Shown here: piece after piece, positions 1 through 64,000 of the stretch
How positions within the stretch are numbered: position 1 is the stretch's first letter
Layout: every line of letters starts with the position of its first letter
Assembly (NCBI GenBank): GCA_034434835.1
Contig: DAOTXX010000064.1
Coordinates: 3,402-67,401, forward strand
Source: Thermoflexales bacterium
GTDB lineage: Bacteria; Chloroflexota; Anaerolineae; Fen-1058
Length of the DNA: 64,000 nucleotides
Direction of reading: 5' to 3'
The notes under the pieces: model-generated
Database searches by the model: none
What the model saw: only the letters and a program-made list of their open reading frames with translations
What the model was told of the DNA's origin: nothing
Program-made: the position numbers and the translations under genes

Positions 1-12
1 CGGCGCACACCC

Positions 13-1104
13 ATGTCCCTCCATCAAGCCCGGTGGATCGTCAAGACGACAGCGCTCCTGGCCGTTGTCGTTCTGGTGATGGCTTTTCAGATCAAGCCGG
101 CGGCCGCGCCTGCGCCTGAAGGGGTGACCTCGCTGGTGTCGTTTGCGCTTCTCCCTTTGCCCGTTGACCGGCCGGAAGCTGCCGAGGCGGCCTCCGCAGA
201 GCCAATCACAACTGACCCGGTACCCACGCCGATGCCCGCTGTGCCCACACCCACACCGACGGCTGTGCTTGCCACGCCTGCGCCGACCCCCACCGAGCCA
301 CCGGATGCGCTCGTCCCGCGCCGGGTGAGCGCAAGTCGAACGACGCCGGTCCCGAATCTCATGCAGCCAACGGCGGTGCCTTTTTTCCCGCCTGCGCCCG
401 ATGGCACGTTGCGCGTCGCCCGTGTGCCGATCTTGATGTATCACTATATCTCGGAACCGCCGCCCGGCTCGGATCAACTCCGCCACTCGCTTTCGGTCGC
501 GCCCGCCAATCTGGACGCGCAGATGCACTATTTGAAACAGGCAGGCTACCAAACGATCACGCTGTACGACCTGTACGATCATCTGGCCCAGGGCAAGCCA
601 TTGCCCGACAAACCGATCGTCCTCACCTTCGACGATGGTTATGAGGACGCCTTTACCAACGCGATGCCGATCCTCCTCAAGTACGGTTTTGTGGGGACGT
701 TCTTTGTCTTGACCGGGCCGGCCGATCGGGACGGGGCCGGGGCGTATCTCACCTGGAAGCAGATCGCGGCGATGAGCGCGGCCGGGATGGACATGGAACT
801 GCACGGCCGCGAGCACGTGGACCTGCGCAATCGCTCTTTCGAGTTCCTGGTTCATCAGACGGCGGGGGGCCGAGAGTCCATCGAAGCGCACACGGGCAAG
901 CCGGTGCGATGGTTTGCGTACCCTTCGGGACGCTACGATGCTGCTGTGGTGCGCGTGCTAAAATCGGCCGGGTTCTGGGGCGCGGTGACGACCCTGCCGG
1001 GTCAAACCCATACGATGGACGGGTTGTTTGACCTGGAGCGTGTGCGCATCAGCGGATCGAACAGCCTGGAGATGTTCAAAAAAGCCATCAAGGGCAATGA
1101 GTAA
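13..1104 (+). CDS. Polysaccharide deacetylase (NodB-type) with N-terminal TM helix and Pro/Thr-rich linker
   Basis: TM segment, PT-rich linker, then NodB motifs (TFDDGYED..., HGREH, YPSGRYD) typical of carbohydrate esterase family 4. Confidence 0.7.
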   Translation: MSLHQARWIVKTTALLAVVVLVMAFQIKPAAAPAPEGVTSLVSFALLPLPVDRPEAAEAASAEPITTDPVPTPMPAVPTPTPTAVLATPAPTPTEPPDALVPRRVSASRTTPVPNLMQPTAVPFFPPAPDGTLRVARVPILMYHYISEPPPGSDQLRHSLSVAPANLDAQMHYLKQAGYQTITLYDLYDHLAQGKPLPDKPIVLTFDDGYEDAFTNAMPILLKYGFVGTFFVLTGPADRDGAGAYLTWKQIAAMSAAGMDMELHGREHVDLRNRSFEFLVHQTAGGRESIEAHTGKPVRWFAYPSGRYDAAVVRVLKSAGFWGAVTTLPGQTHTMDGLFDLERVRISGSNSLEMFKKAIKGNE

Positions 1105-1135
1105 GAAACCCGTTTTCTCCGAGAAAACGGGTTTC
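1105..1135 (+). terminator. Stem-loop GAAACCCGTTTTCTCCGAGAAAACGGGTTTC 3' of deacetylase gene (putative terminator, weak U-tract)
   Basis: Perfect 13-bp stem seen directly; near-identical hairpin recurs at 22639-22683. Confidence 0.45.
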
Positions 1136-1245
1136 TCCCCCCAATTCATCCTCCGATTTGCGACATCACCCGTTTGGACGGGATGACATTCTCCGGCAGC
1201 CCATGTCCCCAGGGCTTGCGAAAGATCAGTTCTCTCATCCGCTGC

Positions 1246-1452
1246 TCAAGCTCCTCGCACAATATCAAGCAGCCCAGGGCGCACCGTCGGCTCACCGCCG
1301 GTCAATCGGATCTTGTCAAAGCCCAATTCGTGTGCGGCGCACACGATAGCGAGGATTTCATTGGCGGTGAGCGACTCTTGGTGTGGCGTAAAGCGCATCC
1401 CCTCCGGCATACAGTAAACGGGGTGGTGGTCGCGCCATCTGAACAGGCGCAC
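1246..1452 (-). pseudogene. moaA: Relic of moaA (molybdenum cofactor biosynthesis radical-SAM protein), about 60 codons only
   Basis: Translation VYCMPEGMRF...LTANEILAIV...FDKIRLTGGEPTVRPGLLDIV aligns with MoaA residues about 25-85; no room for the remaining ~250 residues; bounded by deacetylase gene and a MITE. Confidence 0.55.
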
Positions 1453-1483
1453 GGCTTTGGGCTGGCGCGAGGCCGGCCCTACT

Positions 1484-1668
1484 TTTTCAATTGGGTGTGG
1501 CTAAAATCGGTTGAGACGCGCCAGTGTCATTGCACAGTGTCATTCTGAGCGCCCGAAGGGCGCGAAGAATCTCGTTTGCGTGGGTCTGAGACCCCTCGCC
1601 TGCCTTCGGCAGGCTCAGGGTGACAAATTGGATCAACCAGATTTAGCCACACCCTTTTCAATTTGACA
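1484..1668. mobile_element. MITE-like non-autonomous element, copy 1 (TIR TTTTCAATTGGGTGTGGCTAAAATCGGTTGA / inverted at other end)
   Basis: About 30-bp terminal inverted repeats; internal conserved core TGTCATTCTGAGCGCCCGAA...GCGCGAAGAATCTCG with nested hairpins; second copy at 41412-41614. Confidence 0.6.
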
Positions 1669-1669
1669 T

Positions 1670-2500
1670 TTGATCTTTGACCGGGTACACTGCCTGACGA
1701 TGAACGGCCATATCTGGCTCGCGCTCGGGCTTGGGGGATTGGCCTACCTGGCCTATCGGGGCGCGCCCATTTGGATAGATAGCGGTCGGCGCGGCGCGCG
1801 ACCATCGCACCGATTGCGTTGGGCGCTCACCGGGATCGTTGCGCCGTCCCGCTACTGGTGGGGAGCGCGCATCGAAATGATGCCATCACAGGAACAGGCC
1901 GACCTGCTTGCACATGAAACTGCTATGCTGGGCCTGACTCGCGCCGATAGCCTGCACTGTCCTCTCTGCGGCGCAGAGGTAATGAACGCCTGGACGCTGG
2001 GCGCGGATGGTCGGCCGACCGTCGCGCCCGGCCCGCTCCAATGCCCGCAGTGCGATTTTCGACTCGACGCCTGCCGCCACTGTGTGCACTTTCTGCCCGG
2101 CTCGGCGACGACCAGCGGCTTGACGCTGCGAGGCGACGAAATGACTTTTGGCCGCTGTAGATTTTACAAGACGCCACAGCCGGTCGAGCGGATCACCACG
2201 CCTGAGATGGCCCGGCGTCTGAAGGCGAGCGGTTACGAGACGATCAACTCGCCGCTGCCGATCGTGGACAGTTACATGCCGCCAGACTTTTGCCGCGCCT
2301 TTCAGCCGGAACGAAAGCGGATCAAAGAGAGCCATGTCCGCTGGCCCGACGCTCGCCGCGCAGCGTTGCTGCGATTGCTTCGCGGGAGGGACGCCTCCCT
2401 TCTCCCACTAGGAGAAGGGCCGGGGATGAGGGAGAACGACACACCCTCAGAAAAAACATCGCCCGAGGAACCCTCGGGCGACGAGCAGTGGTTGATGTAA
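1670..2500 (+). CDS. Hypothetical membrane-anchored protein with Cys-rich (zinc-ribbon-like) cytoplasmic region
   Basis: N-terminal hydrophobic helix (alternative start at 1700), CPLCG...CPQCD...CRHC motifs; convergent with CHAT gene. Confidence 0.4.
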   Translation: MIFDRVHCLTMNGHIWLALGLGGLAYLAYRGAPIWIDSGRRGARPSHRLRWALTGIVAPSRYWWGARIEMMPSQEQADLLAHETAMLGLTRADSLHCPLCGAEVMNAWTLGADGRPTVAPGPLQCPQCDFRLDACRHCVHFLPGSATTSGLTLRGDEMTFGRCRFYKTPQPVERITTPEMARRLKASGYETINSPLPIVDSYMPPDFCRAFQPERKRIKESHVRWPDARRAALLRLLRGRDASLLPLGEGPGMRENDTPSEKTSPEEPSGDEQWLM

Positions 2501-5131
2501 TCACATCACTAGCTTCAAATCCGCGTAACAGTACGGCGTATAGACCAACCCCAGCACGTTGCGCTTGAGCAAAAGCTGCCAGCGCAGCTTTTGAATGGCT
2601 TTGCCAATTGGCTCGCCATTCAGAAACGCCTGGATCAACCCCTGCCCGAACTCGACGGCCAGCGGCTCAAAGACGGTGACCTCGGTGCCGATGATGCCTG
2701 ATGCCCCTGCCGCGCCAAACTCGGGCAGGAAATTCGAGAGCGCCTCCGGCGTGAACTCGACTGTGTGACAGCCATTGATGAACACAAGCGGGCGCACGTT
2801 GTTGAATCGCCAATGGTCTTCCAGCCCCAACCCGGAAAGATTCGACGGCACCAACTGATCGCCTTTGCCCACTGTCAGCCAGGGCTTTTTGCCGTCGGGC
2901 GTCGAGCCGCCGTGACAGTAAAAGTAACACAACTGCTGCGCTTGCTTCAGGCCCCCGTAAACTTTTTCCAGCTCGTCGGCCACGCTCGCCTCGCCATTCT
3001 TTTGCTTGATCTGCTTGACGATCCATTCTTGATGTGCCAGTCGGAGCTTGAAATCCTCGCCCACGTACACGTGGATCGTCACCTTAGGATGACCGCCGGC
3101 CTTGATTTCGCGCACGATCGAGGTCGGCTTGCCATCTTTTTTGATCACGCTCAACGGCTGCTCGACAATGTGCCGAAAGCCCCAAAAGCCTGCGAGGCAA
3201 ATCACGTTCGGGTCGTCGCCGTGCGAGCAGTGCACGCAGGAGGCCAGTCCCTCTTCTGGCGTCTTGAACTTGAGCGGCTCCAGACACACTTGATTCTTGT
3301 CACGATCGATCATCAAGCGCCGATCATAGATGCCATCCCATGGAAAGACAAAATCGCTCGAAAGCCGCGCGATTTGAATGACCGCCGAGGGCGTATCGGC
3401 GAGCGCCTGCCGCAGCTCGCGCGTCAAGTCAATCGTCTCTTCTCGATAGAACACGCTGCGGAACAGCGCGTTCCCCACATAAGCCAGCGTCTTGAGATCG
3501 TGGACGAATTGCTCCTGGCTGCCGGAATTGTCCGCGCCAAAGCGATAGCCTTCGTCGTCCCTGACGATGCCGAGCAGCCTGGCGCGGAACTCGGTGACGG
3601 CTTCTTTCATCTTGTCGCGGCCCACGTCGAGCGCGCCTTCGGTCTGCGTGCCGACCACGCCGATCATGTGCGTGCCATCCGGGTTGTCGTTGACCAAGAC
3701 GTTCACGCGGCGCTCTTGCAACTGCATGATGTCGGCCCAATCCTCGCTCAAGCTGTACTCGATCTCGGCCCAATTGCCGCGCTCGCCCCGGCCCAGCTTG
3801 CGCTCTTGCTCGTTTACCCGCGCGTGGAGCAGGATGGACTGGACGAGGTTGTTCTGGTAATAGAGGCCGATCCTCAAGCGAGCCTCCCGGGTCACCTCAC
3901 GGGGCGTGACCGCCAGGTGCAGTCGCCGGGTGGCTCCCGTTCTGAACAAACGCAATTCAGCCGTGTCTTGTTCAATGTCAAAATCGCGGCTGAACAGTTT
4001 GACCCGCAGGAGCAGACCTTGATCCGGGATAGGCGGCAGGTCAGGGTCAATCGGGCGCGGGGCGACGATGATGCTTTCGCGCAAGAGCGGCCCGATGTGC
4101 AGTTGCGCCCGGTAACGTTGCCCACGAGCCAGGGTGCGCTCGCGGATGAACGCTTCGCCGTCCTCCTGGTCGGTGAACCAGGTGTTGACGTAGCGTGCCC
4201 GCGCGTGGGTTTTCTCCAGCGTGGACGCCGAAACCTCTGGTGATTCATCGGCGGCCCGGGGGGAAGATGGAATTTCACGCGTGCGCGCCTGGTTCGCAAG
4301 CCTCTCATACGCTTGTCGAGTGCTGGTCAAGTCCATGCGCCAAGTCTCGTAGACTAGCGCAGGCAGGTTATCTTCTAGCGCCAACACAAGTTGCTGGATT
4401 TTGCCCGGGGCGCTCACGTCACTTGCAGGCATAGTGTTGATCGTGGGAATGGTGAGCGAATGTAGCGGCATTGCCAGCGGATCGGGCGCGCTCAGGCTCA
4501 CAACCTCCTGAGCCAACTGGCCCGCCTGGATCGCGCCATAGCGATCGGGATAGCGCACGATCACATACCAGTTTTCGTTGCCCTTGACCTCGCGCAGTGT
4601 GTCGAACACATCTCGGATAGTTCGGGTCGCAGACACGACGACGAAATCAGTGGTAGGGATCGCGGCAGTCGCCGCGGCGGCCGCCAGTTGCTCAAAAGCC
4701 GCTTTGGCATTTTGAAAATCCAAGATGGAAGGACGCAGTTGCTCAAATGCTATGGCGACTGGCCTGTCGCCTTCCAAGACTAGCGTGAGTGGGCGAATCT
4801 GATCCAGGCTGCCGGACGAACTCGGCACAGTGTTGATGGCAGGAATAGCCAACTCGCGCAGCGTCACGCCGAGCGCAGCCTGAATGCCCCGGCTGATGAC
4901 CATTTGCGCCAGCTTGCCCGCCGAGAGGCCGCCATAATGATCCGCGTACTGGACAATGACGCACCACCCGGAATTTGCCTGGGCGTCGGTCAGCCTGCGG
5001 AACACGTCGCCTACCGTCTCGGTTTCGGAAACGATGATGAAATCGCGCGAGAGCATTGCGTGCCACCCTAGCAGCTTGTCGGAGAGCAGGCTGGCCTCCC
5101 TATGCCAGCCCCTTGAAAACCGCCGACGCAT
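2501..5131 (-). CDS. Large CHAT-domain (caspase-like) protease with two N-terminal CBS-like repeats
   Basis: C-terminus has His (YFYCHGG) and Cys (LVFINGCHT) dyad, GASGIIGTEV...AFLNGEPIGKAIQKLR and terminal LGLVYTPYC, matching CHAT. Two ~110-aa N-terminal repeats (FIIVSETETVGDVF...VIVQYADHYGGLSAGKLAQ / FVVVSATRTIRDVF...VIVRYPDRYGAIQAGQLAQ) resemble CBS modules. Confidence 0.7.
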   Translation of the reverse strand: MRRRFSRGWHREASLLSDKLLGWHAMLSRDFIIVSETETVGDVFRRLTDAQANSGWCVIVQYADHYGGLSAGKLAQMVISRGIQAALGVTLRELAIPAINTVPSSSGSLDQIRPLTLVLEGDRPVAIAFEQLRPSILDFQNAKAAFEQLAAAAATAAIPTTDFVVVSATRTIRDVFDTLREVKGNENWYVIVRYPDRYGAIQAGQLAQEVVSLSAPDPLAMPLHSLTIPTINTMPASDVSAPGKIQQLVLALEDNLPALVYETWRMDLTSTRQAYERLANQARTREIPSSPRAADESPEVSASTLEKTHARARYVNTWFTDQEDGEAFIRERTLARGQRYRAQLHIGPLLRESIIVAPRPIDPDLPPIPDQGLLLRVKLFSRDFDIEQDTAELRLFRTGATRRLHLAVTPREVTREARLRIGLYYQNNLVQSILLHARVNEQERKLGRGERGNWAEIEYSLSEDWADIMQLQERRVNVLVNDNPDGTHMIGVVGTQTEGALDVGRDKMKEAVTEFRARLLGIVRDDEGYRFGADNSGSQEQFVHDLKTLAYVGNALFRSVFYREETIDLTRELRQALADTPSAVIQIARLSSDFVFPWDGIYDRRLMIDRDKNQVCLEPLKFKTPEEGLASCVHCSHGDDPNVICLAGFWGFRHIVEQPLSVIKKDGKPTSIVREIKAGGHPKVTIHVYVGEDFKLRLAHQEWIVKQIKQKNGEASVADELEKVYGGLKQAQQLCYFYCHGGSTPDGKKPWLTVGKGDQLVPSNLSGLGLEDHWRFNNVRPLVFINGCHTVEFTPEALSNFLPEFGAAGASGIIGTEVTVFEPLAVEFGQGLIQAFLNGEPIGKAIQKLRWQLLLKRNVLGLVYTPYCYADLKLVM

Positions 5132-5218
5132 CGGGATGCGTCGGCCACTCCGACAGGCTGCTAGTTTTCGGATAGGCTCTTGGCCTTATGAGCAATGGAC
5201 AAGCCGCCCAAGACACGA

Positions 5219-5638
5219 TCACTCTTCAGGGCTGCGGGGCCTCTTGTCACCAACCGCCGGGCGCGAGGCTGGCGATGAGCCGCCATCTTCTGGGCTGGTG
5301 CCAGTCCCCTCCATCGCGCCGCCGGTATCCAGACCCTGCGGATTGAACATGGCATTGAGCACCTTTTTCGGTGCTTTCCAGAGGAGCAGCACAAAAATGA
5401 TATAGTACAGGAAAAAGCCAATCGCCAGACCGATACCGTAATAACCAAACATGGTTTGTTTGGTCTCGACCACTGGCGCGGGGAACACGGCCAACACCGC
5501 CGGGCCGACGAGCGCCGAGATGATCACGGTGATGTCAGCCAGCGTGCGCTCTTTGGTGTTCTTGCGCATGGTATAATAGGTTACCCAGCCGATCACCATG
5601 CCAAAGCCGACTGAGCCGAGAGCAAGTGAAGTCTCCAT
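5219..5638 (-). CDS. Small polytopic membrane protein with Gly/Ser/Pro/Glu-rich C-terminal tail
   Basis: 3-4 predicted TM helices; paralogous to next gene. Confidence 0.5.
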   Translation of the reverse strand: METSLALGSVGFGMVIGWVTYYTMRKNTKERTLADITVIISALVGPAVLAVFPAPVVETKQTMFGYYGIGLAIGFFLYYIIFVLLLWKAPKKVLNAMFNPQGLDTGGAMEGTGTSPEDGGSSPASRPAVGDKRPRSPEE

Positions 5639-5641
5639 CGT

Positions 5642-5905
5642 TCATCTCCTGGGGGAAAAGTGATGGGCGCGACGCCACGGCGCCGAGATCAGCGTCAGAC
5701 CATACAGCGCTACGCCGACGATCAAACCGACGCCATAAAGCACCAGTCCCACCTGGCCCGTGAATACGGATTGGACTGCCGCGCCCAATAGCACGCCCAG
5801 CGCAGCCTTGAACTCGCGCCAGCCGGGCCGGCTGTGGTGAGTCAGGTAAGCTATGATCCAGCCCAAGACCGATCCAAAGCTCAACGCACCGCACAAAACG
5901 ATCAT
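5642..5905 (-). CDS. Small membrane protein, paralogue of 5219-5638 (start trimmed to MIVLCGALSF)
   Basis: LSFGSVLGWIIAYL / VLYGVGLIVGVALYGL align with LGSVGFGMVIGWVTYY / FGYYGIGLAIGFFLYY of neighbour. Confidence 0.45.
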   Translation of the reverse strand: MIVLCGALSFGSVLGWIIAYLTHHSRPGWREFKAALGVLLGAAVQSVFTGQVGLVLYGVGLIVGVALYGLTLISAPWRRAHHFSPRR

Positions 5906-5946
5906 ACGCAAAAGTATAGCCCGGACACGATTGAGACGCAAGTCAT

Positions 5947-6315
5947 ATGAACCGCCGCGAGTTTGAGCGCCTGGTCGCGCAAGCGTTGGACGACCTGCCC
6001 GACACTCTGAGGGATCGCCTCGACAATGTCGAGATCGTCGTGGAGCCATACGCCGACCCCGAGACCTTGCGCCAGGCCGGGGTCCGTCATCCGATGGAAC
6101 TGCTCGGGTTTTATCACGGTGTTCCGCTGACTGACCGCGGCCAGGGTTACACGCTCGTCTTGCCAGACAAGATCAGCATCTACCAGTTGCCCATCGAGCG
6201 CGCCTGCCGCACACCGGAGGCGATCCGCGCGCAGGTGCGCCGGACCGTGATGCACGAACTGGCCCACCACTTTGGCCTGGACGACGATCAATTGCATGAA
6301 CTCGATGCGTATTGA
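5947..6315 (+). CDS. Minimal zincin-like metallopeptidase family protein (HExxH)
   Basis: About 120 aa, HELAHHFG motif; resembles the Zincin_1 family of small putative metallopeptidases. Confidence 0.6.
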   Translation: MNRREFERLVAQALDDLPDTLRDRLDNVEIVVEPYADPETLRQAGVRHPMELLGFYHGVPLTDRGQGYTLVLPDKISIYQLPIERACRTPEAIRAQVRRTVMHELAHHFGLDDDQLHELDAY

Positions 6316-6713
6316 ATCACGGATTTCTCACGGCTTGCACAGATGGGCAAACATTCCGCCAAGGCAAGTTAGCGCAATAGGTCAAGTGGCGCCAAGAAAA
6401 CGCAACTGTTCAACCGTCATTGCGAGGAGGCCCGCGGAGCGGACCGACGGCGCTGGTTACAGCGCGCAATCTCCTATCCGCGTGGAGATTGCTTTGCGCC
6501 TCTGCAGGGCGCTCGCAGCCCTGACACCGCCCGCCAGAGCAATTGTGACAGCCCACGTGGTATACGGAGCGCACTTGGATTTTGTGAATTGGCCCGTAGT
6601 GACGACTTTAGTTGTCCAGGTTGGCAAGCGACTCAAGTCGCTACTACGAGCCGCTGAAATTCACAGATCTGAAAGGCGATCAGTATAGACCAAGCTGAAT
6701 AGAAAACAAGGAG

Positions 6714-8072
6714 ATGAGCATGGACAAGTTTGAAGCGTATGTGGAAGCGAATCGCGATCGGTTCATCGCCGAGCTGCAGGCTTTTTGCCGCCAGCCCAGC
6801 GTGGCCGCGCAGAATTGGGGCATGCGCGAGATGGCCGACTTGGTGCTGACGCGACTCGAGAAACTGGGCGCAGACGCGCGCATCATCCCGGTCGAGGGCG
6901 GCGCGCCGGTCGTCTATGGCGAGATCGGCAGCGGCCCGCGCACGCTGATGATTTACGATCACTATGACGTGCAGCCGCCGGAGCCGCTCGAGCTTTGGGA
7001 GACCGGTCCATGGGAAGCAGCCATTCGCGATGGGAAAATCTTTGCACGCGGCGTGGCCGACAACAAGGGCGATCTGTTGTGCCGCATCCAGGCGATCGAA
7101 ACGTACCTGGCGACGATCGGGCCGCTGCCGCTCAAGATCAAATTCGTCTACGAAGGCGAAGAAGAGATCGGCAGTATCCATCTGCCGCAGTTTGTCAAGG
7201 AGAACCACCAACTCTTGCAAGGGGTAGATGGCTGTCTGTGGGAATTTGGCGGCAAGGATATTAACGAGCGATTCCAACTCACCTGCGGACTCAAGGGCAT
7301 TGTCTATGTCGAATTGCATGCGCACGGGGCGAATCGCGATCTGCACTCGGCGTTGGCCGCGATCGTCGTGGACCCGGCGTGGCGGCTGACGTGGGCACTG
7401 GCGACGTTGAAGGACGAGAGCGACAACATCCTGATTGATAATTTCATGAGCCATGTCCGCCCGCCCACTGAGGCCGAGAGGGAGACACTCAAGCACATCC
7501 CATTTGACGAAGAGAAGGAAAAGGCCGATTTCGGCATCCCGGCCTTTATCCGTAACTTGACTGGCCTCGAATTGCTCGAAAAGTATCTCTACGAGCCGAC
7601 CTGCACGATCTGCGGCCTGTATTCGGGTTACATTGGTCAAGGCTCCAAGACTGTGTTGCCGAATCACGCCTTTGCCAAGATTGATTTCCGCCTGGTCCCT
7701 AACCTCACGCCCGACCTGGTCGTTGACCTGTTGAAGAAACATCTGGGGCGGCGCGGTTTTAGCGACATTGAGGTGAGCATGACCGAGACCGGCGAAGAGG
7801 TCGCGCGCTCGTCGCTCGACTCGCCCATCGTCCGCGCCGCGGTCGAAGCAGCCCAAGCCGTGTACCCCAGCGCGCCGGTGATCAACCCGACTTCAGCGGG
7901 GAGCGGGCCAATGTACCCGCTGTGCCAGGCGTTGGGGATCCCGGCGGTGAGCGCAGGCTGCGGCTGGCATGGCGCGCGCGGACATGCGCCCAATGAGAGC
8001 ATCCGCCTCGCAGATTACTTTCAGTGCATGTCCTTTATCCGCGAGCTGATCGATCACTTTGCGAGGATGTAG
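6714..8072 (+). CDS. M20 family metallopeptidase (ArgE/DapE/CPG2-like)
   Basis: HYDVQP, GVADNKGD, EGEEEIGS metal-binding motifs of M20 dipeptidases/deacylases. Confidence 0.8.
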   Translation: MSMDKFEAYVEANRDRFIAELQAFCRQPSVAAQNWGMREMADLVLTRLEKLGADARIIPVEGGAPVVYGEIGSGPRTLMIYDHYDVQPPEPLELWETGPWEAAIRDGKIFARGVADNKGDLLCRIQAIETYLATIGPLPLKIKFVYEGEEEIGSIHLPQFVKENHQLLQGVDGCLWEFGGKDINERFQLTCGLKGIVYVELHAHGANRDLHSALAAIVVDPAWRLTWALATLKDESDNILIDNFMSHVRPPTEAERETLKHIPFDEEKEKADFGIPAFIRNLTGLELLEKYLYEPTCTICGLYSGYIGQGSKTVLPNHAFAKIDFRLVPNLTPDLVVDLLKKHLGRRGFSDIEVSMTETGEEVARSSLDSPIVRAAVEAAQAVYPSAPVINPTSAGSGPMYPLCQALGIPAVSAGCGWHGARGHAPNESIRLADYFQCMSFIRELIDHFARM

Positions 8073-8120
8073 ATCAAAGCTTCCCACAGGCCCGGTGCCT
8101 ACGGGAAGCGCAATGAATCA

Positions 8121-9056
8121 TCAGACAATGACTCGAAGCTTGCGCGGCAAGATTTCCATCATGAGCGCTTTGGCGCAGGTGGCATAGATCTCGCCGTCGG
8201 CGTGAACGGCATAGCCCTCCTCGCAGCGCACGGTCACATGTTTGGCGCGCATCATGTGCACGTGAGGGTTGGTGGCTTGCGTGCCCTTCATAAAGAGCGG
8301 GATCAGCATGAACATTTCAACGCGGCGAACCTGATCGACCAGGCAGATGTCAAACAGACCATCATCCATTTCGGCTTGCGGCGTGACATAGAATCCGCCA
8401 CCGAGTCGCCGCCCATTGGAAACCGAGATCATCATCATCGGGCGCTCGATGCGCTGGTCGTCTAGTTCGACGATGGCGCGCGGCGCGCGATAATACCACA
8501 GCATCGTCTGCAGCACCGCCAACGTGTACATCAGGAACCCGCGCGCCCAACTGAGCTTGCGGCTCACAATGTTGACCGTGCCATCAAAACCGATGCCCAC
8601 ACCGTTGCCAAAGTAACGGCCGTGATCAGAATCGCCCCAGATTCGGCCCAGGTCAATCCAACGTGTCTTGCCCGTGTAAAAGTAGCGGAGGATGGCCTCG
8701 AGTGTTTTGCGATCGTGCGCGCGCGGCATGCCCAGCATCCACGCGAAATCATTCCCCGACCCGATCGGGATCAGGCCGAGCGCGGCACGGCTATTCTCGC
8801 CGTGTCCGCTCCTCATCAGGCCATTGACCACTTCTTGCGCCGTTCCATCGCCGCCCGCGGCGGCAATGATGTCATAACCTTCCTCACAGGCGCGCGTGGC
8901 CAGCTCAATAGCTTCGCCAGGCCGGGACGTCTCCACCCAACTGACCTCGCCGTTCTCGCTCAGCCATGATCGAATGTGCGGCCCCAACTCGCGGGCGTGT
9001 CCGTGATCGGCGGCCGGGTTGAAAATTACCTGGATTCGTGGCATCTTGCTCCCCAT
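8121..9056 (-). CDS. Diacylglycerol kinase catalytic-domain lipid kinase (YegS/DagK-like)
   Basis: RIQVIFNPAADHG..., IIAAAGGDGT, IPIGSGNDFA motifs. Confidence 0.8.
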   Translation of the reverse strand: MGSKMPRIQVIFNPAADHGHARELGPHIRSWLSENGEVSWVETSRPGEAIELATRACEEGYDIIAAAGGDGTAQEVVNGLMRSGHGENSRAALGLIPIGSGNDFAWMLGMPRAHDRKTLEAILRYFYTGKTRWIDLGRIWGDSDHGRYFGNGVGIGFDGTVNIVSRKLSWARGFLMYTLAVLQTMLWYYRAPRAIVELDDQRIERPMMMISVSNGRRLGGGFYVTPQAEMDDGLFDICLVDQVRRVEMFMLIPLFMKGTQATNPHVHMMRAKHVTVRCEEGYAVHADGEIYATCAKALMMEILPRKLRVIV

Positions 9057-9251
9057 CGCGGCGAGCCTTGCGAAGGCTGTATATGCGTGTAATTAAAACA
9101 CTGCAAACAGCACAAGGTAACGCTTGCCCCCCTACATAAAGCATGCTATACTCTCGCGCAATTACGTCAATCGGCGCAGTTCCTCGTTTTGACAACGTGA
9201 GCAATTTGACTACAATTATCGTCGCATCACAAGCGATTACATGGCAAAGTT

Positions 9252-9527
9252 GTGATCAGGTTAGAAGGCACTCGGCGCGAGCAATTGATTGAAGAATGGA
9301 CCACACGGCTGGAGCGATGGGGATGGATGCCTGTTGCTCCGGTCCTGTTCCAGGTGCTTCGGCCACTGGGATTTCTCGGCAGCCAGGCCGTGTTGTTCGG
9401 GCAGCCTCTCTTGACGCTGTTTGCAGACGGCCAAATGTGGTCAGAATTGTCATCGTTGCTGGATGATCAAGACGCGCTGGGTCAGATTGAGAACCGCTTG
9501 ATCGGCACAGATCACCCGGCCTCTTAG
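9252..9527 (+). CDS. Hypothetical small protein, first gene of conserved-looking operon
   Basis: ORF preceded by TTGACA-16-TACAAT promoter-like sequence (9195-9228); no recognisable motif. Confidence 0.35.
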   Translation: MIRLEGTRREQLIEEWTTRLERWGWMPVAPVLFQVLRPLGFLGSQAVLFGQPLLTLFADGQMWSELSSLLDDQDALGQIENRLIGTDHPAS

Positions 9528-9538
9528 GAGCAAGTTCA

Positions 9539-10285
9539 GTGCCAGAGCCTACACTCATTGCGGGTCTATTCATCGCTGCGGTGATAGGCGCGTTGGTCAT
9601 CGGGCGTGCCTGGGCTGCCCGTCATCCCACTGTGCGTCCGTTGCAGGGCTTTCGGGTACTGCCGGGCCAGCAGAGCCGCGCGATCGAAAGTGGGCAAAGC
9701 TTTCACATCGCGCTGGGCACTGGCAGCGTGAGCAGCAGTGACACGGCGACCACGTTGGCAGGGTTGGCCGTGTTGGAATCTCTGGCCGACGAAGCCGCCG
9801 CAACGGATACCCCTCCCACAGTGACCGTAGCAGATCCGACGACCCTCGCCCTGGCGCAAGATGTTCTCCGCCGCGCCTACATCCGTCACGGCAATCTGGC
9901 CGGTTTCGATCCGCGCTCGGTCCGCTACGTAGCGGCCTCGCCTCTGCCTTACGCAGCAGGGGTGATGGACATTCTCGCCAGCGAAGATACGTCGGCCAGC
10001 GTCATGGCCGGCGTGTTCGGCACGGAAGCCGCGTTCATTGCCGAAGAAGGCTCCAAGCAAGGATTCCTTCAGGTGGCCGGCGCGGCTGATCCCACGCCAT
10101 TGGGCGTCATGTACCCCTCGGTGAACCACCTGCTGATCGGCGAAGAGATGTTTGGCGCCGGCGCGTACATCAGCGAGCACCCCTCGCACGTGGCCAGCCT
10201 GTTGGCGCAAGATGTCGCTCGCTTGGTGCTGTTCCTGATCATTCTCGCCGCCTGGCTCGGTGGGCTGCTTGGAGGCGCCCGGTGA
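9539..10285 (+). CDS. Hypothetical protein with N-terminal TM anchor and C-terminal TM
   Basis: Hydrophobic N- and C-termini; 4-bp overlap with next gene. Confidence 0.4.
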   Translation: MPEPTLIAGLFIAAVIGALVIGRAWAARHPTVRPLQGFRVLPGQQSRAIESGQSFHIALGTGSVSSSDTATTLAGLAVLESLADEAAATDTPPTVTVADPTTLALAQDVLRRAYIRHGNLAGFDPRSVRYVAASPLPYAAGVMDILASEDTSASVMAGVFGTEAAFIAEEGSKQGFLQVAGAADPTPLGVMYPSVNHLLIGEEMFGAGAYISEHPSHVASLLAQDVARLVLFLIILAAWLGGLLGGAR

Positions 10286-10965
10286 AGCGCTACCTTCCCT
10301 CCGTCGTTGTCATGGCAGTCGGCTGGATCACATTGCTCACTTATTTCCTGCCTGGCCTGGTGTTCGTCCGGTTGCTCTTGGTCGAGGTGGCGATCATTGT
10401 GGTCGCATTGGGCATGATCCTGGGCGCCGGGAATGTGCTCTCAGTCCATCTGACCCAGGTCTCGCGCGGGCCATCCAGGTTCTTGAGTTTTGTGTTGGTG
10501 GCCAGCTTCCTGATTGTGTTCATGGTCTCTTTCATCTTTGAGGGAGGCGCGGACCTGGCAAGCAAGTTTGTGGCAGGGCGCATGGTACAAGATGCCCCCC
10601 ACATCGCGCAGCAAGGCGTCGCTGGCCCGGTGATGGTCGGCGTGTATCAATACGTCCTGATCCCGACCCAATCTGCGCTCGCGGCGCTCCTGCCGTTCCT
10701 CCTGGCTTTTGCTGCCTACCGAACGTTGCGGATACGCACTGCGGCGAGCCGCGCCGGAGCTGCCGTATTTTTGATCACAGCCATATTGGTGTTGTTGGGT
10801 CAGGTTCCACTCCTCAACTTGGGGTTTCTTGGTGATATACGCGAGTGGGTCGTGAGCGTATTGGCGATGGCCGGCATGCGTGGCATCCTGCTAGGCGTCG
10901 CTATTGGCATCACGGCGACCGCCTTGCGTGTGCTGATTGGGGCAGATCGCCCGACGAGTGACTGA
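10282..10965 (+). CDS. Polytopic integral membrane protein (about 6 TM)
   Basis: Hydropathy of translation; stop overlaps next start. Confidence 0.45.
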   Translation: MKRYLPSVVVMAVGWITLLTYFLPGLVFVRLLLVEVAIIVVALGMILGAGNVLSVHLTQVSRGPSRFLSFVLVASFLIVFMVSFIFEGGADLASKFVAGRMVQDAPHIAQQGVAGPVMVGVYQYVLIPTQSALAALLPFLLAFAAYRTLRIRTAASRAGAAVFLITAILVLLGQVPLLNLGFLGDIREWVVSVLAMAGMRGILLGVAIGITATALRVLIGADRPTSD

Positions 10966-13460
10966 TGATCACCTGTCCGAATTGCGGCGCATCGAATCCA
11001 GACCATAACCTGTTTTGTGACCGGTGTGACACCCGACTGCCTTCATCGGGTGCGTCGAGTAGCCGCCGTTGCCCGATGTGCGGCAAGGCTAACCCGCCAG
11101 GTAGCGACACGTGTGTCTCGTGCGGCGCGCGCCTGGTTCCAGTGACAGGCCCACTGGCCCAGCAACCTGCGCCGACTTTACGTCCTTCGGCAGCGGAAAC
11201 GATAGCTGCCAAGCCAACGCCACCTGCAGCCGCGCCCAAACCCGAGCCTCCGCTGGGGCCTTCCGACGACTGGCTCAGCAGCTTGCGCGGCGCGCTGCCC
11301 GAGCAGACCGCACCTGAAGAAGAGATTCCAGACTGGTTGCGCGGCGAGCCTTCCGCGCCGGTCGAAGTTGAACCGCCGGAACTCGATCTCGCGGCGCGAT
11401 TGGGTGGAGCGCAAGCCGCTCAGCCCGAAGCTCCCGACTGGCTCCAACAACTTGCGCCCAAGCCTTCCGCTCCAGCAGTTCCTGCGCCCGCGCCTGTGGA
11501 ACAAGTACCTGATTGGCTCCAGCAACTTGCGCCCACACCTCCCAAGGCGGCGCCTCCGTCTCCTGCTCCGGCGGCTCCGCCACCCGGCGACCAAGTGCCC
11601 GATTGGCTCAAGCCATTTGCTCCGGCGGCGGCGGTTGCCGCAAGTGCCCAGCCTGCGCCTGCCGCACCGCCCTCTGCAGAACCAGAGCCTCGCCGGATGT
11701 CACCCAAGCCGCCTGTGCCACCTGCTACAGCCGCGCCAACGCCAGGCGAGGCCGAGATTCCCGATTGGCTCAAGGAGCTTGCGCCGACACCGGCTCAAGC
11801 TCCATCCAAGCCTGCAGCGCCCACACCCGCGGAAGCCCAAGTTCCCGATTGGCTCAAGCCACCTGCGCCGACAGCTCCCCAACCTGCAGAAGCCGAGGTG
11901 CCCGATTGGCTCAAAGGGCTGGGGCCTACGCCGGCACCTGTCGAGGCCAAGGCTCCTCCACCTGCCTTCATCGAGCCTGCTGCTGCTCCGGTAGCCGCCG
12001 AAGCAGAGGTGCCGGATTGGCTGCGCGAACTGACCGCAACTCCTGCTGCGCCCCCACCGGCTGGCCCGGCCTTGGTCGCTGAGCAAGTGCCAACTGTCGA
12101 GACGCCGCTGTGGCTCGCCGAGATCAGCGCTCAACCAACCCCGGCAGAAGCTCAGATCGAGTCCCCGGAGTGGCTGAAGGAACTGCAGGTGCAGGCTCCA
12201 ACAGAACTACCTGTGGCCCCGGTTCAGGTTCCTGCACTTGCCGAAGAAGCGCCCGCCGAGGCTGCCGAGGAGTTGCCGGACTGGCTGAAGGAACTGGGGC
12301 CAGCAGGCGCGCCTGCCGCTCGGGCGCCGGTGTTCACTGGGCCGCCTGCTCCGACTCCGGCCCTGCAGCCTGAAGCCATTGGCCTGACGACTGCCCCACT
12401 TCCGGCGTGGCTGCAAAAGCTTGCGCCCCGCGAGGTGGCCCCAGAGGCAGAGAAAGAACCCGCTGAAACTGAGGGCCTATTGGCCGGGGTGCATGGCCCA
12501 TTGCCAGCAGCGCCCATCATCACGCAAAAGGCGACCGGCGAGCGCCGCCCGATGCGTCCTGAAATTCCCGCCGCCGATCTGTCGCGCGCGGGGACGCTGC
12601 AAGAACTGCTTGCGCGTGGCCCAGCCCGGGTTGTCCGTCGCGAGGTCCAAAGCCGCGCGCAAAGGCTGTGGTTCAACACGCAACGCTGGTTCATCTTTCT
12701 GGTCATCCTGGCAGTCGCCCTCATCCCACTCTTGCAACCAGATTGGGCAGTGATATTGGTGAGGGCACCGCTGTTCAAACCTGCCACCAACCATGTGTTC
12801 CAGAGCATCCAGGCCCTCAAGCCGGATGCGACGGTCTTGGTGTCGTTCGACTATGACGCGAGCCAGGCCCCCGAGATGGACACCCAAGCGCGCGTGCTGT
12901 TGCGCCACCTGGCAGCGCGCAAGGCGCGCGTCAATGTGGTCAGCTTGTATCCCACCGGCCCGGCTGTGGCAGAAGCGGTCATCCATCAGGTCAACCAGAC
13001 GCTCACGGTCACCGAGCGGGTCAATATAGCCAGCCTCAAGTACGTGCCTGGCCAGGATATGGCAGTGGCCTTTATATCGGGCGACGTGCTCACGTCGTCG
13101 TTGGTTATTGAACTGGCCGCCACCCCCGAAACCTTGCGCTGGTGGGTCGAGCAGACGTCGGCGCTCCGGGAACCGCCAGTTTCCCAGCAGCCCCCGCCGC
13201 TGTTGGCGGGCGTCAGCGCTGCAGCCGAGCCAATGTCTCAGCCGTACTATCAGAGCGAACAGATCAAAGGCATGTTGGCTGGCGTCCCCGATGCCACAGC
13301 CTACCGGCTCAAGCTTCGTGAGGTGGTCAAGGACGATCAGACGCCATTGCCCAGTGTGCTCGCGCCGCTGGCGTCCATCGGTCTTGCCAACGGGGCGCTC
13401 GTGTTGTTGATCCTGATCGGCGGCCTGGTCCAACTCGCTACAGGAGGCAGACGCAGATGA
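10965..13460 (+). CDS. Double zinc-ribbon protein with about 13 proline-rich PDWL(K/R/Q)xLAP repeats, TM helix, extracytoplasmic domain and C-terminal TM
   Basis: N-terminal CPNCG...CDRCD...CPMCG...CVSCG; repeated (E/Q)(V/I)PDWL motif; two hydrophobic segments bracket a ~250-aa domain. Confidence 0.6.
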   Translation: MITCPNCGASNPDHNLFCDRCDTRLPSSGASSSRRCPMCGKANPPGSDTCVSCGARLVPVTGPLAQQPAPTLRPSAAETIAAKPTPPAAAPKPEPPLGPSDDWLSSLRGALPEQTAPEEEIPDWLRGEPSAPVEVEPPELDLAARLGGAQAAQPEAPDWLQQLAPKPSAPAVPAPAPVEQVPDWLQQLAPTPPKAAPPSPAPAAPPPGDQVPDWLKPFAPAAAVAASAQPAPAAPPSAEPEPRRMSPKPPVPPATAAPTPGEAEIPDWLKELAPTPAQAPSKPAAPTPAEAQVPDWLKPPAPTAPQPAEAEVPDWLKGLGPTPAPVEAKAPPPAFIEPAAAPVAAEAEVPDWLRELTATPAAPPPAGPALVAEQVPTVETPLWLAEISAQPTPAEAQIESPEWLKELQVQAPTELPVAPVQVPALAEEAPAEAAEELPDWLKELGPAGAPAARAPVFTGPPAPTPALQPEAIGLTTAPLPAWLQKLAPREVAPEAEKEPAETEGLLAGVHGPLPAAPIITQKATGERRPMRPEIPAADLSRAGTLQELLARGPARVVRREVQSRAQRLWFNTQRWFIFLVILAVALIPLLQPDWAVILVRAPLFKPATNHVFQSIQALKPDATVLVSFDYDASQAPEMDTQARVLLRHLAARKARVNVVSLYPTGPAVAEAVIHQVNQTLTVTERVNIASLKYVPGQDMAVAFISGDVLTSSLVIELAATPETLRWWVEQTSALREPPVSQQPPPLLAGVSAAAEPMSQPYYQSEQIKGMLAGVPDATAYRLKLREVVKDDQTPLPSVLAPLASIGLANGALVLLILIGGLVQLATGGRRR
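11260..12420 (+). repeat. Degenerate tandem coding repeats (GTNCCNGATTGGCTNAAG... units) inside 10965-13460
   Basis: Recurrent CCCGATTGGCTCAAG/CCGGACTGGCTGAAG at irregular 60-120 bp spacing. Confidence 0.6.
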
Positions 13461-14200
13461 TCCCGCCCATTGACGTGATCACGACGACCGTCGCTGCGCT
13501 GCTGACGTTGTTTGTATTCGGCTATTTGTTGGGCGACTTGCCTGGTCTTGGCGCGCTGTTCAAGTTCTTGTATCGCCTGGCGATGCACGTCCTCATCGGC
13601 GCAGGTGTGGCGTACGCGTTTGCTGTTGCCATGTGGAGCATTATCTTTCAACGCGTTGCGGTGCGCCTGGTGCAATTCGCCGCCGAGTTCACACGAGTCG
13701 GCTTTCAGATTTCGCAAGTCAGCCCGGAAGGTTGGTTCAACTTGAGCGTCCCTGCTGTGGGCGTTGTGCTGGGCGGACTGTTGCTTTTCAAGCTCAGCCG
13801 CAGCACAGCCTGGTTGGGCAATCTTGCCACCAGCTATCTGGTCGGCGTGGGATTGGCAGTCGCCCTGGGCGGCGCGCTGATCGGAACCCTGTTCGCGCAG
13901 ATCAGGGCGACCAGTCAGGCCGGGATCACGTTCACTTTATTGGACCCCCTGATCGTGTTAGTGGGCACACTGACGGCGCTGGTCGCCTTTACTTTTACGG
14001 CCACCGCACGCCGGGGCGTGCTGGGAGTGGTGTCGCGTGGTGTGCAGGGTGTCGGGGTTCTGGGGCGGCTCTTTGTGTATCTTGCGCTCGGCGCGGCGTT
14101 TGCCGGAGCCTATGCAGCCAGTGTGGCCGTGCTCGTGGGGCGGCTGCAGTTCTTGATCGAGGCGCTCGAGACGATAGTGGGATACTTTTTAGGTGGCTAG
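13457..14200 (+). CDS. Polytopic integral membrane protein
   Basis: About 7 hydrophobic helices; overlaps previous stop. Confidence 0.45.
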   Translation: MIPPIDVITTTVAALLTLFVFGYLLGDLPGLGALFKFLYRLAMHVLIGAGVAYAFAVAMWSIIFQRVAVRLVQFAAEFTRVGFQISQVSPEGWFNLSVPAVGVVLGGLLLFKLSRSTAWLGNLATSYLVGVGLAVALGGALIGTLFAQIRATSQAGITFTLLDPLIVLVGTLTALVAFTFTATARRGVLGVVSRGVQGVGVLGRLFVYLALGAAFAGAYAASVAVLVGRLQFLIEALETIVGYFLGG

Positions 14201-14203
14201 CCA

Positions 14204-15976
14204 TTGGAAGAAACGCGCGTCGAATCCATCTTAGCCATTGATATTGGCTCGGTGCTGACCAAGACGACGCTCATTGCGCGCGTCGAAGGCACGTATCGCT
14301 TTGTCGGTCGCGCCGAAGCGCCCTCGACGGTTGAATCGCCGTGGTTGGACATGATCGCTGGAGTGGACCACGCGCTGACGCAGCTTTCGGCCATCACACG
14401 GCGAACCGTGCTCGACGATCACGGACGGCTGATCACGCCGGAGCGCGAAGATGGCAAAGGCGTAGATGTGTGCGTGATCACCGTCAGCGCCGCCGAGCCG
14501 CTCCGGCTGGTGCTGATCGGGCTTTCGGCAGATCTGTCGGTGGCGAGTCTTCAACGTGCGGCACATAGCACCTATACCCAGGTGATTGATGTGCTGACGC
14601 GTTCCGGCAGCCTGGATGGACGCGTCGCCAAGCGGCTGACTGAGGAAGATCGCGTCCGGCGCATCTACCGCGCGCGGCCTGACGCAGTGTGCGTCGTCGG
14701 CGGAACAGATGGCGGCGCCAAAGTGCCCGTGATCGAATTGGTGGAAAGTGCGGCGCTGGCGGCCTCGTTGTTAGGCGAGGCGCGCCGTCCGCGCATCCTG
14801 TTTGCAGGCAACGCCAGCCTGCGCTCCAAAGTCGCCGAAAGTGTTGGCGCCGAAGCCGAACTCCACGTGGTGGATAACGTTCGCCCAGGTGTAGACGTGG
14901 AAAACATTGGGCCGACGCTGATTGAACTGGAAGCGATGTACCAGGCCATCAAGGTCAGGCGACTGCCAGGCTTTGACTCGCTGCGCACGTGGTCATCGCT
15001 GCCGGTGTTGCCCACTTCACACGCCCTCGCCACCGTGATTCAATACCTCAGCCTGGAAGACACGCGCAAGGGCGCGCTCGGCGTAGATGTGGGCGCTTCT
15101 TCAACGACGATTGCAGCAGCGCGCGCCGGGCAGGTGCAGCTCCATGTCCGCACCGATCTGGGCACAGCGCTCGGCGCGCGGGGCGTGCTCAAAGCGCGCG
15201 GCGAAGAGACCCTCGCGCGCTGGCTGCCCTTTGAGGCCAAGCCCGGCGAGATCGAAGCGGTGGTGACACAAAAGGAAATGTACCCAGCTTCGGTGCCGCA
15301 AGGGCAGAACGAGTTGCTCATCGAGCAGGCTATCGCGCGCGAGGCGTTGCGCCTGGCGCTGGCTCAAGCGCGAAGCGCCTGGCCGTTTGAACTGAGCGGC
15401 CCGTACCCGACACTTTTGCCATACCTCGAACCGATCATCGGCGGTGGGAGCGTCATCGGACGCGCGCCGCGTCCCGGTCAGGCTGCGCTCATGCTGCTCG
15501 ACGCGCTGGAGCCGATCGGCGTGACGACGCTCGTGCTCGATATGGGCGGCTTGTTGCCAGCCCTGGGGGCGTGCGCACTGGCGCATCCACTTTCGACAGT
15601 GCAGGCGCTCGCGACAGGCGGGCTCACGACGTTGGGCACAGTCGTCGTACCGGTGAGCTCGGGCCGCCCCCGGGCTGGTGAAACGATCCTGGACGTTCGC
15701 ATGAAGTATCAGACGGGCGGCGACCTGGGAGTCCAGGTGGCCGCGGGTTCGCTCGAAGTGCTGCCCTTGCCAATCGGCCAAAAGGCTGTGCTGGAACTGC
15801 GGCCGCGCGGTGGCATTGACATTGGGCGTGGGCGTGGGCGAGGCGGCTCGATCGAAGTGCTGGGCGGACTGGTAGGATTGATCATTGACGCGCGAGGACG
15901 CCCGCTGCTCTTGCCAGCCGATCCGGGCAAGCGCCGCGAGCGCATTCAACAGTGGCTATGGGATGTGGGAGCGTAA
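14204..15976 (+). CDS. Actin-fold (ASKHA) ATPase resembling glutamate-mutase accessory protein GlmL/MutL and EutA
   Basis: Duplicated phosphate-1-like motifs LAIDIGSVLTKT and LGVDVGASSTT in N- and C-halves, VVGGTDGG adenosine-like motif; TTG start. Confidence 0.5.
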   Translation: MEETRVESILAIDIGSVLTKTTLIARVEGTYRFVGRAEAPSTVESPWLDMIAGVDHALTQLSAITRRTVLDDHGRLITPEREDGKGVDVCVITVSAAEPLRLVLIGLSADLSVASLQRAAHSTYTQVIDVLTRSGSLDGRVAKRLTEEDRVRRIYRARPDAVCVVGGTDGGAKVPVIELVESAALAASLLGEARRPRILFAGNASLRSKVAESVGAEAELHVVDNVRPGVDVENIGPTLIELEAMYQAIKVRRLPGFDSLRTWSSLPVLPTSHALATVIQYLSLEDTRKGALGVDVGASSTTIAAARAGQVQLHVRTDLGTALGARGVLKARGEETLARWLPFEAKPGEIEAVVTQKEMYPASVPQGQNELLIEQAIAREALRLALAQARSAWPFELSGPYPTLLPYLEPIIGGGSVIGRAPRPGQAALMLLDALEPIGVTTLVLDMGGLLPALGACALAHPLSTVQALATGGLTTLGTVVVPVSSGRPRAGETILDVRMKYQTGGDLGVQVAAGSLEVLPLPIGQKAVLELRPRGGIDIGRGRGRGGSIEVLGGLVGLIIDARGRPLLLPADPGKRRERIQQWLWDVGA

Positions 15977-16020
15977 TACGCTAGTAGATCATGTTGCGTC
16001 TTACGTCTGACGTTTGAAGC

Positions 16021-17103
16021 ATGGATGACGAATCAGTAGGATTCTATTCATACGAGGCGCACGTCATGCCGCTGACCATGATCCGGCGTGAGCGGCGTCT
16101 GCCGATGCCGGGCGAAGTGATGGTCCGCCCCGGCGAGCGCGTTGAGCCGACGCAAGTTGTGGCGCGCGTTCACCAGACACAAGACTTTCGCATTATGGAC
16201 GTTGCGCGTGCCTTGCGTGTGCCACGCTCGCAGGTCAAGCGGTTCATGCTCAAAGAGGTCGGCGCGACCGTCGAAGTCAACCAACCCCTGGCGGCGCGCG
16301 GCGGGCTGTTTCGCCGGATCGTCCGCGCGCCGGCCAAGGGCGCGATCGTCGCCGTCGGCAATGGGCGGGTGCTGCTCGAAGTCGAGCCAGAGTTGGTCGA
16401 AGTGCGCGCTAACCTCACGGGCACCGTCATCGCCGTGACGCCGGGGCTGAGCGTCACGATCGAGACGCCCGGCGCGATTGTGCAGGGGATGTGGGGCTGC
16501 GGCGGCGAGGCGTTCGGCGTTTTGCGCGTCGTGGCCGAAAGGCGCGACGAGTCGCTGCGCGCCAAACATGTTGACGTGGCGTGTCACGGCGCCATCGTCA
16601 TCGGCGGCGGGACGATTGAGGCTTCGGCGTTGGAGCAGGCGCAGCAGCTCCAGGTGCGGGGGCTTATCGCTGGGAGCATGGAGGGCGAGATGCGCGCTCA
16701 GGCAGAAGCGATGCCGTTCCCCATTATCCTGACGGAAGGCTGGGGCCGTGTGCCGATGGCGGAGCCGATCTTTAACCTTCTCCAAGCCCAGACGGGCCGT
16801 GAAGCGTCCATCAGCGCCGAGACGCGCGCGCGCTTTAGTTTCAAGCGTCCCGAGATCCTCATCCCCTTGCCTACTGAAACCCGGCCCGCGCTTCCACCTC
16901 CGCCGGGCGCGCCGCTCTTTGTAGGAGCCAAAGTGCGCGTCGTGCGCCCGCCATACCTGGGTATGGTCGGCGTGGTTGCGGCGATCTCGCCTCAGGCTCA
17001 GCGTATAGCCAGTGGCGCGCGCGTGCGCGGCGTTGAGGTAGACCTGGGTGGAGATGCCGGCACCGTATTTGTGCCCTATGTCAATTTGGAGCTTTTGAGG
17101 TAA
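16021..17103 (+). CDS. Hypothetical protein (Gly/Val-rich beta-like segments)
   Basis: No recognisable catalytic motif; same strand, follows ATPase. Confidence 0.4.
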   Translation: MDDESVGFYSYEAHVMPLTMIRRERRLPMPGEVMVRPGERVEPTQVVARVHQTQDFRIMDVARALRVPRSQVKRFMLKEVGATVEVNQPLAARGGLFRRIVRAPAKGAIVAVGNGRVLLEVEPELVEVRANLTGTVIAVTPGLSVTIETPGAIVQGMWGCGGEAFGVLRVVAERRDESLRAKHVDVACHGAIVIGGGTIEASALEQAQQLQVRGLIAGSMEGEMRAQAEAMPFPIILTEGWGRVPMAEPIFNLLQAQTGREASISAETRARFSFKRPEILIPLPTETRPALPPPPGAPLFVGAKVRVVRPPYLGMVGVVAAISPQAQRIASGARVRGVEVDLGGDAGTVFVPYVNLELLR

Positions 17104-17223
17104 AATTATAGATACAGGCCGCTAGCCAGAGAGTGCTCCTCTGGAGGGCGGCTAAAATCAAGACAAACTCTATAGAACCGGCGTCGTCTGTTGTCGCGCT
17201 TTGCCCCTCAGAGGAGGAATGCA

Positions 17224-17793
17224 ATGGCAATAGAAGAAGAAGAGCCGATGGTCGGTGTGCCTGAGGAGGAAGAAGGCGCAGAGTCTTCCAATCGAATGTT
17301 CATGTTGCTGGCGCTGGGCCTGGGCGCGCTGTTCGTCGTTGGGCTGATCTGCATCGGCGCGGTGTTCTTTATGCAGCAAGGCCAGTCGAATCAGCAAAGG
17401 GCAGCACTCGCCACACAGTCGGCCAGGCAAACGGCAGCGGCTATTGCAGCCTTGCCGACGGCGACGCCACCCGCACCGACGGACACGCCGGTGCCGCCCA
17501 CACCGACGTCCGTTCCACCGACCAACACGCCGGTTGTTCCCACCCCCACCCTGCCAGCCCCGACCGAAACGGTCATGCCGACTGCAGCCGGGGTAAGCAA
17601 AGCCACGGCAACCGCTGGGCCGGGGACCAAAGTGGCCGCCGCCACGTCCGCACCGGGCGCGGCTGCAACTGCCACCACGGAAGCGGGCAGCACTCCGCAG
17701 ACAGGCGTGGGCGGCGTTGAGATGGTCTTGGCGGCAGGGGCTTTGTTGGTAGTGTTGTTTGCCGCTCGGCGGCTGCGCCTGGCACAACACTAG
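17224..17793 (+). CDS. Secreted/anchored Pro-Thr-rich protein with C-terminal sorting-signal-like tail
   Basis: RBS GAGGAGG 7 nt before ATG; N-terminal TM/signal; PT-rich; C-terminal TPQTG + hydrophobic stretch + RRLRLAQH. Confidence 0.5.
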   Translation: MAIEEEEPMVGVPEEEEGAESSNRMFMLLALGLGALFVVGLICIGAVFFMQQGQSNQQRAALATQSARQTAAAIAALPTATPPAPTDTPVPPTPTSVPPTNTPVVPTPTLPAPTETVMPTAAGVSKATATAGPGTKVAAATSAPGAAATATTEAGSTPQTGVGGVEMVLAAGALLVVLFAARRLRLAQH

Positions 17794-18035
17794 GAGACCG
17801 CTGAAAAAGTCATCTTTCTACCGCAGAGGCCGCTGAGGACGCCGAGTTTTGTTAGGTTTTCTCTGCGCTCTCTGCGCGCTCAGCGGTGAAAGAAGGGGTT
17901 TTTCAGCACTCTCCTAGGAGACCACTGAAAAAGTCATCTTTCTACCGCCGAGGCCGCTGAGGACGCCGAATCTTATTAGGTTTTGTCCGCGCTCTCTGCG
18001 CGCTCTGCGGTGAAGAGGGGACAGCACTCTCCTAG
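17790..18035. repeat. Two tandem copies of a ~123-bp unit flanked by inverted ends CTAGGAGACCNCTGAAAAAG / CAGCACTCTCCTAG
   Basis: Direct comparison 17790-17913 vs 17914-18035, about 90% identical; internal GCCGCTGAGG ... CTCAGCGG pairing. Confidence 0.7.
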
Positions 18036-18130
18036 TCTCGATCTGAGCCGCCGAGGTGAGCCAACGCGGGTGCCGCGTTCTGCGTTGGCTCGTTTTTGTT
18101 CCATGCGCCATGTTCGTTTGAGGGTATAAC

Positions 18131-19510
18131 ATGATGCTTGATTCTGCCTTTGTCCCTCATCGAGCGGATCTGGCTCGCTTGATGTCATTGTTGTCGGACG
18201 GCGAGTGCTGTTCAGTCGTTGCGCTCAGTAACATGGGCAAGTCTACACTGCTGCGCTATGCATGCCTGCCAGAGGAACAGCAACGCTTCCTGGGTGTTCG
18301 CGCGTGCGACATCGCATTTGTCTACGTGGACTGCAACCTGATGCTGGAGCTTTCCGGGCAGGGCTTTTACGAGGTCGTTCTCCGCAGCGCGCTGTCTGAG
18401 GTCAAGCGATTGGGCGCAGCTCCAGAGCTGGTCGAACGCCTGCAAGGGCGGTACAACAAAATCGTCGAGCCGACTTCGCACTTTATGGATTCGTTGAGTT
18501 TCAACGAAGCCATAGTCGTGCTGAGCGAAGAGCTAGATCGCCGCGTCGTGTTTCTATTCGACGAGTTTGACGATCCCTTTGCCCGGCTCGACGGGCGCGT
18601 GTTCTTGAATCTGCGCGCACTGCGTGACAAGTATGGCCCCCGGTTGTGTTTTGTGACGGCCACGGGCATTGACCTGTGCACCCAGCGCCAGGATGCCGAA
18701 GCCGCCGAGTTTTGCGAGTTGTTCACCGAGCGCGTGATCCATGTGGCCGGGCTGGACCCGGACGAAGCTCGCCAGGTGGTGATCAACATCGCCCGGTTGG
18801 AGAGGACCAAGCTCGATCGCGACGAGATCGAGTTTGTGGTCAAGCAGGCCGGTGGGCACCTGGGCCTGTTGCAGGCGGTCACGAACGTGGTGCTGCGCGT
18901 GGCCGCGGGTGTACCGCCCGGCGTGCGCGCGCACAGCCTGATGATGGCCAGGCAGCAACTCGATAGCGAAGGCCCGGTGCGACTCGAATGTGCCAAATTG
19001 TGGGAGCAGTTGACACCCGACGATCGAGATGCGCTGCTGCGCTTCCTGGCGGGTGGCAGCCAGCCGCCACTCGATGAGGCAATGCAGGCGCTCGTCCGCA
19101 AGGGCATCCTGGTTGACGGAGAGTCACCCGCGGTGTTCAGCGAGTTGTTTGCGGGCTATGCTCGCCGCCAGCATCGCGTCCAGCAATCGGTGCGCCCCGG
19201 CATTTACGTGGACGTGGACAGCGGCGATGTGTGGGTAAACGGCGAACGCACACCCGTCCTGACCGATCACGAGTATCGTCTGCTGCTGCTCCTGTATGGC
19301 CGAATGAACAAGATCGTCACACGTGACGACGTAGCCGAAGCCGTCTGGGGCGCAGATTATATGGAAGAGATTGACGATGCTCGCTGCGACAAGCTCCTCA
19401 GCCGCCTGCGCGCCAAGATCGAGCCTGACCCGGCCAACCCCAAATACCTGCACACGGTGCGCGGACGCGGATACAAACTGGTCAACGACGCAAGTTCGGA
19501 GACGCCATAA
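18131..19510 (+). CDS. P-loop ATPase fused to C-terminal OmpR/PhoB-type winged-helix DNA-binding domain
   Basis: Walker A ALSNMGKST; C-terminal ...NGERTPVLTDHEYRLLLLLYGR...TVRGRGYKL typical of trans_reg_C. Confidence 0.6.
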   Translation: MMLDSAFVPHRADLARLMSLLSDGECCSVVALSNMGKSTLLRYACLPEEQQRFLGVRACDIAFVYVDCNLMLELSGQGFYEVVLRSALSEVKRLGAAPELVERLQGRYNKIVEPTSHFMDSLSFNEAIVVLSEELDRRVVFLFDEFDDPFARLDGRVFLNLRALRDKYGPRLCFVTATGIDLCTQRQDAEAAEFCELFTERVIHVAGLDPDEARQVVINIARLERTKLDRDEIEFVVKQAGGHLGLLQAVTNVVLRVAAGVPPGVRAHSLMMARQQLDSEGPVRLECAKLWEQLTPDDRDALLRFLAGGSQPPLDEAMQALVRKGILVDGESPAVFSELFAGYARRQHRVQQSVRPGIYVDVDSGDVWVNGERTPVLTDHEYRLLLLLYGRMNKIVTRDDVAEAVWGADYMEEIDDARCDKLLSRLRAKIEPDPANPKYLHTVRGRGYKLVNDASSETP

Positions 19511-20404
19511 ATGGAGTGGAAGAATCAGCCTCGCCTGGGCACCCAGGTCGGTATTGGCCTGATCGTATGGCTGGTGCTGTTGGACGTATTGTTGGTGTGG
19601 ATCGCCGCACAGCTTCCGGTCTCGATCGTCACGTTTGTGGTGGCGGTGATCGCGCTGGCGACGCTGCCAGTCATACTGCTGATCGTTTACTGGCTGGTTG
19701 GCCTGAACCGGACATCGTATTGGATGGATCGTAACATGCTGATTATCCGTTGGGGGCCAGTGCAGCAAATTATCCCCATGGCGTCTATCCAAAAGCTGTT
19801 GCACGGTTCCGAGATCGCCGGGCAGGTGCGCCGGTTTCGCGGCGGTCGCTGGCCGGGGCTGTGGGTGGGCCAGGCCGAGGCCCAAAGCATCGGGCCGGTT
19901 CTCTTTTACGCTTCGGGCGGGTTGGAGCAACAGGCCATCATCATCACGCCAGGGCTGGCGTATGCCATCTCGCCGCATGATCTGGCCGGGTTTGTCGAAG
20001 CGTTTGATCAGCGCCAAAAGATGGGACCGACGCAGGCCGTCGAGCAGGTGTCCATCCGGCCCGAGATTTTCGATTGGTCGCTGTGGACCGATCGGCTGGC
20101 GCTGGGGTTAGTTGGAGCCGCTGTGGCGAGTTGCCTGCTGCTGTTCGGCTATACCTGTCTGCGCTTTCCTGAACTGGCCCCGCGCGTCGCTTTGCACTTT
20201 GACGCGGCGGGCGTGCCAGATCGCTTTGGCCCGCGCGCCCAGGTGTTTCTCTTGCCGTTCATCGGATTGCTTTCGCTGGGCACAGATCTCGTCCTCAGCG
20301 TGCCGGTGTATCTGCGTGACCGCGTGGGAGCGTACCTGCTGTGGGGTGGAGCAATGATCGTCCAGGTCCTGGCCTGGATTGCAGCGGTGGGCATCGTATC
20401 ATAA
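19511..20404 (+). CDS. Membrane protein (3 N-terminal TM, central soluble domain, 3 C-terminal TM), possibly bacterial PH-like
   Basis: ATG immediately after TAA of 18131-19510; hydropathy. Confidence 0.4.
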   Translation: MEWKNQPRLGTQVGIGLIVWLVLLDVLLVWIAAQLPVSIVTFVVAVIALATLPVILLIVYWLVGLNRTSYWMDRNMLIIRWGPVQQIIPMASIQKLLHGSEIAGQVRRFRGGRWPGLWVGQAEAQSIGPVLFYASGGLEQQAIIITPGLAYAISPHDLAGFVEAFDQRQKMGPTQAVEQVSIRPEIFDWSLWTDRLALGLVGAAVASCLLLFGYTCLRFPELAPRVALHFDAAGVPDRFGPRAQVFLLPFIGLLSLGTDLVLSVPVYLRDRVGAYLLWGGAMIVQVLAWIAAVGIVS

Positions 20405-20414
20405 GTTATGTCAC

Positions 20415-20518
20415 TGGACATTTGGCACAAAATCCGCTATAATATTGCTCGGAAGAAGAACAAGGACTGAGAGTATTGACTCTCAGTTTTTGTGTCCAAG
20501 CGCCTCAGGCGTTTTTTT
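20415..20518 (+). promoter_or_regulatory. greA promoter (TGGACA-17-TATAAT) and leader with two consecutive intrinsic-terminator hairpins
   Basis: Hairpin GACTGAGAGTATTGACTCTCAGTTTTT (20465-20491) and GCGCCTCAGGCGTTTTTTT (20499-20518) upstream of greA RBS. Confidence 0.5.
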
Positions 20519-20562
20519 GTTCAGACCTCCCCGCGCCAAGATCATTGAAGGAAAGCAGAAGC

Positions 20563-21030
20563 ATGGCCGAGCAGCCGATTTACGTCACAAAAGAAGGCTA
20601 CAAGAAACTCGAAGAAGAGTTGGAATACCTGCGCACCGTCAAGCGGGCCGAAGTCGCTCAGCGGTTGCACGATGCGATGGGCGAAGGCGACATTGACGAA
20701 AACGCCGAATACGACGACGCGAAAAATGAGCAGTCGTTTGTCGAAGGCCGCATCCTCACCCTCGAGACGATGATCAAGAACGCGGTCATCATCCAGGAAG
20801 GCAAACGTCGCGATCAGGTGGTGTTGGGCAGCACCGTGACCGTGGTCGAGGATGGCGGCGAGCCAGAGACATATCACATCGTCGGCACAGCGGAAGCCGA
20901 CCCCCGCAAAGGGCGAATCTCGAACGAAAGCCCGCTGGGACGCGCTTTGCTAGGCAAGCGCGTCGGCGATGCGATCACGATCAACGCGCCGGCCGGGACG
21001 CTGACGTTCCAGATCATCGCGATCCAATAG
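20563..21030 (+). CDS. greA: Transcription elongation factor GreA
   Basis: MAEQPIYVTKEGYKKLEEELEYL... coiled-coil with acidic tip and C-terminal FKBP-like domain. Confidence 0.85.
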   Translation: MAEQPIYVTKEGYKKLEEELEYLRTVKRAEVAQRLHDAMGEGDIDENAEYDDAKNEQSFVEGRILTLETMIKNAVIIQEGKRRDQVVLGSTVTVVEDGGEPETYHIVGTAEADPRKGRISNESPLGRALLGKRVGDAITINAPAGTLTFQIIAIQ

Positions 21031-21050
21031 CGTGCTCACGGATCACAGTC

Positions 21051-21086
21051 AGTCCATGCGCGGCAAGATGGCGCATGGACTTTTTT
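21051..21086 (+). terminator. Intrinsic terminator after greA
   Basis: AGTCCATGCGCGGCAAGATGGCGCATGGACT + TTTTTT. Confidence 0.55.
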
Positions 21087-21099
21087 ATGGAGCAGAGCC

Positions 21100-22608
21100 A
21101 TGCAACCCAAGAACGACATCGAACGCGAGCGACAGGCTAAACTGCAGCGGCTGATCGAAGCCGGGATCGATCCGTATCCGGCGCGTGTCAAGCGCACGCA
21201 CACCACCTTCCAGGCGATCGCGGCCTTTGAGGCCGTCGAGCGAGACCCGCGCCAGGTCGAGGTGACCGTTGCCGGACGGTTGCGCAGCTTTCGCGCGATG
21301 GGCAAGTCGTCGTTCGGGCATATCGAAGACGGCGCGGGGCGCCTGCAGCTCTACTGGCGGGTCAATGACGTGGGCCAGGCGTCGTATCAAATGCTGTTGC
21401 GCGATATTGACCTGGGCGATTTCCTCGAAGCGCAAGGCAGCATGTTCCGCACCAAGACGGGTGAGGTCAGTTTACACGTCCGCGAGTGGCGTGTGATCAG
21501 CAAGTCTATCAAACCCTTGCCTCTGGCTAAAGAGCAAATCGTGGATGGCAAGCTGGTGCGCTACAGCGAGTTCACCGACGTCGAGCAGCGTTACCGTGAA
21601 CGCTATGCCGACCTGGCGGTTCATCCCGAAGTGCGCGAGTTGTTCATCACACGCGCTCAAGTCATCGCGGCGTTGCGGCGCTTTCTCGACAGCCACGGCT
21701 TTCTGGAAGTTGAGACACCCATCCTGCAGCCGATTTATGGCGGCGCGGCAGCGCGCCCGTTCATCACGCATCACAATCAGTTGCACCAAGACCTGTACCT
21801 GCGCATCAGCTTCGAGTTGTACCTCAAGCGTTTGCTCGTCGGCGGCTACGAGCGGGTGTACGAGATCGGCCGCGACTTTCGCAACGAGGGTGTGAGTTAC
21901 AAGCACAATCCCGAGTTCACTCAACTCGAATTCTACGCGGCGTACCTGGACTATCACGATGTGATGAATCTGACGGAAGAGATGGTCGCGTTTGTCGCGC
22001 AACAGGTCAAAGGCACAACCACAATCACCTATCAGGGCAACGAGATCGAGCTGGCTCCGCCCTGGCGGCGCATGACGTTACGCGAGGCCATCCGCCAATA
22101 CAGTGAAATTGACTATCTTGAGCATCCCGACGCCACGAGCCTCCGCCAGGCGATCCTGCGCATCGGCGGACATGCCCCGGAGGGCACGACCTGGGGCAAG
22201 CTGGTGGATGGCTTGTTGGGCGATTACGTCGAACCCAAGATCATCCAGCCGACGTTCGTCGCCGACTACCCGCGAGACATTTCGCCGCTGGCCAAGCGCA
22301 AGCCCGATGACCCGACGCACGTCGAGCGCTTTGAGTTTTTCATCGGCGGGTTGGAGATGGGCAATGCGTTCAGTGAGTTGAATGACCCGCTCGATCAGGA
22401 GGCGCGCTTTGCCGAGATGGCCCACCTGTACAAGGCCGATGACGAAGAGGCACACCCGATGGACGAGGATTACTTGAATGCGATGAGCTACGGGATGCCG
22501 CCGTGCGGGGGCTTTGGCACGGGCGTTGACCGTCTGACGATGCTGCTCACGGACCAAGACACCATCCGCGAAGTGGTGCTTTTTCCGCACCTGCGCAGCC
22601 GGGATTAG
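21100..22608 (+). CDS. lysS: Lysine--tRNA ligase (class II)
   Basis: Class II motifs incl. FRNEGVSYKHNPEFTQLEFY, GGLEMGNAFSELNDP, GMPPCGGFGTGVDRL. Confidence 0.9.
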   Translation: MQPKNDIERERQAKLQRLIEAGIDPYPARVKRTHTTFQAIAAFEAVERDPRQVEVTVAGRLRSFRAMGKSSFGHIEDGAGRLQLYWRVNDVGQASYQMLLRDIDLGDFLEAQGSMFRTKTGEVSLHVREWRVISKSIKPLPLAKEQIVDGKLVRYSEFTDVEQRYRERYADLAVHPEVRELFITRAQVIAALRRFLDSHGFLEVETPILQPIYGGAAARPFITHHNQLHQDLYLRISFELYLKRLLVGGYERVYEIGRDFRNEGVSYKHNPEFTQLEFYAAYLDYHDVMNLTEEMVAFVAQQVKGTTTITYQGNEIELAPPWRRMTLREAIRQYSEIDYLEHPDATSLRQAILRIGGHAPEGTTWGKLVDGLLGDYVEPKIIQPTFVADYPRDISPLAKRKPDDPTHVERFEFFIGGLEMGNAFSELNDPLDQEARFAEMAHLYKADDEEAHPMDEDYLNAMSYGMPPCGGFGTGVDRLTMLLTDQDTIREVVLFPHLRSRD

Positions 22609-22638
22609 CGCATCGGATCGGCCAAGACCCAAAACGAC

Positions 22639-22683
22639 CAGAACCCCGTTTTCTCGGAGAAAACGGGGTTCTGGTGTATAATC
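22639..22683 (+). terminator. Stem-loop CAGAACCCCGTTTTCTCGGAGAAAACGGGGTTCTG after lysS (same motif as 1105-1135)
   Basis: Long perfect hairpin; weak U-tract. Confidence 0.45.
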
Positions 22684-22747
22684 GCACCGCTCGCAGTGAC
22701 GACTGGGGTCATTACGTGTCACGAACGACTGAAGCGGTTACCACAGT

Positions 22748-23266
22748 ATGGATGGCCCGGGAGAGGAAATGGTCACGCCACAGTTGTTGATTGCAAGTTA
22801 CCTGGTCCACATTGCCGCTACTGTGGTTTGGATTGGCGGGATCGTGTTCATGGCGTGGGTGGTGACGCCAGCCGCTGAGAACGAGCCGGGCTACTTGCAC
22901 TTGCTCGCGGCTATCCAAAGGCGCTTTACGCCGCTCGCCAACCTCAGCCTGGTCGCCTTGATCGTGACCGGCCTGGTGCAGCTCACGTCAAGCCCAAACT
23001 ATGGCGGCTTTTTGAACTTGTCCAACACCTGGGCCAGGGCGATTTTGCTCAAGCACATTACAATCGGGGGCATGATCCTCACCGCGCTATACATGAACCT
23101 GGTGCTCCAACCGGACCTCAATCGGACGGCGCTGCTGTTGTCTTCGGGTAAAGCCAAGATGGAAGAGGCAGTGGCGCTCGCTCGTCGCCGATCGCGGTTG
23201 TCGCAGATCAACCTGGGGCTGTCCATCATCGTGCTGCTGTTCACGGCAGTGGCGCGGGTGCAATGA
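22748..23266 (+). CDS. Membrane protein (4 TM), possibly CopD-like
   Basis: Hydropathy only. Confidence 0.35.
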   Translation: MDGPGEEMVTPQLLIASYLVHIAATVVWIGGIVFMAWVVTPAAENEPGYLHLLAAIQRRFTPLANLSLVALIVTGLVQLTSSPNYGGFLNLSNTWARAILLKHITIGGMILTALYMNLVLQPDLNRTALLLSSGKAKMEEAVALARRRSRLSQINLGLSIIVLLFTAVARVQ

Positions 23267-24378
23267 TTTCCCACACCATGATCACGGTGGATGGCTCGTA
23301 TGGCGAAGGGGGTGGGCAAGTGCTCCGCACCTGCCTGGCGCTCTCGGCGATCACCGGGAAACCGGTGCACCTTGACAACATCCGTGCCGGGCGGCCCAAG
23401 CCGGGCTTGCAGGCGCAGCATCTGACTTCGGTGCGAGCAGCAGCGGCAATTTGTGGCGCGCAGTTGGAAGGCGATCAGCTCAACTCACAGTCGCTTGTGT
23501 TCCGACCGATGCATCCGCCGCAAGCGGGCGAGTACGTCTTTGACGTGACCAAGGCGCGCGAAAGCGGGAGTGCTGGTGCGACGACGCTGATCCTGCAGAC
23601 GGTGTTGTTGCCGTTGGCGCTTGCGCCCGATGGCGCCGAATCCCGCCTGACGCTGCGGGGCGGGACGCACGCGCCGTTCAGCCCGCCATTCCCGTACATC
23701 AAGCACGTCTTTTTGCCGACGGTGTGGAAGATGGGACTGCGCGCGGAAGTCGAGTTGAATCGCTATGGCTGGTATCCCGCAGGCGGCGGCGAGATCGTCG
23801 TCAAGATTCGTGCGGCCAGCCGGCTGGCGCGCATCACGCTGACCGAACGGGGTCAGTTGCGCCAGGCGTGGGGCATTGCGGCGGTATCGAATCTGCCGTC
23901 GCACATTGCTCAGCGTATGGCGAACCGCGCGATCAATGTGCTGAAGGGCAAAGGCATCCCAGCGCGCATCGAAGCGGCCCGCGTTGAAGCGACCGGGCCC
24001 GGCGCGGGCATCTTTTTATTCACCGAGTACGATCACAGCCTGGCCGGCTTTACCGCCTATGGACGCAAGGGCGTGCCGTCCGAACAGGTTGCGGGCATGG
24101 CCTGTGAAGACCTGGTGGCACACTATCACAGCGAGGCGGCCATTGACCCGCACCTGGCCGATCAACTGGTGTTACCGGCTGCACTCGCAGAAGGCGAGTC
24201 GCGCTGGACGACCTGTCGGATCACACAGCATTTGTTGACCAACGTCTGGGTGATCCAACACTTTCTGGATGTTCCGATTCGTGTGGCGGGCCGTGAAGGC
24301 GAACCTGGCGAAGTGGTGATCGGCGCCCAGTTTGAACATCCACCACTGATCAACCCATCACTGATCACTGAGCACTAA
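23263..24378 (+). CDS. rtcA: RNA 3'-terminal phosphate cyclase
   Basis: MITVDGSYGEGGGQVLRTCLALS..., HLTSVRAAAA... match RtcA throughout. Confidence 0.85.
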   Translation: MISHTMITVDGSYGEGGGQVLRTCLALSAITGKPVHLDNIRAGRPKPGLQAQHLTSVRAAAAICGAQLEGDQLNSQSLVFRPMHPPQAGEYVFDVTKARESGSAGATTLILQTVLLPLALAPDGAESRLTLRGGTHAPFSPPFPYIKHVFLPTVWKMGLRAEVELNRYGWYPAGGGEIVVKIRAASRLARITLTERGQLRQAWGIAAVSNLPSHIAQRMANRAINVLKGKGIPARIEAARVEATGPGAGIFLFTEYDHSLAGFTAYGRKGVPSEQVAGMACEDLVAHYHSEAAIDPHLADQLVLPAALAEGESRWTTCRITQHLLTNVWVIQHFLDVPIRVAGREGEPGEVVIGAQFEHPPLINPSLITEH

Positions 24379-24385
24379 TCACTAT

Positions 24386-25390
24386 ATGTTTGAGATCGTG
24401 TTTCTAGGCACCTCGGCTTCTGCGCCTTCGGTGCGACGGGGACTGTCCTCCCAAGTTGTCCTGTATCGCCAGTACCGCTTTATGATTGACTGCGGGGAAG
24501 GCACACAGCGCCAATTGCTCAGGAGTGGGCTGGGCTTTAAGCGGCTGGATAAAATCCTGCTCACGCACGGCCATCTCGATCACATCTTGGGGCTTGCAGG
24601 ATTGCTCAGCACGTTCATGCGCTGGGAGACCATCGAGAAGATGGAGATCTATGGTGGCCGGGCGACGCTGGAACGTGTGCAGGACCTGTTATTCAAGGTA
24701 GTGCTGCGCGGGGCCAAGCCGCCGATGGTCCTAAAGTTCAACGAGATCCACGTGGGCTGTGTGCTCCAGGATCGGCACTTTGAGCTGACCGCGTTTCCGG
24801 TCACACATCGCGGCGCAACGGGTTGTTTTGGTTTCGTGTTTCGGGAAAAATCACACCGTCCCTTTCTCGATGATCGCGCAGAAGCGTTAGGCGTGCCGCG
24901 CGGGCCGGAGCGCAGACAGTTGGTCGCCGGGCAAAGCATCACGCTGGCGGATGGACGGGTCATTCACCCCGACGATGTGCTCGGCCCGGTCGAACCAGGC
25001 GCGAGCCTGGCGGTCGTCGGCGACGCAGGCCGCGTTGACGATCTGGTGGAGGCCGTGCACGGGGTGGATGCGCTCGTGATTGAAGCGACCTATCTGCAAG
25101 AAGAAGCTGAAATGGCCGTGCACTATGGTCACCTCACCGCCACACAGGCCGCGACGCTGGCGCAGCAGGCGAACGTGAAGCAGTTGATCTTGACGCACGT
25201 CAGCCGCCGTTATCATGAAAAGGACATCCTGGCCGAAGCGCAAGCCATCTTTCCGGCGACGGTGGTCGCGCGCGATTTTGACCGCTATCGGGTGTTGCGA
25301 GACCGAGCGATGCTCGTTGAGCCTGACGAGACCGTCGCATCCATACCAGACGAGTCAGACTTGGAGGAGGAATCCGATGTCAATTCGTAA
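24386..25390 (+). CDS. rnz: Ribonuclease Z (metallo-beta-lactamase tRNA 3' endonuclease) with acidic C-terminal tail
   Basis: FLGTSASAPS, IDCGEGTQRQL, LTHGHLDHILGL motifs. Confidence 0.85.
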   Translation: MFEIVFLGTSASAPSVRRGLSSQVVLYRQYRFMIDCGEGTQRQLLRSGLGFKRLDKILLTHGHLDHILGLAGLLSTFMRWETIEKMEIYGGRATLERVQDLLFKVVLRGAKPPMVLKFNEIHVGCVLQDRHFELTAFPVTHRGATGCFGFVFREKSHRPFLDDRAEALGVPRGPERRQLVAGQSITLADGRVIHPDDVLGPVEPGASLAVVGDAGRVDDLVEAVHGVDALVIEATYLQEEAEMAVHYGHLTATQAATLAQQANVKQLILTHVSRRYHEKDILAEAQAIFPATVVARDFDRYRVLRDRAMLVEPDETVASIPDESDLEEESDVNS

Positions 25391-25670
25391 AGCGAGTGTT
25401 TTGGAGTTGGCGACTGCTGCGTATGAATTGGACGCAACCGTCCTACGCGGTCGGCTCACGAAAACGCCGGAGGGAAGCTGGACCATCGGCGGCGTGGAGG
25501 TGCTGGCCCGGCTGGCTCAGTTCGAGGGGCAAGAGCTGGTGGTCATCGTGGCTTCGCTGGACGACACCCGCGCCGTCGAGACACGCATTTGTCCGCGCTG
25601 CGGACGCGAGTACGCCGGGGCCTTTTGTCCCAACTGCCGCGAAGCGCGCCTGCGACTGCGCGGACGGTAA
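25377..25670 (+). CDS. Small hypothetical protein with C-terminal C4 zinc ribbon (CPRCG...CPNC)
   Basis: ATG overlapping rnz 3' end; ORF in track extended upstream. Confidence 0.4.
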   Translation: MSIRKASVLELATAAYELDATVLRGRLTKTPEGSWTIGGVEVLARLAQFEGQELVVIVASLDDTRAVETRICPRCGREYAGAFCPNCREARLRLRGR

Positions 25671-25690
25671 CACAACGGATCGGGAAGCAG

Positions 25691-25745
25691 ACGGGGGCCG
25701 CACGTCGCGTGCAGCCCCCGTCGCATTTTCGTTTGACGTTTCACG
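25691..25745 (+). terminator. Intrinsic terminator (GACGGGGGCCGCACGTCGCGTGCAGCCCCCGTC + U-rich)
   Basis: 13-bp GC stem followed by GCATTTTCGTTT. Confidence 0.5.
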
Positions 25746-25754
25746 TCCAACGTT

Positions 25755-26555
25755 TTAGGACGGACGCCTGGCCCCTTGGGCACTAAAGATAGCGAAGACG
25801 ACAATCAAGATCACCAGCACGAGAAGGACGATCAGAGTGGTTAGCGTGCCACTCAAGGCCGGCGTTGGCGTCGGCGTCGGCTCGATGAAAGTAGGCGCAG
25901 TGGTCTTTTGCATCGCCACGACAAACGCCGTCACGTCGTCAATCTGTTGATCGGTGAGCGGTCCGCCGTTGGCCTTGGCCCAGGCAGGCATCGTCGAGCC
26001 TCTCACGCCCTCGCTCACGGTTTGCTTGATGAGTGCCGCCGGAAAAGCACTGGCAAGCGGCCTGGCGAGATTCGCTCCCACGCGACCTTCGCCTCTAGCC
26101 CCATGGCACACCACGCAGTTTTGCTGAAACAATTGCGCGCCGCGCGTCGGATCGCCGGTGACGCCCGAGACAGTCGGCAGCGGAGTCACCGGACGAGGCG
26201 GCTCAGTTGGCGCGGGCGTGATGTCGCCGGTGGTCCATGTGGCGATGAACGCTGCGATGGCATCAATCTCGGCGTCGCTCAACGGCCCGCCGCGAGCACG
26301 GCTCCAGGCTGGCATCTTGCTGCCGGGCACCCCGTTAGCGACGGTCGCTTTGACAAACGCTTTGGGATTGATGCTCGGAAAATCCTGCAGCCGCGCGCCA
26401 ACGCGCCCCTCGCCCTGGGCACCGTGGCACACGGCGCAATTCTCGGCATACAGCTTGGCACCCTGTTGGATCGGATCGCCTTGCGCAACTGCGATGGCGA
26501 CGAGCGTCAGCGTCCCCACCACAGCTATCACACCCGCCCACCCTCTGAGTTTCAT
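25755..26555 (-). CDS. Membrane-anchored dihaem cytochrome c
   Basis: Two CxxCH (CAVCHG, CVVCHG), N-terminal signal, C-terminal TM; start trimmed to MKLRGWAG. Confidence 0.7.
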   Translation of the reverse strand: MKLRGWAGVIAVVGTLTLVAIAVAQGDPIQQGAKLYAENCAVCHGAQGEGRVGARLQDFPSINPKAFVKATVANGVPGSKMPAWSRARGGPLSDAEIDAIAAFIATWTTGDITPAPTEPPRPVTPLPTVSGVTGDPTRGAQLFQQNCVVCHGARGEGRVGANLARPLASAFPAALIKQTVSEGVRGSTMPAWAKANGGPLTDQQIDDVTAFVVAMQKTTAPTFIEPTPTPTPALSGTLTTLIVLLVLVILIVVFAIFSAQGARRPS

Positions 26556-26568
26556 AACTCCTCTCCCG

Positions 26569-27423
26569 TTACCTGAGCGTGAGCAGGTAGGCGATGAGAT
26601 CAGCAAGGCCCTGCGCGTCAAGCTTGGCCGTGCCATAATCCTTGGGCATCAAGCCGTCGGAGTAGGTCGGCACAATGTAAGCACTGGTTTGCACAATGGA
26701 TTCGCGGATGTACTGCTCGCCCGTCGTCGCCTTGCCCTTGTAGTCAGACGCCTTGATACGCTCACTTGAGCGGGTGGCAATCCCGGCTAACGAGGGGCCG
26801 ACGATCTTTTCATCGGGTTTGAGCGAGTGGCACGCCGCGCACCCCTGAGCCGTAAAGAGGCTCTTGCCGTTGTCTGCGTTGCCTGCGGGCAGCGATGTAT
26901 CCAGCGCCACACCCACCGGCTGAGCCACCGGCGCTCCGCCCACTACGCCGGCGCCGGTCCCGGCGGCCAGCGCCGTTTCTTTCCAGTTCATGACAAACAC
27001 AGTCAGGTTGTTGACCTGGTCCGCACGCAGCGGCCCACCATACGCCTGGCCCCAGGTGGGCATCGGGTTGGGATAGGACGGATTGCTCTTGACCGGACGC
27101 CCAGCGGCGATGGTGCTTCGGATGTAATCTTCCACTTTGCCTGCATAGCCATGCTGCTTGAGCCGCTCACCGTTGAACAGGTCGGCGGCGTTGAGTGCAG
27201 GCGCGACACCGGGAATACCCTGCCCCTGGACCCCGTGACACCCCACGCAGTTGTTCTGGTATAGTAACGCGCCTGCCTCGATCGAGCGAGCGCTCACCGC
27301 CGCGTCAAACTTTTGCATGCGCCCCGACTGACCGGGCAGCGGCCCTTCGTTGACGAGGGCATAGCCAAGGACGGCAACGATCAGCATGAACAGCAAGGCT
27401 CCGAGTGCGATCCTGAGTTCCAT
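26569..27423 (-). CDS. Dihaem cytochrome c
   Basis: CVGCHG and CAACHS haem-binding motifs, N-terminal signal/TM. Confidence 0.7.
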   Translation of the reverse strand: MELRIALGALLFMLIVAVLGYALVNEGPLPGQSGRMQKFDAAVSARSIEAGALLYQNNCVGCHGVQGQGIPGVAPALNAADLFNGERLKQHGYAGKVEDYIRSTIAAGRPVKSNPSYPNPMPTWGQAYGGPLRADQVNNLTVFVMNWKETALAAGTGAGVVGGAPVAQPVGVALDTSLPAGNADNGKSLFTAQGCAACHSLKPDEKIVGPSLAGIATRSSERIKASDYKGKATTGEQYIRESIVQTSAYIVPTYSDGLMPKDYGTAKLDAQGLADLIAYLLTLR

Positions 27424-27441
27424 GTCGGTGACCTCGCTTTC

Positions 27442-29070
27442 CTATTCGGTATAGTCCGAGTCGCGGTGGATATACACCGTGTTCTCATAAGGCTGCGGCA
27501 CGCCGTTGACGACGGGCATCGTGCTCCACAAGATGCGCAGCGTCACCTTCTTGAGGTTGACGCCGTTGGCATCGTTCTGCCAGTCTTCGATCACGAGCAC
27601 AGCGCGTCCACCGGGCAGGTCCTTGTGCCTGGATACTTCGCGGTTGATTTCCTTGAGGATCTTGCTCAACTCAGGACGGTTAGGCACATCGGTCACCTGG
27701 GAGGTATCGTACTCGCCTGCCACGAGCTGCTCGAAAGGCATCGAACGGATCGGGCCAGCTTGCTCGGGCGGGAGAAACTTGAAGCCTACTTCGTCAGGCG
27801 GCGGCGCTTTGACGCCATAAGACGGCGTGCCCATGTAGGTCAGAACCACCAACACAGCAGCGGCAACCAATCCCAATGCGAGCGCGATCCGGCGATCCTT
27901 GTACAGGCGGCTGCGATTAAAATCAACATACGGGATAATCGCCAGGAACAGGAAAATCACCGTGGGCAAGATGACGCCCATCAACGTGGGGTCGCCCAGC
28001 TTGAGCATGCCTTGAATCCATAAGAAATACCACGGCGCAGTCGTATGCAGCGGCGTGACAAGGGGGTCGGCGTGATGCTCAAGCGGCGCGTCGTAAAAGA
28101 AGATGACCGCCACAACGAGCGCTGCGATCGCCAACCCGGCCCAAAACAACTCATTAGTGAGAATATCCGGCAGGAACGGCACGCGCTTTTCGGGGGGAAC
28201 TTTGCGCGCATTGTCTTCGCCGGGTGCCTCCATGCCGGGCGGCAGGCTATGACCATGCCGGATAACTTTGTAGTAATGGACGGCGATGAACAAAACACAC
28301 AGGGCTGGCAAGAAAATGATGTGCAGCAGATAAAAGCGCAACAGGCCGTTCGGGCCGATAGTCGCTGCCCCACGCAGCAAGAGGTTGGCTTCGTTGCCGC
28401 CGACAGGCGCTTTTTCGGCCATACTCGTGCCGATCGTCACCGCCCAGAACGCAAGTTGATCCCATGGCAGCAGATAGCCGGTAAAGCTCAAGCCCAGCGT
28501 GATGATCAGCAAGACCACGCCGGTCAGCCACGTGAACTGCCTGGGCGCCTTGTAGCTGCCCGTGAGAAACGTGCGGAACATGTGCAGCGCCACAACGATC
28601 ACCATGCCCTCCGCCGCCAGCCGATGAATGTCACGCATGAGTTGGCCCAACGGCACCGCGCTGAGGATCTTGAGCATGCTCTGGTATGCGCTGTCCGGCG
28701 TCGGTGAGTAAAACACCATCAGGATGGTGCCAGTGATGGCCTCGATCAAAAAAAACAGCACACTCAAAAAGCCCAGCCGGAATGTAGGATAGAACCGGGT
28801 GACGGCCTGATGGTAAAACGTGGGCCGAATATGAAGGATAAAGCCTTCGGTGTGGGGCTTGACGCGCGGATTGGGCTTGCCGGGCGGATCGCCGCGCAAC
28901 ACACTGCGCACATCGTTGATCGTGAGCCCAGCGGTGATACGGACAATCGTGTCATCAATCGTCGCGAATATGAACTTTTTAATGCCTTGTTTGCGAACCT
29001 CTTCGATGCGAGTGCGGACGCGGTCAATCCTGGCGCGGAATGTTTGGGAAATACTTGAAAGAATACTCAT
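27442..29070 (-). CDS. petB: Cytochrome b (fused b6 + subunit IV-like, with C-terminal extension) of a bc-type complex
   Basis: Cyt b helices with conserved His pairs (...VALHMFRTF..., ...YLLPWDQLAFWAVTIGT...); 542 aa. Confidence 0.8.
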   Translation of the reverse strand: MSILSSISQTFRARIDRVRTRIEEVRKQGIKKFIFATIDDTIVRITAGLTINDVRSVLRGDPPGKPNPRVKPHTEGFILHIRPTFYHQAVTRFYPTFRLGFLSVLFFLIEAITGTILMVFYSPTPDSAYQSMLKILSAVPLGQLMRDIHRLAAEGMVIVVALHMFRTFLTGSYKAPRQFTWLTGVVLLIITLGLSFTGYLLPWDQLAFWAVTIGTSMAEKAPVGGNEANLLLRGAATIGPNGLLRFYLLHIIFLPALCVLFIAVHYYKVIRHGHSLPPGMEAPGEDNARKVPPEKRVPFLPDILTNELFWAGLAIAALVVAVIFFYDAPLEHHADPLVTPLHTTAPWYFLWIQGMLKLGDPTLMGVILPTVIFLFLAIIPYVDFNRSRLYKDRRIALALGLVAAAVLVVLTYMGTPSYGVKAPPPDEVGFKFLPPEQAGPIRSMPFEQLVAGEYDTSQVTDVPNRPELSKILKEINREVSRHKDLPGGRAVLVIEDWQNDANGVNLKKVTLRILWSTMPVVNGVPQPYENTVYIHRDSDYTE

Positions 29071-29140
29071 TCCTTGGCTCTCCTCAGATCAGTTGCACAT
29101 TAATCAGTCAATCGGCTTTCGGACAACCCGGCGCCGACCG

Positions 29141-29680
29141 CTAGGCGCGCCTCTTGCCATCAATCTTTTTACCCGTGTCAATAACCAGCGTGGAGCTGGG
29201 ATCGGTCACCTTGACTGGCCCACCATTGGCACCGGTCTGCGCGATGACCTGGCCGCTGGCATCTTGCACCTGGACGGCAAACCTATCCAGGCTGCGCGGC
29301 GCAGGGCCTTCGATGTACGTGCCGTCGAGCTGGAACTTGGAGCCGTGGCAGGGGCACTCGAAGCGGCCGTTGATCGTAGACCAGGCGTAGAGGCAACCCA
29401 GATGCGTGCAGACTTTATAGAGTGCGTACACTCCTTCTTTGGTATTGGACAACCAGAAACGGCCTTCGTTGTTGGCGACCGGTCCACTATCTGGTTGTGG
29501 CAACGAGGAAGCAGGAACACTGAACGTGCCGCCGAACTCGCCCGCCTTGAAGCGCGGCAAAGCAAAAAGAAAGATCGCCCCACCCAATTCGGCCATAAAA
29601 AGCGCCATCGCGGCGCCCCACACATAGTTGAGGAATTCTCGACGGGTCACTCCCTTGGCTGCAGCGACCGTCTCGGCCAT
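29141..29680 (-). CDS. petC: Rieske [2Fe-2S] iron-sulfur protein
   Basis: CTHLGC and CPCHGS boxes; N-terminal TM with twin-Arg (TRREFLNY). Confidence 0.8.
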   Translation of the reverse strand: MAETVAAAKGVTRREFLNYVWGAAMALFMAELGGAIFLFALPRFKAGEFGGTFSVPASSLPQPDSGPVANNEGRFWLSNTKEGVYALYKVCTHLGCLYAWSTINGRFECPCHGSKFQLDGTYIEGPAPRSLDRFAVQVQDASGQVIAQTGANGGPVKVTDPSSTLVIDTGKKIDGKRRA

Positions 29681-29985
29681 AAAGACACCTCCTTCAAAAT
29701 TGGCTGCGATAAAGAACGCGCGGGATTATAGCACTAAATTTTTCAGACCACAAGTGCAATAATTAACGCACTTGCGTCGCCAAGAACTTGTTTGAATCCA
29801 GAACCACTCGTCAAGCGAGCCATGAGCTGAAAGCCGATCAAGAATATTATTGGGAAAGCAGAAGAAAGGCCGCGACGATCAGGCCCGTGAGCATCAGACC
29901 CGAAGGTTACTTGGAATCCTTCGGGTCTGATGCCTGAATTCAGGACACCCCGCTTGTGCTCACAGGATGAGTTGAGTGTTTTGCA

Positions 29986-30828
29986 TTATTGGCTCTGGCG
30001 AAATTCGATGCCACCATTGCTAGAGTGCAGCTCAATCGAGATCGTCGGGTTGCCGCCGACCGTTCCCCGCATTTCCGAGTCACGTGACCCGCCGGTGCGA
30101 GTCACCGGGAACTCGCTGGTGATTCGGCCGTTGCTTGTTTCCGCGTCGAACGTGAAGCTGGCGCCAGACGGCAAGGTGAGCGTGATGCGTCCATTCGAGG
30201 TGCGGAATGAGTGGTCGCCTGCAGCCAGCGAGCCTCCGAACTCCAAAGCCCCATTGGAGGTACGAGCGTTGACGATCGCACTTGCAGCTTTGATCTCGAT
30301 GTTGCCATTGCTCGTATCCAGCTTGAGGTGGCCTGTGCTGCCGTCCACTTCAATCCTGCCATTTGACGTGTTCGCGGTCACATCGCTCGTCGGGCCGGTT
30401 ACCACAATCTTGCCGTTACTTGATCGCAATTCCAGGCTCGCCCCTTTGGGCACCTTGACGCTAGCAGAAGCGCCCGAGTTGCCGAACGTTGCTCTTTGGC
30501 TGGGCCGCCGCGCGGTGACGCGGATCGTGCTGCCCTCTTGTGTCATCGAGACCTGGATATCTCTCAGGTCTTCTTGAGCAGCCGCCTGGCTGTTGCCCGA
30601 GCCACGTTTGGTCACACTGGCCTGGACAGTGCTTCCCGAATCCGTTGTGATCTGAATCGTGCCATTGAACACTTCAACGACGACGCGTGGCGCTGTGGTG
30701 ACCTCAAACGACTGCGTGATCGTTTCCTCAGTCGTAAAGAGATTGACACCCGTGATAGTGTTACAACCCAACGAGGCTGCGATCAACGCGATCAAAACAA
30801 CGATAAAGGATTGGCGTGTGTTCAACAT
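29986..30828 (-). CDS. Lipoprotein with DUF4097-like putative adhesin beta-helix repeats
   Basis: Lipobox LIAASLGC; repeated (S/T)SNG(R/K/N/G)I(E/T/V) units; start trimmed to remove overlap with upstream gene. Confidence 0.5.
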   Translation of the reverse strand: MLNTRQSFIVVLIALIAASLGCNTITGVNLFTTEETITQSFEVTTAPRVVVEVFNGTIQITTDSGSTVQASVTKRGSGNSQAAAQEDLRDIQVSMTQEGSTIRVTARRPSQRATFGNSGASASVKVPKGASLELRSSNGKIVVTGPTSDVTANTSNGRIEVDGSTGHLKLDTSNGNIEIKAASAIVNARTSNGALEFGGSLAAGDHSFRTSNGRITLTLPSGASFTFDAETSNGRITSEFPVTRTGGSRDSEMRGTVGGNPTISIELHSSNGGIEFRQSQ

Positions 30829-30889
30829 CTGTATTCTCCAGGTCAAACCTCCCACAGGGCTTGCCCTGCAGGAGGTTTCCGACGAATTT

Positions 30890-32266
30890 CTACAGTTCGC
30901 CCACCGGCTTGTCGAGCGGCGAAGTTGTGGGAGGTGATTCGCCTGGCGGAGTCGAGTCAGCCACAGGTACAGCAGGCTCTGGCGCTGCAGGCTGTGGAGG
31001 CTCTGGCGCTGTTGGTGCCGGTGGTGCAGGCGGCACGCCTGGCGCGACGGGCGCAGCCGGAGCTGATCCCCCCGATGCGGGCGGCACGTGATTCGGTATG
31101 TACTCGCGCGTGCCAAAGCGCGTCAACACGACAGCCCCCAATCCAAGTGGCGCAAGCACAGCAAAGAGCACCCAGCCCAAGAGGCCGATGAGGCCGAGGC
31201 CGCAGAGCCACCAGAACTCACCCAATGAGCCTAGCGATGAAAGCCCTAGCCACAGCACAGTGATCATCGCCGTGCCCGCCGCCGCGCAAGTTGCTGGCGT
31301 GGCATAGCGCACACCCAAAGCGCCAAGCAGCCGTTCGCCAATGATCTGGCCGATTGCGATCCAGCCAACCAGCCAGGCAACCGCCAGCGCCAACCAGATA
31401 GCTCCCAGGAACAAGAGACCGATCAATCCCAGTCCGCAAGCAACAACCAGGATCGCCGATAGGATCGTCAAAGCGATGAATACCGGGATGGCAACGATAT
31501 AGACCAGGACCGTCAGGAGACCGACCACCCAACTGATGGCCGGGGCAATGGTAATAGTTTGCCGCACCCGTTCGATCGGATCGTGCCATAGTGCGGTGAC
31601 AAACACAGCCAAAGCCGCTAGCACAACAGCCGTGACCATCGCGCTCACAAGTTCGCCTGTAAAGCTCCAGAATCTATAGAGGCCTCTTTCGACCAGGGTC
31701 TGGGGTTGGCTGGGAACAGGTACAACAGGCGGAATGGGCACGACCGGCGCAACAGGTACACCGCTAGACTCGCCACCATGTATCTGCGCGCCCGGCTCAC
31801 GGGTGAGCGCGCCACCGACGCGAACCAGTTGCCCATCCACCACAGCGGACGAGCGCAATCGCACGTCGCCACCGATCAGCACCAGGTCACCCTGCACGCG
31901 GCCTGCGATGTCGGCACTGCCGCCGAACAGGACCACGTTGCCGTCCACGCGGGTATCGGTTTGCAACGTCGCCACACCTCCAAATACGACCAGGTCACCG
32001 CGCAGTCGTTCGCCGGGGCGCAGTGTGTAGCTTCCGCCAAAGATAACCTTGCCTTCTTCGTCGCCAATTTCAAAGCCCGGCTGGCTTTCGGTGGTCGGTG
32101 CAGGAGTCGGTTGCGTCACGGGAGCCGGTGTCGGCAGCGGCGATGTGACGGTTGCTTCTGGTGTGGCCTGAGGCTGCATGTTGCGCCCCGGCCCGGCCGC
32201 CATCACCGGTAGCGCCATCATCGCCGTCAAAACAAGAAGCATCAATATCAACCCTGTTTTCTTCAT
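30890..32266 (-). CDS. Membrane protein with periplasmic bactofilin-like repeat domain, multiple TM helices and Pro-rich C-terminus
   Basis: Signal peptide; VDGNVVLFGGSADIAGRVQGDLVLIGGDVRLRS... beta-helical repeat pattern; about 7 TM. Confidence 0.45.
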   Translation of the reverse strand: MKKTGLILMLLVLTAMMALPVMAAGPGRNMQPQATPEATVTSPLPTPAPVTQPTPAPTTESQPGFEIGDEEGKVIFGGSYTLRPGERLRGDLVVFGGVATLQTDTRVDGNVVLFGGSADIAGRVQGDLVLIGGDVRLRSSAVVDGQLVRVGGALTREPGAQIHGGESSGVPVAPVVPIPPVVPVPSQPQTLVERGLYRFWSFTGELVSAMVTAVVLAALAVFVTALWHDPIERVRQTITIAPAISWVVGLLTVLVYIVAIPVFIALTILSAILVVACGLGLIGLLFLGAIWLALAVAWLVGWIAIGQIIGERLLGALGVRYATPATCAAAGTAMITVLWLGLSSLGSLGEFWWLCGLGLIGLLGWVLFAVLAPLGLGAVVLTRFGTREYIPNHVPPASGGSAPAAPVAPGVPPAPPAPTAPEPPQPAAPEPAVPVADSTPPGESPPTTSPLDKPVGEL

Positions 32267-32327
32267 TGCAATTCCTCCATGTCCATCTCGTATCTATAGT
32301 GACAACGTGAGTCGTCGCTACGAATCG

Positions 32328-32912
32328 TCATTGGATCACGATGAACATCGGCAACATCTCTGCACTTCGTCGCCGTGTGACATTTCTCATCACAAAAGCC
32401 CAGGCCGCCGTGACAGAGATCAACATCACGGCATAACCCGCCAAGAGTGGCCCACTCGACCTCAGGAGAGAACGACCCGCCTCGAACAGCGCACCGAGTG
32501 TGACGAGCCAGCGTGCGATCTCTGTGACGATATTGACGAACAGAGACGGCGCGCTTTCCATCAGGCTGGCAAGGCCCAACCACGCGGCGATCAATGCCGG
32601 GATCGTCAAGAGCGCCAGAGCCGCCGTCCCCGCAACCAACACGCCGACCCAGGCGATAGCCCGTTCGCGCCGGGCGCGCCGAGTCTGAAGCGCTTGATGC
32701 TGCGCCCACCGTTCGGCAAAACGATTGACAAAGCCAGGCGCTGGCGCCAAGGTGGCGGCGCTGGATAGAACGCGATCCACTTGCTGAAACGCAACCCATC
32801 GAGTATGGCACTCGACGCAGACCGCCAGGTGTGCCTCCAGTTCTGTGCGTTCTTGCGCTGTCAGCCGCCCGTCTAGCATCAACGACATCCGCTCGCCATA
32901 GTCGTGTGTCAT
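32328..32912 (-). CDS. Zinc-finger (HxxxCxxC) anti-sigma factor with TM helix
   Basis: HLAVCVECH motif; immediately downstream of ECF sigma. Confidence 0.6.
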   Translation of the reverse strand: MTHDYGERMSLMLDGRLTAQERTELEAHLAVCVECHTRWVAFQQVDRVLSSAATLAPAPGFVNRFAERWAQHQALQTRRARRERAIAWVGVLVAGTAALALLTIPALIAAWLGLASLMESAPSLFVNIVTEIARWLVTLGALFEAGRSLLRSSGPLLAGYAVMLISVTAAWAFVMRNVTRRRSAEMLPMFIVIQ

Positions 32913-32916
32913 CGCT

Positions 32917-33492
32917 TCACCTCACCAAGTGGTTCGCCGCCATCTGAAATCGTACGGCCCGATCCGCCAACATCGTTCGCGCGCGAAACAGCCTGGACTT
33001 GACTGCGCTCACCGTGCTGTGCATCGCTTCCGCGATCTCTTCGTAGGACAAATCGTACCAGTAACGCAGCACAACCGGCAGCCGGTAATCCGGCGGGAGT
33101 GTCGCGAGCATCTTGCGCACGGTCGTTTCCTTTTCTTCCTGCAACATCGTGTCCTCCGGGCCAAATTCGAGAGTGACCAGCGACTCGGCGGGTGCTTCTT
33201 CGTCTTCAATCGAGAGCCACGTCAACCGCCTGCGCCGCAACAAGTCAATGCAATAGTGTGATGCGATGGAAAGCAGCCACGAACTGAACTTGCGTCCCGG
33301 CTGGTAGGTCGAAAATTGAGTGTACGCGCGCAAAAATGTCTCCTGGGCGGCTTCTTCGGCTTCGGCGCTATCCCCCAACATTCGATAGGCTAGGTTGTAG
33401 ACCGGTTTCTGATATGCTTCGACCAGGCGGGTAAACGCTGCCGTATTGCCACGCCGGGCTGCCGCCAGGTCAGCGGTTTCGTTGTCGTACAA
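32917..33492 (-). CDS. ECF-subfamily RNA polymerase sigma-70 factor
   Basis: Region 2 (YQKPVYNLAYRMLG...ETFLRAY) and region 4 (LPPDYRLPVVLRYWYDLSYEEIAEAMHSTVSAVKSRL). Confidence 0.8.
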   Translation of the reverse strand: MYDNETADLAAARRGNTAAFTRLVEAYQKPVYNLAYRMLGDSAEAEEAAQETFLRAYTQFSTYQPGRKFSSWLLSIASHYCIDLLRRRRLTWLSIEDEEAPAESLVTLEFGPEDTMLQEEKETTVRKMLATLPPDYRLPVVLRYWYDLSYEEIAEAMHSTVSAVKSRLFRARTMLADRAVRFQMAANHLVR

Positions 33493-33620
33493 AGGTGCGC
33501 TCCTGGGCCTTGCGGGCCGCTTTCACAGATTACTACGGATTATAGCGCAAAAAGTTGCGTCGCCACATCATCCAAGCCTCCCGCAGGTTCATGCAACCTG
33601 TGGAGGCTTGAGCTGGAGGC

Positions 33621-33650
33621 AAAAAAAGCCCGGCGCAAGGCCGGGCCTGG
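33621..33650 (-). terminator. Intrinsic terminator after lexA
   Basis: GCCCGGCCTTGCGCCGGGC + TTTTTTT on minus strand. Confidence 0.5.
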
Positions 33651-33666
33651 GAACGATGAGGCAATC

Positions 33667-34359
33667 TCACGTAAGCTGCCGCAACACTGCGACGACTTTG
33701 CCCTGGATCTCGACATTGGCCGGGTCAACATAGATGGGTTTCATCGTCGGATTGGCCGGTTGCAGTCGGACGCGCGGCTTGGCACCTCGAGGTCTTTCGT
33801 AATAAAAATGCTTGAGAGTCGTTTCCTCTCGGTCTTTGAGCCACACGGCCACCATCTCGCCGTTGTGAGCTTCCTTCTGATATTTCATCACCACAATGTC
33901 ACCATCATTGATGAGCGCATCTATCATCGAATTGCCGCGCACCTCCAGCGCATACAAGTCTTCTTGCTCGCGGACGATGTCGCGCGTCAACTCGATCGCG
34001 CGGTCGCCCATCGGTGAAAAGTTGCTGCCCGGGATCGGGATCGGTTGACCGGCCGCGATCACACCGAGCACTGGCACCTGGAATTGGCTTGCGGCTTCTT
34101 GAACCGGGCCGATCCTCTGCAAGGGCATCGTGAACGGGTTGCCGTTGACGTCTTTGAGCAAGCGGATGCCGCGCGAAATCTCTTTGTCGCGCGCAATGTA
34201 CCCCATGCGCTCCAACACGTTGAGGTTATAGGCGACGACCGAAGTGGACGAGATGCCGCCCCCCTCCAAAATCTCGCGGACGCTGGGGGGATACGAGTGC
34301 CGACGGATGAACCGGGTAATGTACTCGATGATTGCACGCTGCTTGGCAGATAGAGCCAT
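33667..34359 (-). CDS. lexA: LexA repressor
   Basis: N-terminal wHTH, Ala-Gly cleavage region, S24 peptidase motifs (GNSM, K-containing VVMK). Confidence 0.85.
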   Translation of the reverse strand: MALSAKQRAIIEYITRFIRRHSYPPSVREILEGGGISSTSVVAYNLNVLERMGYIARDKEISRGIRLLKDVNGNPFTMPLQRIGPVQEAASQFQVPVLGVIAAGQPIPIPGSNFSPMGDRAIELTRDIVREQEDLYALEVRGNSMIDALINDGDIVVMKYQKEAHNGEMVAVWLKDREETTLKHFYYERPRGAKPRVRLQPANPTMKPIYVDPANVEIQGKVVAVLRQLT

Positions 34360-34421
34360 GGTGACCTCCTGATTTCCCAAAGAAAATCCCAAACGGTTTC
34401 CCAAGTTGGTCTTATTGTATC

Positions 34422-34435
34422 AGAACATCAGTTCT
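34422..34435. promoter_or_regulatory. SOS box AGAACATCAGTTCT (GAAC-N4-GTTC) overlapping lexA promoter -10 (TACAAT)
   Basis: Perfect Gram-positive-type LexA palindrome about 60 bp upstream of lexA start. Confidence 0.6.
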
Positions 34436-34574
34436 GTGTCAAGGGGCAATCTGTGTAAATCCCTAGACATTCGGGCCTGGAAGGTTGTCGGGGCCAGGGG
34501 ATTACTTTCTATATTGACACAGCGCGGGGTTTCGGCTATACTTCAACGAGTATTTAAGTGAAATCAGGAGGCTT

Positions 34575-34955
34575 ATGCCCACGCGGAAACAGGCCGTGTT
34601 GAGCGGCGAGGTGTGCGAAATCTTTTGCTTCGACGAAAAGCTGGTGGCGCAAATCAAGGAGCAGGTCACCGCCGTCGAGGGGCTTTCGCGTGTGTTTCGA
34701 GTGCTCGGCGACGAGACGCGCGCCCGGATCGTTTACGCACTGGCGCAGGCTGAACGATTGTGCGTGTGCGACATTGCGCAGATCGTCGGCTTATCACTAC
34801 CAGCCGTCTCGCATCACCTGCGGGTGCTCCGCAAGCAAAATATGGCTCGCGCTTCCAAAGAGGGCAAGATGGTCTTTTACTCGCTGGCGGATGATCACGT
34901 TGCGGCGCTCATCAGGCAAGGCGCGGAACATGCCAGCGAGATCAAGCATAGATAA
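34575..34955 (+). CDS. ArsR/SmtB-family metalloregulator
   Basis: HTH ...CVCDIAQIVGLSLPAVSHHLRVLR... with metal-binding CVC. Confidence 0.75.
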   Translation: MPTRKQAVLSGEVCEIFCFDEKLVAQIKEQVTAVEGLSRVFRVLGDETRARIVYALAQAERLCVCDIAQIVGLSLPAVSHHLRVLRKQNMARASKEGKMVFYSLADDHVAALIRQGAEHASEIKHR

Positions 34956-35062
34956 GAGCCTGTCCGAAAACTAGCGGGTCAGGCTCCCATGCCCGACACC
35001 TGCCGCCGTCAGGGGGTTCGGCGGCGTGGGAGCCGCCTGTGCTGGGTTTTCGGATAGATTCC
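34954..35062. repeat. About 110-bp palindromic element bounded by inverted AAGAGCCTGTCCGAAAACTAG / GTTTTCGGATAGATTC
   Basis: Nested inverted repeats seen directly; same end-motif solo at 5161-5181 and 59886-59898. Confidence 0.5.
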
Positions 35063-35085
35063 AAGTCTATCGGTAAAGGCGAAAG

Positions 35086-37197
35086 ATGAGTATTGTCACG
35101 AAAACCATCGAGTTGGATGTCAAGGGAATGGATTGTGCCGAGTGCGTGATGCACGTGGAGCAAGCGGTCAGTGCATTGCCGGGTGTTTCTCGCGCTCAAG
35201 TCTATTTGATGGCGGAAAAGGGCGTGGTCGAGTTTGACCCATTGTGCATGGACGAACGCAAGATCATTCACGCGATCGAATCAGCAGGCTATCGCGCCAA
35301 TGTTGCAGGACAGGGTGCGACGCAGCGCAATAGCATCACACATTTAGCCGACACGATACGCCTGGCGTTCATCGGCGCGGTGGGCGTGCTGGCCGTGTTC
35401 GCGTTCGTCGCAGAGCGAACGGGTCTGGCCGAAACGGCGCTGAGTCACATTCCCCCTTGGCTGGCGTTTTTAGCGGTGTTGGCAGGTGGCATTCCGATTT
35501 TCGTCGCCGCGATCAAAGGGCTCTTGGCGCGCCAGATCAACGCCGATTTGCTGATGTCCATCGGCATCCTGGCTGCCACGGCGCTGGGCGAGTTTGTCGC
35601 CGCTGCGATGATCGTGTTCTTTATGACGGTCGCGCATTCCCTCGAATCGTTCACGACCAGCAAATCGCGCGAGGCGATCCGCGCGTTGATGCGCATTGCG
35701 CCTCAAACCGCCTGCGTGGTGCGCGATGGCGCAGAGGTCAACATCGGCATCGAGCAACTCCAGTTGGGCGATCAGGTGCTTGTTCGGCCTGGCGAGCGGA
35801 TTCCGGTGGACGGGCGTGTGCTCTCCGGTCATAGCGCGGTGGATCAATCACCCATCACCGGCGAGTCGTTGCCGGTCGAGAAAAACGTCGGCGCTCAGGT
35901 TTTTGCAGGCACACTGAATCAGCTCGGCGCGCTCACTATTGAAGCGACATGCATCGGGCGTGACACGACGCTCGGCAAGATCGTCCGACTGGTTGAAGAG
36001 GCTGAAGCATCCAAAGCGCCCGCGCAAAAGTTTGCCGATCGGTACAGCTCGTACTTTTTGCCGGTCGTGCTGGGCATTGGCCTGTTGACGATGCTGCTTT
36101 CCCGTGACGTGCGGCACGGCATCGCAGTGCTCGTGGTCGCATGCCCCTGCGCGGTCGCGCTGGCTACGCCGCTCTCGGTGGTCGCCAGTACCGGCGCAGC
36201 AGCCCGGCGCGGCATTCTGGTCAAAGGGGGATTGTTTCTCGAGGCGCTGGCGCGCGTGGATACCGTCGTCGTGGACAAAACCGGCACGCTCACGTTGGGC
36301 AAGCCCACTGTCACCCGAATTTCAAATATCAAATCTCAAATGTCAAAAGATGAGGTGTTGGCGCTAGCGGCCGAATTGGAGCAATACAGCGAGCATCCGC
36401 TGGCAGGAGCGGTGATGGAGGAAGCCCGACGGCGCGGATTGGAGTTGGACGGCGCGCGCGACTTTCGAGCAATCCCCGGTAAAGGCGTTACGGCCCGAGT
36501 GAACGGTGACTCAGTTTGCCTGGGCACACGGGCGTTTCTGGACGAGTGCGGCGTCACGATCAATGCCGATCAGATCCGGCGCGCCGAAGAACTGGAAGCG
36601 CTGGGGCAGACGGTGCTGTGGCTGGCGCGCAACTCGGAGGCGCTAGGGTTCATCGCCGTGGCCGATGTGATTCGTCCAGAAGTCCCAGCCGCGATTGCTG
36701 AATTGCGCCAGTTGGGTATCAAGCACATCCTCTTGCTCACAGGCGACAACGAGCGGACCGCGAATGCAGTGGCGGCGCAATTGGGCATCGCAGAAGTGCA
36801 CGCGAATCTCTTGCCACAGGACAAGATCGAAGCTGTGCGGGCGTTGCAAGCTGGCGGCCACAAGGTCGCCATGATCGGCGATGGCATCAACGACGCGCCC
36901 GCGCTGGCGCAGGCCGACGTAGGAATTGCGATGGGCGCCGCTGGCACGGACGTTGCGCTCGAAGCGGCGCACGTGGCATTGATGCGCGATGACTGGAGCC
37001 AGGTGCCGGAAGCGATCCGCGTGGGTCGTCGGACGTTCCGCACGATCCAGCAAAACATCACATTCGGCGTGCTGTACAACATCGTGGGTGTAACGCTTGC
37101 GGCGTTAGGCATCCTGCCGCCCGTACTGGCTGCGGCGGCGCAGTCACTACCTGATGTGGCCGTGTTTCTCAATTCGTCGCGGCTGCTCAAGACCTGA
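35086..37197 (+). CDS. Heavy-metal (Zn/Cd/Pb-type, CPC) translocating P1B-type ATPase
   Basis: N-terminal [28 protein letters not shown], about 8 TM. Confidence 0.85.
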
Positions 37198-37236
37198 TAC
37201 ACGGATTTCCCACAGATTGCACGGATTGGCGAGTAT

Positions 37237-37330
37237 CCACTGGTCATTCTGAGCCGCGTAGCGGCGAACCTGCCCGCCGCAGGCAGGGAATCTCTGTCGT
37301 GCAAGGCAGAGCGGCTTCGCGCCCCTTCAC
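37237..37330. repeat. Degenerate internal fragment of the MITE family (GTCATTCTGAGC...AATCTC core, no TIRs)
   Basis: Similarity to cores at 1523-1600 and 41457-41530. Confidence 0.35.
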
Positions 37331-37511
37331 CCCCAGCGCCCGACAAACTCGCTCCACGCCATCCTCCAGTGACCATCCGACTCTTGTCTCCATGCATGGA
37401 TTGGGTATATACTTGTCAAGGGGTGGCGAGCCACGTTACCTGACCTGGCTCAATGACCCCAGGCAAGCCGCGCAGCAGGGAAAGCACCCATTCGGGCAAA
37501 AGGAGATCAAG

Positions 37512-37727
37512 ATGTCTGAAAGTGTCTACAAAGTGATCGAGGTGATTGGCACCAGCACCGAGTCGTGGGAAAAGGCCGCTGCCGCTGCGGTCGAGACCGC
37601 CGCCAAGACCTTGCACGACCTTCGCATCGCCGAAGTGGTCGATCTGGATCTGCAGATCGAAGACGGCAAGGTTCGCGCCTACCGGGCCAAAGTCAAAGTC
37701 TCTTTCAAGTATCACACCGAAGACTGA
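37512..37727 (+). CDS. Dodecin family flavin-binding protein (71 aa)
   Basis: MSESVYKVIEVIGTSTESWEKAAAAAVETAAKTLHDLRIAEVVDLDLQIEDGKVRAYRAKVKVSFKY matches dodecin fold sequence; RBS AGGAG 8 nt upstream; track ORF 37299-37727 over-extended. Confidence 0.75.
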   Translation: MSESVYKVIEVIGTSTESWEKAAAAAVETAAKTLHDLRIAEVVDLDLQIEDGKVRAYRAKVKVSFKYHTED

Positions 37728-37902
37728 GACAAGCCCGGCCAAGAACCTGGCTTTCACTGAACTCGGCACAGCCGCCTGAACGCGATCGCCGGGGCGGTGG
37801 AGAAATCCACGGCAAAACTCGTGACGCCTCGCGGATACGCAATGTCCGCAAGGTCAGATTCAGTGCGCCCGCTTGAGATTTTAGGCCGAGGCCCTATCTG
37901 CA

Positions 37903-38934
37903 ATGACGATGGATTCTGTCGTTCCACTCCTTGCTGCTGCCCTCTCGGCCCGGGCCGATCTATTCGACGCCCGACACGAGACGGCCTTTCGCCTGTTCAA
38001 TGGCTTTTACGAGGGCTGCCCTGATCTCGTGGTGGACCTTTATGCGCGCACGATTGTGATCCACAACTATGCGGATGAGCCAGAACGCGCGCAGGCGGCG
38101 ATCCAGGAAGCGCAAGAATTTCTGCGCGTCGAGCTGCCCTGGCTCAACGCCATCGTCGTCAAGGCGCGCCACGCAGCCGATCTGGCTGCTCGACGTGGGA
38201 TGATCGTCTATGGTGAAAAGGTTGACCGGCGCGTCCGCGAGCATGGCGTGTGGTACGCGGTTGAGCTGCTCCTCAACCGCGACACGAGCTTTTACCTGGA
38301 CACGCGCAACCTGAGGCTGTGGGCGATCAACCACTTGAAAGGCAAGACGGTGCTGAACACGTTTGCCTACACGGGCAGCCTGGGAGTTGCTGCGCGAGCG
38401 GGTGGAGCCAGCCGCGTTGTGCATCTCGATCGCAACCGGGCTTTTCTCAACATCGCGAAAACGTCCTACACACTCAATGGTTTTCCGATCCGCAAGGTGG
38501 ATTTCCTGACGGGCGACTTTTTCACGCACATCAGCCGCTTGCGGCGAACGGGCATGCAGTTCGACTGTGTGTTCGTTGACCCGCCATTCTTTTCGACGAC
38601 AGGCAAAGGCACAGTCAACCTGGTCACGGCGAGCCACCGGGTCATCAACAAAGTGCGCCCACTTGTTGCCGATGGTGGGTATCTGGTGGCGATCAACAAC
38701 GCCTTGTTTGTGAGTGGCGCCGAGTACATCCAGACGCTCGAAAGCCTGTGCGCCGACGGTTATCTTTCGATTGAGGAATTGATCCCCGTCCCGCAGGATT
38801 TCATCGGCTTTCCGCAGACTGGGGTGCGCGAGCCGCCGACAGACCCGGCCCCGTTCAATCACTCGACCAAGATCGCCGTGCTTGGTGTGCGGGCGAGGCG
38901 AAAATCCTCGACCTCAAACATGTTAGTCCCATGA
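37903..38934 (+). CDS. Class I SAM-dependent RNA methyltransferase (RlmI/RlmK-like)
   Basis: LNTFAYTGSLGVAAR, VHLDRN, FDCVFVDPPFF motifs. Confidence 0.6.
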   Translation: MTMDSVVPLLAAALSARADLFDARHETAFRLFNGFYEGCPDLVVDLYARTIVIHNYADEPERAQAAIQEAQEFLRVELPWLNAIVVKARHAADLAARRGMIVYGEKVDRRVREHGVWYAVELLLNRDTSFYLDTRNLRLWAINHLKGKTVLNTFAYTGSLGVAARAGGASRVVHLDRNRAFLNIAKTSYTLNGFPIRKVDFLTGDFFTHISRLRRTGMQFDCVFVDPPFFSTTGKGTVNLVTASHRVINKVRPLVADGGYLVAINNALFVSGAEYIQTLESLCADGYLSIEELIPVPQDFIGFPQTGVREPPTDPAPFNHSTKIAVLGVRARRKSSTSNMLVP

Positions 38935-38950
38935 GGTCCGGGAGGCAAAC

Positions 38951-39502
38951 ATGCTCGATAGACTGGCGAATTGGAGAGCCGTTCTGGTCATTTTTCTCAT
39001 TGCTGTGGTGGTCTTTAACCTGGGGCTTTTTCCGTGGCGTTCAGCCAGGCTAAAGGACCTAGCCAGGCAAGACATCGGCATCGTTGATACGATGTTCGCC
39101 TACACGCCTGATCAAGTCTATCAAAAGATCCCCGCCTATGGTGTTCAGGGCCGCCAGTTGTATGCCCTGACCGAGCTGACGATTGACCTGGTGTATCCGG
39201 CTCTCTACAACTTGTTCCTCATCCTGACGATGACACTTGTCTTTCGACAGGCGTTTCCGGGCCAAAGCGCATGGCAGAAACTGCGATACTTGCCGTTCGC
39301 CGTTTGGGCGAGTGATTACGCAGAGAACATTTGCATCGCGATCTTGCTGTTGAGCTACTCACAACGGCTCAATGCCCTTGCCTGGGTCGCCAGCTTTTTC
39401 ACAACCACCAAATGGAGCGTGGGGATTGCTTCGCTCGGCTTGGTTGTCATGGGCCTGGTGGTTTGGTTGATCAAGAGAATCAGTGGCGGAGTGGCTCGAT
39501 GA
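38951..39502 (+). CDS. Hypothetical membrane protein (4 TM)
   Basis: Hydropathy. Confidence 0.4.
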   Translation: MLDRLANWRAVLVIFLIAVVVFNLGLFPWRSARLKDLARQDIGIVDTMFAYTPDQVYQKIPAYGVQGRQLYALTELTIDLVYPALYNLFLILTMTLVFRQAFPGQSAWQKLRYLPFAVWASDYAENICIAILLLSYSQRLNALAWVASFFTTTKWSVGIASLGLVVMGLVVWLIKRISGGVAR

Positions 39503-40311
39503 AACGCAATGTGCTGCTGGGTCTGGCGACATTCTTTCTGGCGATCTTTTTCTATCGCGGCGTGGTATATTCGCTCTTGGCGCCGTTGATCCAGTTGCCC
39601 GATGTGCCAGGCGGCGTGCGAACGTTGACGGTGTTTCTGATGCTCTTCAGTTTCTTTCACGCCTGGTACGCACTGGGCTGGCGACACACACTCGTATTCT
39701 TTGCGCTGAGCGCGGTGATCTCTTGGATCTTGGAGCAGGTCGGTGTCGAGACGGGATTGATCTATGGGCCATATCATTACACTGAGCGCCTGGGCATCAA
39801 GCTGGGACACGTCCCGCTCTTGATCCCGCTCGCGTGGTTCATGATGATCTATCCCAGCTACATCATCGCCAATCTGATCGCCGATGAGCACCCTATCGGC
39901 ACTCGTGGCAGCTCGGGGCGCATCGTATGGCTCTCTTTCCTGGGCGCGATGGTAATGACGGCCTGGGATGCTGTGATGGATCCGATCATGTCCGGCCCGG
40001 TGCATCGAGCGTGGATCTGGGAAAAGGGCGGCCCGTACTTGGGCGTGCCGGTTCAGAATTTCGTCGGCTGGGTGCTGACGACCTGGACGGTGTACCTGGC
40101 CTATCGCCTGTTCGAGCGCAGGGTCGCTTGGCGGCCGGTCGGCCCAATCACTGTTGCGATTGCTGCGATGCCGCTCATCGCCTACGGCACGATGATGCTT
40201 TCCAACATGCTCAACGCCAATCCCGAAGCCGTGCGAGTCGTCGCGCCGTTTGCGATGGGAATTCCGTTGGCCGCCGCCGCCGACAGGTTGCTCAAATCCG
40301 GTATGGGGTAA
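39500..40311 (+). CDS. Polytopic membrane protein, possibly carotenoid-biosynthesis-associated (Caroten_synth-like)
   Basis: GLIYGPYHYTERLG motif and about 7 TM; start set at MKRNVLLG. Confidence 0.35.
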
Positions 40312-40316
40312 CAGAA

Positions 40317-41405
40317 ATGCCAGAGACATGCAGCGGCGTTTTGAAACTGGCCCGACAGGGAACAGGCGTGTTGCGCGACCTGATGCGACCTGCTTCCGGC
40401 GAGGTCCTGGTTCCAACGCGCCTGATCCGCGAGTTCAAGCTGGTCGAGGGCGCGACCATCACCGGCTCCATGCGCAAGGGCAAACAGGGCGCCGAGCTGG
40501 CCTCGGTCGAGACGATCTGCGGACTGGCACCCGAAGGGTTTCACACGCGCACACCGCTGGCTCGCCTGGTCGCCATTGACCCATGCGAGCGGTTCCACCT
40601 GGCTGTCTCGGGGGAGACGAGCATGCGTATCGTTGACCTCATCGCGCCGATCGGCTTGGGCACGCGCGGTCTGATCGTCTCGCCGCCCAAGGCGGGCAAG
40701 ACGATGCTGCTGGAGCAGATCGCCCATGCCATTCGCGCGGACAAGCCTGATGCGCGCATCATCGTCTTGCTGATTGACGAGCGGCCCGAAGAAGTGACCT
40801 ACTTTCGACGCGCGGTCGCCGCCGAGGTGTTTGCCAGCTCCAGCGATCAGAGCGTCAAGGAGCACATTGAGCTATCCGAGTTGATGCTGGCGCACGTGCG
40901 CGTTGAGCTGGAATGTGGACGCCACGTGGTCGTATTGCTGGACAGCCTCACGCGTTTGGTGCGCGCCTTTAACCGTCAGGCGGCAGGCACCGGGCGCACG
41001 CTCTCAGGTGGCCTTGATGCCGGAGCCACCGACATCCCACGTCGGTTCTTTGGCCTGGCGCGCAACATCGAAAACGGCGGCTCGGTCACACTCATCGCCA
41101 CACTCCTCGTGGATACCGGCTCGCGCATGGACCAACTGATCTTGGAAGAGTTCAAAGGCACGGGCAACAGCGAGATCATCCTCGACCGTTCGCTGGCCGA
41201 AGCGCGCGTCTTTCCCGCGATCCATCTGGCTGCCAGTGGCACGCGCAAGGAAGAGCGTCTTTATAGTCCAGAGGACATTCGGCGAATCGCACGACTGAGG
41301 CGTGCACTGGCCGACCGCAGACCCAAAGAGGCGATGATGACGCTGCTCGATCTGATGAACAAGTATCCCACCAACGAAGAATTGTTGAAGAGCTTCCCGA
41401 GTTGA
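40317..41405 (+). CDS. rho: Transcription termination factor Rho (short form lacking N-terminal helical subdomain)
   Basis: OB-fold RNA-binding segment then Walker A PPKAGKTMLL, LIDERPEEVT, R-loop/Q-loop; begins at position equivalent to E. coli residue about 52. Confidence 0.85.
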   Translation: MPETCSGVLKLARQGTGVLRDLMRPASGEVLVPTRLIREFKLVEGATITGSMRKGKQGAELASVETICGLAPEGFHTRTPLARLVAIDPCERFHLAVSGETSMRIVDLIAPIGLGTRGLIVSPPKAGKTMLLEQIAHAIRADKPDARIIVLLIDERPEEVTYFRRAVAAEVFASSSDQSVKEHIELSELMLAHVRVELECGRHVVVLLDSLTRLVRAFNRQAAGTGRTLSGGLDAGATDIPRRFFGLARNIENGGSVTLIATLLVDTGSRMDQLILEEFKGTGNSEIILDRSLAEARVFPAIHLAASGTRKEERLYSPEDIRRIARLRRALADRRPKEAMMTLLDLMNKYPTNEELLKSFPS

Positions 41406-41411
41406 AACTCA

Positions 41412-41614
41412 ATGGGATGTGACCAAAATCAGTTGAGACGTTTTGTCTGCTGTGGCAGGCTGTCATTCTGAGCGCCCGAACCCCCTGGCGGGGGCAGGTG
41501 GCGCGAAGAATCTCGTTGGCACGAGATGGAGACCCTTCGCTTCGCTCAGAGCTTGCCCTGAACGAAGTGAAGGGGTGACAGACTGGGTCAACCAAATTTG
41601 GTCACACCCAACTC
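41412..41614. mobile_element. MITE-like element, copy 2
   Basis: TIR CTCAATGGGATGTGACCAAAATCAGTTGA / inverted end; shared core with copy 1. Confidence 0.6.
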
Positions 41615-41638
41615 AATGTGGCGGGTCTTAGGCGAGCC

Positions 41639-42634
41639 ATGCGTATCTTGATTCTGGGTGGAACCGTCTTTCTGGGCCGTGCGCTCGTCGAGGCCGCGCT
41701 CGAACGCGGGCACACCCTCACCCTGTTCAATCGCGGTCAATCGAATCCGAACCTGTTTCCCAACGTCGAAAGCTTGCGCGGCGACCGCGCTTCTGACCTT
41801 TCAGCGCTGCAAGGCCGCCGCTGGGACGCCGTCATTGACACCTGCGGCTTTGTGCCGCGCATCGTGTGCCAGTCCGCCGAGTTGCTGGCCCACGCCGTCG
41901 AGCACTATACTTTCATCTCAACACTTTCAGTCTATGCCGACCCGAGCAAGGTGGGGCTGGATGAAAGCGCGCCTGTGGGAAAACTGGCAGATGAAACAAC
42001 TGAGCAAGTCACGGGCGAGACTTATGGGCCGCTCAAGGCGCTGTGCGAACAAGTTATTGAGCAGACCCTGCCAGGGCGCGCGCTCATCATCCGTCCCGGC
42101 CTGATCGTCGGCCCGCACGATCCGACCGATCGCTTTACCTACTGGCCGCATCGAGTGGCTCGAGGCGGCGAGGTGCTTGCACCGGGAAGGCCCGACCGTC
42201 CTATCCAGTTCATTGATGTGCGCGACCTGGCCGGATGGACACTGCGCATGGTCGAGGCAGGCAAAACCGGAGTCTACAACGCAGATGGGAAGGCCGGAGC
42301 GGTGACCATGGAGCAACTGCTCGAAACCTGCAGATCAGTGAGCGGGAGCGATGCGACGTTCACGTGGGTCAGCGAAGAGTTCTTGGCCGCTCATCAGGTG
42401 GGCGAGTGGATGGAGATGCCCCTGTGGATCCCCGAATCCGACCCTGCCAATGCCGGTTTCTTTGCGTTTGATTGCCGCAAAGCCATCGCAGCCGGACTGG
42501 GCCTCCGGCCTCTGTCGGAGACCGTGCGTGCCGCGCTCGAGTGGGATGCCACGCGCCGCAGCGATCACGAGTGGCGAGCAGGCCTCACCCGGCAGCGCGA
42601 AGCCGAGCTGCTCCAAGCGTGGAAAGAGCGTTAG
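41639..42634 (+). CDS. NAD(P)-dependent epimerase/dehydratase family (SDR) protein
   Basis: MRILILGGTVFLGRALV Rossmann motif. Confidence 0.7.
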   Translation: MRILILGGTVFLGRALVEAALERGHTLTLFNRGQSNPNLFPNVESLRGDRASDLSALQGRRWDAVIDTCGFVPRIVCQSAELLAHAVEHYTFISTLSVYADPSKVGLDESAPVGKLADETTEQVTGETYGPLKALCEQVIEQTLPGRALIIRPGLIVGPHDPTDRFTYWPHRVARGGEVLAPGRPDRPIQFIDVRDLAGWTLRMVEAGKTGVYNADGKAGAVTMEQLLETCRSVSGSDATFTWVSEEFLAAHQVGEWMEMPLWIPESDPANAGFFAFDCRKAIAAGLGLRPLSETVRAALEWDATRRSDHEWRAGLTRQREAELLQAWKER

Positions 42635-42839
42635 ACACAGCCGTTATGGCAACGAGCTTCCGACTGGCGCGATCTTGGGATGTCGCCTATCCCGGCTCGA
42701 GGACGGATTCAAGCCGCGCTGGTCGCAGCCATCGCGGGTTTGGGAGCTTTTTCTTGTTGACTTGCACCGTCACTCGCAGTACAATCTAACCAACCAACTA
42801 ACCCACTGGCACACCCAGCCTGCCTTCAACGAGGATACC

Positions 42840-43745
42840 GTGTCCAAGGTCAAGACACTTTCCGAGGCCATCCGCGAATTCGTCCACGACGGCGATTGCG
42901 TCTATGCTGCCGGATTCACCCATCTCATTCCTTTTGCCGCCGCGCACGAGATCATCCGCCAGCGCAAGCGCGATCTGGTCCTGGCCCGCGCCACGCCGGA
43001 CCTGATCTATGACATGGTTGTGGCAGCGGGCTGCGCGCGCAAGCTGATCTTTTCCTGGGGCGGCAATCCGGGCGTCGGAATGTTACGCCCGGTGCGTGCT
43101 GCAATCGAGTCCGGTCAGTTGGAGATCGAAGAATACAGCCACTTTGCGATGATCACGCGCGTCACGGCGGGCGCGGCGGGGCTGCCGTTTTTGCCGATCA
43201 AACCTACGGCTACACGCGACTTGCCCGCGAACAATCCACAGTACAAGGCGGTGACCTGCCCTTACACCGGCGAGGTGTTGACGACCGTCCCGGCGCTCCA
43301 TCCCGACGTTGCCATCATCCACGCCCAGCGCGCCGACCGGAACGGCAACACACAAATCTGGGGGATCCTGGGCGAGCAAAAAGAAGTGGCGTTCGCATCC
43401 AGGCGCGTCATCGTCACGTGTGAAGAGATCGTGGACGAATCCGTCGTCCGCAGCGATCCGAACCGGACGATCATCCCCGATTTCACTGTCTCAGCCGTAT
43501 GCCAGGTGCCACACTGCTGCCATCCATCGTACGCGCAGGGCTATTACGATCGCGACAATCCGTTTTATCTGGAGTGGGACAAGATTACATCCGATCCAGC
43601 GGCGACCGCCCGCTGGCTGGACGAGTGGGTGTATGGCGTGAAGGATCGTGATGAATATTGGCAAAAGCTTGGTCAAGAGACTCACCAACGTCTGGCCGTC
43701 AAGCCCCGCTACAGCCAGCCGGTGAACTATGGCGAATTCGATTAG
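42840..43745 (+). CDS. CoA-transferase family subunit A-like (3-oxoacid/glutaconate CoA-transferase)
   Basis: GTG start; ...FVHDGDCVYAAGF..., ...SWGGNPGVGMLRP... typical of CoA-transferase family I alpha. Confidence 0.65.
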   Translation: MSKVKTLSEAIREFVHDGDCVYAAGFTHLIPFAAAHEIIRQRKRDLVLARATPDLIYDMVVAAGCARKLIFSWGGNPGVGMLRPVRAAIESGQLEIEEYSHFAMITRVTAGAAGLPFLPIKPTATRDLPANNPQYKAVTCPYTGEVLTTVPALHPDVAIIHAQRADRNGNTQIWGILGEQKEVAFASRRVIVTCEEIVDESVVRSDPNRTIIPDFTVSAVCQVPHCCHPSYAQGYYDRDNPFYLEWDKITSDPAATARWLDEWVYGVKDRDEYWQKLGQETHQRLAVKPRYSQPVNYGEFD

Positions 43746-43817
43746 CGCAAGTTATCCGTGATCGGACATGATCCATCAGCTATCATTCAACGATCATCCG
43801 CGAGAAGGGGGGAACAC

Positions 43818-44741
43818 ATGACCACAGACTCGACACCGGTCCGCGTGGGATTGCTTATGGGCGTCGGCGGGCTGGGCGACCAATCGTTCAATGACTCGGC
43901 CTACCTCGGCCTGCAATCTGCCCAGCGCGAATACGGCATCAAGTTCGAAACCGACACGTGGGGGATGTTGAACCAGAATCTCGCCACACTGCGTCGGTGG
44001 GCCGACGCAGGCTTTGAGTTGATCATCGGCCTCAGCTACGGCCATGTTCCCTCCATCACGCAGGTAGCGACTGAGCGTCCCGACAAAAAGTTTGCCATCG
44101 TGGATGCCGCGGTCGAGCTGCCCAACGTCTGGGCGGCCGAGTTTCGTGAGTACGAAGGCGACTTTGTGGTGGGGGCGCTGGCCGCGCTGGTGACGCGTAC
44201 CCAACGCGTAGGATTCGTCGGCGGCGGCGCGACGCCCACCGTGCGCCGCATCGAAGCCGGGTACGCGCAGGGGGTGGCGTACATCAACCCGAACATCAGC
44301 ATCCTCTCGGACTATGTCGGCGTGTTCGACGATCCGATCCGCGGGCGGCTGCTCGCCGAAACGCAGTACGCCTCCGGGGCGGATGTGATCTTTCAGGCCG
44401 CCGGGCGATGCGGACTGGGCGCGATTGAAGCCGCCAAGACGTTGGGACGGTACATCATCAGCACTGGCGCGGATCACAGCGAGCTGGCGCCTCGCTCCGT
44501 GTTGACCAGCCGGGTGAAGCGCGTGGACAATGCCGTCTTTGACGTGGTCGAGGCGGTGATCCAGGGACGCTTTGAAGGCGGTGTGGTCAAGAGTTATGGC
44601 TTTGCCGAATATGGCCTCTCGATGGCTCCCTTCCGCGAAGAAGTCGCCGAGGTCGTCACACCAGAGATTCAATCTTATCTCCAACGCATCCTTGAAGAAG
44701 TATCCTCAGGTAAGATCAAGGTCAACCTTGATATAGCCTAA
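43818..44741 (+). CDS. BMP-family ABC transporter substrate-binding lipoprotein-like (nucleoside-binding PnrA-like)
   Basis: RVGLLMGVGGLGDQSFNDSAYLG..., GFVGG motifs. Confidence 0.65.
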   Translation: MTTDSTPVRVGLLMGVGGLGDQSFNDSAYLGLQSAQREYGIKFETDTWGMLNQNLATLRRWADAGFELIIGLSYGHVPSITQVATERPDKKFAIVDAAVELPNVWAAEFREYEGDFVVGALAALVTRTQRVGFVGGGATPTVRRIEAGYAQGVAYINPNISILSDYVGVFDDPIRGRLLAETQYASGADVIFQAAGRCGLGAIEAAKTLGRYIISTGADHSELAPRSVLTSRVKRVDNAVFDVVEAVIQGRFEGGVVKSYGFAEYGLSMAPFREEVAEVVTPEIQSYLQRILEEVSSGKIKVNLDIA

Positions 44742-44756
44742 AAAGTCGGAGGGATT

Positions 44757-44797
44757 CACCCTTGCGAAGGCCCTGAACCTTCGCAAGGGTTCTTTTT
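44757..44797 (+). terminator. Intrinsic terminator (CACCCTTGCGAAGG...CCTTCGCAAGGGT + TCTTTTT)
   Basis: Seen directly. Confidence 0.5.
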
Positions 44798-44807
44798 GAG
44801 TGCGCCA

Positions 44808-46190
44808 ATGGCTAAATCCAAAACGCGAACGCAGTTTGTCTGCCAGCAGTGCGGCAGCTCTCAGCCCAAGTGGATGGGACGCTGCCCCGACTGCGGCGAG
44901 TGGAACAGCTTTGTCGAAGTCGTTGCGCAAAAGCCGCGCCCCTCTGAGCGCACCCTGACCGGTGGGCCACGCATCAGGCCGCAGCGACTCACCGAAATCG
45001 CTCCCGGCGACCTGGCACGCCTGACGGTCGAGATGGCCGAGTTTTCCCGCGTGATGGGCGGCGGCATCGTCCCAGGCAGCCTGACGCTCGTCGGCGGCGA
45101 CCCGGGCATTGGCAAGTCCACCTTGCTGATGCAGATCGCCGCGAGCATGGCGACTGCACAGTGTCCTGTGCTGTACGTCTCCGGTGAAGAGTCCGTCCAA
45201 CAGCTCAAGATGCGCGCCGACCGGCTGGGCATGTTCACCGAGCATCTCTTTCTCGCCACCGAAACCGACCTCGACGTGATCCTCGGTCACATCACCGAGA
45301 TCGCTCCCAAGCTGGTCGTCGTGGATTCGATCCAGACGATGTATCTGGATGAGCTCACGTCGGCGGCGGGGAGCATCAGCCAGGTGCGCGAGTGCGCCGC
45401 GCGGCTGCAAACGCTCTGCAAGTCGTCCGGCGTCGCCGCGATGCTCGTCGGCCATGTGACCAAATCGGGCGCGCTGGCCGGCCCGAAAGTGCTCGAGCAC
45501 ATTGTGGACACCGTGCTGTACCTCGAAGGCGACCGCTTTCACACGTATCGTTTGCTGCGCAGCGTCAAGAATCGCTTTGGCGCGACGAGCGAGGTCGGCG
45601 TGTTCGAGATGCGCGGCGACGGCATGGTCGAGGTTGCCAATCCGTCCGAAGCGTTCCTGGCCGAGCGGTTGGTCTCCGCGCCCGGCAGCGCGATCGCCGT
45701 GACGATGGAAGGCACACGGCCCTTGCTGGTCGAAGTGCAGGCGCTGGCTTCGACCACGTCGTTCGGCCTGCCGCGCCGCACGCCGAATGGTGTGGATATG
45801 AACCGACTGCTACTGCTTGTCGCGGTGCTGCAAAAGCGCATCGGGCTGAGGCTGGGCGATCAGGACGTGTTCGTCAACGTCATCGGGGGACTCCGCATCG
45901 GCGAGCCGGCCGCGGATCTGGCGATCTCGGTGGCGATTGCGTCTTCGGTGCGTGATGTGCCCGTCGCGCCTGACCTGGCGATCATCGGCGAGGTCGGCCT
46001 TTCGGGCGAGCTGCGCGCGGTGGGTCAACTGGCCGCGCGGCTCAACGAGGCGAGCAAGCTTGGCTTCCGGCGCTGTCTCGTCCCCAAGAGCATCCGCCGA
46101 CCTCGGGTCGAAAGCGCGCCGTCGGGCCTGGAGGTCATCGGCGCGCGGAGTTTGGGTGAGGCAATTGAGGCGGCGTTGGCGCCGAGGTAG
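44808..46190 (+). CDS. radA: DNA repair protein RadA/Sms
   Basis: N-terminal C4 zinc finger CQQCGSSQPKWMGRCPDCGEWNSF, Walker A GDPGIGKSTLLMQ, KNRFG motif, Lon-like C-terminus. Confidence 0.9.
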   Translation: MAKSKTRTQFVCQQCGSSQPKWMGRCPDCGEWNSFVEVVAQKPRPSERTLTGGPRIRPQRLTEIAPGDLARLTVEMAEFSRVMGGGIVPGSLTLVGGDPGIGKSTLLMQIAASMATAQCPVLYVSGEESVQQLKMRADRLGMFTEHLFLATETDLDVILGHITEIAPKLVVVDSIQTMYLDELTSAAGSISQVRECAARLQTLCKSSGVAAMLVGHVTKSGALAGPKVLEHIVDTVLYLEGDRFHTYRLLRSVKNRFGATSEVGVFEMRGDGMVEVANPSEAFLAERLVSAPGSAIAVTMEGTRPLLVEVQALASTTSFGLPRRTPNGVDMNRLLLLVAVLQKRIGLRLGDQDVFVNVIGGLRIGEPAADLAISVAIASSVRDVPVAPDLAIIGEVGLSGELRAVGQLAARLNEASKLGFRRCLVPKSIRRPRVESAPSGLEVIGARSLGEAIEAALAPR

Positions 46191-46199
46191 AGTCAGAGG

Positions 46200-46931
46200 A
46201 TGACCATGCCAGACACTTTTAGCATTCTCATTCTCATCGGTCGCCCCGCGTCCGGCAAAAGCGAGATCATTGACTTTTTGAAGCACGTGCCGTCGGATGC
46301 CCGGCGGAGCAAGTTTCACATCGCCGATCTGGATACCCTCGACGACTTTCCGATGCTGTGGACATGGTTCGAGGAAGACTATTTGCTTGCAGAAAAGCTG
46401 GGCCAGCCGCGCCTGCACACCGATGATCAGGGGTATTTCAAGTATCGCCATCTCTGGCACCTCTTGATCGAGCGATTCAATCTAGAGTATGCCAAGCGAC
46501 TGCGTGATGACCTGGCGTACCACGCTCACACCACGCTCATCATCGAGTTCTCGCGCGGCAGCGAGCACGGCGGATATACCGAAGCATTCCAACATCTTTC
46601 GGACGAGATTCTGCGTCAGGCTGCCGTCGTGTACGTGAACGTGCCCTTTGAAGAATCTCTGCGCAAAAATCGCCGCCGGTACAACCCGGACAAGCCCGAA
46701 AGCCTCCTCGAGCACGCGCTGCCCGACGAAAGGCTCGCGCGGCTTTACCGTGACGATGACTGGGCCGCGCTCACTTCGAGTCACTCCGAATTTCTCGCTG
46801 TGCGCTCCGTTCGTGTGCCGTATGTCGTCTTTGAAAACGCCGACGATGTGACAACCGGTAAGCCAGATCTGCTGACACCCCGGCTCGAGGCTGTCTTGAG
46901 CCGGTTATGGGCGCTGCGGCGCGAGCAGTAA
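46200..46931 (+). CDS. P-loop kinase-like hypothetical protein
   Basis: LILIGRPASGKSE Walker A; no further assignment. Confidence 0.45.
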   Translation: MTMPDTFSILILIGRPASGKSEIIDFLKHVPSDARRSKFHIADLDTLDDFPMLWTWFEEDYLLAEKLGQPRLHTDDQGYFKYRHLWHLLIERFNLEYAKRLRDDLAYHAHTTLIIEFSRGSEHGGYTEAFQHLSDEILRQAAVVYVNVPFEESLRKNRRRYNPDKPESLLEHALPDERLARLYRDDDWAALTSSHSEFLAVRSVRVPYVVFENADDVTTGKPDLLTPRLEAVLSRLWALRREQ

Positions 46932-46947
46932 AAAAACCCCGGCCAAC

Positions 46948-47556
46948 TCAGGCCAGCACAAAGATCGCCGTCGTCGCGCGCAGGTTGTGATTGCCGCGCG
47001 TCGCATTCAACTTGCGTTGGCCGGCCAGATAGATTTCATTCGTGATCCGGATGTGTTGTTCCCGGCAAAAGTCTTTGAAATCGTGCACGGTCAGCGGTCT
47101 GGCGCGTGGCGCAGCATGCCAGGGCTGGGGCAAATCGGCGGCCAGCGGCATGCGTCCATGAAAAAGCAAGCTCAGCCGGCAGCGCCAGTGTCCCCAGTTG
47201 GGAAAGCTCACGATCGCCCGGCGGCCCACGCGCAGCATCTCGCAGATGATAAAGTTGGGATGGCTCAGGTAAGGCAAGGTCTGGCTGAGGATGACGGTAT
47301 CGAACGAGCCATCCGGGTAATCGTTCAAGCCTTCTTCCAGGTTACCCTGGCGCACGCTCAGCCCTTTGCGCACGCAAGCCAACACGCCTTCCTCCGAAAG
47401 CTCAATCCCCCGGCCCGTGATCTGGCGCACATTGATCAGATAACGCAGCAGCGTGCCATCTCCGCAGCCCAGGTCAAGCACCTTTTCGCCGGGCTGCACC
47501 AGCTCCGCGATAGCCAGCAAGTCAGTCCGCAACGTAGAATTATCTGTGTCGTTCAT
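46948..47556 (-). CDS. metW: Methionine biosynthesis protein MetW
   Basis: KVLDLGCGDGTLL methyltransferase-fold motif and position after metX. Confidence 0.8.
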   Translation of the reverse strand: MNDTDNSTLRTDLLAIAELVQPGEKVLDLGCGDGTLLRYLINVRQITGRGIELSEEGVLACVRKGLSVRQGNLEEGLNDYPDGSFDTVILSQTLPYLSHPNFIICEMLRVGRRAIVSFPNWGHWRCRLSLLFHGRMPLAADLPQPWHAAPRARPLTVHDFKDFCREQHIRITNEIYLAGQRKLNATRGNHNLRATTAIFVLA

Positions 47557-47628
47557 GGATGTTTTTTCTACGAAGGACACGAAGGGACACGAGAATCTCG
47601 GTGAACCTTCGTGTCCTTTGTGGATCAA

Positions 47629-48777
47629 CTAGGGCACAGCAATGCCGTGATGCGCCACGACCCGATCGAGAAAGTCAGAGATGAGACGGGTCATCGTGTC
47701 CACCTCAAGCAGGAAAGCATCGTGTCCCCACGTGGACTGCAGATTGCAGTACGTCACGTCCGCGCCCGCGGCGGTCAGCGCCGCGACCATCTCTTTGGAA
47801 TGGTACGTCGGGTAGAGCCAGTCCGAGGTGAATGAGACGACCAGATACATGATATGCGCGCAGTGGGCAAACGCTGCCATCAAGCTGCCGTGACCGTTGC
47901 ACAGGTCAAAATAGTCCATCGCTTTAGTGATGTACAGGTAACTGTTGGCGTCAAACCGCTCGGTGAATCGGCTGCCTCTGTAGCGCAGATAGCTTTCGAC
48001 CTCAAAGTCGGTCTCAAAGTCGTAACCGAAACATTCGCGGTTTGCCAGTTTGCGCCCGAACTTGGCATGCATGGATTCTTCGCTCAGATACGTGATGTGA
48101 CCGATCATCCGCGCCAGCGCCAGCCCCGTGTTGGGACGCGGGCCGTCGTAATAATCGCCGTGGTTCCAGTTCGGGTCGGCATAGATTGCCTGACGCCCGA
48201 CTTCACTAAAAGCGATCAGCATCGGCGAGTGGCGCGCTGTCGTCGCCAGCGGCAGCGCGGCGCGGACCCGCTCCGGGTAGCTCACGGTCCACTGCAAGAC
48301 CTGCATGCCGCCCATGCTCCCCCCGACCACCGCCATCAGTTTTTCGATGCCCAGATGATCGATCAGGCGGCACTGAGCGCGCACCATGTCGCCGATCGTG
48401 ATGATGGGGAACTGCAATCCATAAGGCTTGCCCGTCTTGGGATTGATCGAGCTGGGGCCGGTCGAGCCTTGACACCCACCAATGATGTTTGAACAGATCA
48501 CACAGTACTTGGTCGTGTCAAAGGCTTTGCCGGGTCCGATGCAATCGTCCCACCAGCCGATTTTGCCAGCAGCGTCAGTGCCCGCGGCATGCGCGTCACC
48601 CGAAAGCGCGTGGACGATCAAGATCGCATTGCTGCGATCTGCATTGAACTGGCCATAGGTCTCGTAGGCCAATGTGATCGGGCCAAGCGTCTCGCCGCTA
48701 TCGAGCGGCATCGGCTCATCTTCAGCGAAGGTATAGTATTGCCGTTCGATTGGCCCAATAGAACAAGTCTTGTCCAT
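47629..48777 (-). CDS. metX: Homoserine O-acetyltransferase
   Basis: alpha/beta hydrolase GGSMGGMQ nucleophile elbow, [12 protein letters not shown]. Confidence 0.85.
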
Positions 48778-48793
48778 AGTGCATACTCCTACA

Positions 48794-50149
<1,356 letters not shown>

Positions 50150-50261
50150 TTAGCAGCAAGACTTGCCGCTAAAGGCTTGCGCATGGCCCATCGTGTCATC
50201 GGCTTGCCCCCTCTTAACGAACTTGCCTCTTCTGGGTAGAAGAGGCAAAAAAGAAAACAGG

Positions 50262-50380
<119 letters not shown>

Positions 50381-50435
50381 CAATGACTATTCAGTTATTA
50401 TTGGGGCGCAAAGATACCACACACACGATGAACTG

Positions 50436-51068
50436 TCAAGGCTTGCGACAGACGATCCATGATTGGTCATGTGCTAGTCCACCATCGTCGCCGGTCTCGA
50501 GGATGTCCCACCCGGCAAAAGCGCGAGCCAGCTCGCCGATCTCAAGCAGGTATTCCGGTGGGAAATCGGCATCCGGGGTCAGCTTGCGAAGGTTGAGGGT
50601 CTGATACAGTAACCACCCACCGCGATGCAAAGCAGCCTGTAACCGGGGCCACAGCCTGCGGTTGAGATAACGAAACCCGATGATCAGATCGTAGGCTTCT
50701 GAGGGAGGTGTCCATTCATCCAGATCGGCCTGGACGAAATTCACCACAACGCCGGCCAGAGCTGCAGCTTGCCGCCCATGATCGAGCGCCACCCGGCTGA
50801 TGTCCACCGCATCTACCGTGAATCCGCACTGCGCCAGCCAGATAGCATTTTGACCCACCCCACATGCCACGTCCAATGCACGTCCACCTTTTAGCCCCTG
50901 CTGTGAGACAAAGCGACCCAGGAGGGGATGTGGCTCCCGTACATGAGCGGTCTTGGGGTCTGCCCACCGCGCATCCCAGCGTTCTTGATCGGAATTCAAA
51001 ATGTGTTTTGCTCCTGGCAAGTAGATGTCAGAAGTCAGTTGTTGGAGTGCCACGATCAATTCTCCCAT
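50436..51068 (-). CDS. Class I SAM-dependent methyltransferase (TehB-like)
   Basis: ALDVACGVGQNAIWLAQCGFTVDAVD motif I. Confidence 0.6.
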   Translation of the reverse strand: MGELIVALQQLTSDIYLPGAKHILNSDQERWDARWADPKTAHVREPHPLLGRFVSQQGLKGGRALDVACGVGQNAIWLAQCGFTVDAVDISRVALDHGRQAAALAGVVVNFVQADLDEWTPPSEAYDLIIGFRYLNRRLWPRLQAALHRGGWLLYQTLNLRKLTPDADFPPEYLLEIGELARAFAGWDILETGDDGGLAHDQSWIVCRKP

Positions 51069-51115
51069 TTCCAACCGCCGACTTCCGCCCTCCAAATCAT
51101 TCGGGCGTGACCAAA

Positions 51116-51730
51116 TCATTCCATCGGCGTCTTGCTAATACGGAAGGTGCAGGTCGGGCCGCCCATCGCGCGACACACCGTCTCGGTGACCTCAAAGGCT
51201 TTGCCGGTCGCCCACTTGAGCGATTCGAGCAGCGCGCCCACGGTGGTAAAGCACACGGGCTTTTCAGACGTGCGCCCTTGACAGGCGCCGCAGGCTTCTT
51301 TGACGTAGATATAATAATCCGCTTGCTCTTCGACGTGAGCCGGTTCGTGCAGGTCTCGAGTCATCCCATTCGCCACGTTGTTCAGCACCGTCTTCATCTG
51401 CATGTTCAACGGCAAGACTTTGAGCGCCAGGCCGGCCAATCCTAACGTCGCCGGGTGTTCCTTCATCGCGTATTGGAACGTCGCCCGGCCCACGCGAATG
51501 AGCGAAGCCTTGGCCGCGCGCTGACCATAAAAGTCTTCGACCGCTTTGACGACGGCGGCATAGTCTTCAAAAGGGATACAGTCCTCCAGGTCGTTGGGAG
51601 GGTAATTCTTGACAAAGCGGCTCAGCCCGGCCGAGTTGAGCACAGCGCTCACGCCGTTCTGGCCCATCACTTCTTCCATTGAAAGAAACAGGACGCGCAA
51701 TGAGGCATTTGGCAACATGGGGTGGCCCAT
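51116..51730 (-). CDS. V4R (4-vinyl reductase-like) domain protein
   Basis: C-terminal ACGACQG...CF...ETVCRAMGGPTCTF Cys pattern characteristic of V4R domains. Confidence 0.5.
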   Translation of the reverse strand: MGHPMLPNASLRVLFLSMEEVMGQNGVSAVLNSAGLSRFVKNYPPNDLEDCIPFEDYAAVVKAVEDFYGQRAAKASLIRVGRATFQYAMKEHPATLGLAGLALKVLPLNMQMKTVLNNVANGMTRDLHEPAHVEEQADYYIYVKEACGACQGRTSEKPVCFTTVGALLESLKWATGKAFEVTETVCRAMGGPTCTFRISKTPME

Positions 51731-51844
51731 AGGTTTTCTCCTCCAGAGAGATGATATGGATACGTCATACGGCGAGATTTATCGCGGGTCGAACCAGCAC
51801 ACACGTACCGCGCAGTTGCTCAGTAAGCGTCGCCCGGTTCAGGG

Positions 51845-53206
51845 TCACAAATCCAGAACAAAATAGATCCCCCTATTCACAAACCCGAGGGACTGGTAAA
51901 ACCGATGAGCCACCTGACGCTGGTGCCCCGACTCGAGCGCAATGCGATGGCACCCGGCCCGGCGTGCTTGCACCATGACCTCGTTCATGATCGCTTGGCC
52001 GACGCCGTAACCGCGCGCCGATTCAGTCACAATGAGATCGGCGATCCACAACTCGCGCGTGGCCCAGTTGAGCCGCGCGCGGAACGTGCCGACGACTGAA
52101 CCCACAACCCGCCCACCCAACTCGGCCACAAGCATCAACTGATCTGGATGGGCAAGATGCTGACGGTAAACGTCGGTCATGCGCGCATCCGTCGGGTCGG
52201 CATGGGGACGGCCCAATTCTTCCAACAACTGCATGACGAGGGGAATGTCGGCATCGGTCGCGGGACGCACGCGCGGGCGCGTCTGCTCGACGACCCAACT
52301 GGCAATACACTCGGCGACGGCCGAGACGATTTCGTCGGGCACCCCCTCGGCCGCCTTGGACTTGAGGCGCAAGTCAATCGGGTCGTTCACGTAATCTACC
52401 GAAAGCAATCGCCCATCCGTCGCCCAGGCGATCTCGGTCGAGAACAACTGCAAGCCACACACGCGCGCAATGATCTGGGCCATCTCGCGTAAGCGGCCCA
52501 GGTTGTAAAGCGTTTCCTCCAATGGCGTGACCGGTGTGTAGATGTGAGTTTGATTGTCCCACCAGCAGGGAAAGATGTCACAGCATGAATAGATCACCCG
52601 GAACCATGCGCGGCGTCCAGCGATCGTGGCCGGTGTGATCCATTCCTGGAGCAGGTACTTGTCGGCGGGGTATTTTTGACGCGCGGCAGTGACCTGCGCC
52701 CAGGCCTGCGCCTCATTCACCACGCCGGCGCCGCCTCCACCGTGCGCTGGCTTGATGGAAAACCGTCCGCCCAGCGGCGTCAGATCAGGTGGGGGCAGGT
52801 GGGGCTGCTCATCATACGGTGGAAGGATGATCGTGTACGGCGTATAGAGCCCGGCAGTGATGAACTCGAGGTGCATCGTCGCCTTGTCCCACGCCCGGCG
52901 CGCGGCAGCGAACGGGTTGACCTGGCAGGGAACGTGCGCCGCAGCCCATTCGACCAGCGGCAGAAACGCCGGGTCGCCATCGGAGGCGCGATCAAAAAAG
53001 GCGCGCAAACTCAACTCGCCCAACACAATCTGTTCTAGCGTCTGGGCGAGCGTCGCGGAGGTGACCTGATACAGCGTCAGCCCGTGGCGCAGACACACGG
53101 CTTCCAGGAGCGCGACAAAGTCAGCATCGTATTCCCAGGTCCAGGCCAGGCCAAGATCGTAGGTCGGCATTTGGGTGTTGGCGTGATTTCGTGTAGAATC
53201 AACCAT
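51845..53206 (-). CDS. Fusion protein: N-terminal ATP-grasp-like domain + C-terminal GNAT acetyltransferase
   Basis: FSIKPAHGGGGAGVV and EWI.. (ATP-grasp-like); C-terminal GNAT motifs VGSVVG, ARGYGVGQAIM, FYQSLGF. Confidence 0.5.
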   Translation of the reverse strand: MVDSTRNHANTQMPTYDLGLAWTWEYDADFVALLEAVCLRHGLTLYQVTSATLAQTLEQIVLGELSLRAFFDRASDGDPAFLPLVEWAAAHVPCQVNPFAAARRAWDKATMHLEFITAGLYTPYTIILPPYDEQPHLPPPDLTPLGGRFSIKPAHGGGGAGVVNEAQAWAQVTAARQKYPADKYLLQEWITPATIAGRRAWFRVIYSCCDIFPCWWDNQTHIYTPVTPLEETLYNLGRLREMAQIIARVCGLQLFSTEIAWATDGRLLSVDYVNDPIDLRLKSKAAEGVPDEIVSAVAECIASWVVEQTRPRVRPATDADIPLVMQLLEELGRPHADPTDARMTDVYRQHLAHPDQLMLVAELGGRVVGSVVGTFRARLNWATRELWIADLIVTESARGYGVGQAIMNEVMVQARRAGCHRIALESGHQRQVAHRFYQSLGFVNRGIYFVLDL

Positions 53207-53272
53207 CTCTATGACGTATCACGTGTTTCGTTAGGTGGCAATACGCGGCACGCAATACACAACACGAGGGAC

Positions 53273-54358
53273 ATGATGAGATCCGTTCATCAACGTTTGC
53301 CTGCCGGCAAGCTGCTTCGCTGGGCGGCGCGCCATCTGCGCGATTTGCCCTGGCGCGTCGAGCCGCGCGATCCGTACCGCGTCTGGATCAGCGAGATCAT
53401 GCTTCAACAGACGCAAGTGGTCACAGTTATACCATACTTTCAGAGATTCATGGAACGCTTTCCCACTGTGCAGGCGCTGGCGGCAGCACCGCTCGACGAT
53501 GTACTCAAATTCTGGGAAGGCCTGGGGTACTATGCTCGCGCGCGCCACCTTCACCGTGCGGCGCGCAAGATCATGACGGAATTCGGCGGTCAACTGCCGG
53601 ATACTATAGAGGAGTTGCGCAAGCTGCCCGGCGTGGGGCGCTATACGGCTGGCGCGATTGCGAGCCTGGCCTTTGGGTGTGATGCGCCGGTCGTGGATGG
53701 CAACGTCAGGCGGGTGCTGTGTCGTCTTTACGCGGTTCGCGGTGATATTCGCCAACCCAGACTGGAGCGGAAGCTGTGGGCATTGGCCGAATGGAATCTG
53801 CCCAAGGGTAAAGCCGGTCGCTGGAATGAAGCGATGATGGAACTGGGCGCGACGGTTTGCGTACCGCGAGCGCCTCGTTGCGGCGAGTGCCCTTTGGCAA
53901 AAGTCTGCCGGGCGCGCGCGTCAGGCATCCAGGGGAAATTGCCCCAACGGGTCACCAGGAGACGACTTCCACACCACGATGTGACCGCGGCGATCATTTG
54001 GAAGCGCGGCCATGTGCTCATCGCTCAAAGACCGCTGGGCGGGATGCTGGGTGGCTTGTGGGAGTTTCCCGGTGGAAAGCGAGAACGCGGCGAGTCGCTG
54101 GAGGCTTGCCTGCAGCGCGAGATCCGAGAAGAGTTGGGAGTCGAGATCGAGGTCGGCCAGCGCGTGACACAGGTCGAGCACACCTACACTCACTTTCGCA
54201 TCACGCTGCACGCTTTCGAGTGTCGCCTGGTGCGAGGCCGTCCGCATGCACTTCAGGTGACCGCCTGGCGCTGGGCGCGTCTGGACGAGCTGGACCATTT
54301 CGCGTTCGCGGTGACCGATCGCAGAATCATCCGGGGATTGAAACAGAAGATGCCGTGA
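53273..54358 (+). CDS. mutY: A/G-specific adenine DNA glycosylase MutY with C-terminal NUDIX-like domain
   Basis: HhH-GPD LPGVGRYTAGAI, 4Fe-4S CxxxxxxCxxCxxxxxC (CVPRAPRCGECPLAKVC), NUDIX-like tail. Confidence 0.85.
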   Translation: MMRSVHQRLPAGKLLRWAARHLRDLPWRVEPRDPYRVWISEIMLQQTQVVTVIPYFQRFMERFPTVQALAAAPLDDVLKFWEGLGYYARARHLHRAARKIMTEFGGQLPDTIEELRKLPGVGRYTAGAIASLAFGCDAPVVDGNVRRVLCRLYAVRGDIRQPRLERKLWALAEWNLPKGKAGRWNEAMMELGATVCVPRAPRCGECPLAKVCRARASGIQGKLPQRVTRRRLPHHDVTAAIIWKRGHVLIAQRPLGGMLGGLWEFPGGKRERGESLEACLQREIREELGVEIEVGQRVTQVEHTYTHFRITLHAFECRLVRGRPHALQVTAWRWARLDELDHFAFAVTDRRIIRGLKQKMP

Positions 54359-55565
54359 CGTCCATTGGCAGCCACATCGCAAACATGCTGCCTCTGCCCG
54401 GCTCGCTGTTGAGCGTGATGCGTCCACCGTGTGCCAGGATGATCTTGGAAGCGATCGTCAGGCCCATCCCCAGCCCGCCGTATCGTCGCTGGTCACTCAT
54501 GTCCGCCTGGGTGAACACCTGAAAGATCGCGTGTTGTTTTTCGCTGGGAATGCCGGGGCCAGAATCTATGACGGCGATCACGGCGAAAGAAGCTGGTATC
54601 GGCTGGGTCCAGGGCGGCGCGGCCGGCCAATGTGCCGCCACGCGGACACGCCCACCCGGCGGCGTGAATTTGATCGCGTTGTCAAGCAGTTGGCCGAGCG
54701 CATGTTGCACGCGGGGCATATCAGCGGTGAGGACCAGGTCTTGTTGGGGCAGCGCAACTTCCAGGCGCAGCCTCTTTTTTTCGATTCGCAACCGCCACAG
54801 CTCGACCGTCGAGTTCACCAGCTCAAGCACGCTACACCTGCCCAATTCCAGCTTGAACTCGTTGCGGTCCAACTGGCTAAAGTCAAACAGATTGTCAATT
54901 TGCCGCCGGAGCCGCTGGCTCTGCGCCATCATATCCGCCAGATAGGCTTTGGCCCCCACAATCGAGCCTTGGTTGAGCTGTTCTTGCAACAAATCAGCCG
55001 TAAAGAACATCTGGGCCAGTGGCGTGCGCAATTCGTGCGAGGTGACCGAGACAAACTCGGCCTTCATCTGGTCCAGGCTCTTGAGCTGCTCGTAAGCCTC
55101 GCGCAGTTGCTCGGTCTGTTGTGCCACGCGCTGAGCCAGGCTGGCGTTGAGCGCGCGCAACTCTTCCATCAGTCGGCGGTTTTCCAGCGTCAGGCGTCGG
55201 TGCGAGAGCGCGTTTTGAACGACGTGATGCAGCTCATCGAGGTTTTCCACTGGTTTGAGCAAATAGTTGTAGGCGCCCTCGCGCAGCGCCCCAATCGCCG
55301 ATTCAACGGTGGGGTGCCCCGTGAGGATGATCACGGGGATGTCGCAATTGCACGCCTTGACTGCTTGCAGAACGCCCAGGCCATCCACATGGGGCATTTG
55401 CAGATCGGTAATGACCAGATCGAACGGCTGGGAATTGATCAACTCGATAGCCTTGCGGCCATCAGGGGCAGTTTGCACACGATAGCTGGCGCTCTTGAGA
55501 TAATCGGCCAGCATAGTGCGGATTTCCGCGCTATCGTCTGAGACGAGTATACTTTCGCCAGGCAT
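54327..55565 (-). CDS. Hybrid response regulator-histidine kinase (N-terminal REC, HisKA, HATPase_c)
   Basis: REC (LVITDLQMPHVDG), H-box VTSHELRTPL, N/G boxes. Confidence 0.8.
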   Translation of the reverse strand: MPGESILVSDDSAEIRTMLADYLKSASYRVQTAPDGRKAIELINSQPFDLVITDLQMPHVDGLGVLQAVKACNCDIPVIILTGHPTVESAIGALREGAYNYLLKPVENLDELHHVVQNALSHRRLTLENRRLMEELRALNASLAQRVAQQTEQLREAYEQLKSLDQMKAEFVSVTSHELRTPLAQMFFTADLLQEQLNQGSIVGAKAYLADMMAQSQRLRRQIDNLFDFSQLDRNEFKLELGRCSVLELVNSTVELWRLRIEKKRLRLEVALPQQDLVLTADMPRVQHALGQLLDNAIKFTPPGGRVRVAAHWPAAPPWTQPIPASFAVIAVIDSGPGIPSEKQHAIFQVFTQADMSDQRRYGGLGMGLTIASKIILAHGGRITLNSEPGRGSMFAMWLPMDVTASSVSIPG

Positions 55566-55657
55566 ATTGATCCTCGGCGGTGCAGCGAGCCTGAATTATA
55601 ACACAATTCAGGATATATCAGCCTGACGATCCCAGACAGTCGAGGGCGATGGCGTTC

Positions 55658-56026
55658 TTACCGCATAGACGAATCCAGTGCATCCTCGCCGATGACAGTG
55701 AATTGGCGAGGAGCCACCGCCGGGGGCATGGGGGCAAAAGACTGACTCGCTTGCGGCGGATTGACCATGGGCGGGGAAACAACAATGACTGGCGGGTACA
55801 TGGACTGCTGCGGCCCATGGCGCAGTGCACTCATCTCTTCCCGCTCGCGGCGGCGCAGGAGCGCCAGCCCAGCCACGAGGACCGCCGGCAACATCGCGCC
55901 GACGCCACACGCCGCACCTGTCAACACCGACATGGCCTCGTTCGACAGACGGGTGCCAATATACACGCCCAAAGTTACCGCAAATGCCGTCACGCCTAGT
56001 CCAATGATCGCAGTTACTCGATTCAT
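55658..56026 (-). CDS. Small membrane protein (2-3 TM) with Pro-rich C-terminal tail
   Basis: Hydropathy; 10 bp after FtsK-like gene, same strand. Confidence 0.4.
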   Translation of the reverse strand: MNRVTAIIGLGVTAFAVTLGVYIGTRLSNEAMSVLTGAACGVGAMLPAVLVAGLALLRRREREEMSALRHGPQQSMYPPVIVVSPPMVNPPQASQSFAPMPPAVAPRQFTVIGEDALDSSMR

Positions 56027-56036
56027 GCGACACCTC

Positions 56037-57248
56037 TCAACTTGCTCCAGCCAAAACCGACACCGCCTGATGTAACAGGCTGGGCCGCCCACGAAGGATA
56101 TCCCAGCGCTGAGGAACGCTGCCCATCTGCGCCACCACTTGCTCCATCTCCGCCACACTCACGAAAGCGGCCTGGAAGCGAATCACCTGTCCAGTCGCTA
56201 TAGCGAGAAAATCTCCGCGACCGGCAAGCTTTTCTGCTCCTGTCCCTCCGATACCTGCTGCAACACGCGCATCCTCGGGCGAGACGACTTTGCCCACCAA
56301 CCTCACCGGAAAATTGGCGCGGATGAGCGTCCCGATCACCTGGGACGATGGCTTTTGCGTGCAAGCGATGACATGAACCCCTGCCTCACGCCCGCGCTGA
56401 ACTAGCCGTGTCAGCGGATCGGCGATGGCCTTGCCTGCCACTTGCATCAAGTCTGCCAACTCATCCAGCACAACAACGATGCGCGGCTCGACGCTCCCAT
56501 GATCCACTCTCTTCTCTCTACCCTCTTCTCTCTTCTCTCGTCTCAACCCCCTGGCCTCCATCAGCCGCACCAACTCATCCAGTGCGCCAGCCGCTTCCAT
56601 CGCGTCACCTATGATTGGCCTCATCAGGTGCGGCAATGCTGCAAACGGCACAAAAGCTCTCCGCTTGGGATCAATCAGGACAAGCTGCAACTGACTGCGC
56701 CGGTGCGTCATTGCCAGACTCAAGATCATGGCCTGGCACAATACCGTCTTGCCCGAGCCGGTCGTGCCAGAGATCAGGACATGCGCCACATCGGGGGCAG
56801 GCAACCGAAGCAAGAGCGGAGCGCCATCGTCGCACATGCCCAGCACGGCTGTCCCCGATGACATCCTTGGCAGAGCTTCAAAACCGGACTTGGCTCGCGC
56901 ATCGGCCAACCGCGCCATAAGCGGCAGCAGTTTGATGGGTTGAGCATCCTCGCGCGGGATTTCCAGTTGCAGCGTACCGCACAGCCCTAGCGCATAGCCC
57001 GGGGCTATGCGATGCACTGCTGAGGCTGCGCGCGACACACGCACACTGGCAACGCCCAAAGCCAACGCCAGTTCATCTGCCAAGGCCTGCACTTGAGCGA
57101 TGCGTGTGCCGGCCGCCGGAGCAAGATGGAATTGTACCACGCGCGGCGTGACAATGCCTCCGGTGACGCGCCCCGGTGCTTTGTGACTCGCCAGCACCAT
57201 CTCGATCCGATCTGACTCTAGTTCCAGTTGTTTGCGTGTCGTGCTCAT
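56037..57248 (-). CDS. Soluble FtsK/SpoIIIE-family DNA translocase motor (alpha+beta domains only; no membrane or gamma domain)
   Basis: FtsK alpha-like N-terminus, Walker A GTTGSGKTV, Walker B VVVLDELADLM; 403 aa; low-complexity REKREEGREKR insert. Confidence 0.7.
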   Translation of the reverse strand: MSTTRKQLELESDRIEMVLASHKAPGRVTGGIVTPRVVQFHLAPAAGTRIAQVQALADELALALGVASVRVSRAASAVHRIAPGYALGLCGTLQLEIPREDAQPIKLLPLMARLADARAKSGFEALPRMSSGTAVLGMCDDGAPLLLRLPAPDVAHVLISGTTGSGKTVLCQAMILSLAMTHRRSQLQLVLIDPKRRAFVPFAALPHLMRPIIGDAMEAAGALDELVRLMEARGLRREKREEGREKRVDHGSVEPRIVVVLDELADLMQVAGKAIADPLTRLVQRGREAGVHVIACTQKPSSQVIGTLIRANFPVRLVGKVVSPEDARVAAGIGGTGAEKLAGRGDFLAIATGQVIRFQAAFVSVAEMEQVVAQMGSVPQRWDILRGRPSLLHQAVSVLAGAS

Positions 57249-57310
57249 GCGCCATCCCTCCCAGGCTTCAGCCTGTGCGCTCTGAAAGAAATTGCCCTAA
57301 GTACATTATA

Positions 57311-57324
57311 AGAACATTTGTTCT
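57311..57324. promoter_or_regulatory. SOS box AGAACATTTGTTCT embedded between -35 TTGACA and -10 TATAAT of the FtsK-like gene promoter
   Basis: Minus-strand read CTTGACAATTAGAACAAATGTTCTTATAATG about 60 bp upstream of start 57248. Confidence 0.55.
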
Positions 57325-57330
57325 AATTGT

Positions 57331-57372
57331 CAAGAAGATAAAGAGGCATCGTTTGAGGGAGACGATGCCTCC
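57331..57372 (-). terminator. Intrinsic terminator after rpsT
   Basis: GAGGCATCGTCTCCCTCAAACGATGCCTC + UUUAUCUUCUU on minus strand. Confidence 0.5.
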
Positions 57373-57390
57373 AAATCGAGTCAGGTGAAT

Positions 57391-57663
57391 CTACCTGGAC
57401 TGCGACAACTGATGAAGCTGCTTCATCAAACGCGCCTTGCGCCGGGCCGCATTGTTTTTATGAATGACGCCCTTGCCCGCCGCATGATCCAGCTCGCTGA
57501 TCGCTTGCTGGAGAGCTAGCCTGGCCTCATCAGGCTTGTTTTCGCTGAGCGCAAGGCGAGCTTTTTTGACGGCTGTGCGCGCACGACTGCGCACGACGCG
57601 GTTGCGTTCCCGCTTCCGTGCGGAACTGCGGATGCGCTTGATAGCGGACTTGATGTTAGCCAA
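57391..57663 (-). CDS. rpsT: 30S ribosomal protein S20
   Basis: [21 protein letters not shown]... full-length match. Confidence 0.9.
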
Positions 57664-57775
57664 CGGAACCTCCAGAATAGCTGTGAGCCTTATACTGCGG
57701 GCGCGGAGTATACCCGATGTCGCCGGATTTGTCCAGCCGTGATTCAGATGTTATAATCGTCAAAGGGGGCAGAGA

Positions 57776-58063
57776 ATGAAACTGTCATTGGCAGAAGTCG
57801 AGCACATTGCGGAACTCGCCAAGCTCTCGCTTTCCGACGAGGAGAAAGCGCGTTACCAGGAGCAGCTCTCTGCGATCCTGGAATACGCTGGACGGCTGCA
57901 GGTGGTGGACACCTCAGCGATCCCGCCGACGGCCACGGTGCTGCCTTTGCGCAACGTGATGCGCGCCGACGAGCCGCGCGATTCCATGAGTCGCGAGGAC
58001 GTGTTGGCCAACGCGCCACAGGCTGGGGCCGATTCCTTCCAAGTCCAGGCGGTGCTGGATTGA
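57776..58063 (+). CDS. gatC: Asp/Glu-tRNA amidotransferase subunit C
   Basis: [28 protein letters not shown]... Confidence 0.85.
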
Positions 58064-58085
58064 TCCTTGCCCAGGTGATCTCAAG

Positions 58086-59585
58086 TTGACGGCCCTCTGC
58101 GATCTGACTATCCACGAAGCGATGGATCGGCTGTGGCATGGCGAGCTAACCTCGGTCGAGCTGACGCAAGCTGTGTTGGACCGGATCGTCGCAGTCGAAA
58201 ACCAGATTCAGGCCTACCTGACGCTCGCGCCTGAGCTGGCATTGGAACAGGCTCGCGAAGCCGATGAGCGTCGCGCTCGCGGCGAGGATACGCCGCTGTT
58301 GGGCATTCCGCTAGCAATCAAGGATGTCGTGTGCGTCGAGGGCCTGCCTTGCACGTGCGGCAGCCGCATTTTGGAAGAGTTTGTGCCTCCGTACAATGCG
58401 ACTGTCGTCGAGCGATTGCGCGCGGCGGGCTGTGTGATCCTGGGCAAAACCAACATGGACGAGTTTGCAATGGGTTCGTCCACCGAAAACTCGGCGTTCT
58501 TTCCAACACGCAACCCGTGGGACTTGGATCGTGTACCCGGCGGGTCATCGGGGGGAAGCGCCGCGGCGGTCGCCTCCGGCATGGCGCTCGGCGCGCTCGG
58601 CACCGATACGGGAGGAAGCATCCGCCAACCTGCGTCGTTGTGCGGCGTAGTGGGCATCAAGCCCAGTTATGGCCGTGTGAGCCGCTATGGACTCGTCGCC
58701 TTTGCGTCATCGCTCGACCAGATCGGCCCGTTTGCGCGCGATGTGCGCGATGCAGCAATCCTGCTTAGCATCATCGCTGGACACGACCCACGCGATTCCA
58801 CTTCGATGCCATTGCCCGTGCCCGATTACGTCAGCGCGCTGAATGCGGACCACTTGCAGGGCATCCGCATCGGCGTGCCGCGTGAGTATTTCGTCGCCGG
58901 GGTGCAGCCGGAGGTGGCCAAAGCCGTCCAGGCGGCGATCGAGGTGATGCGCGGGCTGGGCGCGCAGGTGCGCGAGGTGAGTTTGCCGCATACTGACTAT
59001 GGCCTGCCCGTGTATTACATCATCGCGCCGGCCGAAGCCTCGGCTAACCTGGCACGTTATGACGGCATGCGCTATGGCCTGCGTGTCCAATCGCCCGAAG
59101 GGATGTGGGAGACCTATCGCCAAACGCGCGGCGCAGGCTTTGGCAGCGAGGTCAAGCGGCGGATTATGCTGGGGACGTATGCACTCAGCGCGGGTTACTA
59201 TGACGCCTACTATCTCAAGGCACAACAAGTTCGCACGCTCATCAAAGGCGATTTCGACGCCGTGTTCGATGCGGTGGATGTGATCGCCTGTCCGGTAGCG
59301 CCGACGACCGCATTCAAGATCGGCGAAAAGGTGGATGACCCACTGCAAATGTATCTTTCGGATGTGTTTACGCTGAACTGCAACCTGGCCGGCATTTGCG
59401 GCATCAGTCTGCCGTGCGGCTTTGACCAGGATCATTTGCCGATTGGCTTGCAGCTCTTGGGGCCGGCGTTCGGCGAAGAGATCGTGCTGCGCGTGGCGCA
59501 TGCTTACGAGCAAGCCACCGAATGGCATACATACAGGCCGCAGATCCCGGCAAGCCTTGAACAGGAACAAGCTCTCGACGATTGA
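58086..59585 (+). CDS. gatA: Asp/Glu-tRNA amidotransferase subunit A (amidase signature)
   Basis: [12 protein letters not shown] amidase signature; TTG start. Confidence 0.9.
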
Positions 59586-59919
59586 CACGGGGCAAGTTCA
59601 GAGTCCCATTGTCGCGCTATCATGTGTTTCCAACCCTGCAAGTCGGGTTGAACGTTCCTATCATGAGCGTAGACGTCATCTGCGGGGAGCCAATGTCTTG
59701 ATGATCGCCTGGCGTGAATTTACTGGCCGTGCAATTCGACTGACGGATGAGCCAGGAGAAGAAAGGAACACACAGTTTGACCATTCCACTCCAGACCCAG
59801 CAGCTTCGCGCCTTATCTCAAGAGGCATAGAAAGACAGGGACCACGGATGACACGCGCGGGCATGGGAGCCTGCTCTGCTTATTATTCGGATAGGCTCCA
59901 AGCCTGAAAGAGGTGAGCA

Positions 59920-60063
59920 ATGAAAGTTCGGCTTTTCTCACTGTCGCGCTATGTGGAGGCCGCTCTCCGGCAAGCTGAATATGAACGAGACGAAAACAAC
60001 ACAGTGATCGCCCAAGTTCCAGGCGCATCAGGGTTCTTTGCACAGGGAGATACCTTCCTATGA
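59920..60063 (+). CDS. Small ORF (47 aa) with HicB-like motif, translationally coupled (ATGA) to downstream gene
   Basis: RBS AGAGGTGA 6 nt upstream; ...NNTVIAQVPGASGFFAQGDTF resembles HicB/UPF0150 beta-strand; below ORF-track length cutoff. Confidence 0.3.
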   Translation: MKVRLFSLSRYVEAALRQAEYERDENNTVIAQVPGASGFFAQGDTFL

Positions 60064-61049
60064 AAGTCATCATTCCCCTGGCCGGATTCGGCACGCGCCT
60101 CCGGCCCCATACCTACACCAAGCCTAAGCCGCTCATCAATGTGGCTGGCAAAGCGGTGCTGGGGCATATCCTGGACAAGTTTGCCGGACTCGCCGTCGAA
60201 GAGTTTATCATCGTTCACGGCTATCTGGGCGAGCAAATCCAGAGTTATATGGCCACTCATTATCCTCAGTACCGCGCCCGCTTTGTCGAACAAACTGAAC
60301 TCATCGGCCAGGCCGACGCGATCTTGCGCTGCCGACCCTTTGTGTCCGGTCCGGTCCTCGTGGTCTTTGTGGACACCTTGTTCGAGGCGAACCTATCCGG
60401 CCTGGCGAACGAGCAGGCAGATGCTGTGGCATTCGTCAAAGAAGTGGACGATCCACGCCGCTTTGGTGTAGCCATCCTCGACCCGGAGGGTTGCGTAAAG
60501 CGGTTCGTCGAAAAACCGGAATCCATGGACAACCGACTGGCCGTCATCGGCATGTACTATATCAAGAACTCTATCGCGCTGATGCGGGCCTGTCAGGACC
60601 TGATGGATCGGAACATTCAGACAAAAGGTGAATACTTTTTGGCTGACGCGCTCAACCTGATGATCGAGGCTGGGGCCAAGATCCGCACAGAGACCGTTGA
60701 GGTCTGGGAAGACTGTGGCAAGCCCGAAACCGTGCTGCACACCAATCGCTATCTGCTGAAAAATGGGCACGACAACAGCGCCGAACACAAGAGCGATGGC
60801 TATCTGGTCATCCCGCCGGTCAACATCGCGCCGACGGCGATGATCGAAGCCTCCATCATTGGCCCGTACACCACGATCTCGGATGGCTGCCGCATCTCTG
60901 GCTCGATCATCCGGGACAGCATTGTTGACGAAGATGCCCACATTGAAGATTCGACGCTTGAACAATCGCTTATCGGCAAAGGTGCATTGGTCAAGAGCAA
61001 GTACCGCAAGCTCAATGTGGGCGATTCGTCGTCGGTAGACTTGAGTTGA
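60060..61049 (+). CDS. Sugar-phosphate nucleotidyltransferase with C-terminal left-handed beta-helix
   Basis: MKVIIPLAGFGTRLRP...KPL G-x-G-T-R motif. Confidence 0.7.
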   Translation: MKVIIPLAGFGTRLRPHTYTKPKPLINVAGKAVLGHILDKFAGLAVEEFIIVHGYLGEQIQSYMATHYPQYRARFVEQTELIGQADAILRCRPFVSGPVLVVFVDTLFEANLSGLANEQADAVAFVKEVDDPRRFGVAILDPEGCVKRFVEKPESMDNRLAVIGMYYIKNSIALMRACQDLMDRNIQTKGEYFLADALNLMIEAGAKIRTETVEVWEDCGKPETVLHTNRYLLKNGHDNSAEHKSDGYLVIPPVNIAPTAMIEASIIGPYTTISDGCRISGSIIRDSIVDEDAHIEDSTLEQSLIGKGALVKSKYRKLNVGDSSSVDLS

Positions 61050-61084
61050 TTCACCCACTCTGAAATCCAAGAGTCGAGGATAAT

Positions 61085-62053
61085 ATGGCTCAAATCACTA
61101 TCATCGGATTGGACACCATCGGCATTTCGTTGGGATTGGCGTTACGCAAGACCGCGCAACCGCCCACCCTCGTTGGCGTGGACCAGGACGCGGCCACTGC
61201 CCGCCGCGCGCTCCAACTTGGCGCGGTCGAGCGCACGGAAGGATGGATCAGCAGCGCGGTCAGGGAGGCGGCGCTCGTCATCCTGAACGAGCCATTTTCG
61301 CGCCTGCACGATATCCTCGAAGCGCTCGGCGACAGCCTGCCATCGGGCTGCATCGTGACCTGCACCGCTCCGATCATCGCGCCCGTGCTGGCCTGGGCCG
61401 ACCAGTATTTGCCTGCCGGCATTTCATTCGTCGCCGGGCATCCGATCATTAACCCACACAAGGCCCTGGCTGAACCCAGCGCCGAGCTTTTCCAGCAGGC
61501 GCAGTTTTGCATCATCCCATCGTTCAAGGCTGCGCCAGGGGCCATGGACTTGGTCACCAGCCTGGCAACTGCGATCGGGGCGCAGCCCTTCTTCCTCGAC
61601 GCCGCTGAACACGATGGACTGGTGACCGCCGTCGAAGGGCTGTCCGGTTTGCTGGGGACCCTCCTGATGAGCGCCGCCGCCAAGGCCTCATCATGGCGCG
61701 ACATGCGCCGTCTGGCCGGGGTCGAGTTCGCGCGAGCTACCGCGACCGCCGAAGCCGACCCGACGGCTACCGTCGCCGCACTGCGTGCGAATCGAGAGAA
61801 TCTGGCCCGCTGGCTCGAGATCTATAGCGGTATGCTGAGCGAAGCGCGTGCCGCGCTTCTGGCCGAAGACGAAGCTCCCTTGACCAAGCTGATCACCGAC
61901 GCGCATGAGGCACACGATCAATGGCGGCGAGATTCGCGCGGCGCCAATTGGGAAAGTGTCGCCGAGACGCCCCAGGTCAGTATGGGGCAAATGTTAAGCC
62001 ACTTGATCCTGCCCCAAAGACAGCCGCCGGATCGGGGCAAGAAGCGCAAATAG
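61085..62053 (+). CDS. Prephenate/arogenate dehydrogenase family protein
   Basis: IIGLDTIGISLGLAL Rossmann, FVAGHPI, HDGLVTAVEGLSGLL, ADPTATVAALRANRENL pattern as in TyrA. Confidence 0.55.
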   Translation: MAQITIIGLDTIGISLGLALRKTAQPPTLVGVDQDAATARRALQLGAVERTEGWISSAVREAALVILNEPFSRLHDILEALGDSLPSGCIVTCTAPIIAPVLAWADQYLPAGISFVAGHPIINPHKALAEPSAELFQQAQFCIIPSFKAAPGAMDLVTSLATAIGAQPFFLDAAEHDGLVTAVEGLSGLLGTLLMSAAAKASSWRDMRRLAGVEFARATATAEADPTATVAALRANRENLARWLEIYSGMLSEARAALLAEDEAPLTKLITDAHEAHDQWRRDSRGANWESVAETPQVSMGQMLSHLILPQRQPPDRGKKRK

Positions 62054-62069
62054 AAAGTTTCAAATCCCG

Positions 62070-62318
62070 GTGTGTTACTGTTATATCGTCGAATGTGCCG
62101 ATGGGACGCTTTATACCGGTTGGACGACGAACCTGGAGCGGCGGGTGGCAGAGCACAATGCCGGGCGCGGCGGCCGCTATACCCGCCTGCGCCGCCCGGT
62201 CAAACTGGTATACTCTGAACGCTTGCCGAATCGTTCCGCGGCCATGCGCCGTGAGGCCGCGATCAAACGGATGAACCGACGCGCCAAGCTTACGCAAATA
62301 TCAAATTTCAAATCCTGA
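62070..62318 (+). CDS. GIY-YIG nuclease superfamily protein (UPF0213-like)
   Basis: CYCYIVECADGTLYTGWTTNLERRVAEHN. Confidence 0.7.
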   Translation: MCYCYIVECADGTLYTGWTTNLERRVAEHNAGRGGRYTRLRRPVKLVYSERLPNRSAAMRREAAIKRMNRRAKLTQISNFKS

Positions 62319-62380
62319 ACGGCCGGGGATTCGCACCTTTGTTGAACCTGCCCTTTTGACATTCGACACTTGAGTTTGAC
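62294..62380. repeat. Inverted arrays of AT-rich heptamers (NNTCAAA) immediately upstream of glycosyltransferase gene
   Basis: TATCAAA TTTCAAA ... then on opposite strand CGTCAAA ... GTCAAAA; AT-rich island in GC-rich DNA. Confidence 0.4.
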
Positions 62381-62381
62381 G

Positions 62382-63635
62382 ATGCCTTATCGCGTTTTGA
62401 TGATCGCTCCCACCTCATTCTTCTCGGACTATGGTGGGCACATCCGCATCCTGGAAGAGGCGCGCGTCTTGCGCAAATCCGGTCAGCAGGTCAAGATCGT
62501 GACCTATTACAAAGGCCGCGATGTGGACGGACTGGATATTATTCGCACACGCCCCACGCCCTGGCGCGCCGAGTACGAGGTCGGTTCTTCGCGCCACAAG
62601 TTTGCGTTCGATGCGCTGCTGCTGTGGACGTCGCTTGTCGCCGCGCTGCGCTTTCGGCCCGATGTGATCCACGCGCACATGCACGAAGGTGCGCTCATCG
62701 GCAGCGCGATCTCGCAACTGCTCGACATTCCCATGGTGTTTGATTTTCAGGGCAGCCTCACCAGCGAGATGATCGATCACCGCTTTCTGCGGCGTGGGGG
62801 CTTGCGACACCGCTGCTTGCGTTGGCTGGAAGATCGGATCAATCATGCGGCGCCAGTCATCCTGGCAAGCTCCCGCAACGCCGCTGAGCTTCTGGTGAGC
62901 GAGTTTGGCATCCATCCAGCGCGCGTCCAGGCGGTGCCGGACTGCGTCAACACAGATGTGTTCCGTCCGCGCACGCCAGCCGACGAATCGGATGTGGCGG
63001 CGCTCAAAGCCCAGTGGGACATTCCAGCCGATCGAACGATCGTGGCCTACCTGGGCCTGCTCGCCCCGTATCAGGGCACGGATCTTTTGTTGGAAGCCGC
63101 CAGCATCGTCAAGCGCGTCCGGGCAGACGTTCACTTTTTGATCATGGGCTTTCCCAGCGTCGAGGGCTACCGCGCCAGAGCAATCGAGCTAGGTCTTGCG
63201 GATCATGTCACGTTCACCGGCAAAGTGAACTATGAGGATGCGCCGCGCCACCTGCACCTGGGCGATATGGCCGTCGCGCCCAAGGTTTCGGAAACGGAAG
63301 GCTGCGGCAAGCTGCTGAATTACATGGCGTGTGCGCTGCCGACCGTGGCGTTCGATACACCAGTCAGTCGCGAATATCTGGGCGAGCACGGCATCTATGC
63401 CGCTACTGGAAACGCCCAGGCCCTCGCAGCGGCGATCCTTCAATTGGTGGTCGCCCCGGAACATGGACGGGCGCTGGGGCACTGGTTGAGGGCGCGCGTG
63501 ATCGAACGGTTCTCGTGGGATGATTCCGGTGCGCGCCTGCTCAACGCCTACGATGCTGTCACGGCGAAACTCGCTTTGCCCGTACAAAAGACTTGGTCCG
63601 CAAAAATCAAATCTCAAACGTCAAATTCCAAGTGA
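62382..63635 (+). CDS. Glycosyltransferase family 4 (GT-B fold)
   Basis: Glycos_transf_1-like C-terminal half with E-x7-E-like region; start set at MPYRVLMIAP. Confidence 0.75.
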   Translation: MPYRVLMIAPTSFFSDYGGHIRILEEARVLRKSGQQVKIVTYYKGRDVDGLDIIRTRPTPWRAEYEVGSSRHKFAFDALLLWTSLVAALRFRPDVIHAHMHEGALIGSAISQLLDIPMVFDFQGSLTSEMIDHRFLRRGGLRHRCLRWLEDRINHAAPVILASSRNAAELLVSEFGIHPARVQAVPDCVNTDVFRPRTPADESDVAALKAQWDIPADRTIVAYLGLLAPYQGTDLLLEAASIVKRVRADVHFLIMGFPSVEGYRARAIELGLADHVTFTGKVNYEDAPRHLHLGDMAVAPKVSETEGCGKLLNYMACALPTVAFDTPVSREYLGEHGIYAATGNAQALAAAILQLVVAPEHGRALGHWLRARVIERFSWDDSGARLLNAYDAVTAKLALPVQKTWSAKIKSQTSNSK

Positions 63636-63692
63636 TCTGGCATGGTATCCTTATTGACGTTTGATATTTGGTACTTGGTATTTGAAAGTTGA
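63602..63692. repeat. Inverted arrays of NNTCAAA heptamers (about 4 on top, about 6 on bottom strand) around an 18-bp spacer, abutting wzm start
   Basis: AATCAAA TCTCAAA CGTCAAA TTCCAAG | spacer | (rc) ATATCAA CTTTCAAA TACCAAG TACCAAA TATCAAA CGTCAAT. Confidence 0.45.
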
Positions 63693-63693
63693 T

Positions 63694-64000
63694 ATGCTCT
63701 CTCAATTAGCTGAACTGTGGCGTTACCGTGAGCTGGTGCGTAACCTCGTCGCGCGCGACCTGAAGGTGCGCTACAAAAACTCGGTGTTGGGTGTGGCCTG
63801 GTCGTGGTTGAACCCGCTGCTCATGATGATGGTATTTACCGTCGTGTTCACGGTCTTTAACAGCGCGCCCCCCAACATCTCGCACTATCCGGTGTATATT
63901 CTGGCTGGCATTTTGCCCTGGAACATGTTCTCCGCGTCGGTCGTCGGCGCCACCGCCAGCATTGTGAGTAGTAGCTACCTCATCAAGAAGGTCTATTTTC
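63694..64000 (+). CDS. ABC-2 type polysaccharide-export permease (Wzm/TagG-like), 5' partial in window
   Basis: LVRNLVARDLKVRYKNSVLGVAWSWLNPLL signature of ABC-2 permeases; runs off window end. Confidence 0.65.
   Translation, partial: MLSQLAELWRYRELVRNLVARDLKVRYKNSVLGVAWSWLNPLLMMMVFTVVFTVFNSAPPNISHYPVYILAGILPWNMFSASVVGATASIVSSSYLIKKVYF

Follow-up and report, generated by a model that had tools for sequence, protein, structure and literature searches.

A CHAT (caspase-like) protease and a small membrane protein with three transmembrane (TM) segments form a gene pair that is widespread and apparently undescribed; a literature search found no description of a 3-TM/CHAT gene pair. We analysed it in the window, i.e., the whole 64,000-nucleotide stretch of a Thermoflexales bacterium contig, which encodes the protease and two of these membrane proteins, A and B. 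All three genes are on the minus strand, where an earlier note on this DNA had placed them, and all have public gene calls of exactly the same length (851 aa for the protease, 139 aa for B, 87 aa for A). The linkage of protease and membrane protein is conserved when searched from either side, and includes one fusion. Provided that the pairing is functional, the class of caspase-like modules so defined is large, with about 2,000 clusters at 50% identity; its members are spread over at least six phyla and also occur on plasmids. None of Pfam, NCBIfam, PADLOC and the RefSeq annotation has a name for this protease/3-TM class.

Linkage of the protease and the 3-TM protein

The protease gene (2501..5056, minus strand) encodes 851 aa followed by a stop, and is 100% identical to a public protein of the same length (P0001). 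The long form of the ORF spans 2501..5131 (876 aa), but its likeliest start is M26, because all close homologues begin there. The upstream ATG at 5131 was rejected: homologues and public gene calls begin at M26, and this ATG is inside an intergenic hairpin. The hairpin (5116..5145, minus strand) was read from the sequence as GCCGACGCA-TCCCGA-TGCGTCGGC followed by GGTTTTC, between the stop of B and the start of the protease. It could be a partial terminator or attenuator, and is absent from the output of the terminator scan, which demands five T. A second, intrinsic-terminator-like hairpin (2457..2483, minus strand; 12 pairs, nine of them G-C, then TTTTTT) is located 18 nt past the protease stop and likely marks the end of the operon. 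It falls within the 3' end of a convergent ORF (1670..2500, plus strand). Gene B (5219..5638, minus strand) encodes 139 aa; its 3-TM core (aa 1-88) is followed by a hydrophilic tail of ~50 aa. Gene A (5642..5905, minus strand) starts with MIVLCGAL, and its 87 aa match the public call exactly. In its long form, ORF A extends into the divergent Zincin_1 gene. That A, B and the protease form a single operon is part of the overall explanation given below, and shares its tentative standing.

The two small proteins had been described in the earlier note as paralogues with three to four TM segments. They are indeed paralogous (BLASTP E 1e-7, 28% identity), and hydropathy gives three predicted segments in each. 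The predicted topology of B is N-out/C-in, based on the positive-inside rule and on the fusion (L021), where CHAT follows TM3. The homologues of B make 63 clusters (46-99% identity), with a strongly conserved TM core that is rich in small residues and has invariant G8, G13, G17, G45, G70 and G74. An A-like gene occupies the same place upstream of B in L002, L003/L004, L009 and L010, and this second paralogue is found mainly within the Chloroflexota clade. The membrane-protein family is covered by no Pfam, NCBIfam, PADLOC or PDB family, and RefSeq annotates its members as hypothetical. A and B matched no Pfam family beyond weak compositional hits. Likewise, 30 diverse B-like proteins (E ≤ 1) gave scattered compositional Pfam matches to unrelated TM families, and none to EACC1, holins or YeaQ/YmgE (Transgly_assoc). 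A few B-like members are labelled YeaQ/YmgE by JGI, against this Pfam result. The B-like family profile matched nothing in the PDB.

Anchoring the search on B, a caspase-fold protease was found to adjoin it in 27 of 32 genome loci; the pattern-based genome scan undercounts. The two genes were typically separated by less than 70 nt, or overlapped. These loci belong to Chloroflexota, Actinomycetota, Acidobacteriota, Gemmatimonadota, Alpha- and Gammaproteobacteria, and the pairing of B with a caspase-fold protease spans at least six phyla. Anchoring on the CHAT core, we found a B-like gene in 67 of 80 metagenome loci, nearly always adjoining: directly downstream on the same strand (41 loci), downstream on the opposite strand (13, of which 11 within 300 nt), or upstream (13). 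About half of the 13 metagenome loci that lack a B-like gene are at contig ends. The B-like TM domain is fused to the core and CHAT in one 800-aa protein (L021/P0199), and in another locus (L029) the B-like protein is paired with a Peptidase_C14 caspase instead. The pair is also present on Rhodococcus and Streptomyces plasmids. The linkage is conserved on a much wider scale than could be foreseen in the earlier note. The distances among B-like proteins are correlated with those among CHAT cores (Mantel r 0.75, p 0.001, 43 loci), which is expected for any two genes inherited together.

The alternative that A and B are unrelated neighbours or spurious ORFs, adjacent to the protease by chance, can be dismissed. 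High-GC DNA does yield many spurious ORFs, and the overlap of the long ORF A with Zincin_1 could be read in that way, but the 63 clusters of B homologues, the linkage in both searches, the fusion and the exact public gene calls argue against it; this reading is already refuted because the linkage is conserved. All-against-all clustering of ORFs within ~6 kb in the 32 loci revealed no third conserved gene: the recurrent clusters were antisense shadows and one generic TPR/AAA group. We also rejected the convergent zinc-ribbon gene (1670..2500, 276 aa) as a fourth component. We judged its position to be local synteny, because outside the window it was met again only in the near-identical contig L001 and, at 61% identity, in L123.

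Architecture of the protease

The CHAT module (aa ~451-851; 2504..3706, minus strand) was identified from Foldseek matches, Pfam CHAT and the invariance of the catalytic dyad, which bears out the large CHAT protease read earlier from the letters. The window protein scored 20.9 bits with Pfam CHAT (PF12770; aa 729-854 of the 876-aa ORF), for a cut-off of 24, whereas the homologues P0004, P0005, P0011, P0012 and P0013 passed it with 25-44 bits. Among 54 family representatives, 33 matched the profile at E ≤ 1e-4. Foldseek searches with the AF2 model retrieved Csx29/TPR-CHAT, separase, SAVED-CHAT and DdvA with E-values from 8e-8 to 1e-5, among them 7zoq, 8eey, 5fby, 5mz6, 8tl0 and 8rw5 (E 8e-8 to 4e-6, probability 1.00); the CHAT region of this model has a pLDDT of ~60-94 per 10-residue block. 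The protease had no phmmer match among PDB sequences, and the profile of the 54 representatives gave only a marginal one (SAVED-CHAT 8tl0, E 0.04). NCBIfam and PADLOC provided no useful match for the three proteins and their neighbours.

The window protein carries the catalytic His and Cys in this order, within H-G and x-x-C motifs that follow hydrophobic strands. These residues are His715 in YFYCHGG (2914..2912, minus strand) and Cys763 in FINGCHT (2770..2768, minus strand). They are near-invariant across 13 homologues, invariant among the 54 diverse representatives, and line up with the corresponding H and C motifs in SAVED-CHAT (8tl0). A hallmark of the subfamily is the cluster Cys591...Cys610...Cys620-x8-His629 (C...C...C-[PL]-x-G-F-W-G-F-R-H; 3170..3286, minus strand). 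Its three cysteines are invariant in the 54 representatives and, together with His629, near-invariant in the homologue alignment (A2). Judging from these residues, the cluster may be a metal site.

The ~300-aa middle of the protein had been left unassigned in the earlier note. It is no module of its own and belongs to a ~570-aa core (aa ~285-851) common to a large CHAT subfamily, which counts 2,097 clusters at E ≤ 1e-30 when clustered at 50% identity. The first part of the core is beta-rich (aa ~285-450; 3707..4204, minus strand) and begins at the motif RYVNTWF. This boundary was drawn from the search with representatives, whose hits begin at profile position ~190, and from R288 and N291, which are conserved in the homologue alignment and in the family representatives. 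Much of aa 259-448 was modelled with a pLDDT below 50. In all of the 150 top representatives CHAT is at the C-terminus, and the N-termini differ. They are highly variable across the core family, including LRR (L011 and Rhodococcus pN2) and HEAT (L035/L036) by Pfam, and kinase-, TIR- and TM-like regions recognised by eye only. TM segments of their own are present in ~10 of 107 N-termini. The CBS-bearing form is a rare variant, and the conserved unit is the core CHAT with one 3-TM protein.

In the window, the N-terminal region consists of two CBS pairs (Bateman modules), and the two ~110-aa CBS-like repeats proposed earlier do have the CBS-pair fold. Pair 1 covers aa 1-110 (4727..5056, minus strand) and pair 2 covers aa 131-245 (4322..4666, minus strand), with a long linker helix between them (aa 111-130). 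Repeat alignments identify pair 2 as an internal repeat of pair 1, and both have the same secondary-structure pattern in the model of the whole protein. Two beta-alpha-beta-beta-alpha CBS motifs are packed as a pair; the second motif of each pair lacks the first helix in the model. The structural matches to AMPK gamma cover ~300 columns. The whole protein scored 22.6 bits with Pfam CBS (PF00571), below the cut-off of 24, and five of 14 single repeats matched it (best E 0.012). The repeat profile found no CBS protein among PDB sequences, only weak and probably spurious matches to NusA and PBP2x (E > 0.1), hence the CBS assignment rests on the fold. The canonical ribose-binding motif of CBS domains is G-h-h-[ST]-x-x-[DN]. 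It is absent here: repeat 1 reads G42-G-L-S-A-G-K48 and repeat 2 G-A-I-Q-A-G-Q, and the family consensus at this position is HYGAIQAGxLAQ. Without the Asp/Asn, the sequence does not imply an adenosyl ligand. We found no description of a fusion between CBS pairs and a CHAT protease in the literature search. With the CBS fold present, and the linkage and the dyad conserved, the reading of the earlier note stands on these three points.

Possible roles of the pair

The explanation that we tentatively favour is that the operon encodes a membrane-associated, sensor-gated caspase-like module. Its constant parts would be the cytoplasmic core (the beta-rich domain and CHAT, with the His-Cys dyad and the Cys3-His cluster) and the small 3-TM protein, with its C-terminus on the cytoplasmic side. 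The variable part would be the region N-terminal to the core, i.e., two CBS pairs in the window. We infer regulation of the protease by the CBS pairs, a substrate or effector role for the 3-TM protein, and a function of the module in biological conflict. The Bateman modules would keep the protease off until a small-molecule or ionic cue shifts their conformation. Active CHAT would then act on the 3-TM protein, its sole invariant partner, via the conserved cytoplasmic motif after TM3. This would alter membrane integrity or potential and lead to growth arrest or death, as in conflict systems of the abortive-infection or programmed-death type. The widely varying N-termini of the core family suggest the sensor/effector modularity typical of such systems, and the build of the pair resembles that of bacterial cell-suicide or immunity switches.

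The motif after TM3 was derived from an alignment of ~69 non-redundant B-like tails and reads [WFVI]-[ML]-[GED] family-wide. G-G-A-M-E is found at its position in the tail of B (5309..5323, minus strand), and gene A lacks it. We regard it as a candidate docking or cleavage site. Bacterial gasdermins adjoin CHAT or C14 proteases fused to LRR/TPR/WD40/NACHT, which cut off a short C-terminal peptide (bioRxiv 10.1101/2021.06.07.447441). The CHAT protease Csx29 cuts Csx30 at residues 427-429, and deletion of M427 blocks cleavage (PMC10028731). Csx29 thus cuts beside a Met, and the conserved Met/Leu of the tail motif is compatible with this. Many B-like proteins stop 1-4 residues past the motif, which makes the removal of an inhibitory peptide doubtful and suggests that the motif may be a docking site.

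It is conceivable, if somewhat unlikely, that the roles are reversed. The 3-TM protein would then be a constant membrane sensor or anchor that detects envelope or membrane perturbation and activates CHAT, which would cleave other cellular targets or free its own variable N-terminal effector. Kaur et al. propose this for the EACC1-caspase "System 4", whose small conserved TM protein they read as the sensor that switches on a constant caspase (PMC7159879). The very strong conservation of the small-residue-rich TM core, the N-termini with their own TM segments or resembling effector-type TIR or kinase, and the motif near the C-terminus of many members, which fits docking better than peptide release, all agree with this view. 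Yet, many N-terminal modules are of classic sensor or regulator types (CBS pairs, LRR, HEAT), a membrane protein that sensed the signal itself would leave no need for a second sensor, and no autoproteolytic site was identified.

The genomic surroundings do not bear out the defence-island setting raised in the earlier note. The window locus is outside any recognisable defence island, among housekeeping genes (polysaccharide deacetylase, Zincin_1, M20 peptidase, a diacylglycerol-kinase-like gene). Within 12 kb of the operon, the flanking ORFs that we scanned or read are of housekeeping types, with no cas, CARF or SAVED genes close by. Metabolic genes make up most of the neighbours in 21 related loci. 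Some related loci adjoin strong matches to defence genes (PtuA, 8e-141; mad3, 2e-51; AriA), but proximity to known defence genes (Septu, PARIS, MADS) is only occasional and this context is inconsistent. Neither the protease, A and B nor the convergent 276-aa gene had a match in PADLOC-DB v2 at E ≤ 1, and viral contigs and phage records contained no homologues. A close homologue, P0004 (71% identical over the aligned core), bears an EAD7 adaptor domain (56.5 bits). EADs bring effectors to NTPase conflict systems (PMC7159879). No EAD7 partner was found near P0004 in its locus (L002); the large gene beside it encodes an AAA_16-TPR-GAF histidine kinase.

These observations also bear on the idea of a housekeeping or developmental membrane protease, which would carry out controlled proteolysis of a small membrane regulator while its CBS pairs read the metabolic state. 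Its model is provided by regulatory CHAT proteins such as the anti-sigma factor DdvA. We consider it quite unlikely given the extreme variability of the N-termini, the EAD7 of a close homologue, the occurrence on plasmids and the Septu, PARIS or MADS genes that occasionally adjoin related loci.

Returning to the sensor-gated module, a bolder and rather doubtful version of it would make the ~90-aa 3-TM proteins a new and very widespread family of protease-controlled membrane-disrupting effectors, functionally analogous but unrelated to gasdermins. The [sensor]-core-CHAT proteins would be their dedicated activators, and the CBS variant would couple the death switch to a small-molecule cue (energy charge or a nucleotide signal) without CRISPR, CBASS or STAND. 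The 3-TM proteins are about one third the size of gasdermins. If functional, the pairing would extend the membrane partners of prokaryotic caspase-fold proteases to a third kind, besides gasdermins and EACC1. The compact two-gene system suits the study of CHAT gating by sensor domains: the CBS variant may be controllable by small molecules, and the alternative N-terminal modules on a constant core are a natural sensor-swap library.

Comparison with known systems

The CBS pairs of the window differ from well-known Bateman modules (AMPK gamma, IMPDH, MgtE, CNNM/CorB, OpuCA) in being below the Pfam threshold and in having the ribose-binding [ST]-x-x-[DN] replaced by S-A-G-K and Q-A-G-Q. Borvo (BovA), which has been implicated in abortive infection (bioRxiv 10.1101/2024.10.26.620412), is an anti-phage system made of a single gene with a CHAT domain. 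Its likeness to our system is in this stand-alone CHAT protease. No obligate membrane partner has been described for it, and the window protein has no PADLOC match at E ≤ 1. We take PADLOC-DB v2 to include Borvo models.

Csx29 (TPR-CHAT, Craspase) and SAVED-CHAT, both CRISPR-associated, are the best structural matches of the C-terminal half (Foldseek E 8e-8 to 6e-5), and in both an N-terminal regulatory module gates a C-terminal CHAT. The sensor in the window is different, with two CBS pairs and no TPR or SAVED, the constant partner is a membrane protein, and the sequence similarity is marginal (E 0.04 between the family profile and 8tl0). Bacterial gasdermin operons also encode a caspase-like protease, often with LRR/TPR sensor repeats, beside a membrane-targeting protein (bioRxiv 10.1101/2021.06.07.447441). 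They are activated through cleavage near the gasdermin C-terminus, whereas B-like tails often end 1-4 residues past the conserved motif. Pfam and PADLOC revealed no gasdermin homologue beside the protease. Its neighbours are 3-TM proteins of ~90-140 aa, and the partner is a ~90-aa integral membrane protein rather than a soluble pore-former of ~250 aa.

The EACC1-caspase System 4 (PMC7159879) differs in that EACC1 has a single TM helix, whereas A and B have three predicted ones. Its caspase is N-terminal and its variable domains are C-terminal, the reverse of the window family, in which the gene order is moreover variable. The likenesses concern the overall build. Each system consists of two genes. 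One encodes a small membrane protein that is strongly conserved and has many small residues, the other a peptidase of the caspase superfamily in which a constant region is combined with a highly variable one. The two systems occur frequently in Actinomycetota and in other bacteria of multicellular habit, and both are predicted to act at the membrane.

The operon and its protease

The two membrane-protein genes and a long ORF (5131 to 2501) form a head-to-tail array on the minus strand, and A, B and the protease each occur once in the window. Gene A (5905..5642; 87 aa, starting MIVLCGAL) is followed by gene B (5638..5219; 139 aa), which starts 3 nt past the stop codon of A. The protease gene was set at 5056..2501 (851 aa), because Met26 of the long ORF (MLSRDF...) is the start position in all close homologues and because public gene calls give exactly 851, 139 and 87 aa for the protease, B and A. 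We rejected the upstream ATG at 5131 as the protease start; it lies inside an intergenic hairpin. This 9-bp G+C-rich hairpin, followed by GGTTTTC (5145..5116, minus strand), stands between the B stop and the protease start and, judging by its sequence, might lower protease expression relative to that of the membrane proteins. A strong terminator-like hairpin is found 3' of the protease stop codon (2483..2457, minus strand).

Pfam matched CHAT at 20.9 bits and CBS at 22.6 bits, both sub-threshold (cut-off 24), and sequence searches of NCBIfam, PADLOC and PDB with the protein gave no match. A word-indexed search of 5.8 billion proteins retrieved just 13 relatives, of which five passed the CHAT cut-off on rescanning. 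The whole protein was modelled with AF2 at a mean pLDDT of 69.6; the N-terminus and the CHAT part are good, the stretch at aa 259-448 poor. Foldseek matched this model in the PDB to Csx29/TPR-CHAT, separase, SAVED-CHAT and the anti-sigma factor DdvA (E 8e-8 to 1e-5, probability 1.0). Catalytic His715 (YFYCHGG) and Cys763 (FINGCH) are both intact, near-invariant among the 13 homologues and invariant among 54 diverse representatives.

The N-terminal repeats, proposed in the earlier note to be CBS-like, do have the CBS fold. Residues 131-245 clearly repeat residues 1-110, copies from all homologues co-align, and the whole AF2 model matched AMPK gamma in Foldseek (E 1e-4 over ~300 columns). A single ~110-aa repeat thus makes up one Bateman module, and the protein, with two of them, has four CBS motifs, a number shared with AMPK gamma. 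In contrast to the fold, the ligand suggested in the earlier note is not confirmed. The canonical ribose-binding motif of CBS domains is [ST]-x-x-[DN]; repeat 1 has S-A-G-K at this position and repeat 2 has Q-A-G-Q.

A conserved core with variable N-termini

A profile of the 13 homologues matched 8,469 of 1.84 billion representative proteins at E<=1e-3, of which 2,097 reach E<=1e-30. In nearly all of the top 150 the best-matched stretch runs from profile position near 190 to ~764, corresponding to window residues ~285-851; a minority begin earlier or later than position ~190, and some are fragments. Hence, the middle region that had been left unassigned is the first part of a conserved core of ~570 aa. 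This core begins with R-Y-V-N-x-x-F, has an invariant Cys...Cys...Cys-[PL]-x-G-F-W-G-F-R-H cluster, and ends in the CHAT module. In the window protein the cluster residues are C591, C610, C620 and H629, which may form a metal site.

The regions preceding the core are highly diverse and span 0 to ~800 aa. Pfam confirmed LRR (L011 and the Rhodococcus plasmid pN2) and HEAT repeats (L035 and L036) among them; kinase-like, TIR-like, TM-containing and second-CHAT-like N-termini were recognised by eye only, with Pfam mostly silent. The CBS N-terminus is common to few core-family members (P0094 and P0098 match at full length, and some metagenome loci have a single CBS-like pair), and the CBS form is thus a rare variant of a large subfamily. 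A close homologue, P0004 (locus L002, 10001..12847), is 71% identical to the window protease over the aligned core and carries an EAD7 effector-associated adaptor domain (aa 265-326, 56.5 bits) between the CBS pairs and the core. EADs bring effectors to NTPase-based conflict systems (PMC7159879); no EAD7 partner of P0004 was found on the 26.8-kb L002 contig.

Association of the core with a 3-TM membrane protein

The main new result is a large gene pair, spread over several phyla, of a core-family CHAT protease and a 3-TM protein, to which the CBS-CHAT operon belongs. A scan with B as query, restricted to one genome per species, gave 32 loci in Chloroflexota, Actinomycetota, Acidobacteriota, Gemmatimonadota, Alpha- and Gammaproteobacteria, and Eremiobacterota. 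A caspase-fold protease directly adjoins the B-like gene in 27 of them, typically with gaps below 70 nt or an overlap and in varying gene order. All but one of these proteases belong to the same CHAT core family (26, including HEAT-CHAT forms and two cut by contig ends); the exception, in L029, is a Peptidase_C14 caspase preceded by an astacin. The reverse test used 54 diverse cores as queries against metagenome contigs and gave 80 loci, 67 with a B-like gene. This gene was directly downstream on the same strand in 41 cases (mostly 13-120 nt off), downstream on the opposite strand in 13 (11 of them within 35-295 nt), and upstream of the protease in the other 13. Of the 13 loci in which no B-like gene was found, about half have less than 1 kb past the protease gene. 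Chance adjacency of the small genes and the protease is excluded. Pairwise distances of B-like proteins and cores correlate (Mantel r 0.75, p 0.001), which fits inheritance as a unit, yet is expected of any co-inherited neighbour pair. We found no third recurrent gene in the related loci. The three-gene arrangement described in the earlier note is confirmed, and its interpretation is supported, with corrections.

One representative joins the two partners in a single protein. In L021 (a Pyrinomonadaceae MAG, 5242..7644) a B-like 3-TM domain is fused N-terminally to a core-CHAT through a highly charged linker of ~100 aa, and a second, free B-like gene follows (7983..8264). It is the only fusion of this kind among the representatives.

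Other arrangements were also observed. In L029 (a Sphingomonadales MAG, 8001..11617) the B-like gene precedes the astacin metallopeptidase (159 bits), the Peptidase_C14 protein (33 bits) and a 403-aa protein without assignment; in this locus the partner of the membrane protein comes from another caspase-fold family. B-like genes lack an adjacent caspase-fold protease in L010 (an Anaerolineae MAG with A and B, 356..1081), L023, L026, L031 and L037; the membrane family therefore includes members that are orphans or whose partner is encoded elsewhere. A distant protease homologue (P0012 in L008, 285..7410) is encoded in an operon that lacks a B-like gene. A VWA-FHA gene lies upstream of it, and genes for a TPR protein and a second short CHAT protein lie downstream; it is a CHAT neighbourhood of a different kind.

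A and B are paralogous to each other (BLASTP E 1e-7), each with three hydrophobic segments, and the membrane protein falls in no Pfam, NCBIfam, PADLOC or PDB family. The A+B doublet was found in the Chloroflexota/CBS clade, namely in the window, L002, L003/L004, L009, L010, L069 and L072, and L124 has the 3' end of a B gene; L098, not assigned to this clade, has a weak second match. B has 63 homologous clusters (46-99% identity), with a very strongly conserved core (G-x-x-x-F-G-x-V-I-G-W-I-T-Y...G-L-A-x-G-F-F) and a variable tail. About 8-15 residues past TM3, nearly all B-like proteins have a tail motif, [W/F/V/I]-[M/L]-[G/E/D] (e.g., WLGDG, WMGE, FLGD, FMGG, IMD, and AME, residues A108/M109/E110, in window B), after which often just 1-4 residues remain. 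Paralogue A is without it. The positive-inside rule and the fusion protein suggest that the B tail is cytoplasmic, on the same side as the protease. The tail motif may serve for docking or cleavage; a precedent is the CHAT protease Csx29, which cleaves Csx30 at residues 427-429, and deletion of Met427 blocks this cleavage (PMC10028731).

We tentatively interpret the pair as a membrane-associated, sensor-gated caspase-like module with the 3-TM protein as substrate or effector. The variable N-terminus, i.e., the CBS pairs in the window, would control the CHAT domain; the 3-TM protein, the one invariant partner, would be the CHAT substrate or effector, contacted through its cytoplasmic motif; and the output would be changed membrane integrity, leading to arrest or death. 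The main rival, which we consider somewhat less likely, reverses the roles: the membrane protein would be the sensor, and the protease would act on other targets or on itself. Another alternative, a housekeeping or regulatory role, we regard as improbable.

Genomic setting and known systems

In the window and in most of 21 related genome loci the neighbours are metabolic or otherwise ordinary, and a few match known defence genes strongly (PtuA 8e-141, PDC-M01A 2e-164, mad3 2e-51, AriA 5e-17); placement in defence islands is thus occasional, not consistent. By sequence, the window flanks resemble housekeeping genes (polysaccharide-deacetylase-like, divergent Zincin_1 metallopeptidase, M20-type peptidase and diacylglycerol-kinase-like). 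The viral contigs and phage records searched contained no family member; seven plasmids of Streptomyces, Rhodococcus and Calothrix did. RefSeq labels the pair on Rhodococcus aetherivorans plasmid pN2 "leucine-rich repeat domain-containing protein" and "hypothetical protein"; the accessions of the pN2 pair are WP_263510400.1 and WP_263510401.1.

Convergent with the protease, with adjoining stop codons, lies a plus-strand gene (1670..2500) whose 276-aa product has a hydrophobic segment at its N-terminus and CxxC pairs that give weak zinc-ribbon matches; it was rejected as part of the wider system, its position being kept only in loci L001 (99.6% identity) and L123 (61%). By eye, a 68-aa minus-strand ORF (1246..1452; YCMPEG...IRLTGGEP) looks like the N-terminal portion of MoaA/radical-SAM proteins without their upstream Cys motif, and may be a gene remnant. 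An 831-aa plus-strand protein (10965..13460) combines zinc-ribbon-like CxxC motifs at the N-terminus, about ten repeats rich in proline with [IV]-P-D-W-L-[KRQ] in each, and a hydrophobic C-terminal region. On the Streptomyces sp. ADI95-16 plasmid pADI95-16a (L122, 924..8860) a four-gene array comprises a B-like gene, a RefSeq "CHAT domain-containing protein" that the core profile did not match, a hypothetical protein of 477 aa and a core-family CHAT protein. Directly upstream of the A-B-CHAT operon of L003 are a contig-end-cut protein (57..1514) that carries an FGE-sulfatase (FGS) domain at its C-terminus (112 bits) and, after it, a 245-aa protein without family (1556..2293). FGS domains are frequent in the conflict systems of Kaur et al. 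(PMC7159879).

We found no description of the core-CHAT and 3-TM gene pair in the literature. Among published systems, the "System 4" described by Kaur et al. 2020 comes closest to it; there a small membrane protein, EACC1, accompanies a caspase with some 50 alternative fused domains (PMC7159879). EACC1, however, has a single TM helix, whereas A and B have three and did not match it, and the caspase of System 4 is N-terminal, whereas the window's CHAT is the C-terminal end of the core. Borvo is a CHAT defence system of a single gene (bioRxiv 10.1101/2024.10.26.620412); the window protease matched no PADLOC model. The closest precedent for the mechanism is the bacterial gasdermin operon, where CHAT or C14 proteases fused to LRR, TPR, WD40 or NACHT cut off a short C-terminal inhibitory peptide (bioRxiv 10.1101/2021.06.07.447441). 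We tentatively group the 3-TM/CHAT pair with the membrane-linked caspase-like conflict modules.

Follow-up and report, generated by a model that had tools for sequence, protein, structure and literature searches.

The window analysed here, a stretch of 64,000 nucleotides from a Thermoflexales bacterium, contains a block of tightly packed genes that raises the question of whether they encode a single system and, if so, what that system might do.

Organisation of the operon

From ORF coordinates, eight tightly packed same-strand ORFs (g1-g8) were identified between positions 9252 and 17793 (Table 1). The original prediction counted nine genes in this range, but g9 lies outside it, beyond a terminator-like hairpin. 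The junctions that it described were exact, with overlaps of 4, 1 and 4 nt followed by a 3-nt gap, the remaining intergenic gaps being 11, 44 and 87 nt. The near-consensus promoter that it proposed was also found, at a site where GC content falls to 0.53 compared to 0.60-0.68 within the genes. In L006, the closest relative, this promoter is identical base for base, with the intergenic stretch around it also being conserved.

The palindromic element following g8 was identified with TRF as a repeat of period 124 (1.8 copies, 92% match), with a single unit having a folding energy of -56.4 kcal/mol (z = -4.8); no further copy was found in the window. The hairpin (inverted repeat I2) is likely to be the end of the operon and was overlooked by the automatic terminator scan because its loop exceeds 8 nt. 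The overlapping or abutting genes, the single strong promoter and the hairpin behind them suggest that g1-g8 form one unit.

Table 1. Coordinates of the operon, its encoded domains and its flanking elements (positions in the window)
Feature	Position	Strand	Description
Sigma-70-type promoter	9189..9216	+	TTGACA-16-TACAAT; divergent intergenic region; 11/12 consensus positions
g1	9252..9527	+	small 91-aa subunit, GTG start; conserved hydrophobic segment P..F..L+PL.F.GSQ
g2	9539..10285	+	DUF6754, 248 aa; TM helix, cytoplasmic domain of ~200 aa, second TM helix
g3	10282..10965	+	6-TM protein, 227 aa; new family; hydropathy
g4	10965..13460	+	scaffold protein, 831 aa; double zinc ribbon, disordered repeat array, TM1, ectodomain, TM2
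g4 double zinc ribbon	10974..11135	+	residues 4-57, cytoplasmic; PF12773 E 4.9e-9, above gathering score
g4 linker	11259..12425	+	Pro/Ala/Glu-rich; 11 motifs E-Φ-P-D-W-L-x-[GDE]-[LI] (motif list)
g4 TM1	12699-12755	+	residues 579-597
g4 extracytoplasmic domain	12831..13325	+	Rossmann-like α/β, residues ~623-787, between TM1 and TM2
g4 TM2	13374-13430	+	residues 804-822
g5	13457..14200	+	~7 TM helices, 247 aa; new family; hydropathy
g6	14204..15976	+	actin-fold (ASKHA) ATPase, 590 aa; Pfam MutL/GlmL; extra C-terminal domain of ~120 aa; invariant tail
g7	16021..17103	+	cytoplasmic three-domain partner of g6, 360 aa
g7 barrel-sandwich hybrid domain	~16060-16407	+	modelled
g7 swivelling β/β/α domain	~16408-16875	+	modelled
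g7 KOW/SH3-like domain	~16909-17100	+	modelled
g8	17191..17793	+	PT-rich surface protein, 200 aa; acidic cytoplasmic tail, N-R-x-F, TM helix, PT-rich linker, sorting signal
g8 sorting signal	17692-17790	+	TPQTG + TM + RRLR
Palindromic element	17790..18014	+	two tandem copies of 124 nt, directly 3' of the g8 stop codon
Terminator-like hairpin	18058..18100	+	10-bp perfect stem, 14-nt loop, then GTTTTTGTT
g9	18131..19510	+	P-loop STAND-like NTPase with OmpR/PhoB-type winged helix; frequently linked regulator

Conservation of the gene cluster

Genes for DUF6754, the 6-TM protein, the zinc-ribbon/ectodomain protein and the 7-TM protein were found to be colinear ahead of the ATPase gene in 50 of the 56 Chloroflexota loci with sufficient upstream DNA, at 40-76% identity to the ATPase of the window. 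The tightest pair of the cluster is g6-g7, with g7 coming after g6 at 74 of the 75 loci. Relatives were found in no fewer than 565 species-level genomes, the best 80 all belonging to Chloroflexota, and the g7 family comprises 1041 clusters at 50% identity (E <= 1e-30).

Homologues of g1, g2, g3, g5, g6, g7 and the C-terminal module of g4 (g4C) recur in MAGs labelled only "bacterium" (L085 and L086), with profile E-values of 1e-20 to 1e-92. In these MAGs the membrane module is duplicated, and the core is without the zinc ribbon, PDWL repeats and PT-rich protein. Judging from sequence comparison, the g1-g7 core, with g4 in the form of g4C, is ancient. The L085 cluster adjoins a bactofilin gene and is accompanied by genes for a signal-peptide DUF6134 protein and a secreted protein of 515 aa. 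At four Thermoflexales loci, g2-g5 are not adjacent to g6-g7-g8, a trio that stays together even there; this suggests that the ATPase and its partner may work without the membrane subunits, or that genes for the latter lie elsewhere in the genome.

The possibility of unrelated genes being merely adjacent in this genome has next to no likelihood. Functional annotation, the ATPase family aside, does not tie the genes together, but their colinearity at such low ATPase identity, the same order in the unclassified bacteria and the overlapping stop and start codons speak against this, and chance adjacency of g1-g8 was rejected on the synteny result.

With gene order strongly conserved among related loci and no HMM placing any of the genes in a characterised pathway, as had been claimed, the block originally singled out stands as an unexplained one. 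The tightly packed operon is real and is conserved in hundreds of Anaerolineae-type bacteria. It probably encodes an uncharacterised membrane complex with an actin-fold ATPase, linked to a wall-anchored surface protein. No description of this system was found in the literature and, as its parts match no described machine, its function has to be inferred.

Features of the encoded proteins

The assignment of g6 as an ASKHA ATPase was upheld by its match to the Pfam MutL/GlmL family (PF13941, E 3.2e-63), which extends over positions 1-444 of the 450 in the profile. Motifs D13-x-G15-xxx-T19-K and D295-x-G297-xxx-T301 were invariant in 20 homologues, further invariants being G166, G167, G171, D562-A-R-G-R-P-L568 and W584, with the invariant tail containing W-L-W-D-V. 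The ATPase motifs that had been taken for duplicates correspond to phosphate-1 and phosphate-2, as is normal for one ASKHA fold, and residues of both are invariant along with those of GGTDGG. These nucleotide-binding motifs appear intact and the ATPase competent, and g6 is presumed to hydrolyse ATP. The suggested likeness to GlmL/EutA-type reactivases holds at the level of the Pfam family, but not beyond it, with g6 scoring far below the cut-offs for the GlmL equivalog (85.7 bits compared to 475) and TIGR01319 (49.9 compared to 204), and no B12-dependent mutase, dehydratase or lyase being found in any neighbourhood examined. GlmL itself is poorly characterised biochemically. No relative of g6 was found in the PDB by sequence, nor was an HMM match to FtsA, MreB or PilM.

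A structure model of g7 was obtained with a pLDDT of 85. In this model, the swivelling domain resembles the mobile domains found in PEP-utilising enzymes and in the reactivase DdrA, and the N-terminal domain is similar to those of RnfC and NqrA, which belong to the Rnf and Nqr membrane complexes as peripheral subunits.

Three polytopic membrane proteins had been predicted, but only g3 and g5 are of this type, g2 consisting of two TM helices (residues 4-22 and 226-244) around a soluble domain. The g2 product matched PF20539 (E 1.5e-38, 132.9 bits) and possesses five Arg residues after TM1. In its L085 homologues, TM1 is preceded by a signal peptide and by an additional N-terminal domain, indicating that the central DUF6754 domain is cytoplasmic. 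DUF6754 is the best-conserved membrane subunit (mean column identity 47%); Glu and Gly residues in it are invariant and a His nearly so. It showed no cofactor-binding motif, and g2 has no relative in the PDB. The small g1 product was detected in 23 loci with tblastn and has a 117-aa homologue in the distant L085 (profile E 9e-21, located after g5), with no Pfam family and no TM helix by hydropathy. Residues G198, R200, G201, G205, G209, R216 and P224 of g3 are invariant, and there is no Cys/His/Ser catalytic pattern. The g5 protein, present in 73 of 84 loci, has conserved Gly-rich helices with Y23, Q148 and F178 invariant. Neither protein gave a consistent Pfam match (27 members for g3) or a PDB relative, and no transporter family was found across 53 scanned members of the two. 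Counter to the reading preferred below, g3 and g5 could equally form a permease.

For g4, with homologues in 69 of 84 loci, the double zinc ribbon, PDWL repeats, TM helix and extracytoplasmic domain described beforehand were all confirmed, and a second TM helix was identified. Pfam matches were to DZR (36.6 bits compared to a cut-off of 27.3) and Zn_Ribbon_1, and the ribbon was detected with tblastn in 42 of the 50 colinear loci, being absent from L085. The linker (23% Pro, 21% Ala) contains 11 P-[DEA]-W-L repeats, of which 10 are strictly P-[DE]-W-L, and g4 is the sole ORF of the window with at least two copies of the DWL motif. A logo of 163 copies from 22 homologues, with 3-20 copies each, showed a fixed core of P (100%), W (100%), D/E (99%) and L (85%). 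Lineages without the repeats keep every domain of g6 and g7, suggesting that the repeats are a later addition and not the core mechanism. The zinc ribbon and an Arg-rich stretch precede TM1, RRR follows TM2 and approximately 200 aa lie between the two helices; by prediction, the g4 ectodomain is outside the cell and the DUF6754 domain inside. A structure model of g4C, for which the underlying alignment was shallow (15 sequences, 52-64% identity), placed a domain of generic Rossmann-like fold between the two TM helices, fitting periplasmic binding-protein folds no better than other Rossmann folds.

The PT-rich terminal protein with a sorting-signal-like C-terminus was likewise recovered, with g8 ending in TPQTG, a hydrophobic stretch and RRLR; its true start is probably the ATG at 17224. 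Both the juxtamembrane N-R-T-F and the C-terminal P-x-T-G, TM and RRLR are conserved, with N (90%), R (91%) and F (100%) before the TM helix and P (75%), T (95%) and G (100%) at the C-terminus in a 61-member logo. An unusual acidic N-terminus takes the place of a normal signal peptide (family median charge -9), and some family members possess a Fasciclin domain and a canonical LPTTG. At 56 or more of 70 loci, g7 is followed by a g8-like gene, Thermoflexales loci without upstream g2-g5 among them, but no such gene is present in L085 and L087, although their core is otherwise complete. No sortase gene was found in the window and g8 did not match the LPXTG-anchor HMM. It is a candidate LPXTG-type wall anchor, presumably processed by a sortase.

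Possible function of the proposed complex

The preferred reading, tentatively given a probability of about 0.35, is that g6 and g7 form an ATP-driven engine acting on a membrane platform of five subunits, which extends to the envelope, together making one undescribed multi-subunit system. The platform would consist of g1, g2, g3, g5 and g4, with g2 holding a domain of ~200 aa at the cytoplasmic face between two TM helices and the C-terminal module of g4 putting its Rossmann-like domain outside the cell between two others. The cytoplasmic engine, comprising the g6 ATPase and g7 as a barrel-sandwich/swivel/KOW adaptor, would dock on this platform. The two lobes of g6 would be driven apart and together again by ATP binding and hydrolysis, a movement that may be likened to that in Hsp70 and the reactivases of B12 enzymes; the swivelling domain of g7 would relay this movement to the membrane subunits, and TM helices would transmit it to the external domain, which would act on the cell envelope. 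Such mechanotransmission would be like that of FtsEX and MacB, although those use an ABC ATPase, and we know of no GlmL-family protein that drives a membrane machine.

In Anaerolineae/Thermoflexia, g4 would have gained the cytoplasmic zinc ribbon and a disordered arm with E-Φ-P-D-W-L copies, a multivalent docking array by which a partner from the cytoplasm would be concentrated at the complex. A further gain of the operon would be g8, with its acidic tail toward the engine and its PT-rich linker through the wall; a sortase would probably attach its LPXTG-type end to peptidoglycan, making g8 either a membrane-to-wall tether or a client. Since no g6 or g7 domain is missing from lineages that lack the array or g8, both features say little on the core mechanism. 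Synteny suggests that the proteins may form one complex and make partner contacts, and the direction of force or transport is likewise an assumption. The original descriptions "assembly or export machine" and "filament related" are conjecture.

A transporter or translocase is a possible, if doubtful, alternative. The g3 and g5 proteins would form a permease or channel, with the g4 ectodomain binding substrate or gating. Together with g7, g6 would then either serve as a motor or kinase, powered by ATP, for trapping or moving a polymer, a lipid or a small molecule, or form an export and anchoring route reserved for the PT-rich client g8, its logic being similar to that of the accessory Sec system, which handles serine-rich LPXTG glycoproteins. 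A layout in which two polytopic proteins about as large as permeases are combined with a TM-ectodomain-TM protein is seen in ABC-2 systems with GldG-type auxiliary components, and ASKHA proteins include many kinases. Also in its favour are the secreted or surface protein gene accompanying the engine (g8 in Chloroflexota, DUF6134 and the 515-aa protein in L085), the acidic N-terminus of g8 and a gene for a YegS/DAGK-type lipid kinase, divergently transcribed in the window, L006, L050 and L088. Against it count the lack of a transporter family or PDB relative for g3 and g5, the ectodomain being no closer to periplasmic binding-protein folds than to others, and the otherwise complete cores missing g8; furthermore, to our knowledge, no actin-fold ATPase powers transport from the cis side.

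It is improbable that g6 and g7 serve as a chaperone or activase for a membrane enzyme, using ATP to open a Rossmann-like client domain for exchange or repair of a bound cofactor or ligand, as might be modelled on DdrA/DdrB, EutA and (presumably) GlmL serving B12 enzymes. DUF6754, in the cytoplasm, would be the most likely client domain, and the membrane proteins would themselves be the enzyme. Membership of g6 in the Pfam MutL family, the action of reactivases on flavodoxin-like or Rossmann-like subunits and the conservation of DUF6754 are consistent with this, but not the missed GlmL cut-offs, the lack of a B12-dependent enzyme in the neighbourhoods or of a cofactor-binding motif in DUF6754, and the external domain and g8 would be left unexplained. 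A membrane cytoskeleton or positioning scaffold is also unlikely. Here, g6 would polymerise or cluster on the membrane like FtsA, MreB or PilM, with short motifs on the cytoplasmic side of bitopic partners holding it there, namely the DWL array in g4 and the N-R-T-F tail in g8. Its role in these filamentous organisms would be to organise septation, the synthesis of the wall or the junctions between cells. The actin fold, the filamentous host clade, the bactofilin gene beside the L085 cluster and the W-L-W-D-V tail of g6, which could be a membrane-targeting helix, fit this reading, and the DWL motif (acidic-Φ-P-x-aromatic-L) resembles the FtsZ C-terminal peptide. Bitopic partners whose juxtamembrane or linear motifs are conserved, and whose linkers are PT-rich or span the periplasm, have an architecture like that of FtsN, RodZ, PilN and GltJ; the weak matches of g8 to GltJ, RodZ and FliL are due to low-complexity sequence. 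A parallel is offered by GltJ, which recruits MreB among other partners through a zinc finger in the cytosol and through motifs in its linker (PMC11135422). However, the GlmL/MutL family, to which g6 belongs, is grouped with the non-polymerising enzymes and chaperones of the superfamily (PMC5597319). The cytoskeletal HMMs gave no match, the DWL array is lineage-specific, and the ~13 TM helices of polytopic protein and the external domain of the core are not needed by cytoskeletal anchors.

Downstream of the operon, the g9 product matched Trans_reg_C (E 1.7e-18) and, weakly, nSTAND1. Of 61 loci, 23 have a g9 homologue downstream of the cluster, as do L001-L004 and L088.

Layout and conservation of the cluster

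Eight open reading frames on a single strand (g1 to g8) were identified in a region for which the original prediction had claimed nine genes, and are listed in the table with neighbouring features. The tight junctions described in that prediction were recovered, with overlaps of 4, 1 and 4 nt followed by a 3-nt gap between g2 and g6, while the other intergenic gaps are of 11, 44 and 87 nt. The true start of g8 is probably the ATG at 17224, which has an AGGAA upstream and fits the N-termini of its homologues.

Features of the operon and of its surroundings in the window
Feature	Position (nt)	Strand	Length
Open frame with weak CBS and CHAT-domain matches	2504-5185	-	894 codons (stop to stop)
YegS/DAGK-type lipid kinase gene	8121-9056	-	
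Shared intergenic region	9057-9251		
Second promoter-like sequence, TTGCCC-17-TATACT	9124-9152		
Operon promoter, TTGACA-16-TACAAT	9189-9216		
g1	9252-9527	+	91 aa
g2 (DUF6754 protein)	9539-10285	+	248 aa
g3 (membrane protein)	10282-10965	+	227 aa
g4 (zinc ribbon, repeat arm, ectodomain)	10965-13460	+	831 aa
g5 (membrane protein)	13457-14200	+	247 aa
g6 (predicted MutL/GlmL-family ATPase)	14204-15976	+	590 aa
g7 (three-domain partner, predicted)	16021-17103	+	360 aa
g8 (PT-rich surface protein)	17191-17793	+	200 aa
Palindromic element, two tandem copies	17790-18014		124 nt (unit)
Hairpin with T-run	18058-18100		
g9 and g10	18131-20404		
Cytochrome b gene and two cytochrome c genes	25758-29088	-	
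SAM riboswitch (RF00162)	50271-50377	-	

The predicted operon promoter was confirmed, matching 11 of 12 consensus positions and lying in a region where the GC content falls to 0.53, compared with 0.60-0.68 across the genes. Every base of it is the same in the closest related locus (L006), and the ~120 nt around it are conserved with L006 above the expectation for non-functional intergenic DNA, this expectation being set against window and L006 proteins that are only 52-76% identical. Directly 3' of the g8 stop codon lie two tandem copies (92% identical) of a palindromic element, a single unit of which forms a long hairpin with imperfect pairing (-56.4 kcal/mol, z -4.8). No further copies were found elsewhere in the window, and the element could be REP/MITE-like, an RNA-stability element or a small RNA. 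Beyond it, a hairpin whose 10-bp stem is perfect and whose loop spans 14 nt, followed by a T-run (GTTTTTGTT), looks like an operon terminator; the automatic scan missed it due to the length of the loop. Given these two features after g8, the transcription unit is most likely g1-g8, with g9 and g10, the next two genes downstream, forming a separate unit. Searches against Rfam identified no RNA families in or beside the operon.

By alignment of g6 homologues, at least 565 species-level genomes were found to contain a relative, and all of the 80 best belong to Anaerolineae, Thermoflexia or other Chloroflexota. Comparison of every protein of the window to these loci (using tblastn) showed that g2, g3, the C-terminal module of g4 (TM1, ectodomain and TM2, termed g4C) and g5 are colinear ahead of g6 at 50 of 56 loci, that g7 directly follows g6 at 74 of 75, and that a g8-like gene follows g7 in at least 56 of 70. 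The g9 regulator was found downstream of the cluster at 23 of 61 loci. Gene order is thus strongly conserved, and an absence of synteny in related genomes is clearly not what was found. Four Thermoflexales loci possess g6-g7-g8 without membrane genes upstream, indicating that these three genes are the tightest unit; at locus L016 the upstream genes are unrelated housekeeping genes.

The g7 family comprises 1041 clusters at 50% identity (E <= 1e-30), including a distant one from MAGs labelled only "bacterium" (L085, L086). Their loci have the order DUF6754-g3-g4C-g5-g1-MutL-DUF6134-g7, followed by a second DUF6754-g3-g4C-g5 set, and are without the zinc ribbon and DWL arm of g4 (described below) and without g8. 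As these distant loci keep g1-g7, these genes would constitute an old core, and the zinc ribbon, DWL arm, g8 and g9 would so be additions made in Chloroflexota, with the reach of the core beyond Chloroflexota resting on two MAGs of unknown phylum and the other non-Chloroflexota contigs being short. The L085 DUF6134 protein encoded between MutL and g7 has a signal peptide, and the opposite strand of L085 (1-15414) carries a gene for bactofilin immediately upstream of the cluster.

The claim that none of these genes maps to a named pathway held, as tests for membership of ABC, Rnf/Nqr, PTS and defence systems placed the cluster in none of them. For defence systems, none of the eight proteins had a PADLOC match at E <= 0.01. 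Literature searches (DUF6754; PF13941; PDWL; GlmL with actin-like or Chloroflexi; Anaerolineae with ASKHA) returned nothing relevant to the cluster. The cluster is a real, strongly conserved multi-protein membrane system that has apparently gone undescribed. Apart from the gene count and some details, the original prediction described it largely correctly, and the function guessed there is reasonable as a conjecture.

Protein components of the cluster

The product of g2 was identified as a member of DUF6754 (PF20539; 132.9 bits, E 1.5e-38, above the 27-bit Pfam cut-off), a family of no known function which no paper was found to mention in the literature search. Its domain of ~200 aa is flanked by two TM helices and is predicted to lie on the cytoplasmic face, owing to Arg residues after TM1 and to the signal peptide and extra domain that precede TM1 in distant homologues. 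The proteins of g3 and g5 possess 6 and ~7 TM helices, respectively. No Pfam family could be assigned to either, with only scattered single matches when 27 and 26 homologues were scanned singly, and PDB profile searches gave no relatives of them; solved relatives of g2 were also not found by sequence. These Pfam and PDB searches ruled out known transporter and enzyme families for g3 and g5, and neither has the conserved Cys/His/Ser pattern of an exosortase- or rhombosortase-like peptidase for g8. Internal paralogy was rejected for g3 with g5, g2 with g4C, g7 with g2, and the C-terminal domain of g6 with g7, g2 or g4C (hhalign probabilities all <=5%).

Residues 4-54 of g4 match a double zinc ribbon (PF12773; 36.6 bits, cut-off 27.3), which is followed by a disordered Pro/Ala/Glu-rich linker, the DWL arm, containing 11 copies of E-Φ-P-D-W-L-x-[GDE]-[LI] (for example AEAEVPDWLKGLG). 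The copy number varies from 3 to 20 among homologues, with the motif core almost fixed, and no other DWL-array protein was found in the window. The external domain of g4C is Rossmann-like in a predicted model based on a shallow alignment, and no solved relatives of g4C were found by sequence. Epsin and Eps15, with their DPW and DPF repeats, offer other examples of multivalent arrays of short linear motifs. The C-terminal peptide of FtsZ carries D-I-P-x-F-L, which the acidic-Φ-P-D-W-L pattern of g4 resembles, although nothing connects the g4 array to partners of FtsZ. The nearest architectural analogue of the cytoplasmic arm is GltJ of Myxococcus, which also starts with a zinc ribbon and then a linker. 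GltJ is a membrane protein that uses a zinc finger and linker motifs in the cytosol to recruit partners, MreB among them (PMC11135422). Should the DWL arm prove to be a scaffold, it would be a clear bacterial case of one built on multivalent linear motifs.

The protein of g6 matches the MutL family (PF13941) across profile positions 1-444 of 450 (214.5 bits, E 3.2e-63, cut-off 27 bits). Alignment of 20 homologues (48-78% identity to the window protein) showed residues of the phosphate-1 (D13, G15, T19) and phosphate-2 (D295, G297, T301) motifs to be invariant, together with glycines G166, G167 and G171 of GGTDGG. The nucleotide motifs of ASKHA ATPases and kinases are kept, and an ATPase role is predicted from them. 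Its original description as GlmL-like stands at the level of the Pfam family and fails at that of orthology, the GlmL cut-offs of NCBIfam being missed (NF040745, 85.7 against an equivalog cut-off of 475; TIGR01319, 49.9 against a subfamily cut-off of 204) with no B12 enzyme nearby. No B12-dependent mutase, lyase or dehydratase was identified in the operon, in the scanned flanks of the window or in the neighbourhoods of related loci L001-L004, L016, L085, L087 and L088, where the sole B12-binding match was to a radical SAM enzyme encoded upstream of the L003 cluster. No solved structure related to g6 by sequence was found. An extra conserved C-terminal domain of ~120 aa contains an invariant D-A-R-G-R-P-L and the tail W-L-W-D-V-G-A. 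The longer tail Q-Q-W-L-W-D-V-G-A (~15953-15973) is invariant, the L085 version being R-W-L-A-A-L-D-V, and a W-L-x-x-[LV] core is common to the tail and the P-D-W-L-x-x-[LI] repeats of g4. This tail could serve as a competing ligand, or else as a helix that targets the membrane.

Three domains are present in the predicted model of g7 (pLDDT 85), namely a putative barrel-sandwich hybrid domain of the type seen N-terminally in RnfC and NqrA, a putative swivelling β/β/α domain of the same fold as the insert in DdrA, and a C-terminal domain modelled as KOW/SH3-like, the last being an addition relative to the RnfC/NqrA N-terminal and PEP-enzyme domains. The RnfC_N score is below its cut-off (17.4 against 25.6), and searches for solved relatives by sequence gave only weak KOW and NqrA hints. 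An RnfC_N or NQRA match above cut-off accompanied by RnfD/E/A/G-type subunits was not found; the other Rnf/Nqr subunits are not present, and a search for Fe-S or flavin motifs was negative. The mobile domain of PEP-utilising enzymes has the catalytic His of G-G-x-T-S-H, whereas g7 is without it, this phosphohistidine position being E200 and Asp or Glu across the family, so that g7 is not a phosphocarrier.

The protein of g8 consists of an acidic cytoplasmic tail (MAIEEEEPMVGVPEEEEGAESSNRMF), a conserved N-R-T-F, a TM helix, a PT-rich linker and a tripartite C-terminal signal of TPQTG, VGGVEMVLAAGALLVVLFAA and RRLRLAQH. In the family logo the C-terminal motif has P at 75%, T at 95% and G at 100%, and some relatives possess a canonical LPTTG with a Fasciclin adhesion domain. 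Like LPXTG substrates, g8 has [LTV]-P-x-T-G (TPQTG in the window copy), a hydrophobic helix and RRLR; it fits the motif definition and is a candidate sortase substrate. Such substrates carry a standard cleavable signal peptide at the N-terminus, from which g8 appears to differ, its N-terminal TM helix being preceded by the strongly acidic tail (median net charge -9) and N-R-T-F. No LPXTG-anchor or other C-terminal sorting HMM was among its NCBIfam matches at E <= 0.1, and no convincing ORF for a TLxTC-type sortase was found in the 64-kb window. NCBIfam also gave weak matches of g8 to GltJ and RodZ, in the TM-and-linker parts of these two, all low-complexity and far under the cut-offs. If its proposed anchoring is true, proteins of the g8 family would represent a novel type of membrane-to-wall tether.

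Proposed working and alternatives

The eight proteins very probably act as one functional membrane system. Its parts list, predicted topology and linkage suggest a complex with a membrane platform of five subunits bearing a domain on each face (DUF6754 inside, g4C outside), which would be served by a cytoplasmic engine of g6 and g7. In ASKHA proteins such as Hsp70 and the reactivases, ATP binding and hydrolysis drive a lobe closure that remodels a partner. To this, g7 would contribute a mobile domain like those that travel between sites in other enzymes, and an N-domain resembling the N-terminal domains of RnfC and NqrA, peripheral subunits of the Rnf/Nqr membrane complexes. The most economical working would be mechanotransmission to the external domain, like that of FtsEX and MacB but with another motor, and this specific mechanism of an engine on a platform is given a probability of roughly 0.35. 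The role of the DWL arm in Anaerolineae would be to gather a cytoplasmic partner at the complex, and g8 would serve either as a link from the complex to the wall or as a client of the complex.

In the type VII ABC systems FtsEX, MacB and LolCDE, a cytoplasmic ATPase acts via TM helices on an external domain as proposed for g1-g7, a likeness of principle only. In these ABC systems, the external domain has a TM helix on either side and works on the envelope with no classical pore, as is likewise proposed here; a transporter, or a dedicated export route with g8 as the client, is an unlikely reading of the same membrane subunits, and the distant loci have these without g8. In contrast to the ABC systems, the engine would consist of an actin-fold protein and its three-domain adaptor, the external domain appears Rossmann-like and there would be five different platform subunits; none of the eight proteins matched ABC_tran, FtsX or MacB_PCD.

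A membrane cytoskeleton or positioning scaffold is quite improbable. It would agree with the resemblance of g4 and g8 to the bitopic partners in FtsA-FtsN, MreB-RodZ, PilM-PilN and GltJ, which have cytoplasmic motifs by the TM helix and Pro-rich linkers, but those systems are without DUF6754, g3 and g5, and their partners (FtsN, RodZ, PilN, GltJ) lack a multivalent array of 3-20 identical motifs such as that of g4. At E <= 0.1, g6 matched MutL alone, with no match to the FtsA, MreB, ParM or PilM families, and the glutamate-mutase family is treated in the literature as a non-polymerising branch of the actin superfamily (PMC5597319). No better placed is a reactivase-like chaperone for a membrane enzyme. 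GlmL/MutL, EutA and DdrA have the same ASKHA motifs as g6 and likely share the principle of an ATP-driven open-close cycle that remodels a partner, with the fold of the DdrA insert also occurring in g7. They serve B12 enzymes, however, whereas g6 is set among five membrane proteins without a B12 neighbour and has its additional C-terminal domain and invariant tail. Chance adjacency of the genes, set beside the conserved order, is scarcely credible.

A wider reading of the mechanotransmission proposal is doubtful, namely that this would be the first envelope-spanning machine driven by an actin-fold (GlmL-family) ATPase and not by an ABC, AAA+ or P-loop motor or proton-motive force, with a seven-protein core (g1-g7) of almost exclusively undescribed families spread among Anaerolineae, Thermoflexia and some unclassified bacteria, and extended in filamentous Chloroflexota by a multivalent DWL docking arm and a sortase-anchored membrane-wall tether. 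If a GlmL-type ATPase does drive a membrane complex, the repertoire of the actin/Hsp70 superfamily would be widened, the "B12-reactivase" family would gain a second, unrelated role, and many "glutamate mutase L" genome annotations would be wrong. Sediments, soils, sludge and hot springs harbour Anaerolineae and their relatives in abundance, and the monoderm or diderm status of these bacteria has long been debated; to our knowledge, their envelope biology is almost unknown. A gene set this large, near-universal in the clade and without functional annotation, likely encodes a basic envelope or cell-organisation function.

Surroundings of the cluster

The lipid kinase gene is divergent from the operon, as it also is in L006, L050 and L088, and the intergenic region shared by the two, including the second promoter-like sequence, is nearly identical in L006. 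Downstream, g9 and g10 abut with no gap (TAA then ATG). The product of the former is a STAND-like P-loop NTPase carrying an OmpR-type winged helix, and that of the latter a bPH_5 membrane protein with DUF1648, whose gene also adjoins g9 in L003 and L004. At three loci (L001, 15585-20765; L002, 12019-17197; L088, 12669-20352), the cluster and regulator are followed by a block encoding a response-regulator/histidine-kinase hybrid, PspA/IM30, an unknown protein and an SBP and VWA protein, which hints at a link to membrane stress.

The long open frame preceding the kinase gene is otherwise unannotated, and no tRNA genes were found in the window. The SAM riboswitch (89 bits, E 8e-20) is the sole Rfam match in the window. 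The cytochrome b gene adjoins the two cytochrome c genes, each with two cytochrome c domain matches, in what looks like an operon for a bc-type complex. Between it and the studied operon lie genes for a class II aminoacyl-tRNA synthetase (D/K/N type), RtcA and a protein of the metallo-β-lactamase fold.

Follow-up and report, generated by a model that had tools for sequence, protein, structure and literature searches.

A tryptophan-motif array on a zinc-ribbon membrane protein, a candidate docking scaffold in a conserved gene cluster of Anaerolineae

The gene g4, located in the 64-kb window (the whole stretch of DNA that was analyzed), encodes a zinc-ribbon protein which carries 13 copies of a short tryptophan-centered motif (W-motif) in a long disordered region. 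This array belongs to the class of short linear motifs, as the motif is short, conserved and repeated, and lies in disordered and poorly conserved sequence. We tentatively propose, with slightly less than even confidence, that g4 is a membrane-anchored multivalent scaffold whose motifs are predicted to bind and dock an ATPase module. The gene resides in a nine-gene cluster, which is conserved and widespread in Anaerolineae, of the filamentous Chloroflexota, and wholly uncharacterized (Table 1).

Table 1. Genes of the cluster and features of g4, with positions in the window
Feature	Residues (aa)	Position (nt)	Strand	Description
g1		9252..9527	+	Conserved protein of 91 aa that opens the cluster; syntenic at other loci
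g2		9539..10285	+	DUF6754 protein: TM, alpha/beta domain, second TM; Pfam PF20539, E = 1.5e-38
g3		10282..10965	+	Polytopic membrane protein; stop overlaps the g4 start (TGATG)
g4		10965..13460	+	831-aa zinc-ribbon/W-motif array/two-TM protein
g4 double zinc ribbon	4-54	10974..11126	+	Pfam PF12773 (DZR); putatively on the cytoplasmic side
g4 motif array		11262..12428	+	13 Trp-centered motifs, consensus E-E-[VIL]-P-D-W-L-[RKQ]-E-L
Example motif peptides of the array				AEAEVPDWLKELAPT; PAEAEVPDWLKGLGPTP
g4 juxtamembrane elements	499-512; 536-550	12459..12614	+	ETEGLLAGxxGxLP (aa 499-512); helix aa 536-550 (ARAxLxQELLAR)
g4 TM1	564-590	12654..12734	+	AF2 helix 564-590; hydropathy segment 568-599
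g4 Rossmann-like alpha/beta domain	600-790	12762..13334	+	Between TM1 and TM2; AF2 model
g4 TM2	800-825	13362..13439	+	Followed by GGRRR; AF2 model and TM segment prediction
g5		13457..14200	+	Polytopic membrane protein; start overlaps the g4 stop (ATGA)
g6		14204..15976	+	Cytosolic GlmL/MutL-family ASKHA ATPase, 590 aa; candidate motif receptor
g7		16021..17103	+	360-aa soluble protein, weak barrel-sandwich-hybrid signal
g8		17191..17793	+	200 aa: acidic N-terminus, TM, Pro/Thr-rich stretch, second TM
g9		18131..19510	+	STAND/AAA NTPase with a fused OmpR-type winged-helix DNA-binding domain

The W-motif array of g4

A sequence-only reading of this DNA had described about 13 PDWL-type repeats behind a double zinc ribbon, irregularly spaced at 20-40 aa in a Pro/Ala-rich disordered region. 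The array indeed contains 13 Trp (aa 103, 124, 159, 184, 214, 268, 296, 315, 352, 383, 403, 440, and 482), all of which stand in a motif context, including nine PDWL, ten P[DE]WL and twelve PxWL, with SDDWL at W103. The spacing is irregular as well, but its range is wider than had been proposed, at 19-54 aa. Eleven copies of [DE]W[LM] occur in g4, whereas 20,000 shuffles contained 0.15 on average and never more than 3, an enrichment of about 70-fold. The surrounding region is as Pro/Ala-rich as had been supposed (24% Pro and 22% Ala in aa 71-520), and about 450 aa of it are predicted to be disordered, Pro/Ala/Glu-rich and acidic, the tether holding 60 Asp and Glu versus 27 Lys and Arg. In the AF2 model, pLDDT falls below 50 between the motifs, while short helices or pLDDT bumps are present at W103, W124, W214, W296, W383, W403, and W482; disorder with short helices at the motifs is typical of elements whose folding is coupled to binding.

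No described family in Pfam, NCBIfam, PADLOC or the literature was found to explain the array, in keeping with the earlier statement that the motif was not recognized. A Pfam search with aa 60-560 gave no match at E ≤ 0.1, NCBIfam matched only the zinc ribbon of g4 and left the array unmatched, and PADLOC gave no match on g1-g10, so that no defense system was seen. A full-text literature search for "PDWL" returned nothing relevant, and no record describing the W-motif was found in these sources.

The DNA under the array (11260-12420) had been taken for a degenerate tandem repeat prone to expansion or contraction, which was not borne out. Tandem Repeats Finder returned 0 rows at a minimum score of 30, and a repeat search detected only motif-level copies of 28-42 nt with 62-86% identity at irregular spacings of 57-162 nt. 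Exact direct repeats reach 18 nt at most, and the motif copies use different synonymous codons (CCA/CCC/CCT/CCG, GAC/GAT, and CTC/CTG/TTG). These irregular and weak repeats, the 18-nt maximum and the varied codons point to similarity kept at the protein level and not to recent DNA duplication, and an expansion-prone, minisatellite-like tandem repeat is thereby ruled out.

Conservation and copy number across homologues

Homologues of g4 are numerous (647 at E < 1e-5). A search of related proteins for the motif, as had been suggested from the sequence, covered 119 homologues with 2,038 linker Trp, 82% of which lie in [DE]W[LMIVF]. Around the linker Trp, Pro occupies position -2 in 84%, Glu position -4 in 63%, and Leu both +1 (86%) and +4 (58%), while Phe (0.7%) and Tyr (0.2%) are nearly absent from the linkers. 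Across the family, the linkers contain 17% Glu, 4% Asp, and about 5% Arg and Lys, and the median motif spacing is 29 aa. The motif positions are kept in homologues at 27-99% identity, with W103, W124, and W482 as invariant columns of the alignment, while spacers and copy number drift. The W-motif is thus under selection across the g4 family, and it is found in no other ORF in 691 kb of related loci and the 64-kb window. Copies per homologue range from 0 to about 30 among more distant relatives; close relatives at 77-99% identity retain the same 13 Trp.

The array might also be low-complexity drift without any function, or a side effect of repeat expansion in the DNA, as the region is Pro/Ala-rich with low pLDDT and some members of the g4 family carry no motif at all. 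However, the DNA contains no tandem repeat and uses different synonymous codons in different copies, the enrichment over shuffles is strong, and the motif positions stay conserved while the spacers vary, making this explanation extremely unlikely. Lack of conservation in orthologues had been named beforehand as an observation that would speak against a short-linear-motif array; instead, conservation of the motif extends to orthologues of only about 30% identity, while their spacers drift, which contradicts drift of the array as a whole.

Another explanation is a "stickers and spacers" arrangement, in which the Trp/Leu motifs would bind each other, the zinc ribbon or the membrane interface and would cluster g4 complexes or build a condensate or brush beneath the membrane, with no dedicated folded receptor. 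The regular spacing of the motif in a flexible, low-complexity spacer, the widely varying copy number and the preference of Trp for membrane interfaces are all consistent with it. Nevertheless, the strongly acidic flanks and spacers argue against binding to an anionic membrane, and the conservation of Pro at -2, Asp at -1, and Glu at -4 exceeds what a plain hydrophobic sticker would require. Moreover, members with a single motif exist, and one motif cannot drive multivalent self-association. We therefore consider such an arrangement to be quite unlikely.

Domain organization and predicted topology of g4

The N-terminal region of g4 matches the DZR profile above its gathering cut-off (E = 4.9e-9; 36.6 bits vs. 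27.3), and its four CxxC pairs are those of two ribbons, which upholds the double zinc ribbon proposed from the sequence. Cysteines C4, C7, C18, C21, C36, C39, C50, and C53 are conserved in the homologue alignment, and pLDDT of the ribbon is about 75-86 in the AF2 model. g4 aa 1-54 share this profile with DZR proteins, and the public label of homologues is merely "zinc-ribbon domain-containing protein". The profile covers, however, only 6% of g4, and the array, the TM helices and the putative outer Rossmann-like domain lie beyond its description.

Between array and membrane, E501, G504, G508, and A542 of the juxtamembrane elements are invariant among aligned homologues, and the helix at aa 536-550 reaches pLDDT 67-77. 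An Arg-rich stretch precedes TM1 on the putative cytoplasmic side. The Rossmann-like domain is modeled with pLDDT mostly above 90 and shows beta-alpha alternation, while Foldseek with the g4 model against the PDB returned generic Rossmann-type matches alone (E ~1e-3), and a PDB sequence search with the C-terminal 331 aa gave no match. The C-terminal domain family comprises 2,409 representative clusters at E ≤ 1e-3. The DUF6754 protein g2 did not match the g4 C-terminal domain in BLASTP, and hhalign of the two gave a probability of 2.6% (E = 0.018, 197 columns). By the positive-inside rule, and because zinc ribbons are cytoplasmic, the ribbon and the disordered tether probably face the cytoplasm, and the Rossmann-like domain is probably placed outside it.

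The nine-gene cluster

The cluster runs in the order g1, DUF6754 (g2), TM protein (g3), g4, TM protein (g5), ASKHA ATPase (g6), g7, g8, and STAND-wHTH (g9), and this order is kept, with overlapping stop/start codons, in about 20 Anaerolineae genome bins. Translation of g4 appears to be coupled to that of the membrane proteins g2, g3, and g5. Related loci, which include a metagenome sample, were gathered by seeding on the ATPase and on the zinc ribbon. At these loci, g7 always accompanies g6. A PDB sequence search with g7 gave nothing useful, and a literature search on DUF6754 returned nothing relevant. The regulator-like g9, which matches Pfam Trans_reg_C (E = 1.7e-18) and weakly nSTAND1, is usually found in the cluster and is absent downstream in loci L042 and L015.

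It has to be considered whether the motifs tether g9 as a membrane-bound anti-activator, such that g9 would be set free to control transcription once a signal is sensed by the outer Rossmann-like domain. g9 is cytosolic and conserved beside the cluster in most loci, and the layout of g4, in which a zinc-binding N-terminus on the predicted cytoplasmic side is followed by a linker, a TM and an outer domain, recalls transmembrane anti-sigma and signaling proteins. However, the two loci without downstream g9 still carry five (L042) and four (L015) motifs together with g6 and g7, and 13 to 28 sites for a single regulator are hard to rationalize. A tether for g9 is accordingly very unlikely.

The ATPase g6

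The protein g6 matches Pfam PF13941 over aa 9-467 (E = 3.2e-63; 214.5 bits vs. a cut-off of 27), whereas it scores below the cut-offs of the NCBIfam GlmL equivalog (85.7 bits vs. 475) and TIGR01319 (49.9 vs. 204). Its membership thus holds at the level of the Pfam family only. An identity with GlmL, the methylaspartate mutase accessory protein, was rejected, as the score is far below the equivalog cut-off and the cluster contains no mutase genes. Like the GlmL/MutL accessory ATPases of B12-dependent mutases, g6 belongs to PF13941, but unlike them, it carries an additional beta-rich stretch of about 120 aa at its C-terminus and is always linked to membrane proteins, with mutase genes absent nearby.

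The AF2 model of g6 has a pLDDT of 91, and the invariant residues of the alignment are D13, G15, G166, G167, G171, G297, and T301. Foldseek with this model placed g6 among ASKHA proteins, including PilM (E ~9e-9), FtsA, Hsp70, and hydantoinase. The model also matches structures of ASKHA proteins bound to peptides, such as 5eou (PilM:PilN1-12), 4a2a (FtsA:FtsZ(336-351)), and 7q6i (FtsA:FtsN). A PDB sequence search with g6 gave nothing useful, and the literature on PF13941, GlmL or ASKHA yielded nothing relevant.

Association between the motif and the ATPase

In 51 usable, non-redundant loci, all 40 g4 proteins adjoining the ATPase contain at least one motif, while none of the five motif-less g4 has an adjacent ATPase (Fisher p = 2e-4, phylogenetically uncorrected). 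In L043, a sixth locus without motifs, g5 is followed by an HMA gene. In a rough tree without support values, motif-less and motif-bearing g4 are interleaved; for instance, P0282 (0 motifs, no ATPase) stands beside P0303 (5 motifs, ATPase). However, the cases cluster by phylogeny, which implies few independent events. Three g4 with a single motif (L041, L049, and L056) retain the ATPase, so that one motif looks like the minimal state.

The other six of the 51 loci bear motifs and lack an adjacent ATPase, the operon ending after g5 with a DgkA gene. They share the same N-terminal sequence and therefore look like one clade, in which the motif is kept without a neighboring g6. This clade, from the metagenome sample, rules out a strict rule that the motif is present if and only if the ATPase adjoins it. 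The ATPase of the clade might be encoded elsewhere in the genome, as at L017.

The same clade fits a receptor encoded outside the cluster, and the motifs could dock a cytosolic partner of this kind. In one version, they would mimic the C-terminal peptide of FtsZ and bind divisome or cytoskeletal proteins, for instance FtsA or SepF, which would thereby be positioned or sequestered at the membrane complex. The FtsZ peptide, which binds FtsA, SepF or ZipA, has the consensus D-[IV]-P-x-[FY]-L-[RK] and forms the very C-terminal end of a tubulin-fold GTPase, behind a disordered linker. Five of the 13 g4 copies fit a relaxed pattern, [DE][IVL]Px[FWY][LM][RK], in which Trp was allowed, and a six-frame translation of the 64-kb window contains no other match; FtsA is also among the structural neighbors of the peptide-binding ASKHA proteins. 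The apparent likeness of E-[VI]-P-D-W-L-[RK] is, however, to the general consensus of FtsZ tails. In addition, the g4 motifs are internal (aa 103-482 of 831) and not C-terminal, the GTPase signature GGGTG[ST]G is absent from g4 and the 64-kb window, and a search for ftsZ in the window and 1.34 Mb of related loci detected none. A housekeeping receptor would furthermore not predict that the adjacent ATPase is missing from all motif-less homologues. An external partner, including this version, is thus unlikely.

A predicted docking scaffold and its relation to known systems

In the docking-scaffold reading, g4 would be a tether with 13 copies of E-[VIL]-P-D-W-L-x-x-L, each tending to form one or two helical turns, and its two TM helices would bracket the Rossmann-like domain at the outer face. 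Each motif would then serve as a docking site for a cytosolic module encoded downstream, the likeliest receptor being the GlmL/MutL-family ASKHA ATPase g6, possibly together with g7. In this manner, the array may gather many ATPase copies beneath the membrane complex, 13 here and 1 to about 28 in relatives. The multivalent docking scaffold suggested from the sequence is thus plausible, and it is indirectly supported by the conserved synteny with the cytosolic ATPase and by the absence of an adjoining ATPase from the motif-less homologues. Both the physical binding of the motif and the identity of g6 as its receptor are putative, and the true receptor could instead be g7, g9 or some unlinked protein.

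Recruitment of ASKHA proteins through short peptides of their membrane or cytoskeletal partners has precedents, as PilM is recruited by the N-terminus of PilN, and FtsA by the C-terminal peptide of FtsZ and by FtsN. Similar to PilM-PilN, the g6 gene lies near a gene for a membrane protein with a conserved peptide in its disordered, probably cytoplasmic end. Nevertheless, g6 belongs to PF13941, while PilM and FtsA belong to different families, and the peptide of g4 is internal, present in 1 to about 28 copies and centered on Trp, while those of FtsZ and PilN are single and terminal, and FtsZ uses Phe. Unlike the PilM and FtsA systems, the g1-g9 cluster contains no pilus or divisome genes, and g4-g6 binding is putative.

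In its architecture, the array resembles endocytic adaptors, such as Eps15 and epsin, in which arrays of DPW, DPF, NPF or WxxF in long disordered regions are multivalent docking sites; both carry many acidic/aromatic motifs of 4-7 residues in long disorder. The adaptors are eukaryotic and not homologous to g4, which is a bacterial integral membrane protein, and AP-2 appendages and EH domains are absent here. In eukaryotic trafficking and signaling, disordered tails with arrays of identical short linear motifs are a well-known organizing principle, while few bacterial examples of such arrays are known to us. In g4, one motif is repeated up to about 28 times on a bacterial integral membrane protein in an uncharacterized cluster.

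As a more far-reaching speculation, which we regard as a long shot, the array might template the clustering or polymerization of an unstudied branch of ASKHA ATPases under a dedicated five-protein membrane complex, yielding a new machine of the envelope or cytoskeleton that would be specific to filamentous Anaerolineae, with the motif number setting the ATPase units per complex. Anaerolineae are abundant in sludge, sediments, and hot springs, and few members have been cultured. The pairing of the motif peptide with the GlmL-like ATPase offers a concrete and testable hypothesis, and, if confirmed, it would provide a defined peptide-receptor pair which could be tried as a tool. Finally, our analysis suggests another function for proteins that are automatically annotated as "glutamate mutase L".

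Gene cluster and architecture of g4

The gene for the motif-array protein, g4, stands fourth in a cluster of nine genes on one strand (g1-g9), in which overlapping stop and start codons at g2/g3 (GTGA), g3/g4 (TGATG) and g4/g5 (ATGA) suggest translational coupling. A genome scan with the ATPase (g6) as seed yielded 29 loci, nearly all labelled as Anaerolineae-type bins (Anaerolineales, Thermoflexales and Ardenticatenales), while the remaining labels are Chloroflexia (two) and "uncultured bacterium" (one). Gene order is the same wherever upstream sequence suffices, with the sole exception of L017 from an Anaerolineae bin, where only the ATPase, g7 and a g8-like gene are present (9983-13395) and the 10 kb upstream of the ATPase hold unrelated genes and none of g1-g5; therefore, the cytosolic and membrane modules can be encoded apart.

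Features of the g1-g9 cluster, of the g4 protein and of genes nearby in the window
Feature	Position	Strand	Description
876-aa ORF	2501-5131	-	weak C-terminal CHAT (caspase-like) match, weak CBS match
Lipid kinase	8121-9056	-	YegS/DAGK_cat, divergent, upstream of cluster
g1	9252-9527	+	91-aa protein
g2	9539-10285	+	DUF6754: TM, alpha/beta domain, TM
g3	10282-10965	+	polytopic membrane protein
g4	10965-13460	+	ORF, 831 aa
g4 zinc ribbons (two)	aa 1-60		AlphaFold2, pLDDT ~75-86
g4 disordered tether	aa 61-530		AlphaFold2, pLDDT mostly <50
g4 element ETEGLLAGLRGVLP	aa 499-512 (12459-12500)		between array and TM1
g4 conserved helix	aa 536-550		AlphaFold2
g4 TM1	aa 564-590		AlphaFold2
g4 alternating beta/alpha domain	aa 600-790		AlphaFold2, confident, pLDDT mostly >90
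g4 TM2, then GGRRR	aa 800-825		AlphaFold2
g5	13457-14200	+	polytopic membrane protein
g6	14204-15976	+	PF13941 GlmL/MutL-family ASKHA ATPase
g7	16021-17103	+	soluble, weak barrel-sandwich-hybrid signal
g8	17191-17793	+	acidic N-terminus, TM, Pro/Thr-rich stretch, TM
g9	18131-19510	+	STAND/AAA-type NTPase fused to OmpR-type winged helix, without receiver domain
Membrane protein	19511-20404	+	bPH_5 and DUF1648; zero gap to g9; not conserved in other loci

In the AlphaFold2 model of g4, built on 69 homologues, small helices or pLDDT bumps in the tether coincide with W103, W124, W214, W296, W383, W403 and W482. Because an Arg-rich stretch precedes TM1, RRR follows TM2 and Cys4 ribbons are cytoplasmic in nature, we infer that the ribbon and tether are cytoplasmic and that the alpha/beta domain lies outside. 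This outer domain matched only generic Rossmann-type folds by Foldseek (E ~1e-3) and nothing in PDB sequence searches. The second conserved linear element, ETEGLLAGLRGVLP, has E501, G504 and G508 invariant in the 69-protein alignment and is also visible in the low-copy member P0299 (one motif). As well, g2 and the C-terminal part of g4 (12672-13457) share a layout of TM, ~200-aa alpha/beta domain and TM; they align end-to-end in hhalign, but only with a probability of 2.6% (E=0.018), and ancient paralogy is possible. A weak NCBIfam match of g8 to the myxobacterial gliding protein GltJ (24 bits vs a cut-off of 450, E=1.4e-5), which spans its TM and Pro/Thr-rich stretch, probably reflects composition.

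Motif array and its conservation

The sequence-only reading had described about 13 PDWL repeats behind a double zinc ribbon, and both parts hold at the protein level. The ribbon (aa 4-54) scores 36.6 bits vs a Pfam cut-off of 27.3, and all 13 Trp of the Pro- and Ala-rich region of aa 71-520 (24% and 22%) lie in motif context, with exact PDWL in nine copies, P[DE]WL in 10 and PxWL in 12, the first copy being SDDWL. [DE]W[LM] occurs 11 times there, while 20,000 shuffles averaged 0.15 occurrences and never exceeded 3, and the copies are 19-54 aa apart. The same reading took the underlying DNA for a degenerate tandem repeat, which was not borne out: Tandem Repeats Finder reported none, exact direct repeats reach 18 nt at most, a repeat search returned only irregularly spaced, motif-sized copies (28-42 nt, 62-86% identity), and synonymous codons differ from one copy to another.

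Searching with g4 gave 647 homologues at E<1e-5, of which all named ones belong to Anaerolineae or Chloroflexota bins, with "zinc-ribbon domain-containing protein" as their sole annotation. The motif is present in 120 of the 120 best matches, with 5-28 copies each, and the 13 Trp are retained in relatives of 77-99% identity, while more distant relatives have 8 to 34 linker Trp. In an unbiased count of all 2,038 tether Trp from 119 homologues, 82% lie in [DE]-W-[LMIVF], preceded by Pro at -2 (84%), V/I/L at -3 (62%) and Glu at -4 (63%), and followed by Leu at +1 (86%) and +4 (58%); the median spacing is 29 aa, and Trp (3.1%) far exceeds Phe (0.7%) and Tyr (0.2%). The alignment shows no variation at W103, W124 and W482, and the middle copies differ in number. 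The repeats are thus kept across homologues, and neutral drift of the array is excluded by these conservation data. Outside g4, the motif was found in no other ORF of the window and 691 kb of related loci.

Association of the motif with the ATPase

The phosphate-binding residues of ASKHA proteins are invariant in g6 (D13, G15, G166/G167/G171, G297 and T301), and the structural matches to its model, which has a pLDDT of 91, are hydantoinase/acetone-carboxylase subunits, PilM, FtsA, Hsp70 and DdrA. A true GlmL was rejected for g6 (85.7 bits vs an equivalog cut-off of 475; mutase genes absent). This ATPase and its homologues P0182, P0189 and P0222 are publicly named "glutamate mutase L", which is probably an over-annotation, because the scores are far under that cut-off and the loci with annotated neighbours showed no mutase gene nearby.

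An exhaustive search with the g4 C-terminal domain recovered 2,409 representative clusters, among them members with zero tether Trp. The contigs of such motif-less members (P0275, P0282, P0306, P0333 and P0292) retain g1-g5 membrane genes in varying combinations, followed downstream by a CYTH, polyprenyl-synthase or HMA gene instead of the ATPase, while g6 and g7 accompany two members of low copy number, P0291 with one motif and P0303 with five. The sample was enlarged by a metagenome scan with the zinc ribbon as seed; once redundant loci had been removed, and an intact ribbon and 2.3 kb or more of downstream sequence were required, 51 loci were left. The ATPase is adjacent in 40 loci whose g4 has at least one motif and not adjacent in six, and it is adjacent in none of the sample's five loci without motif (Fisher p 2e-4, with phylogenetically clustered events); motif-less and motif-bearing members are interleaved in a rough tree without support values. 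The six exceptions have one N-terminal sequence in common and therefore look like one clade; in the two inspected, L071 and L075, the operon ends with g5 and a DgkA gene. This clade gives some support to the main rival explanation, namely that the motif binds a partner unlinked to the cluster. Self-association of the motifs or their binding at the membrane interface is a weaker alternative, disfavoured by the acidic flanks (D+E 60 vs K+R 27 in the net acidic g4 tether) and by single-motif members, whose motif, where the ATPase is present, lies just behind the ribbon (~aa 94-106).

Neighbouring genes

A lipid kinase is likewise placed upstream and divergent in L004 (70% identity). DgkA (PF01219) follows g5 in the clade without ATPase (L071:13157-13531 and L075:5362-5787), and a polyprenyl synthase adjoins motif-less g4 genes (L034:2857-3921 and L038:6215-7246); these recurrent lipid-related neighbours may be a hint that g1-g5 have a function linked to lipids or polyprenol. 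A gene for PspA/IM30, a protein of membrane stress or remodelling, lies just downstream of g9 in two distant cluster versions, directly behind it in L041 (7998-8675) and after one response-regulator/histidine-kinase gene in L003 (15895-16575). The 876-aa CHAT/CBS ORF appears unrelated to the cluster.

Proposed function

On the most economical reading, g4 acts as a multivalent scaffold of short linear motifs tethered to the membrane, and its tether sites would recruit the cytosolic module encoded in the same cluster. As receptor, g6 would be the best candidate and g7 the second, while its absence from some motif-bearing loci makes g9 less likely; we tentatively give g6 slightly less than an even chance of being the specific receptor. 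The PilN N-terminus recruits PilM, both the FtsZ tail and FtsN recruit FtsA, and PDB entries of these complexes are among the structural neighbours of g6. The proposed g4-g6 docking may be likened to this mode of recruitment, although the cluster is not a member of either system. The motif may also resemble the FtsZ C-terminal peptide, and five of the 13 copies fit a relaxed FtsZ-tail pattern; this possible likeness, too, keeps an unlinked partner as the main rival.

Disordered multivalent docking arrays and peptide-recruited ASKHA proteins are already known in kind. The sequence-only reading had not placed the motif in any described family, and the motif, the g4 family and the nine-gene cluster are all absent from Pfam, NCBIfam, PADLOC and the literature searched; up to ~28 identical motifs on one bacterial membrane protein are unusual.
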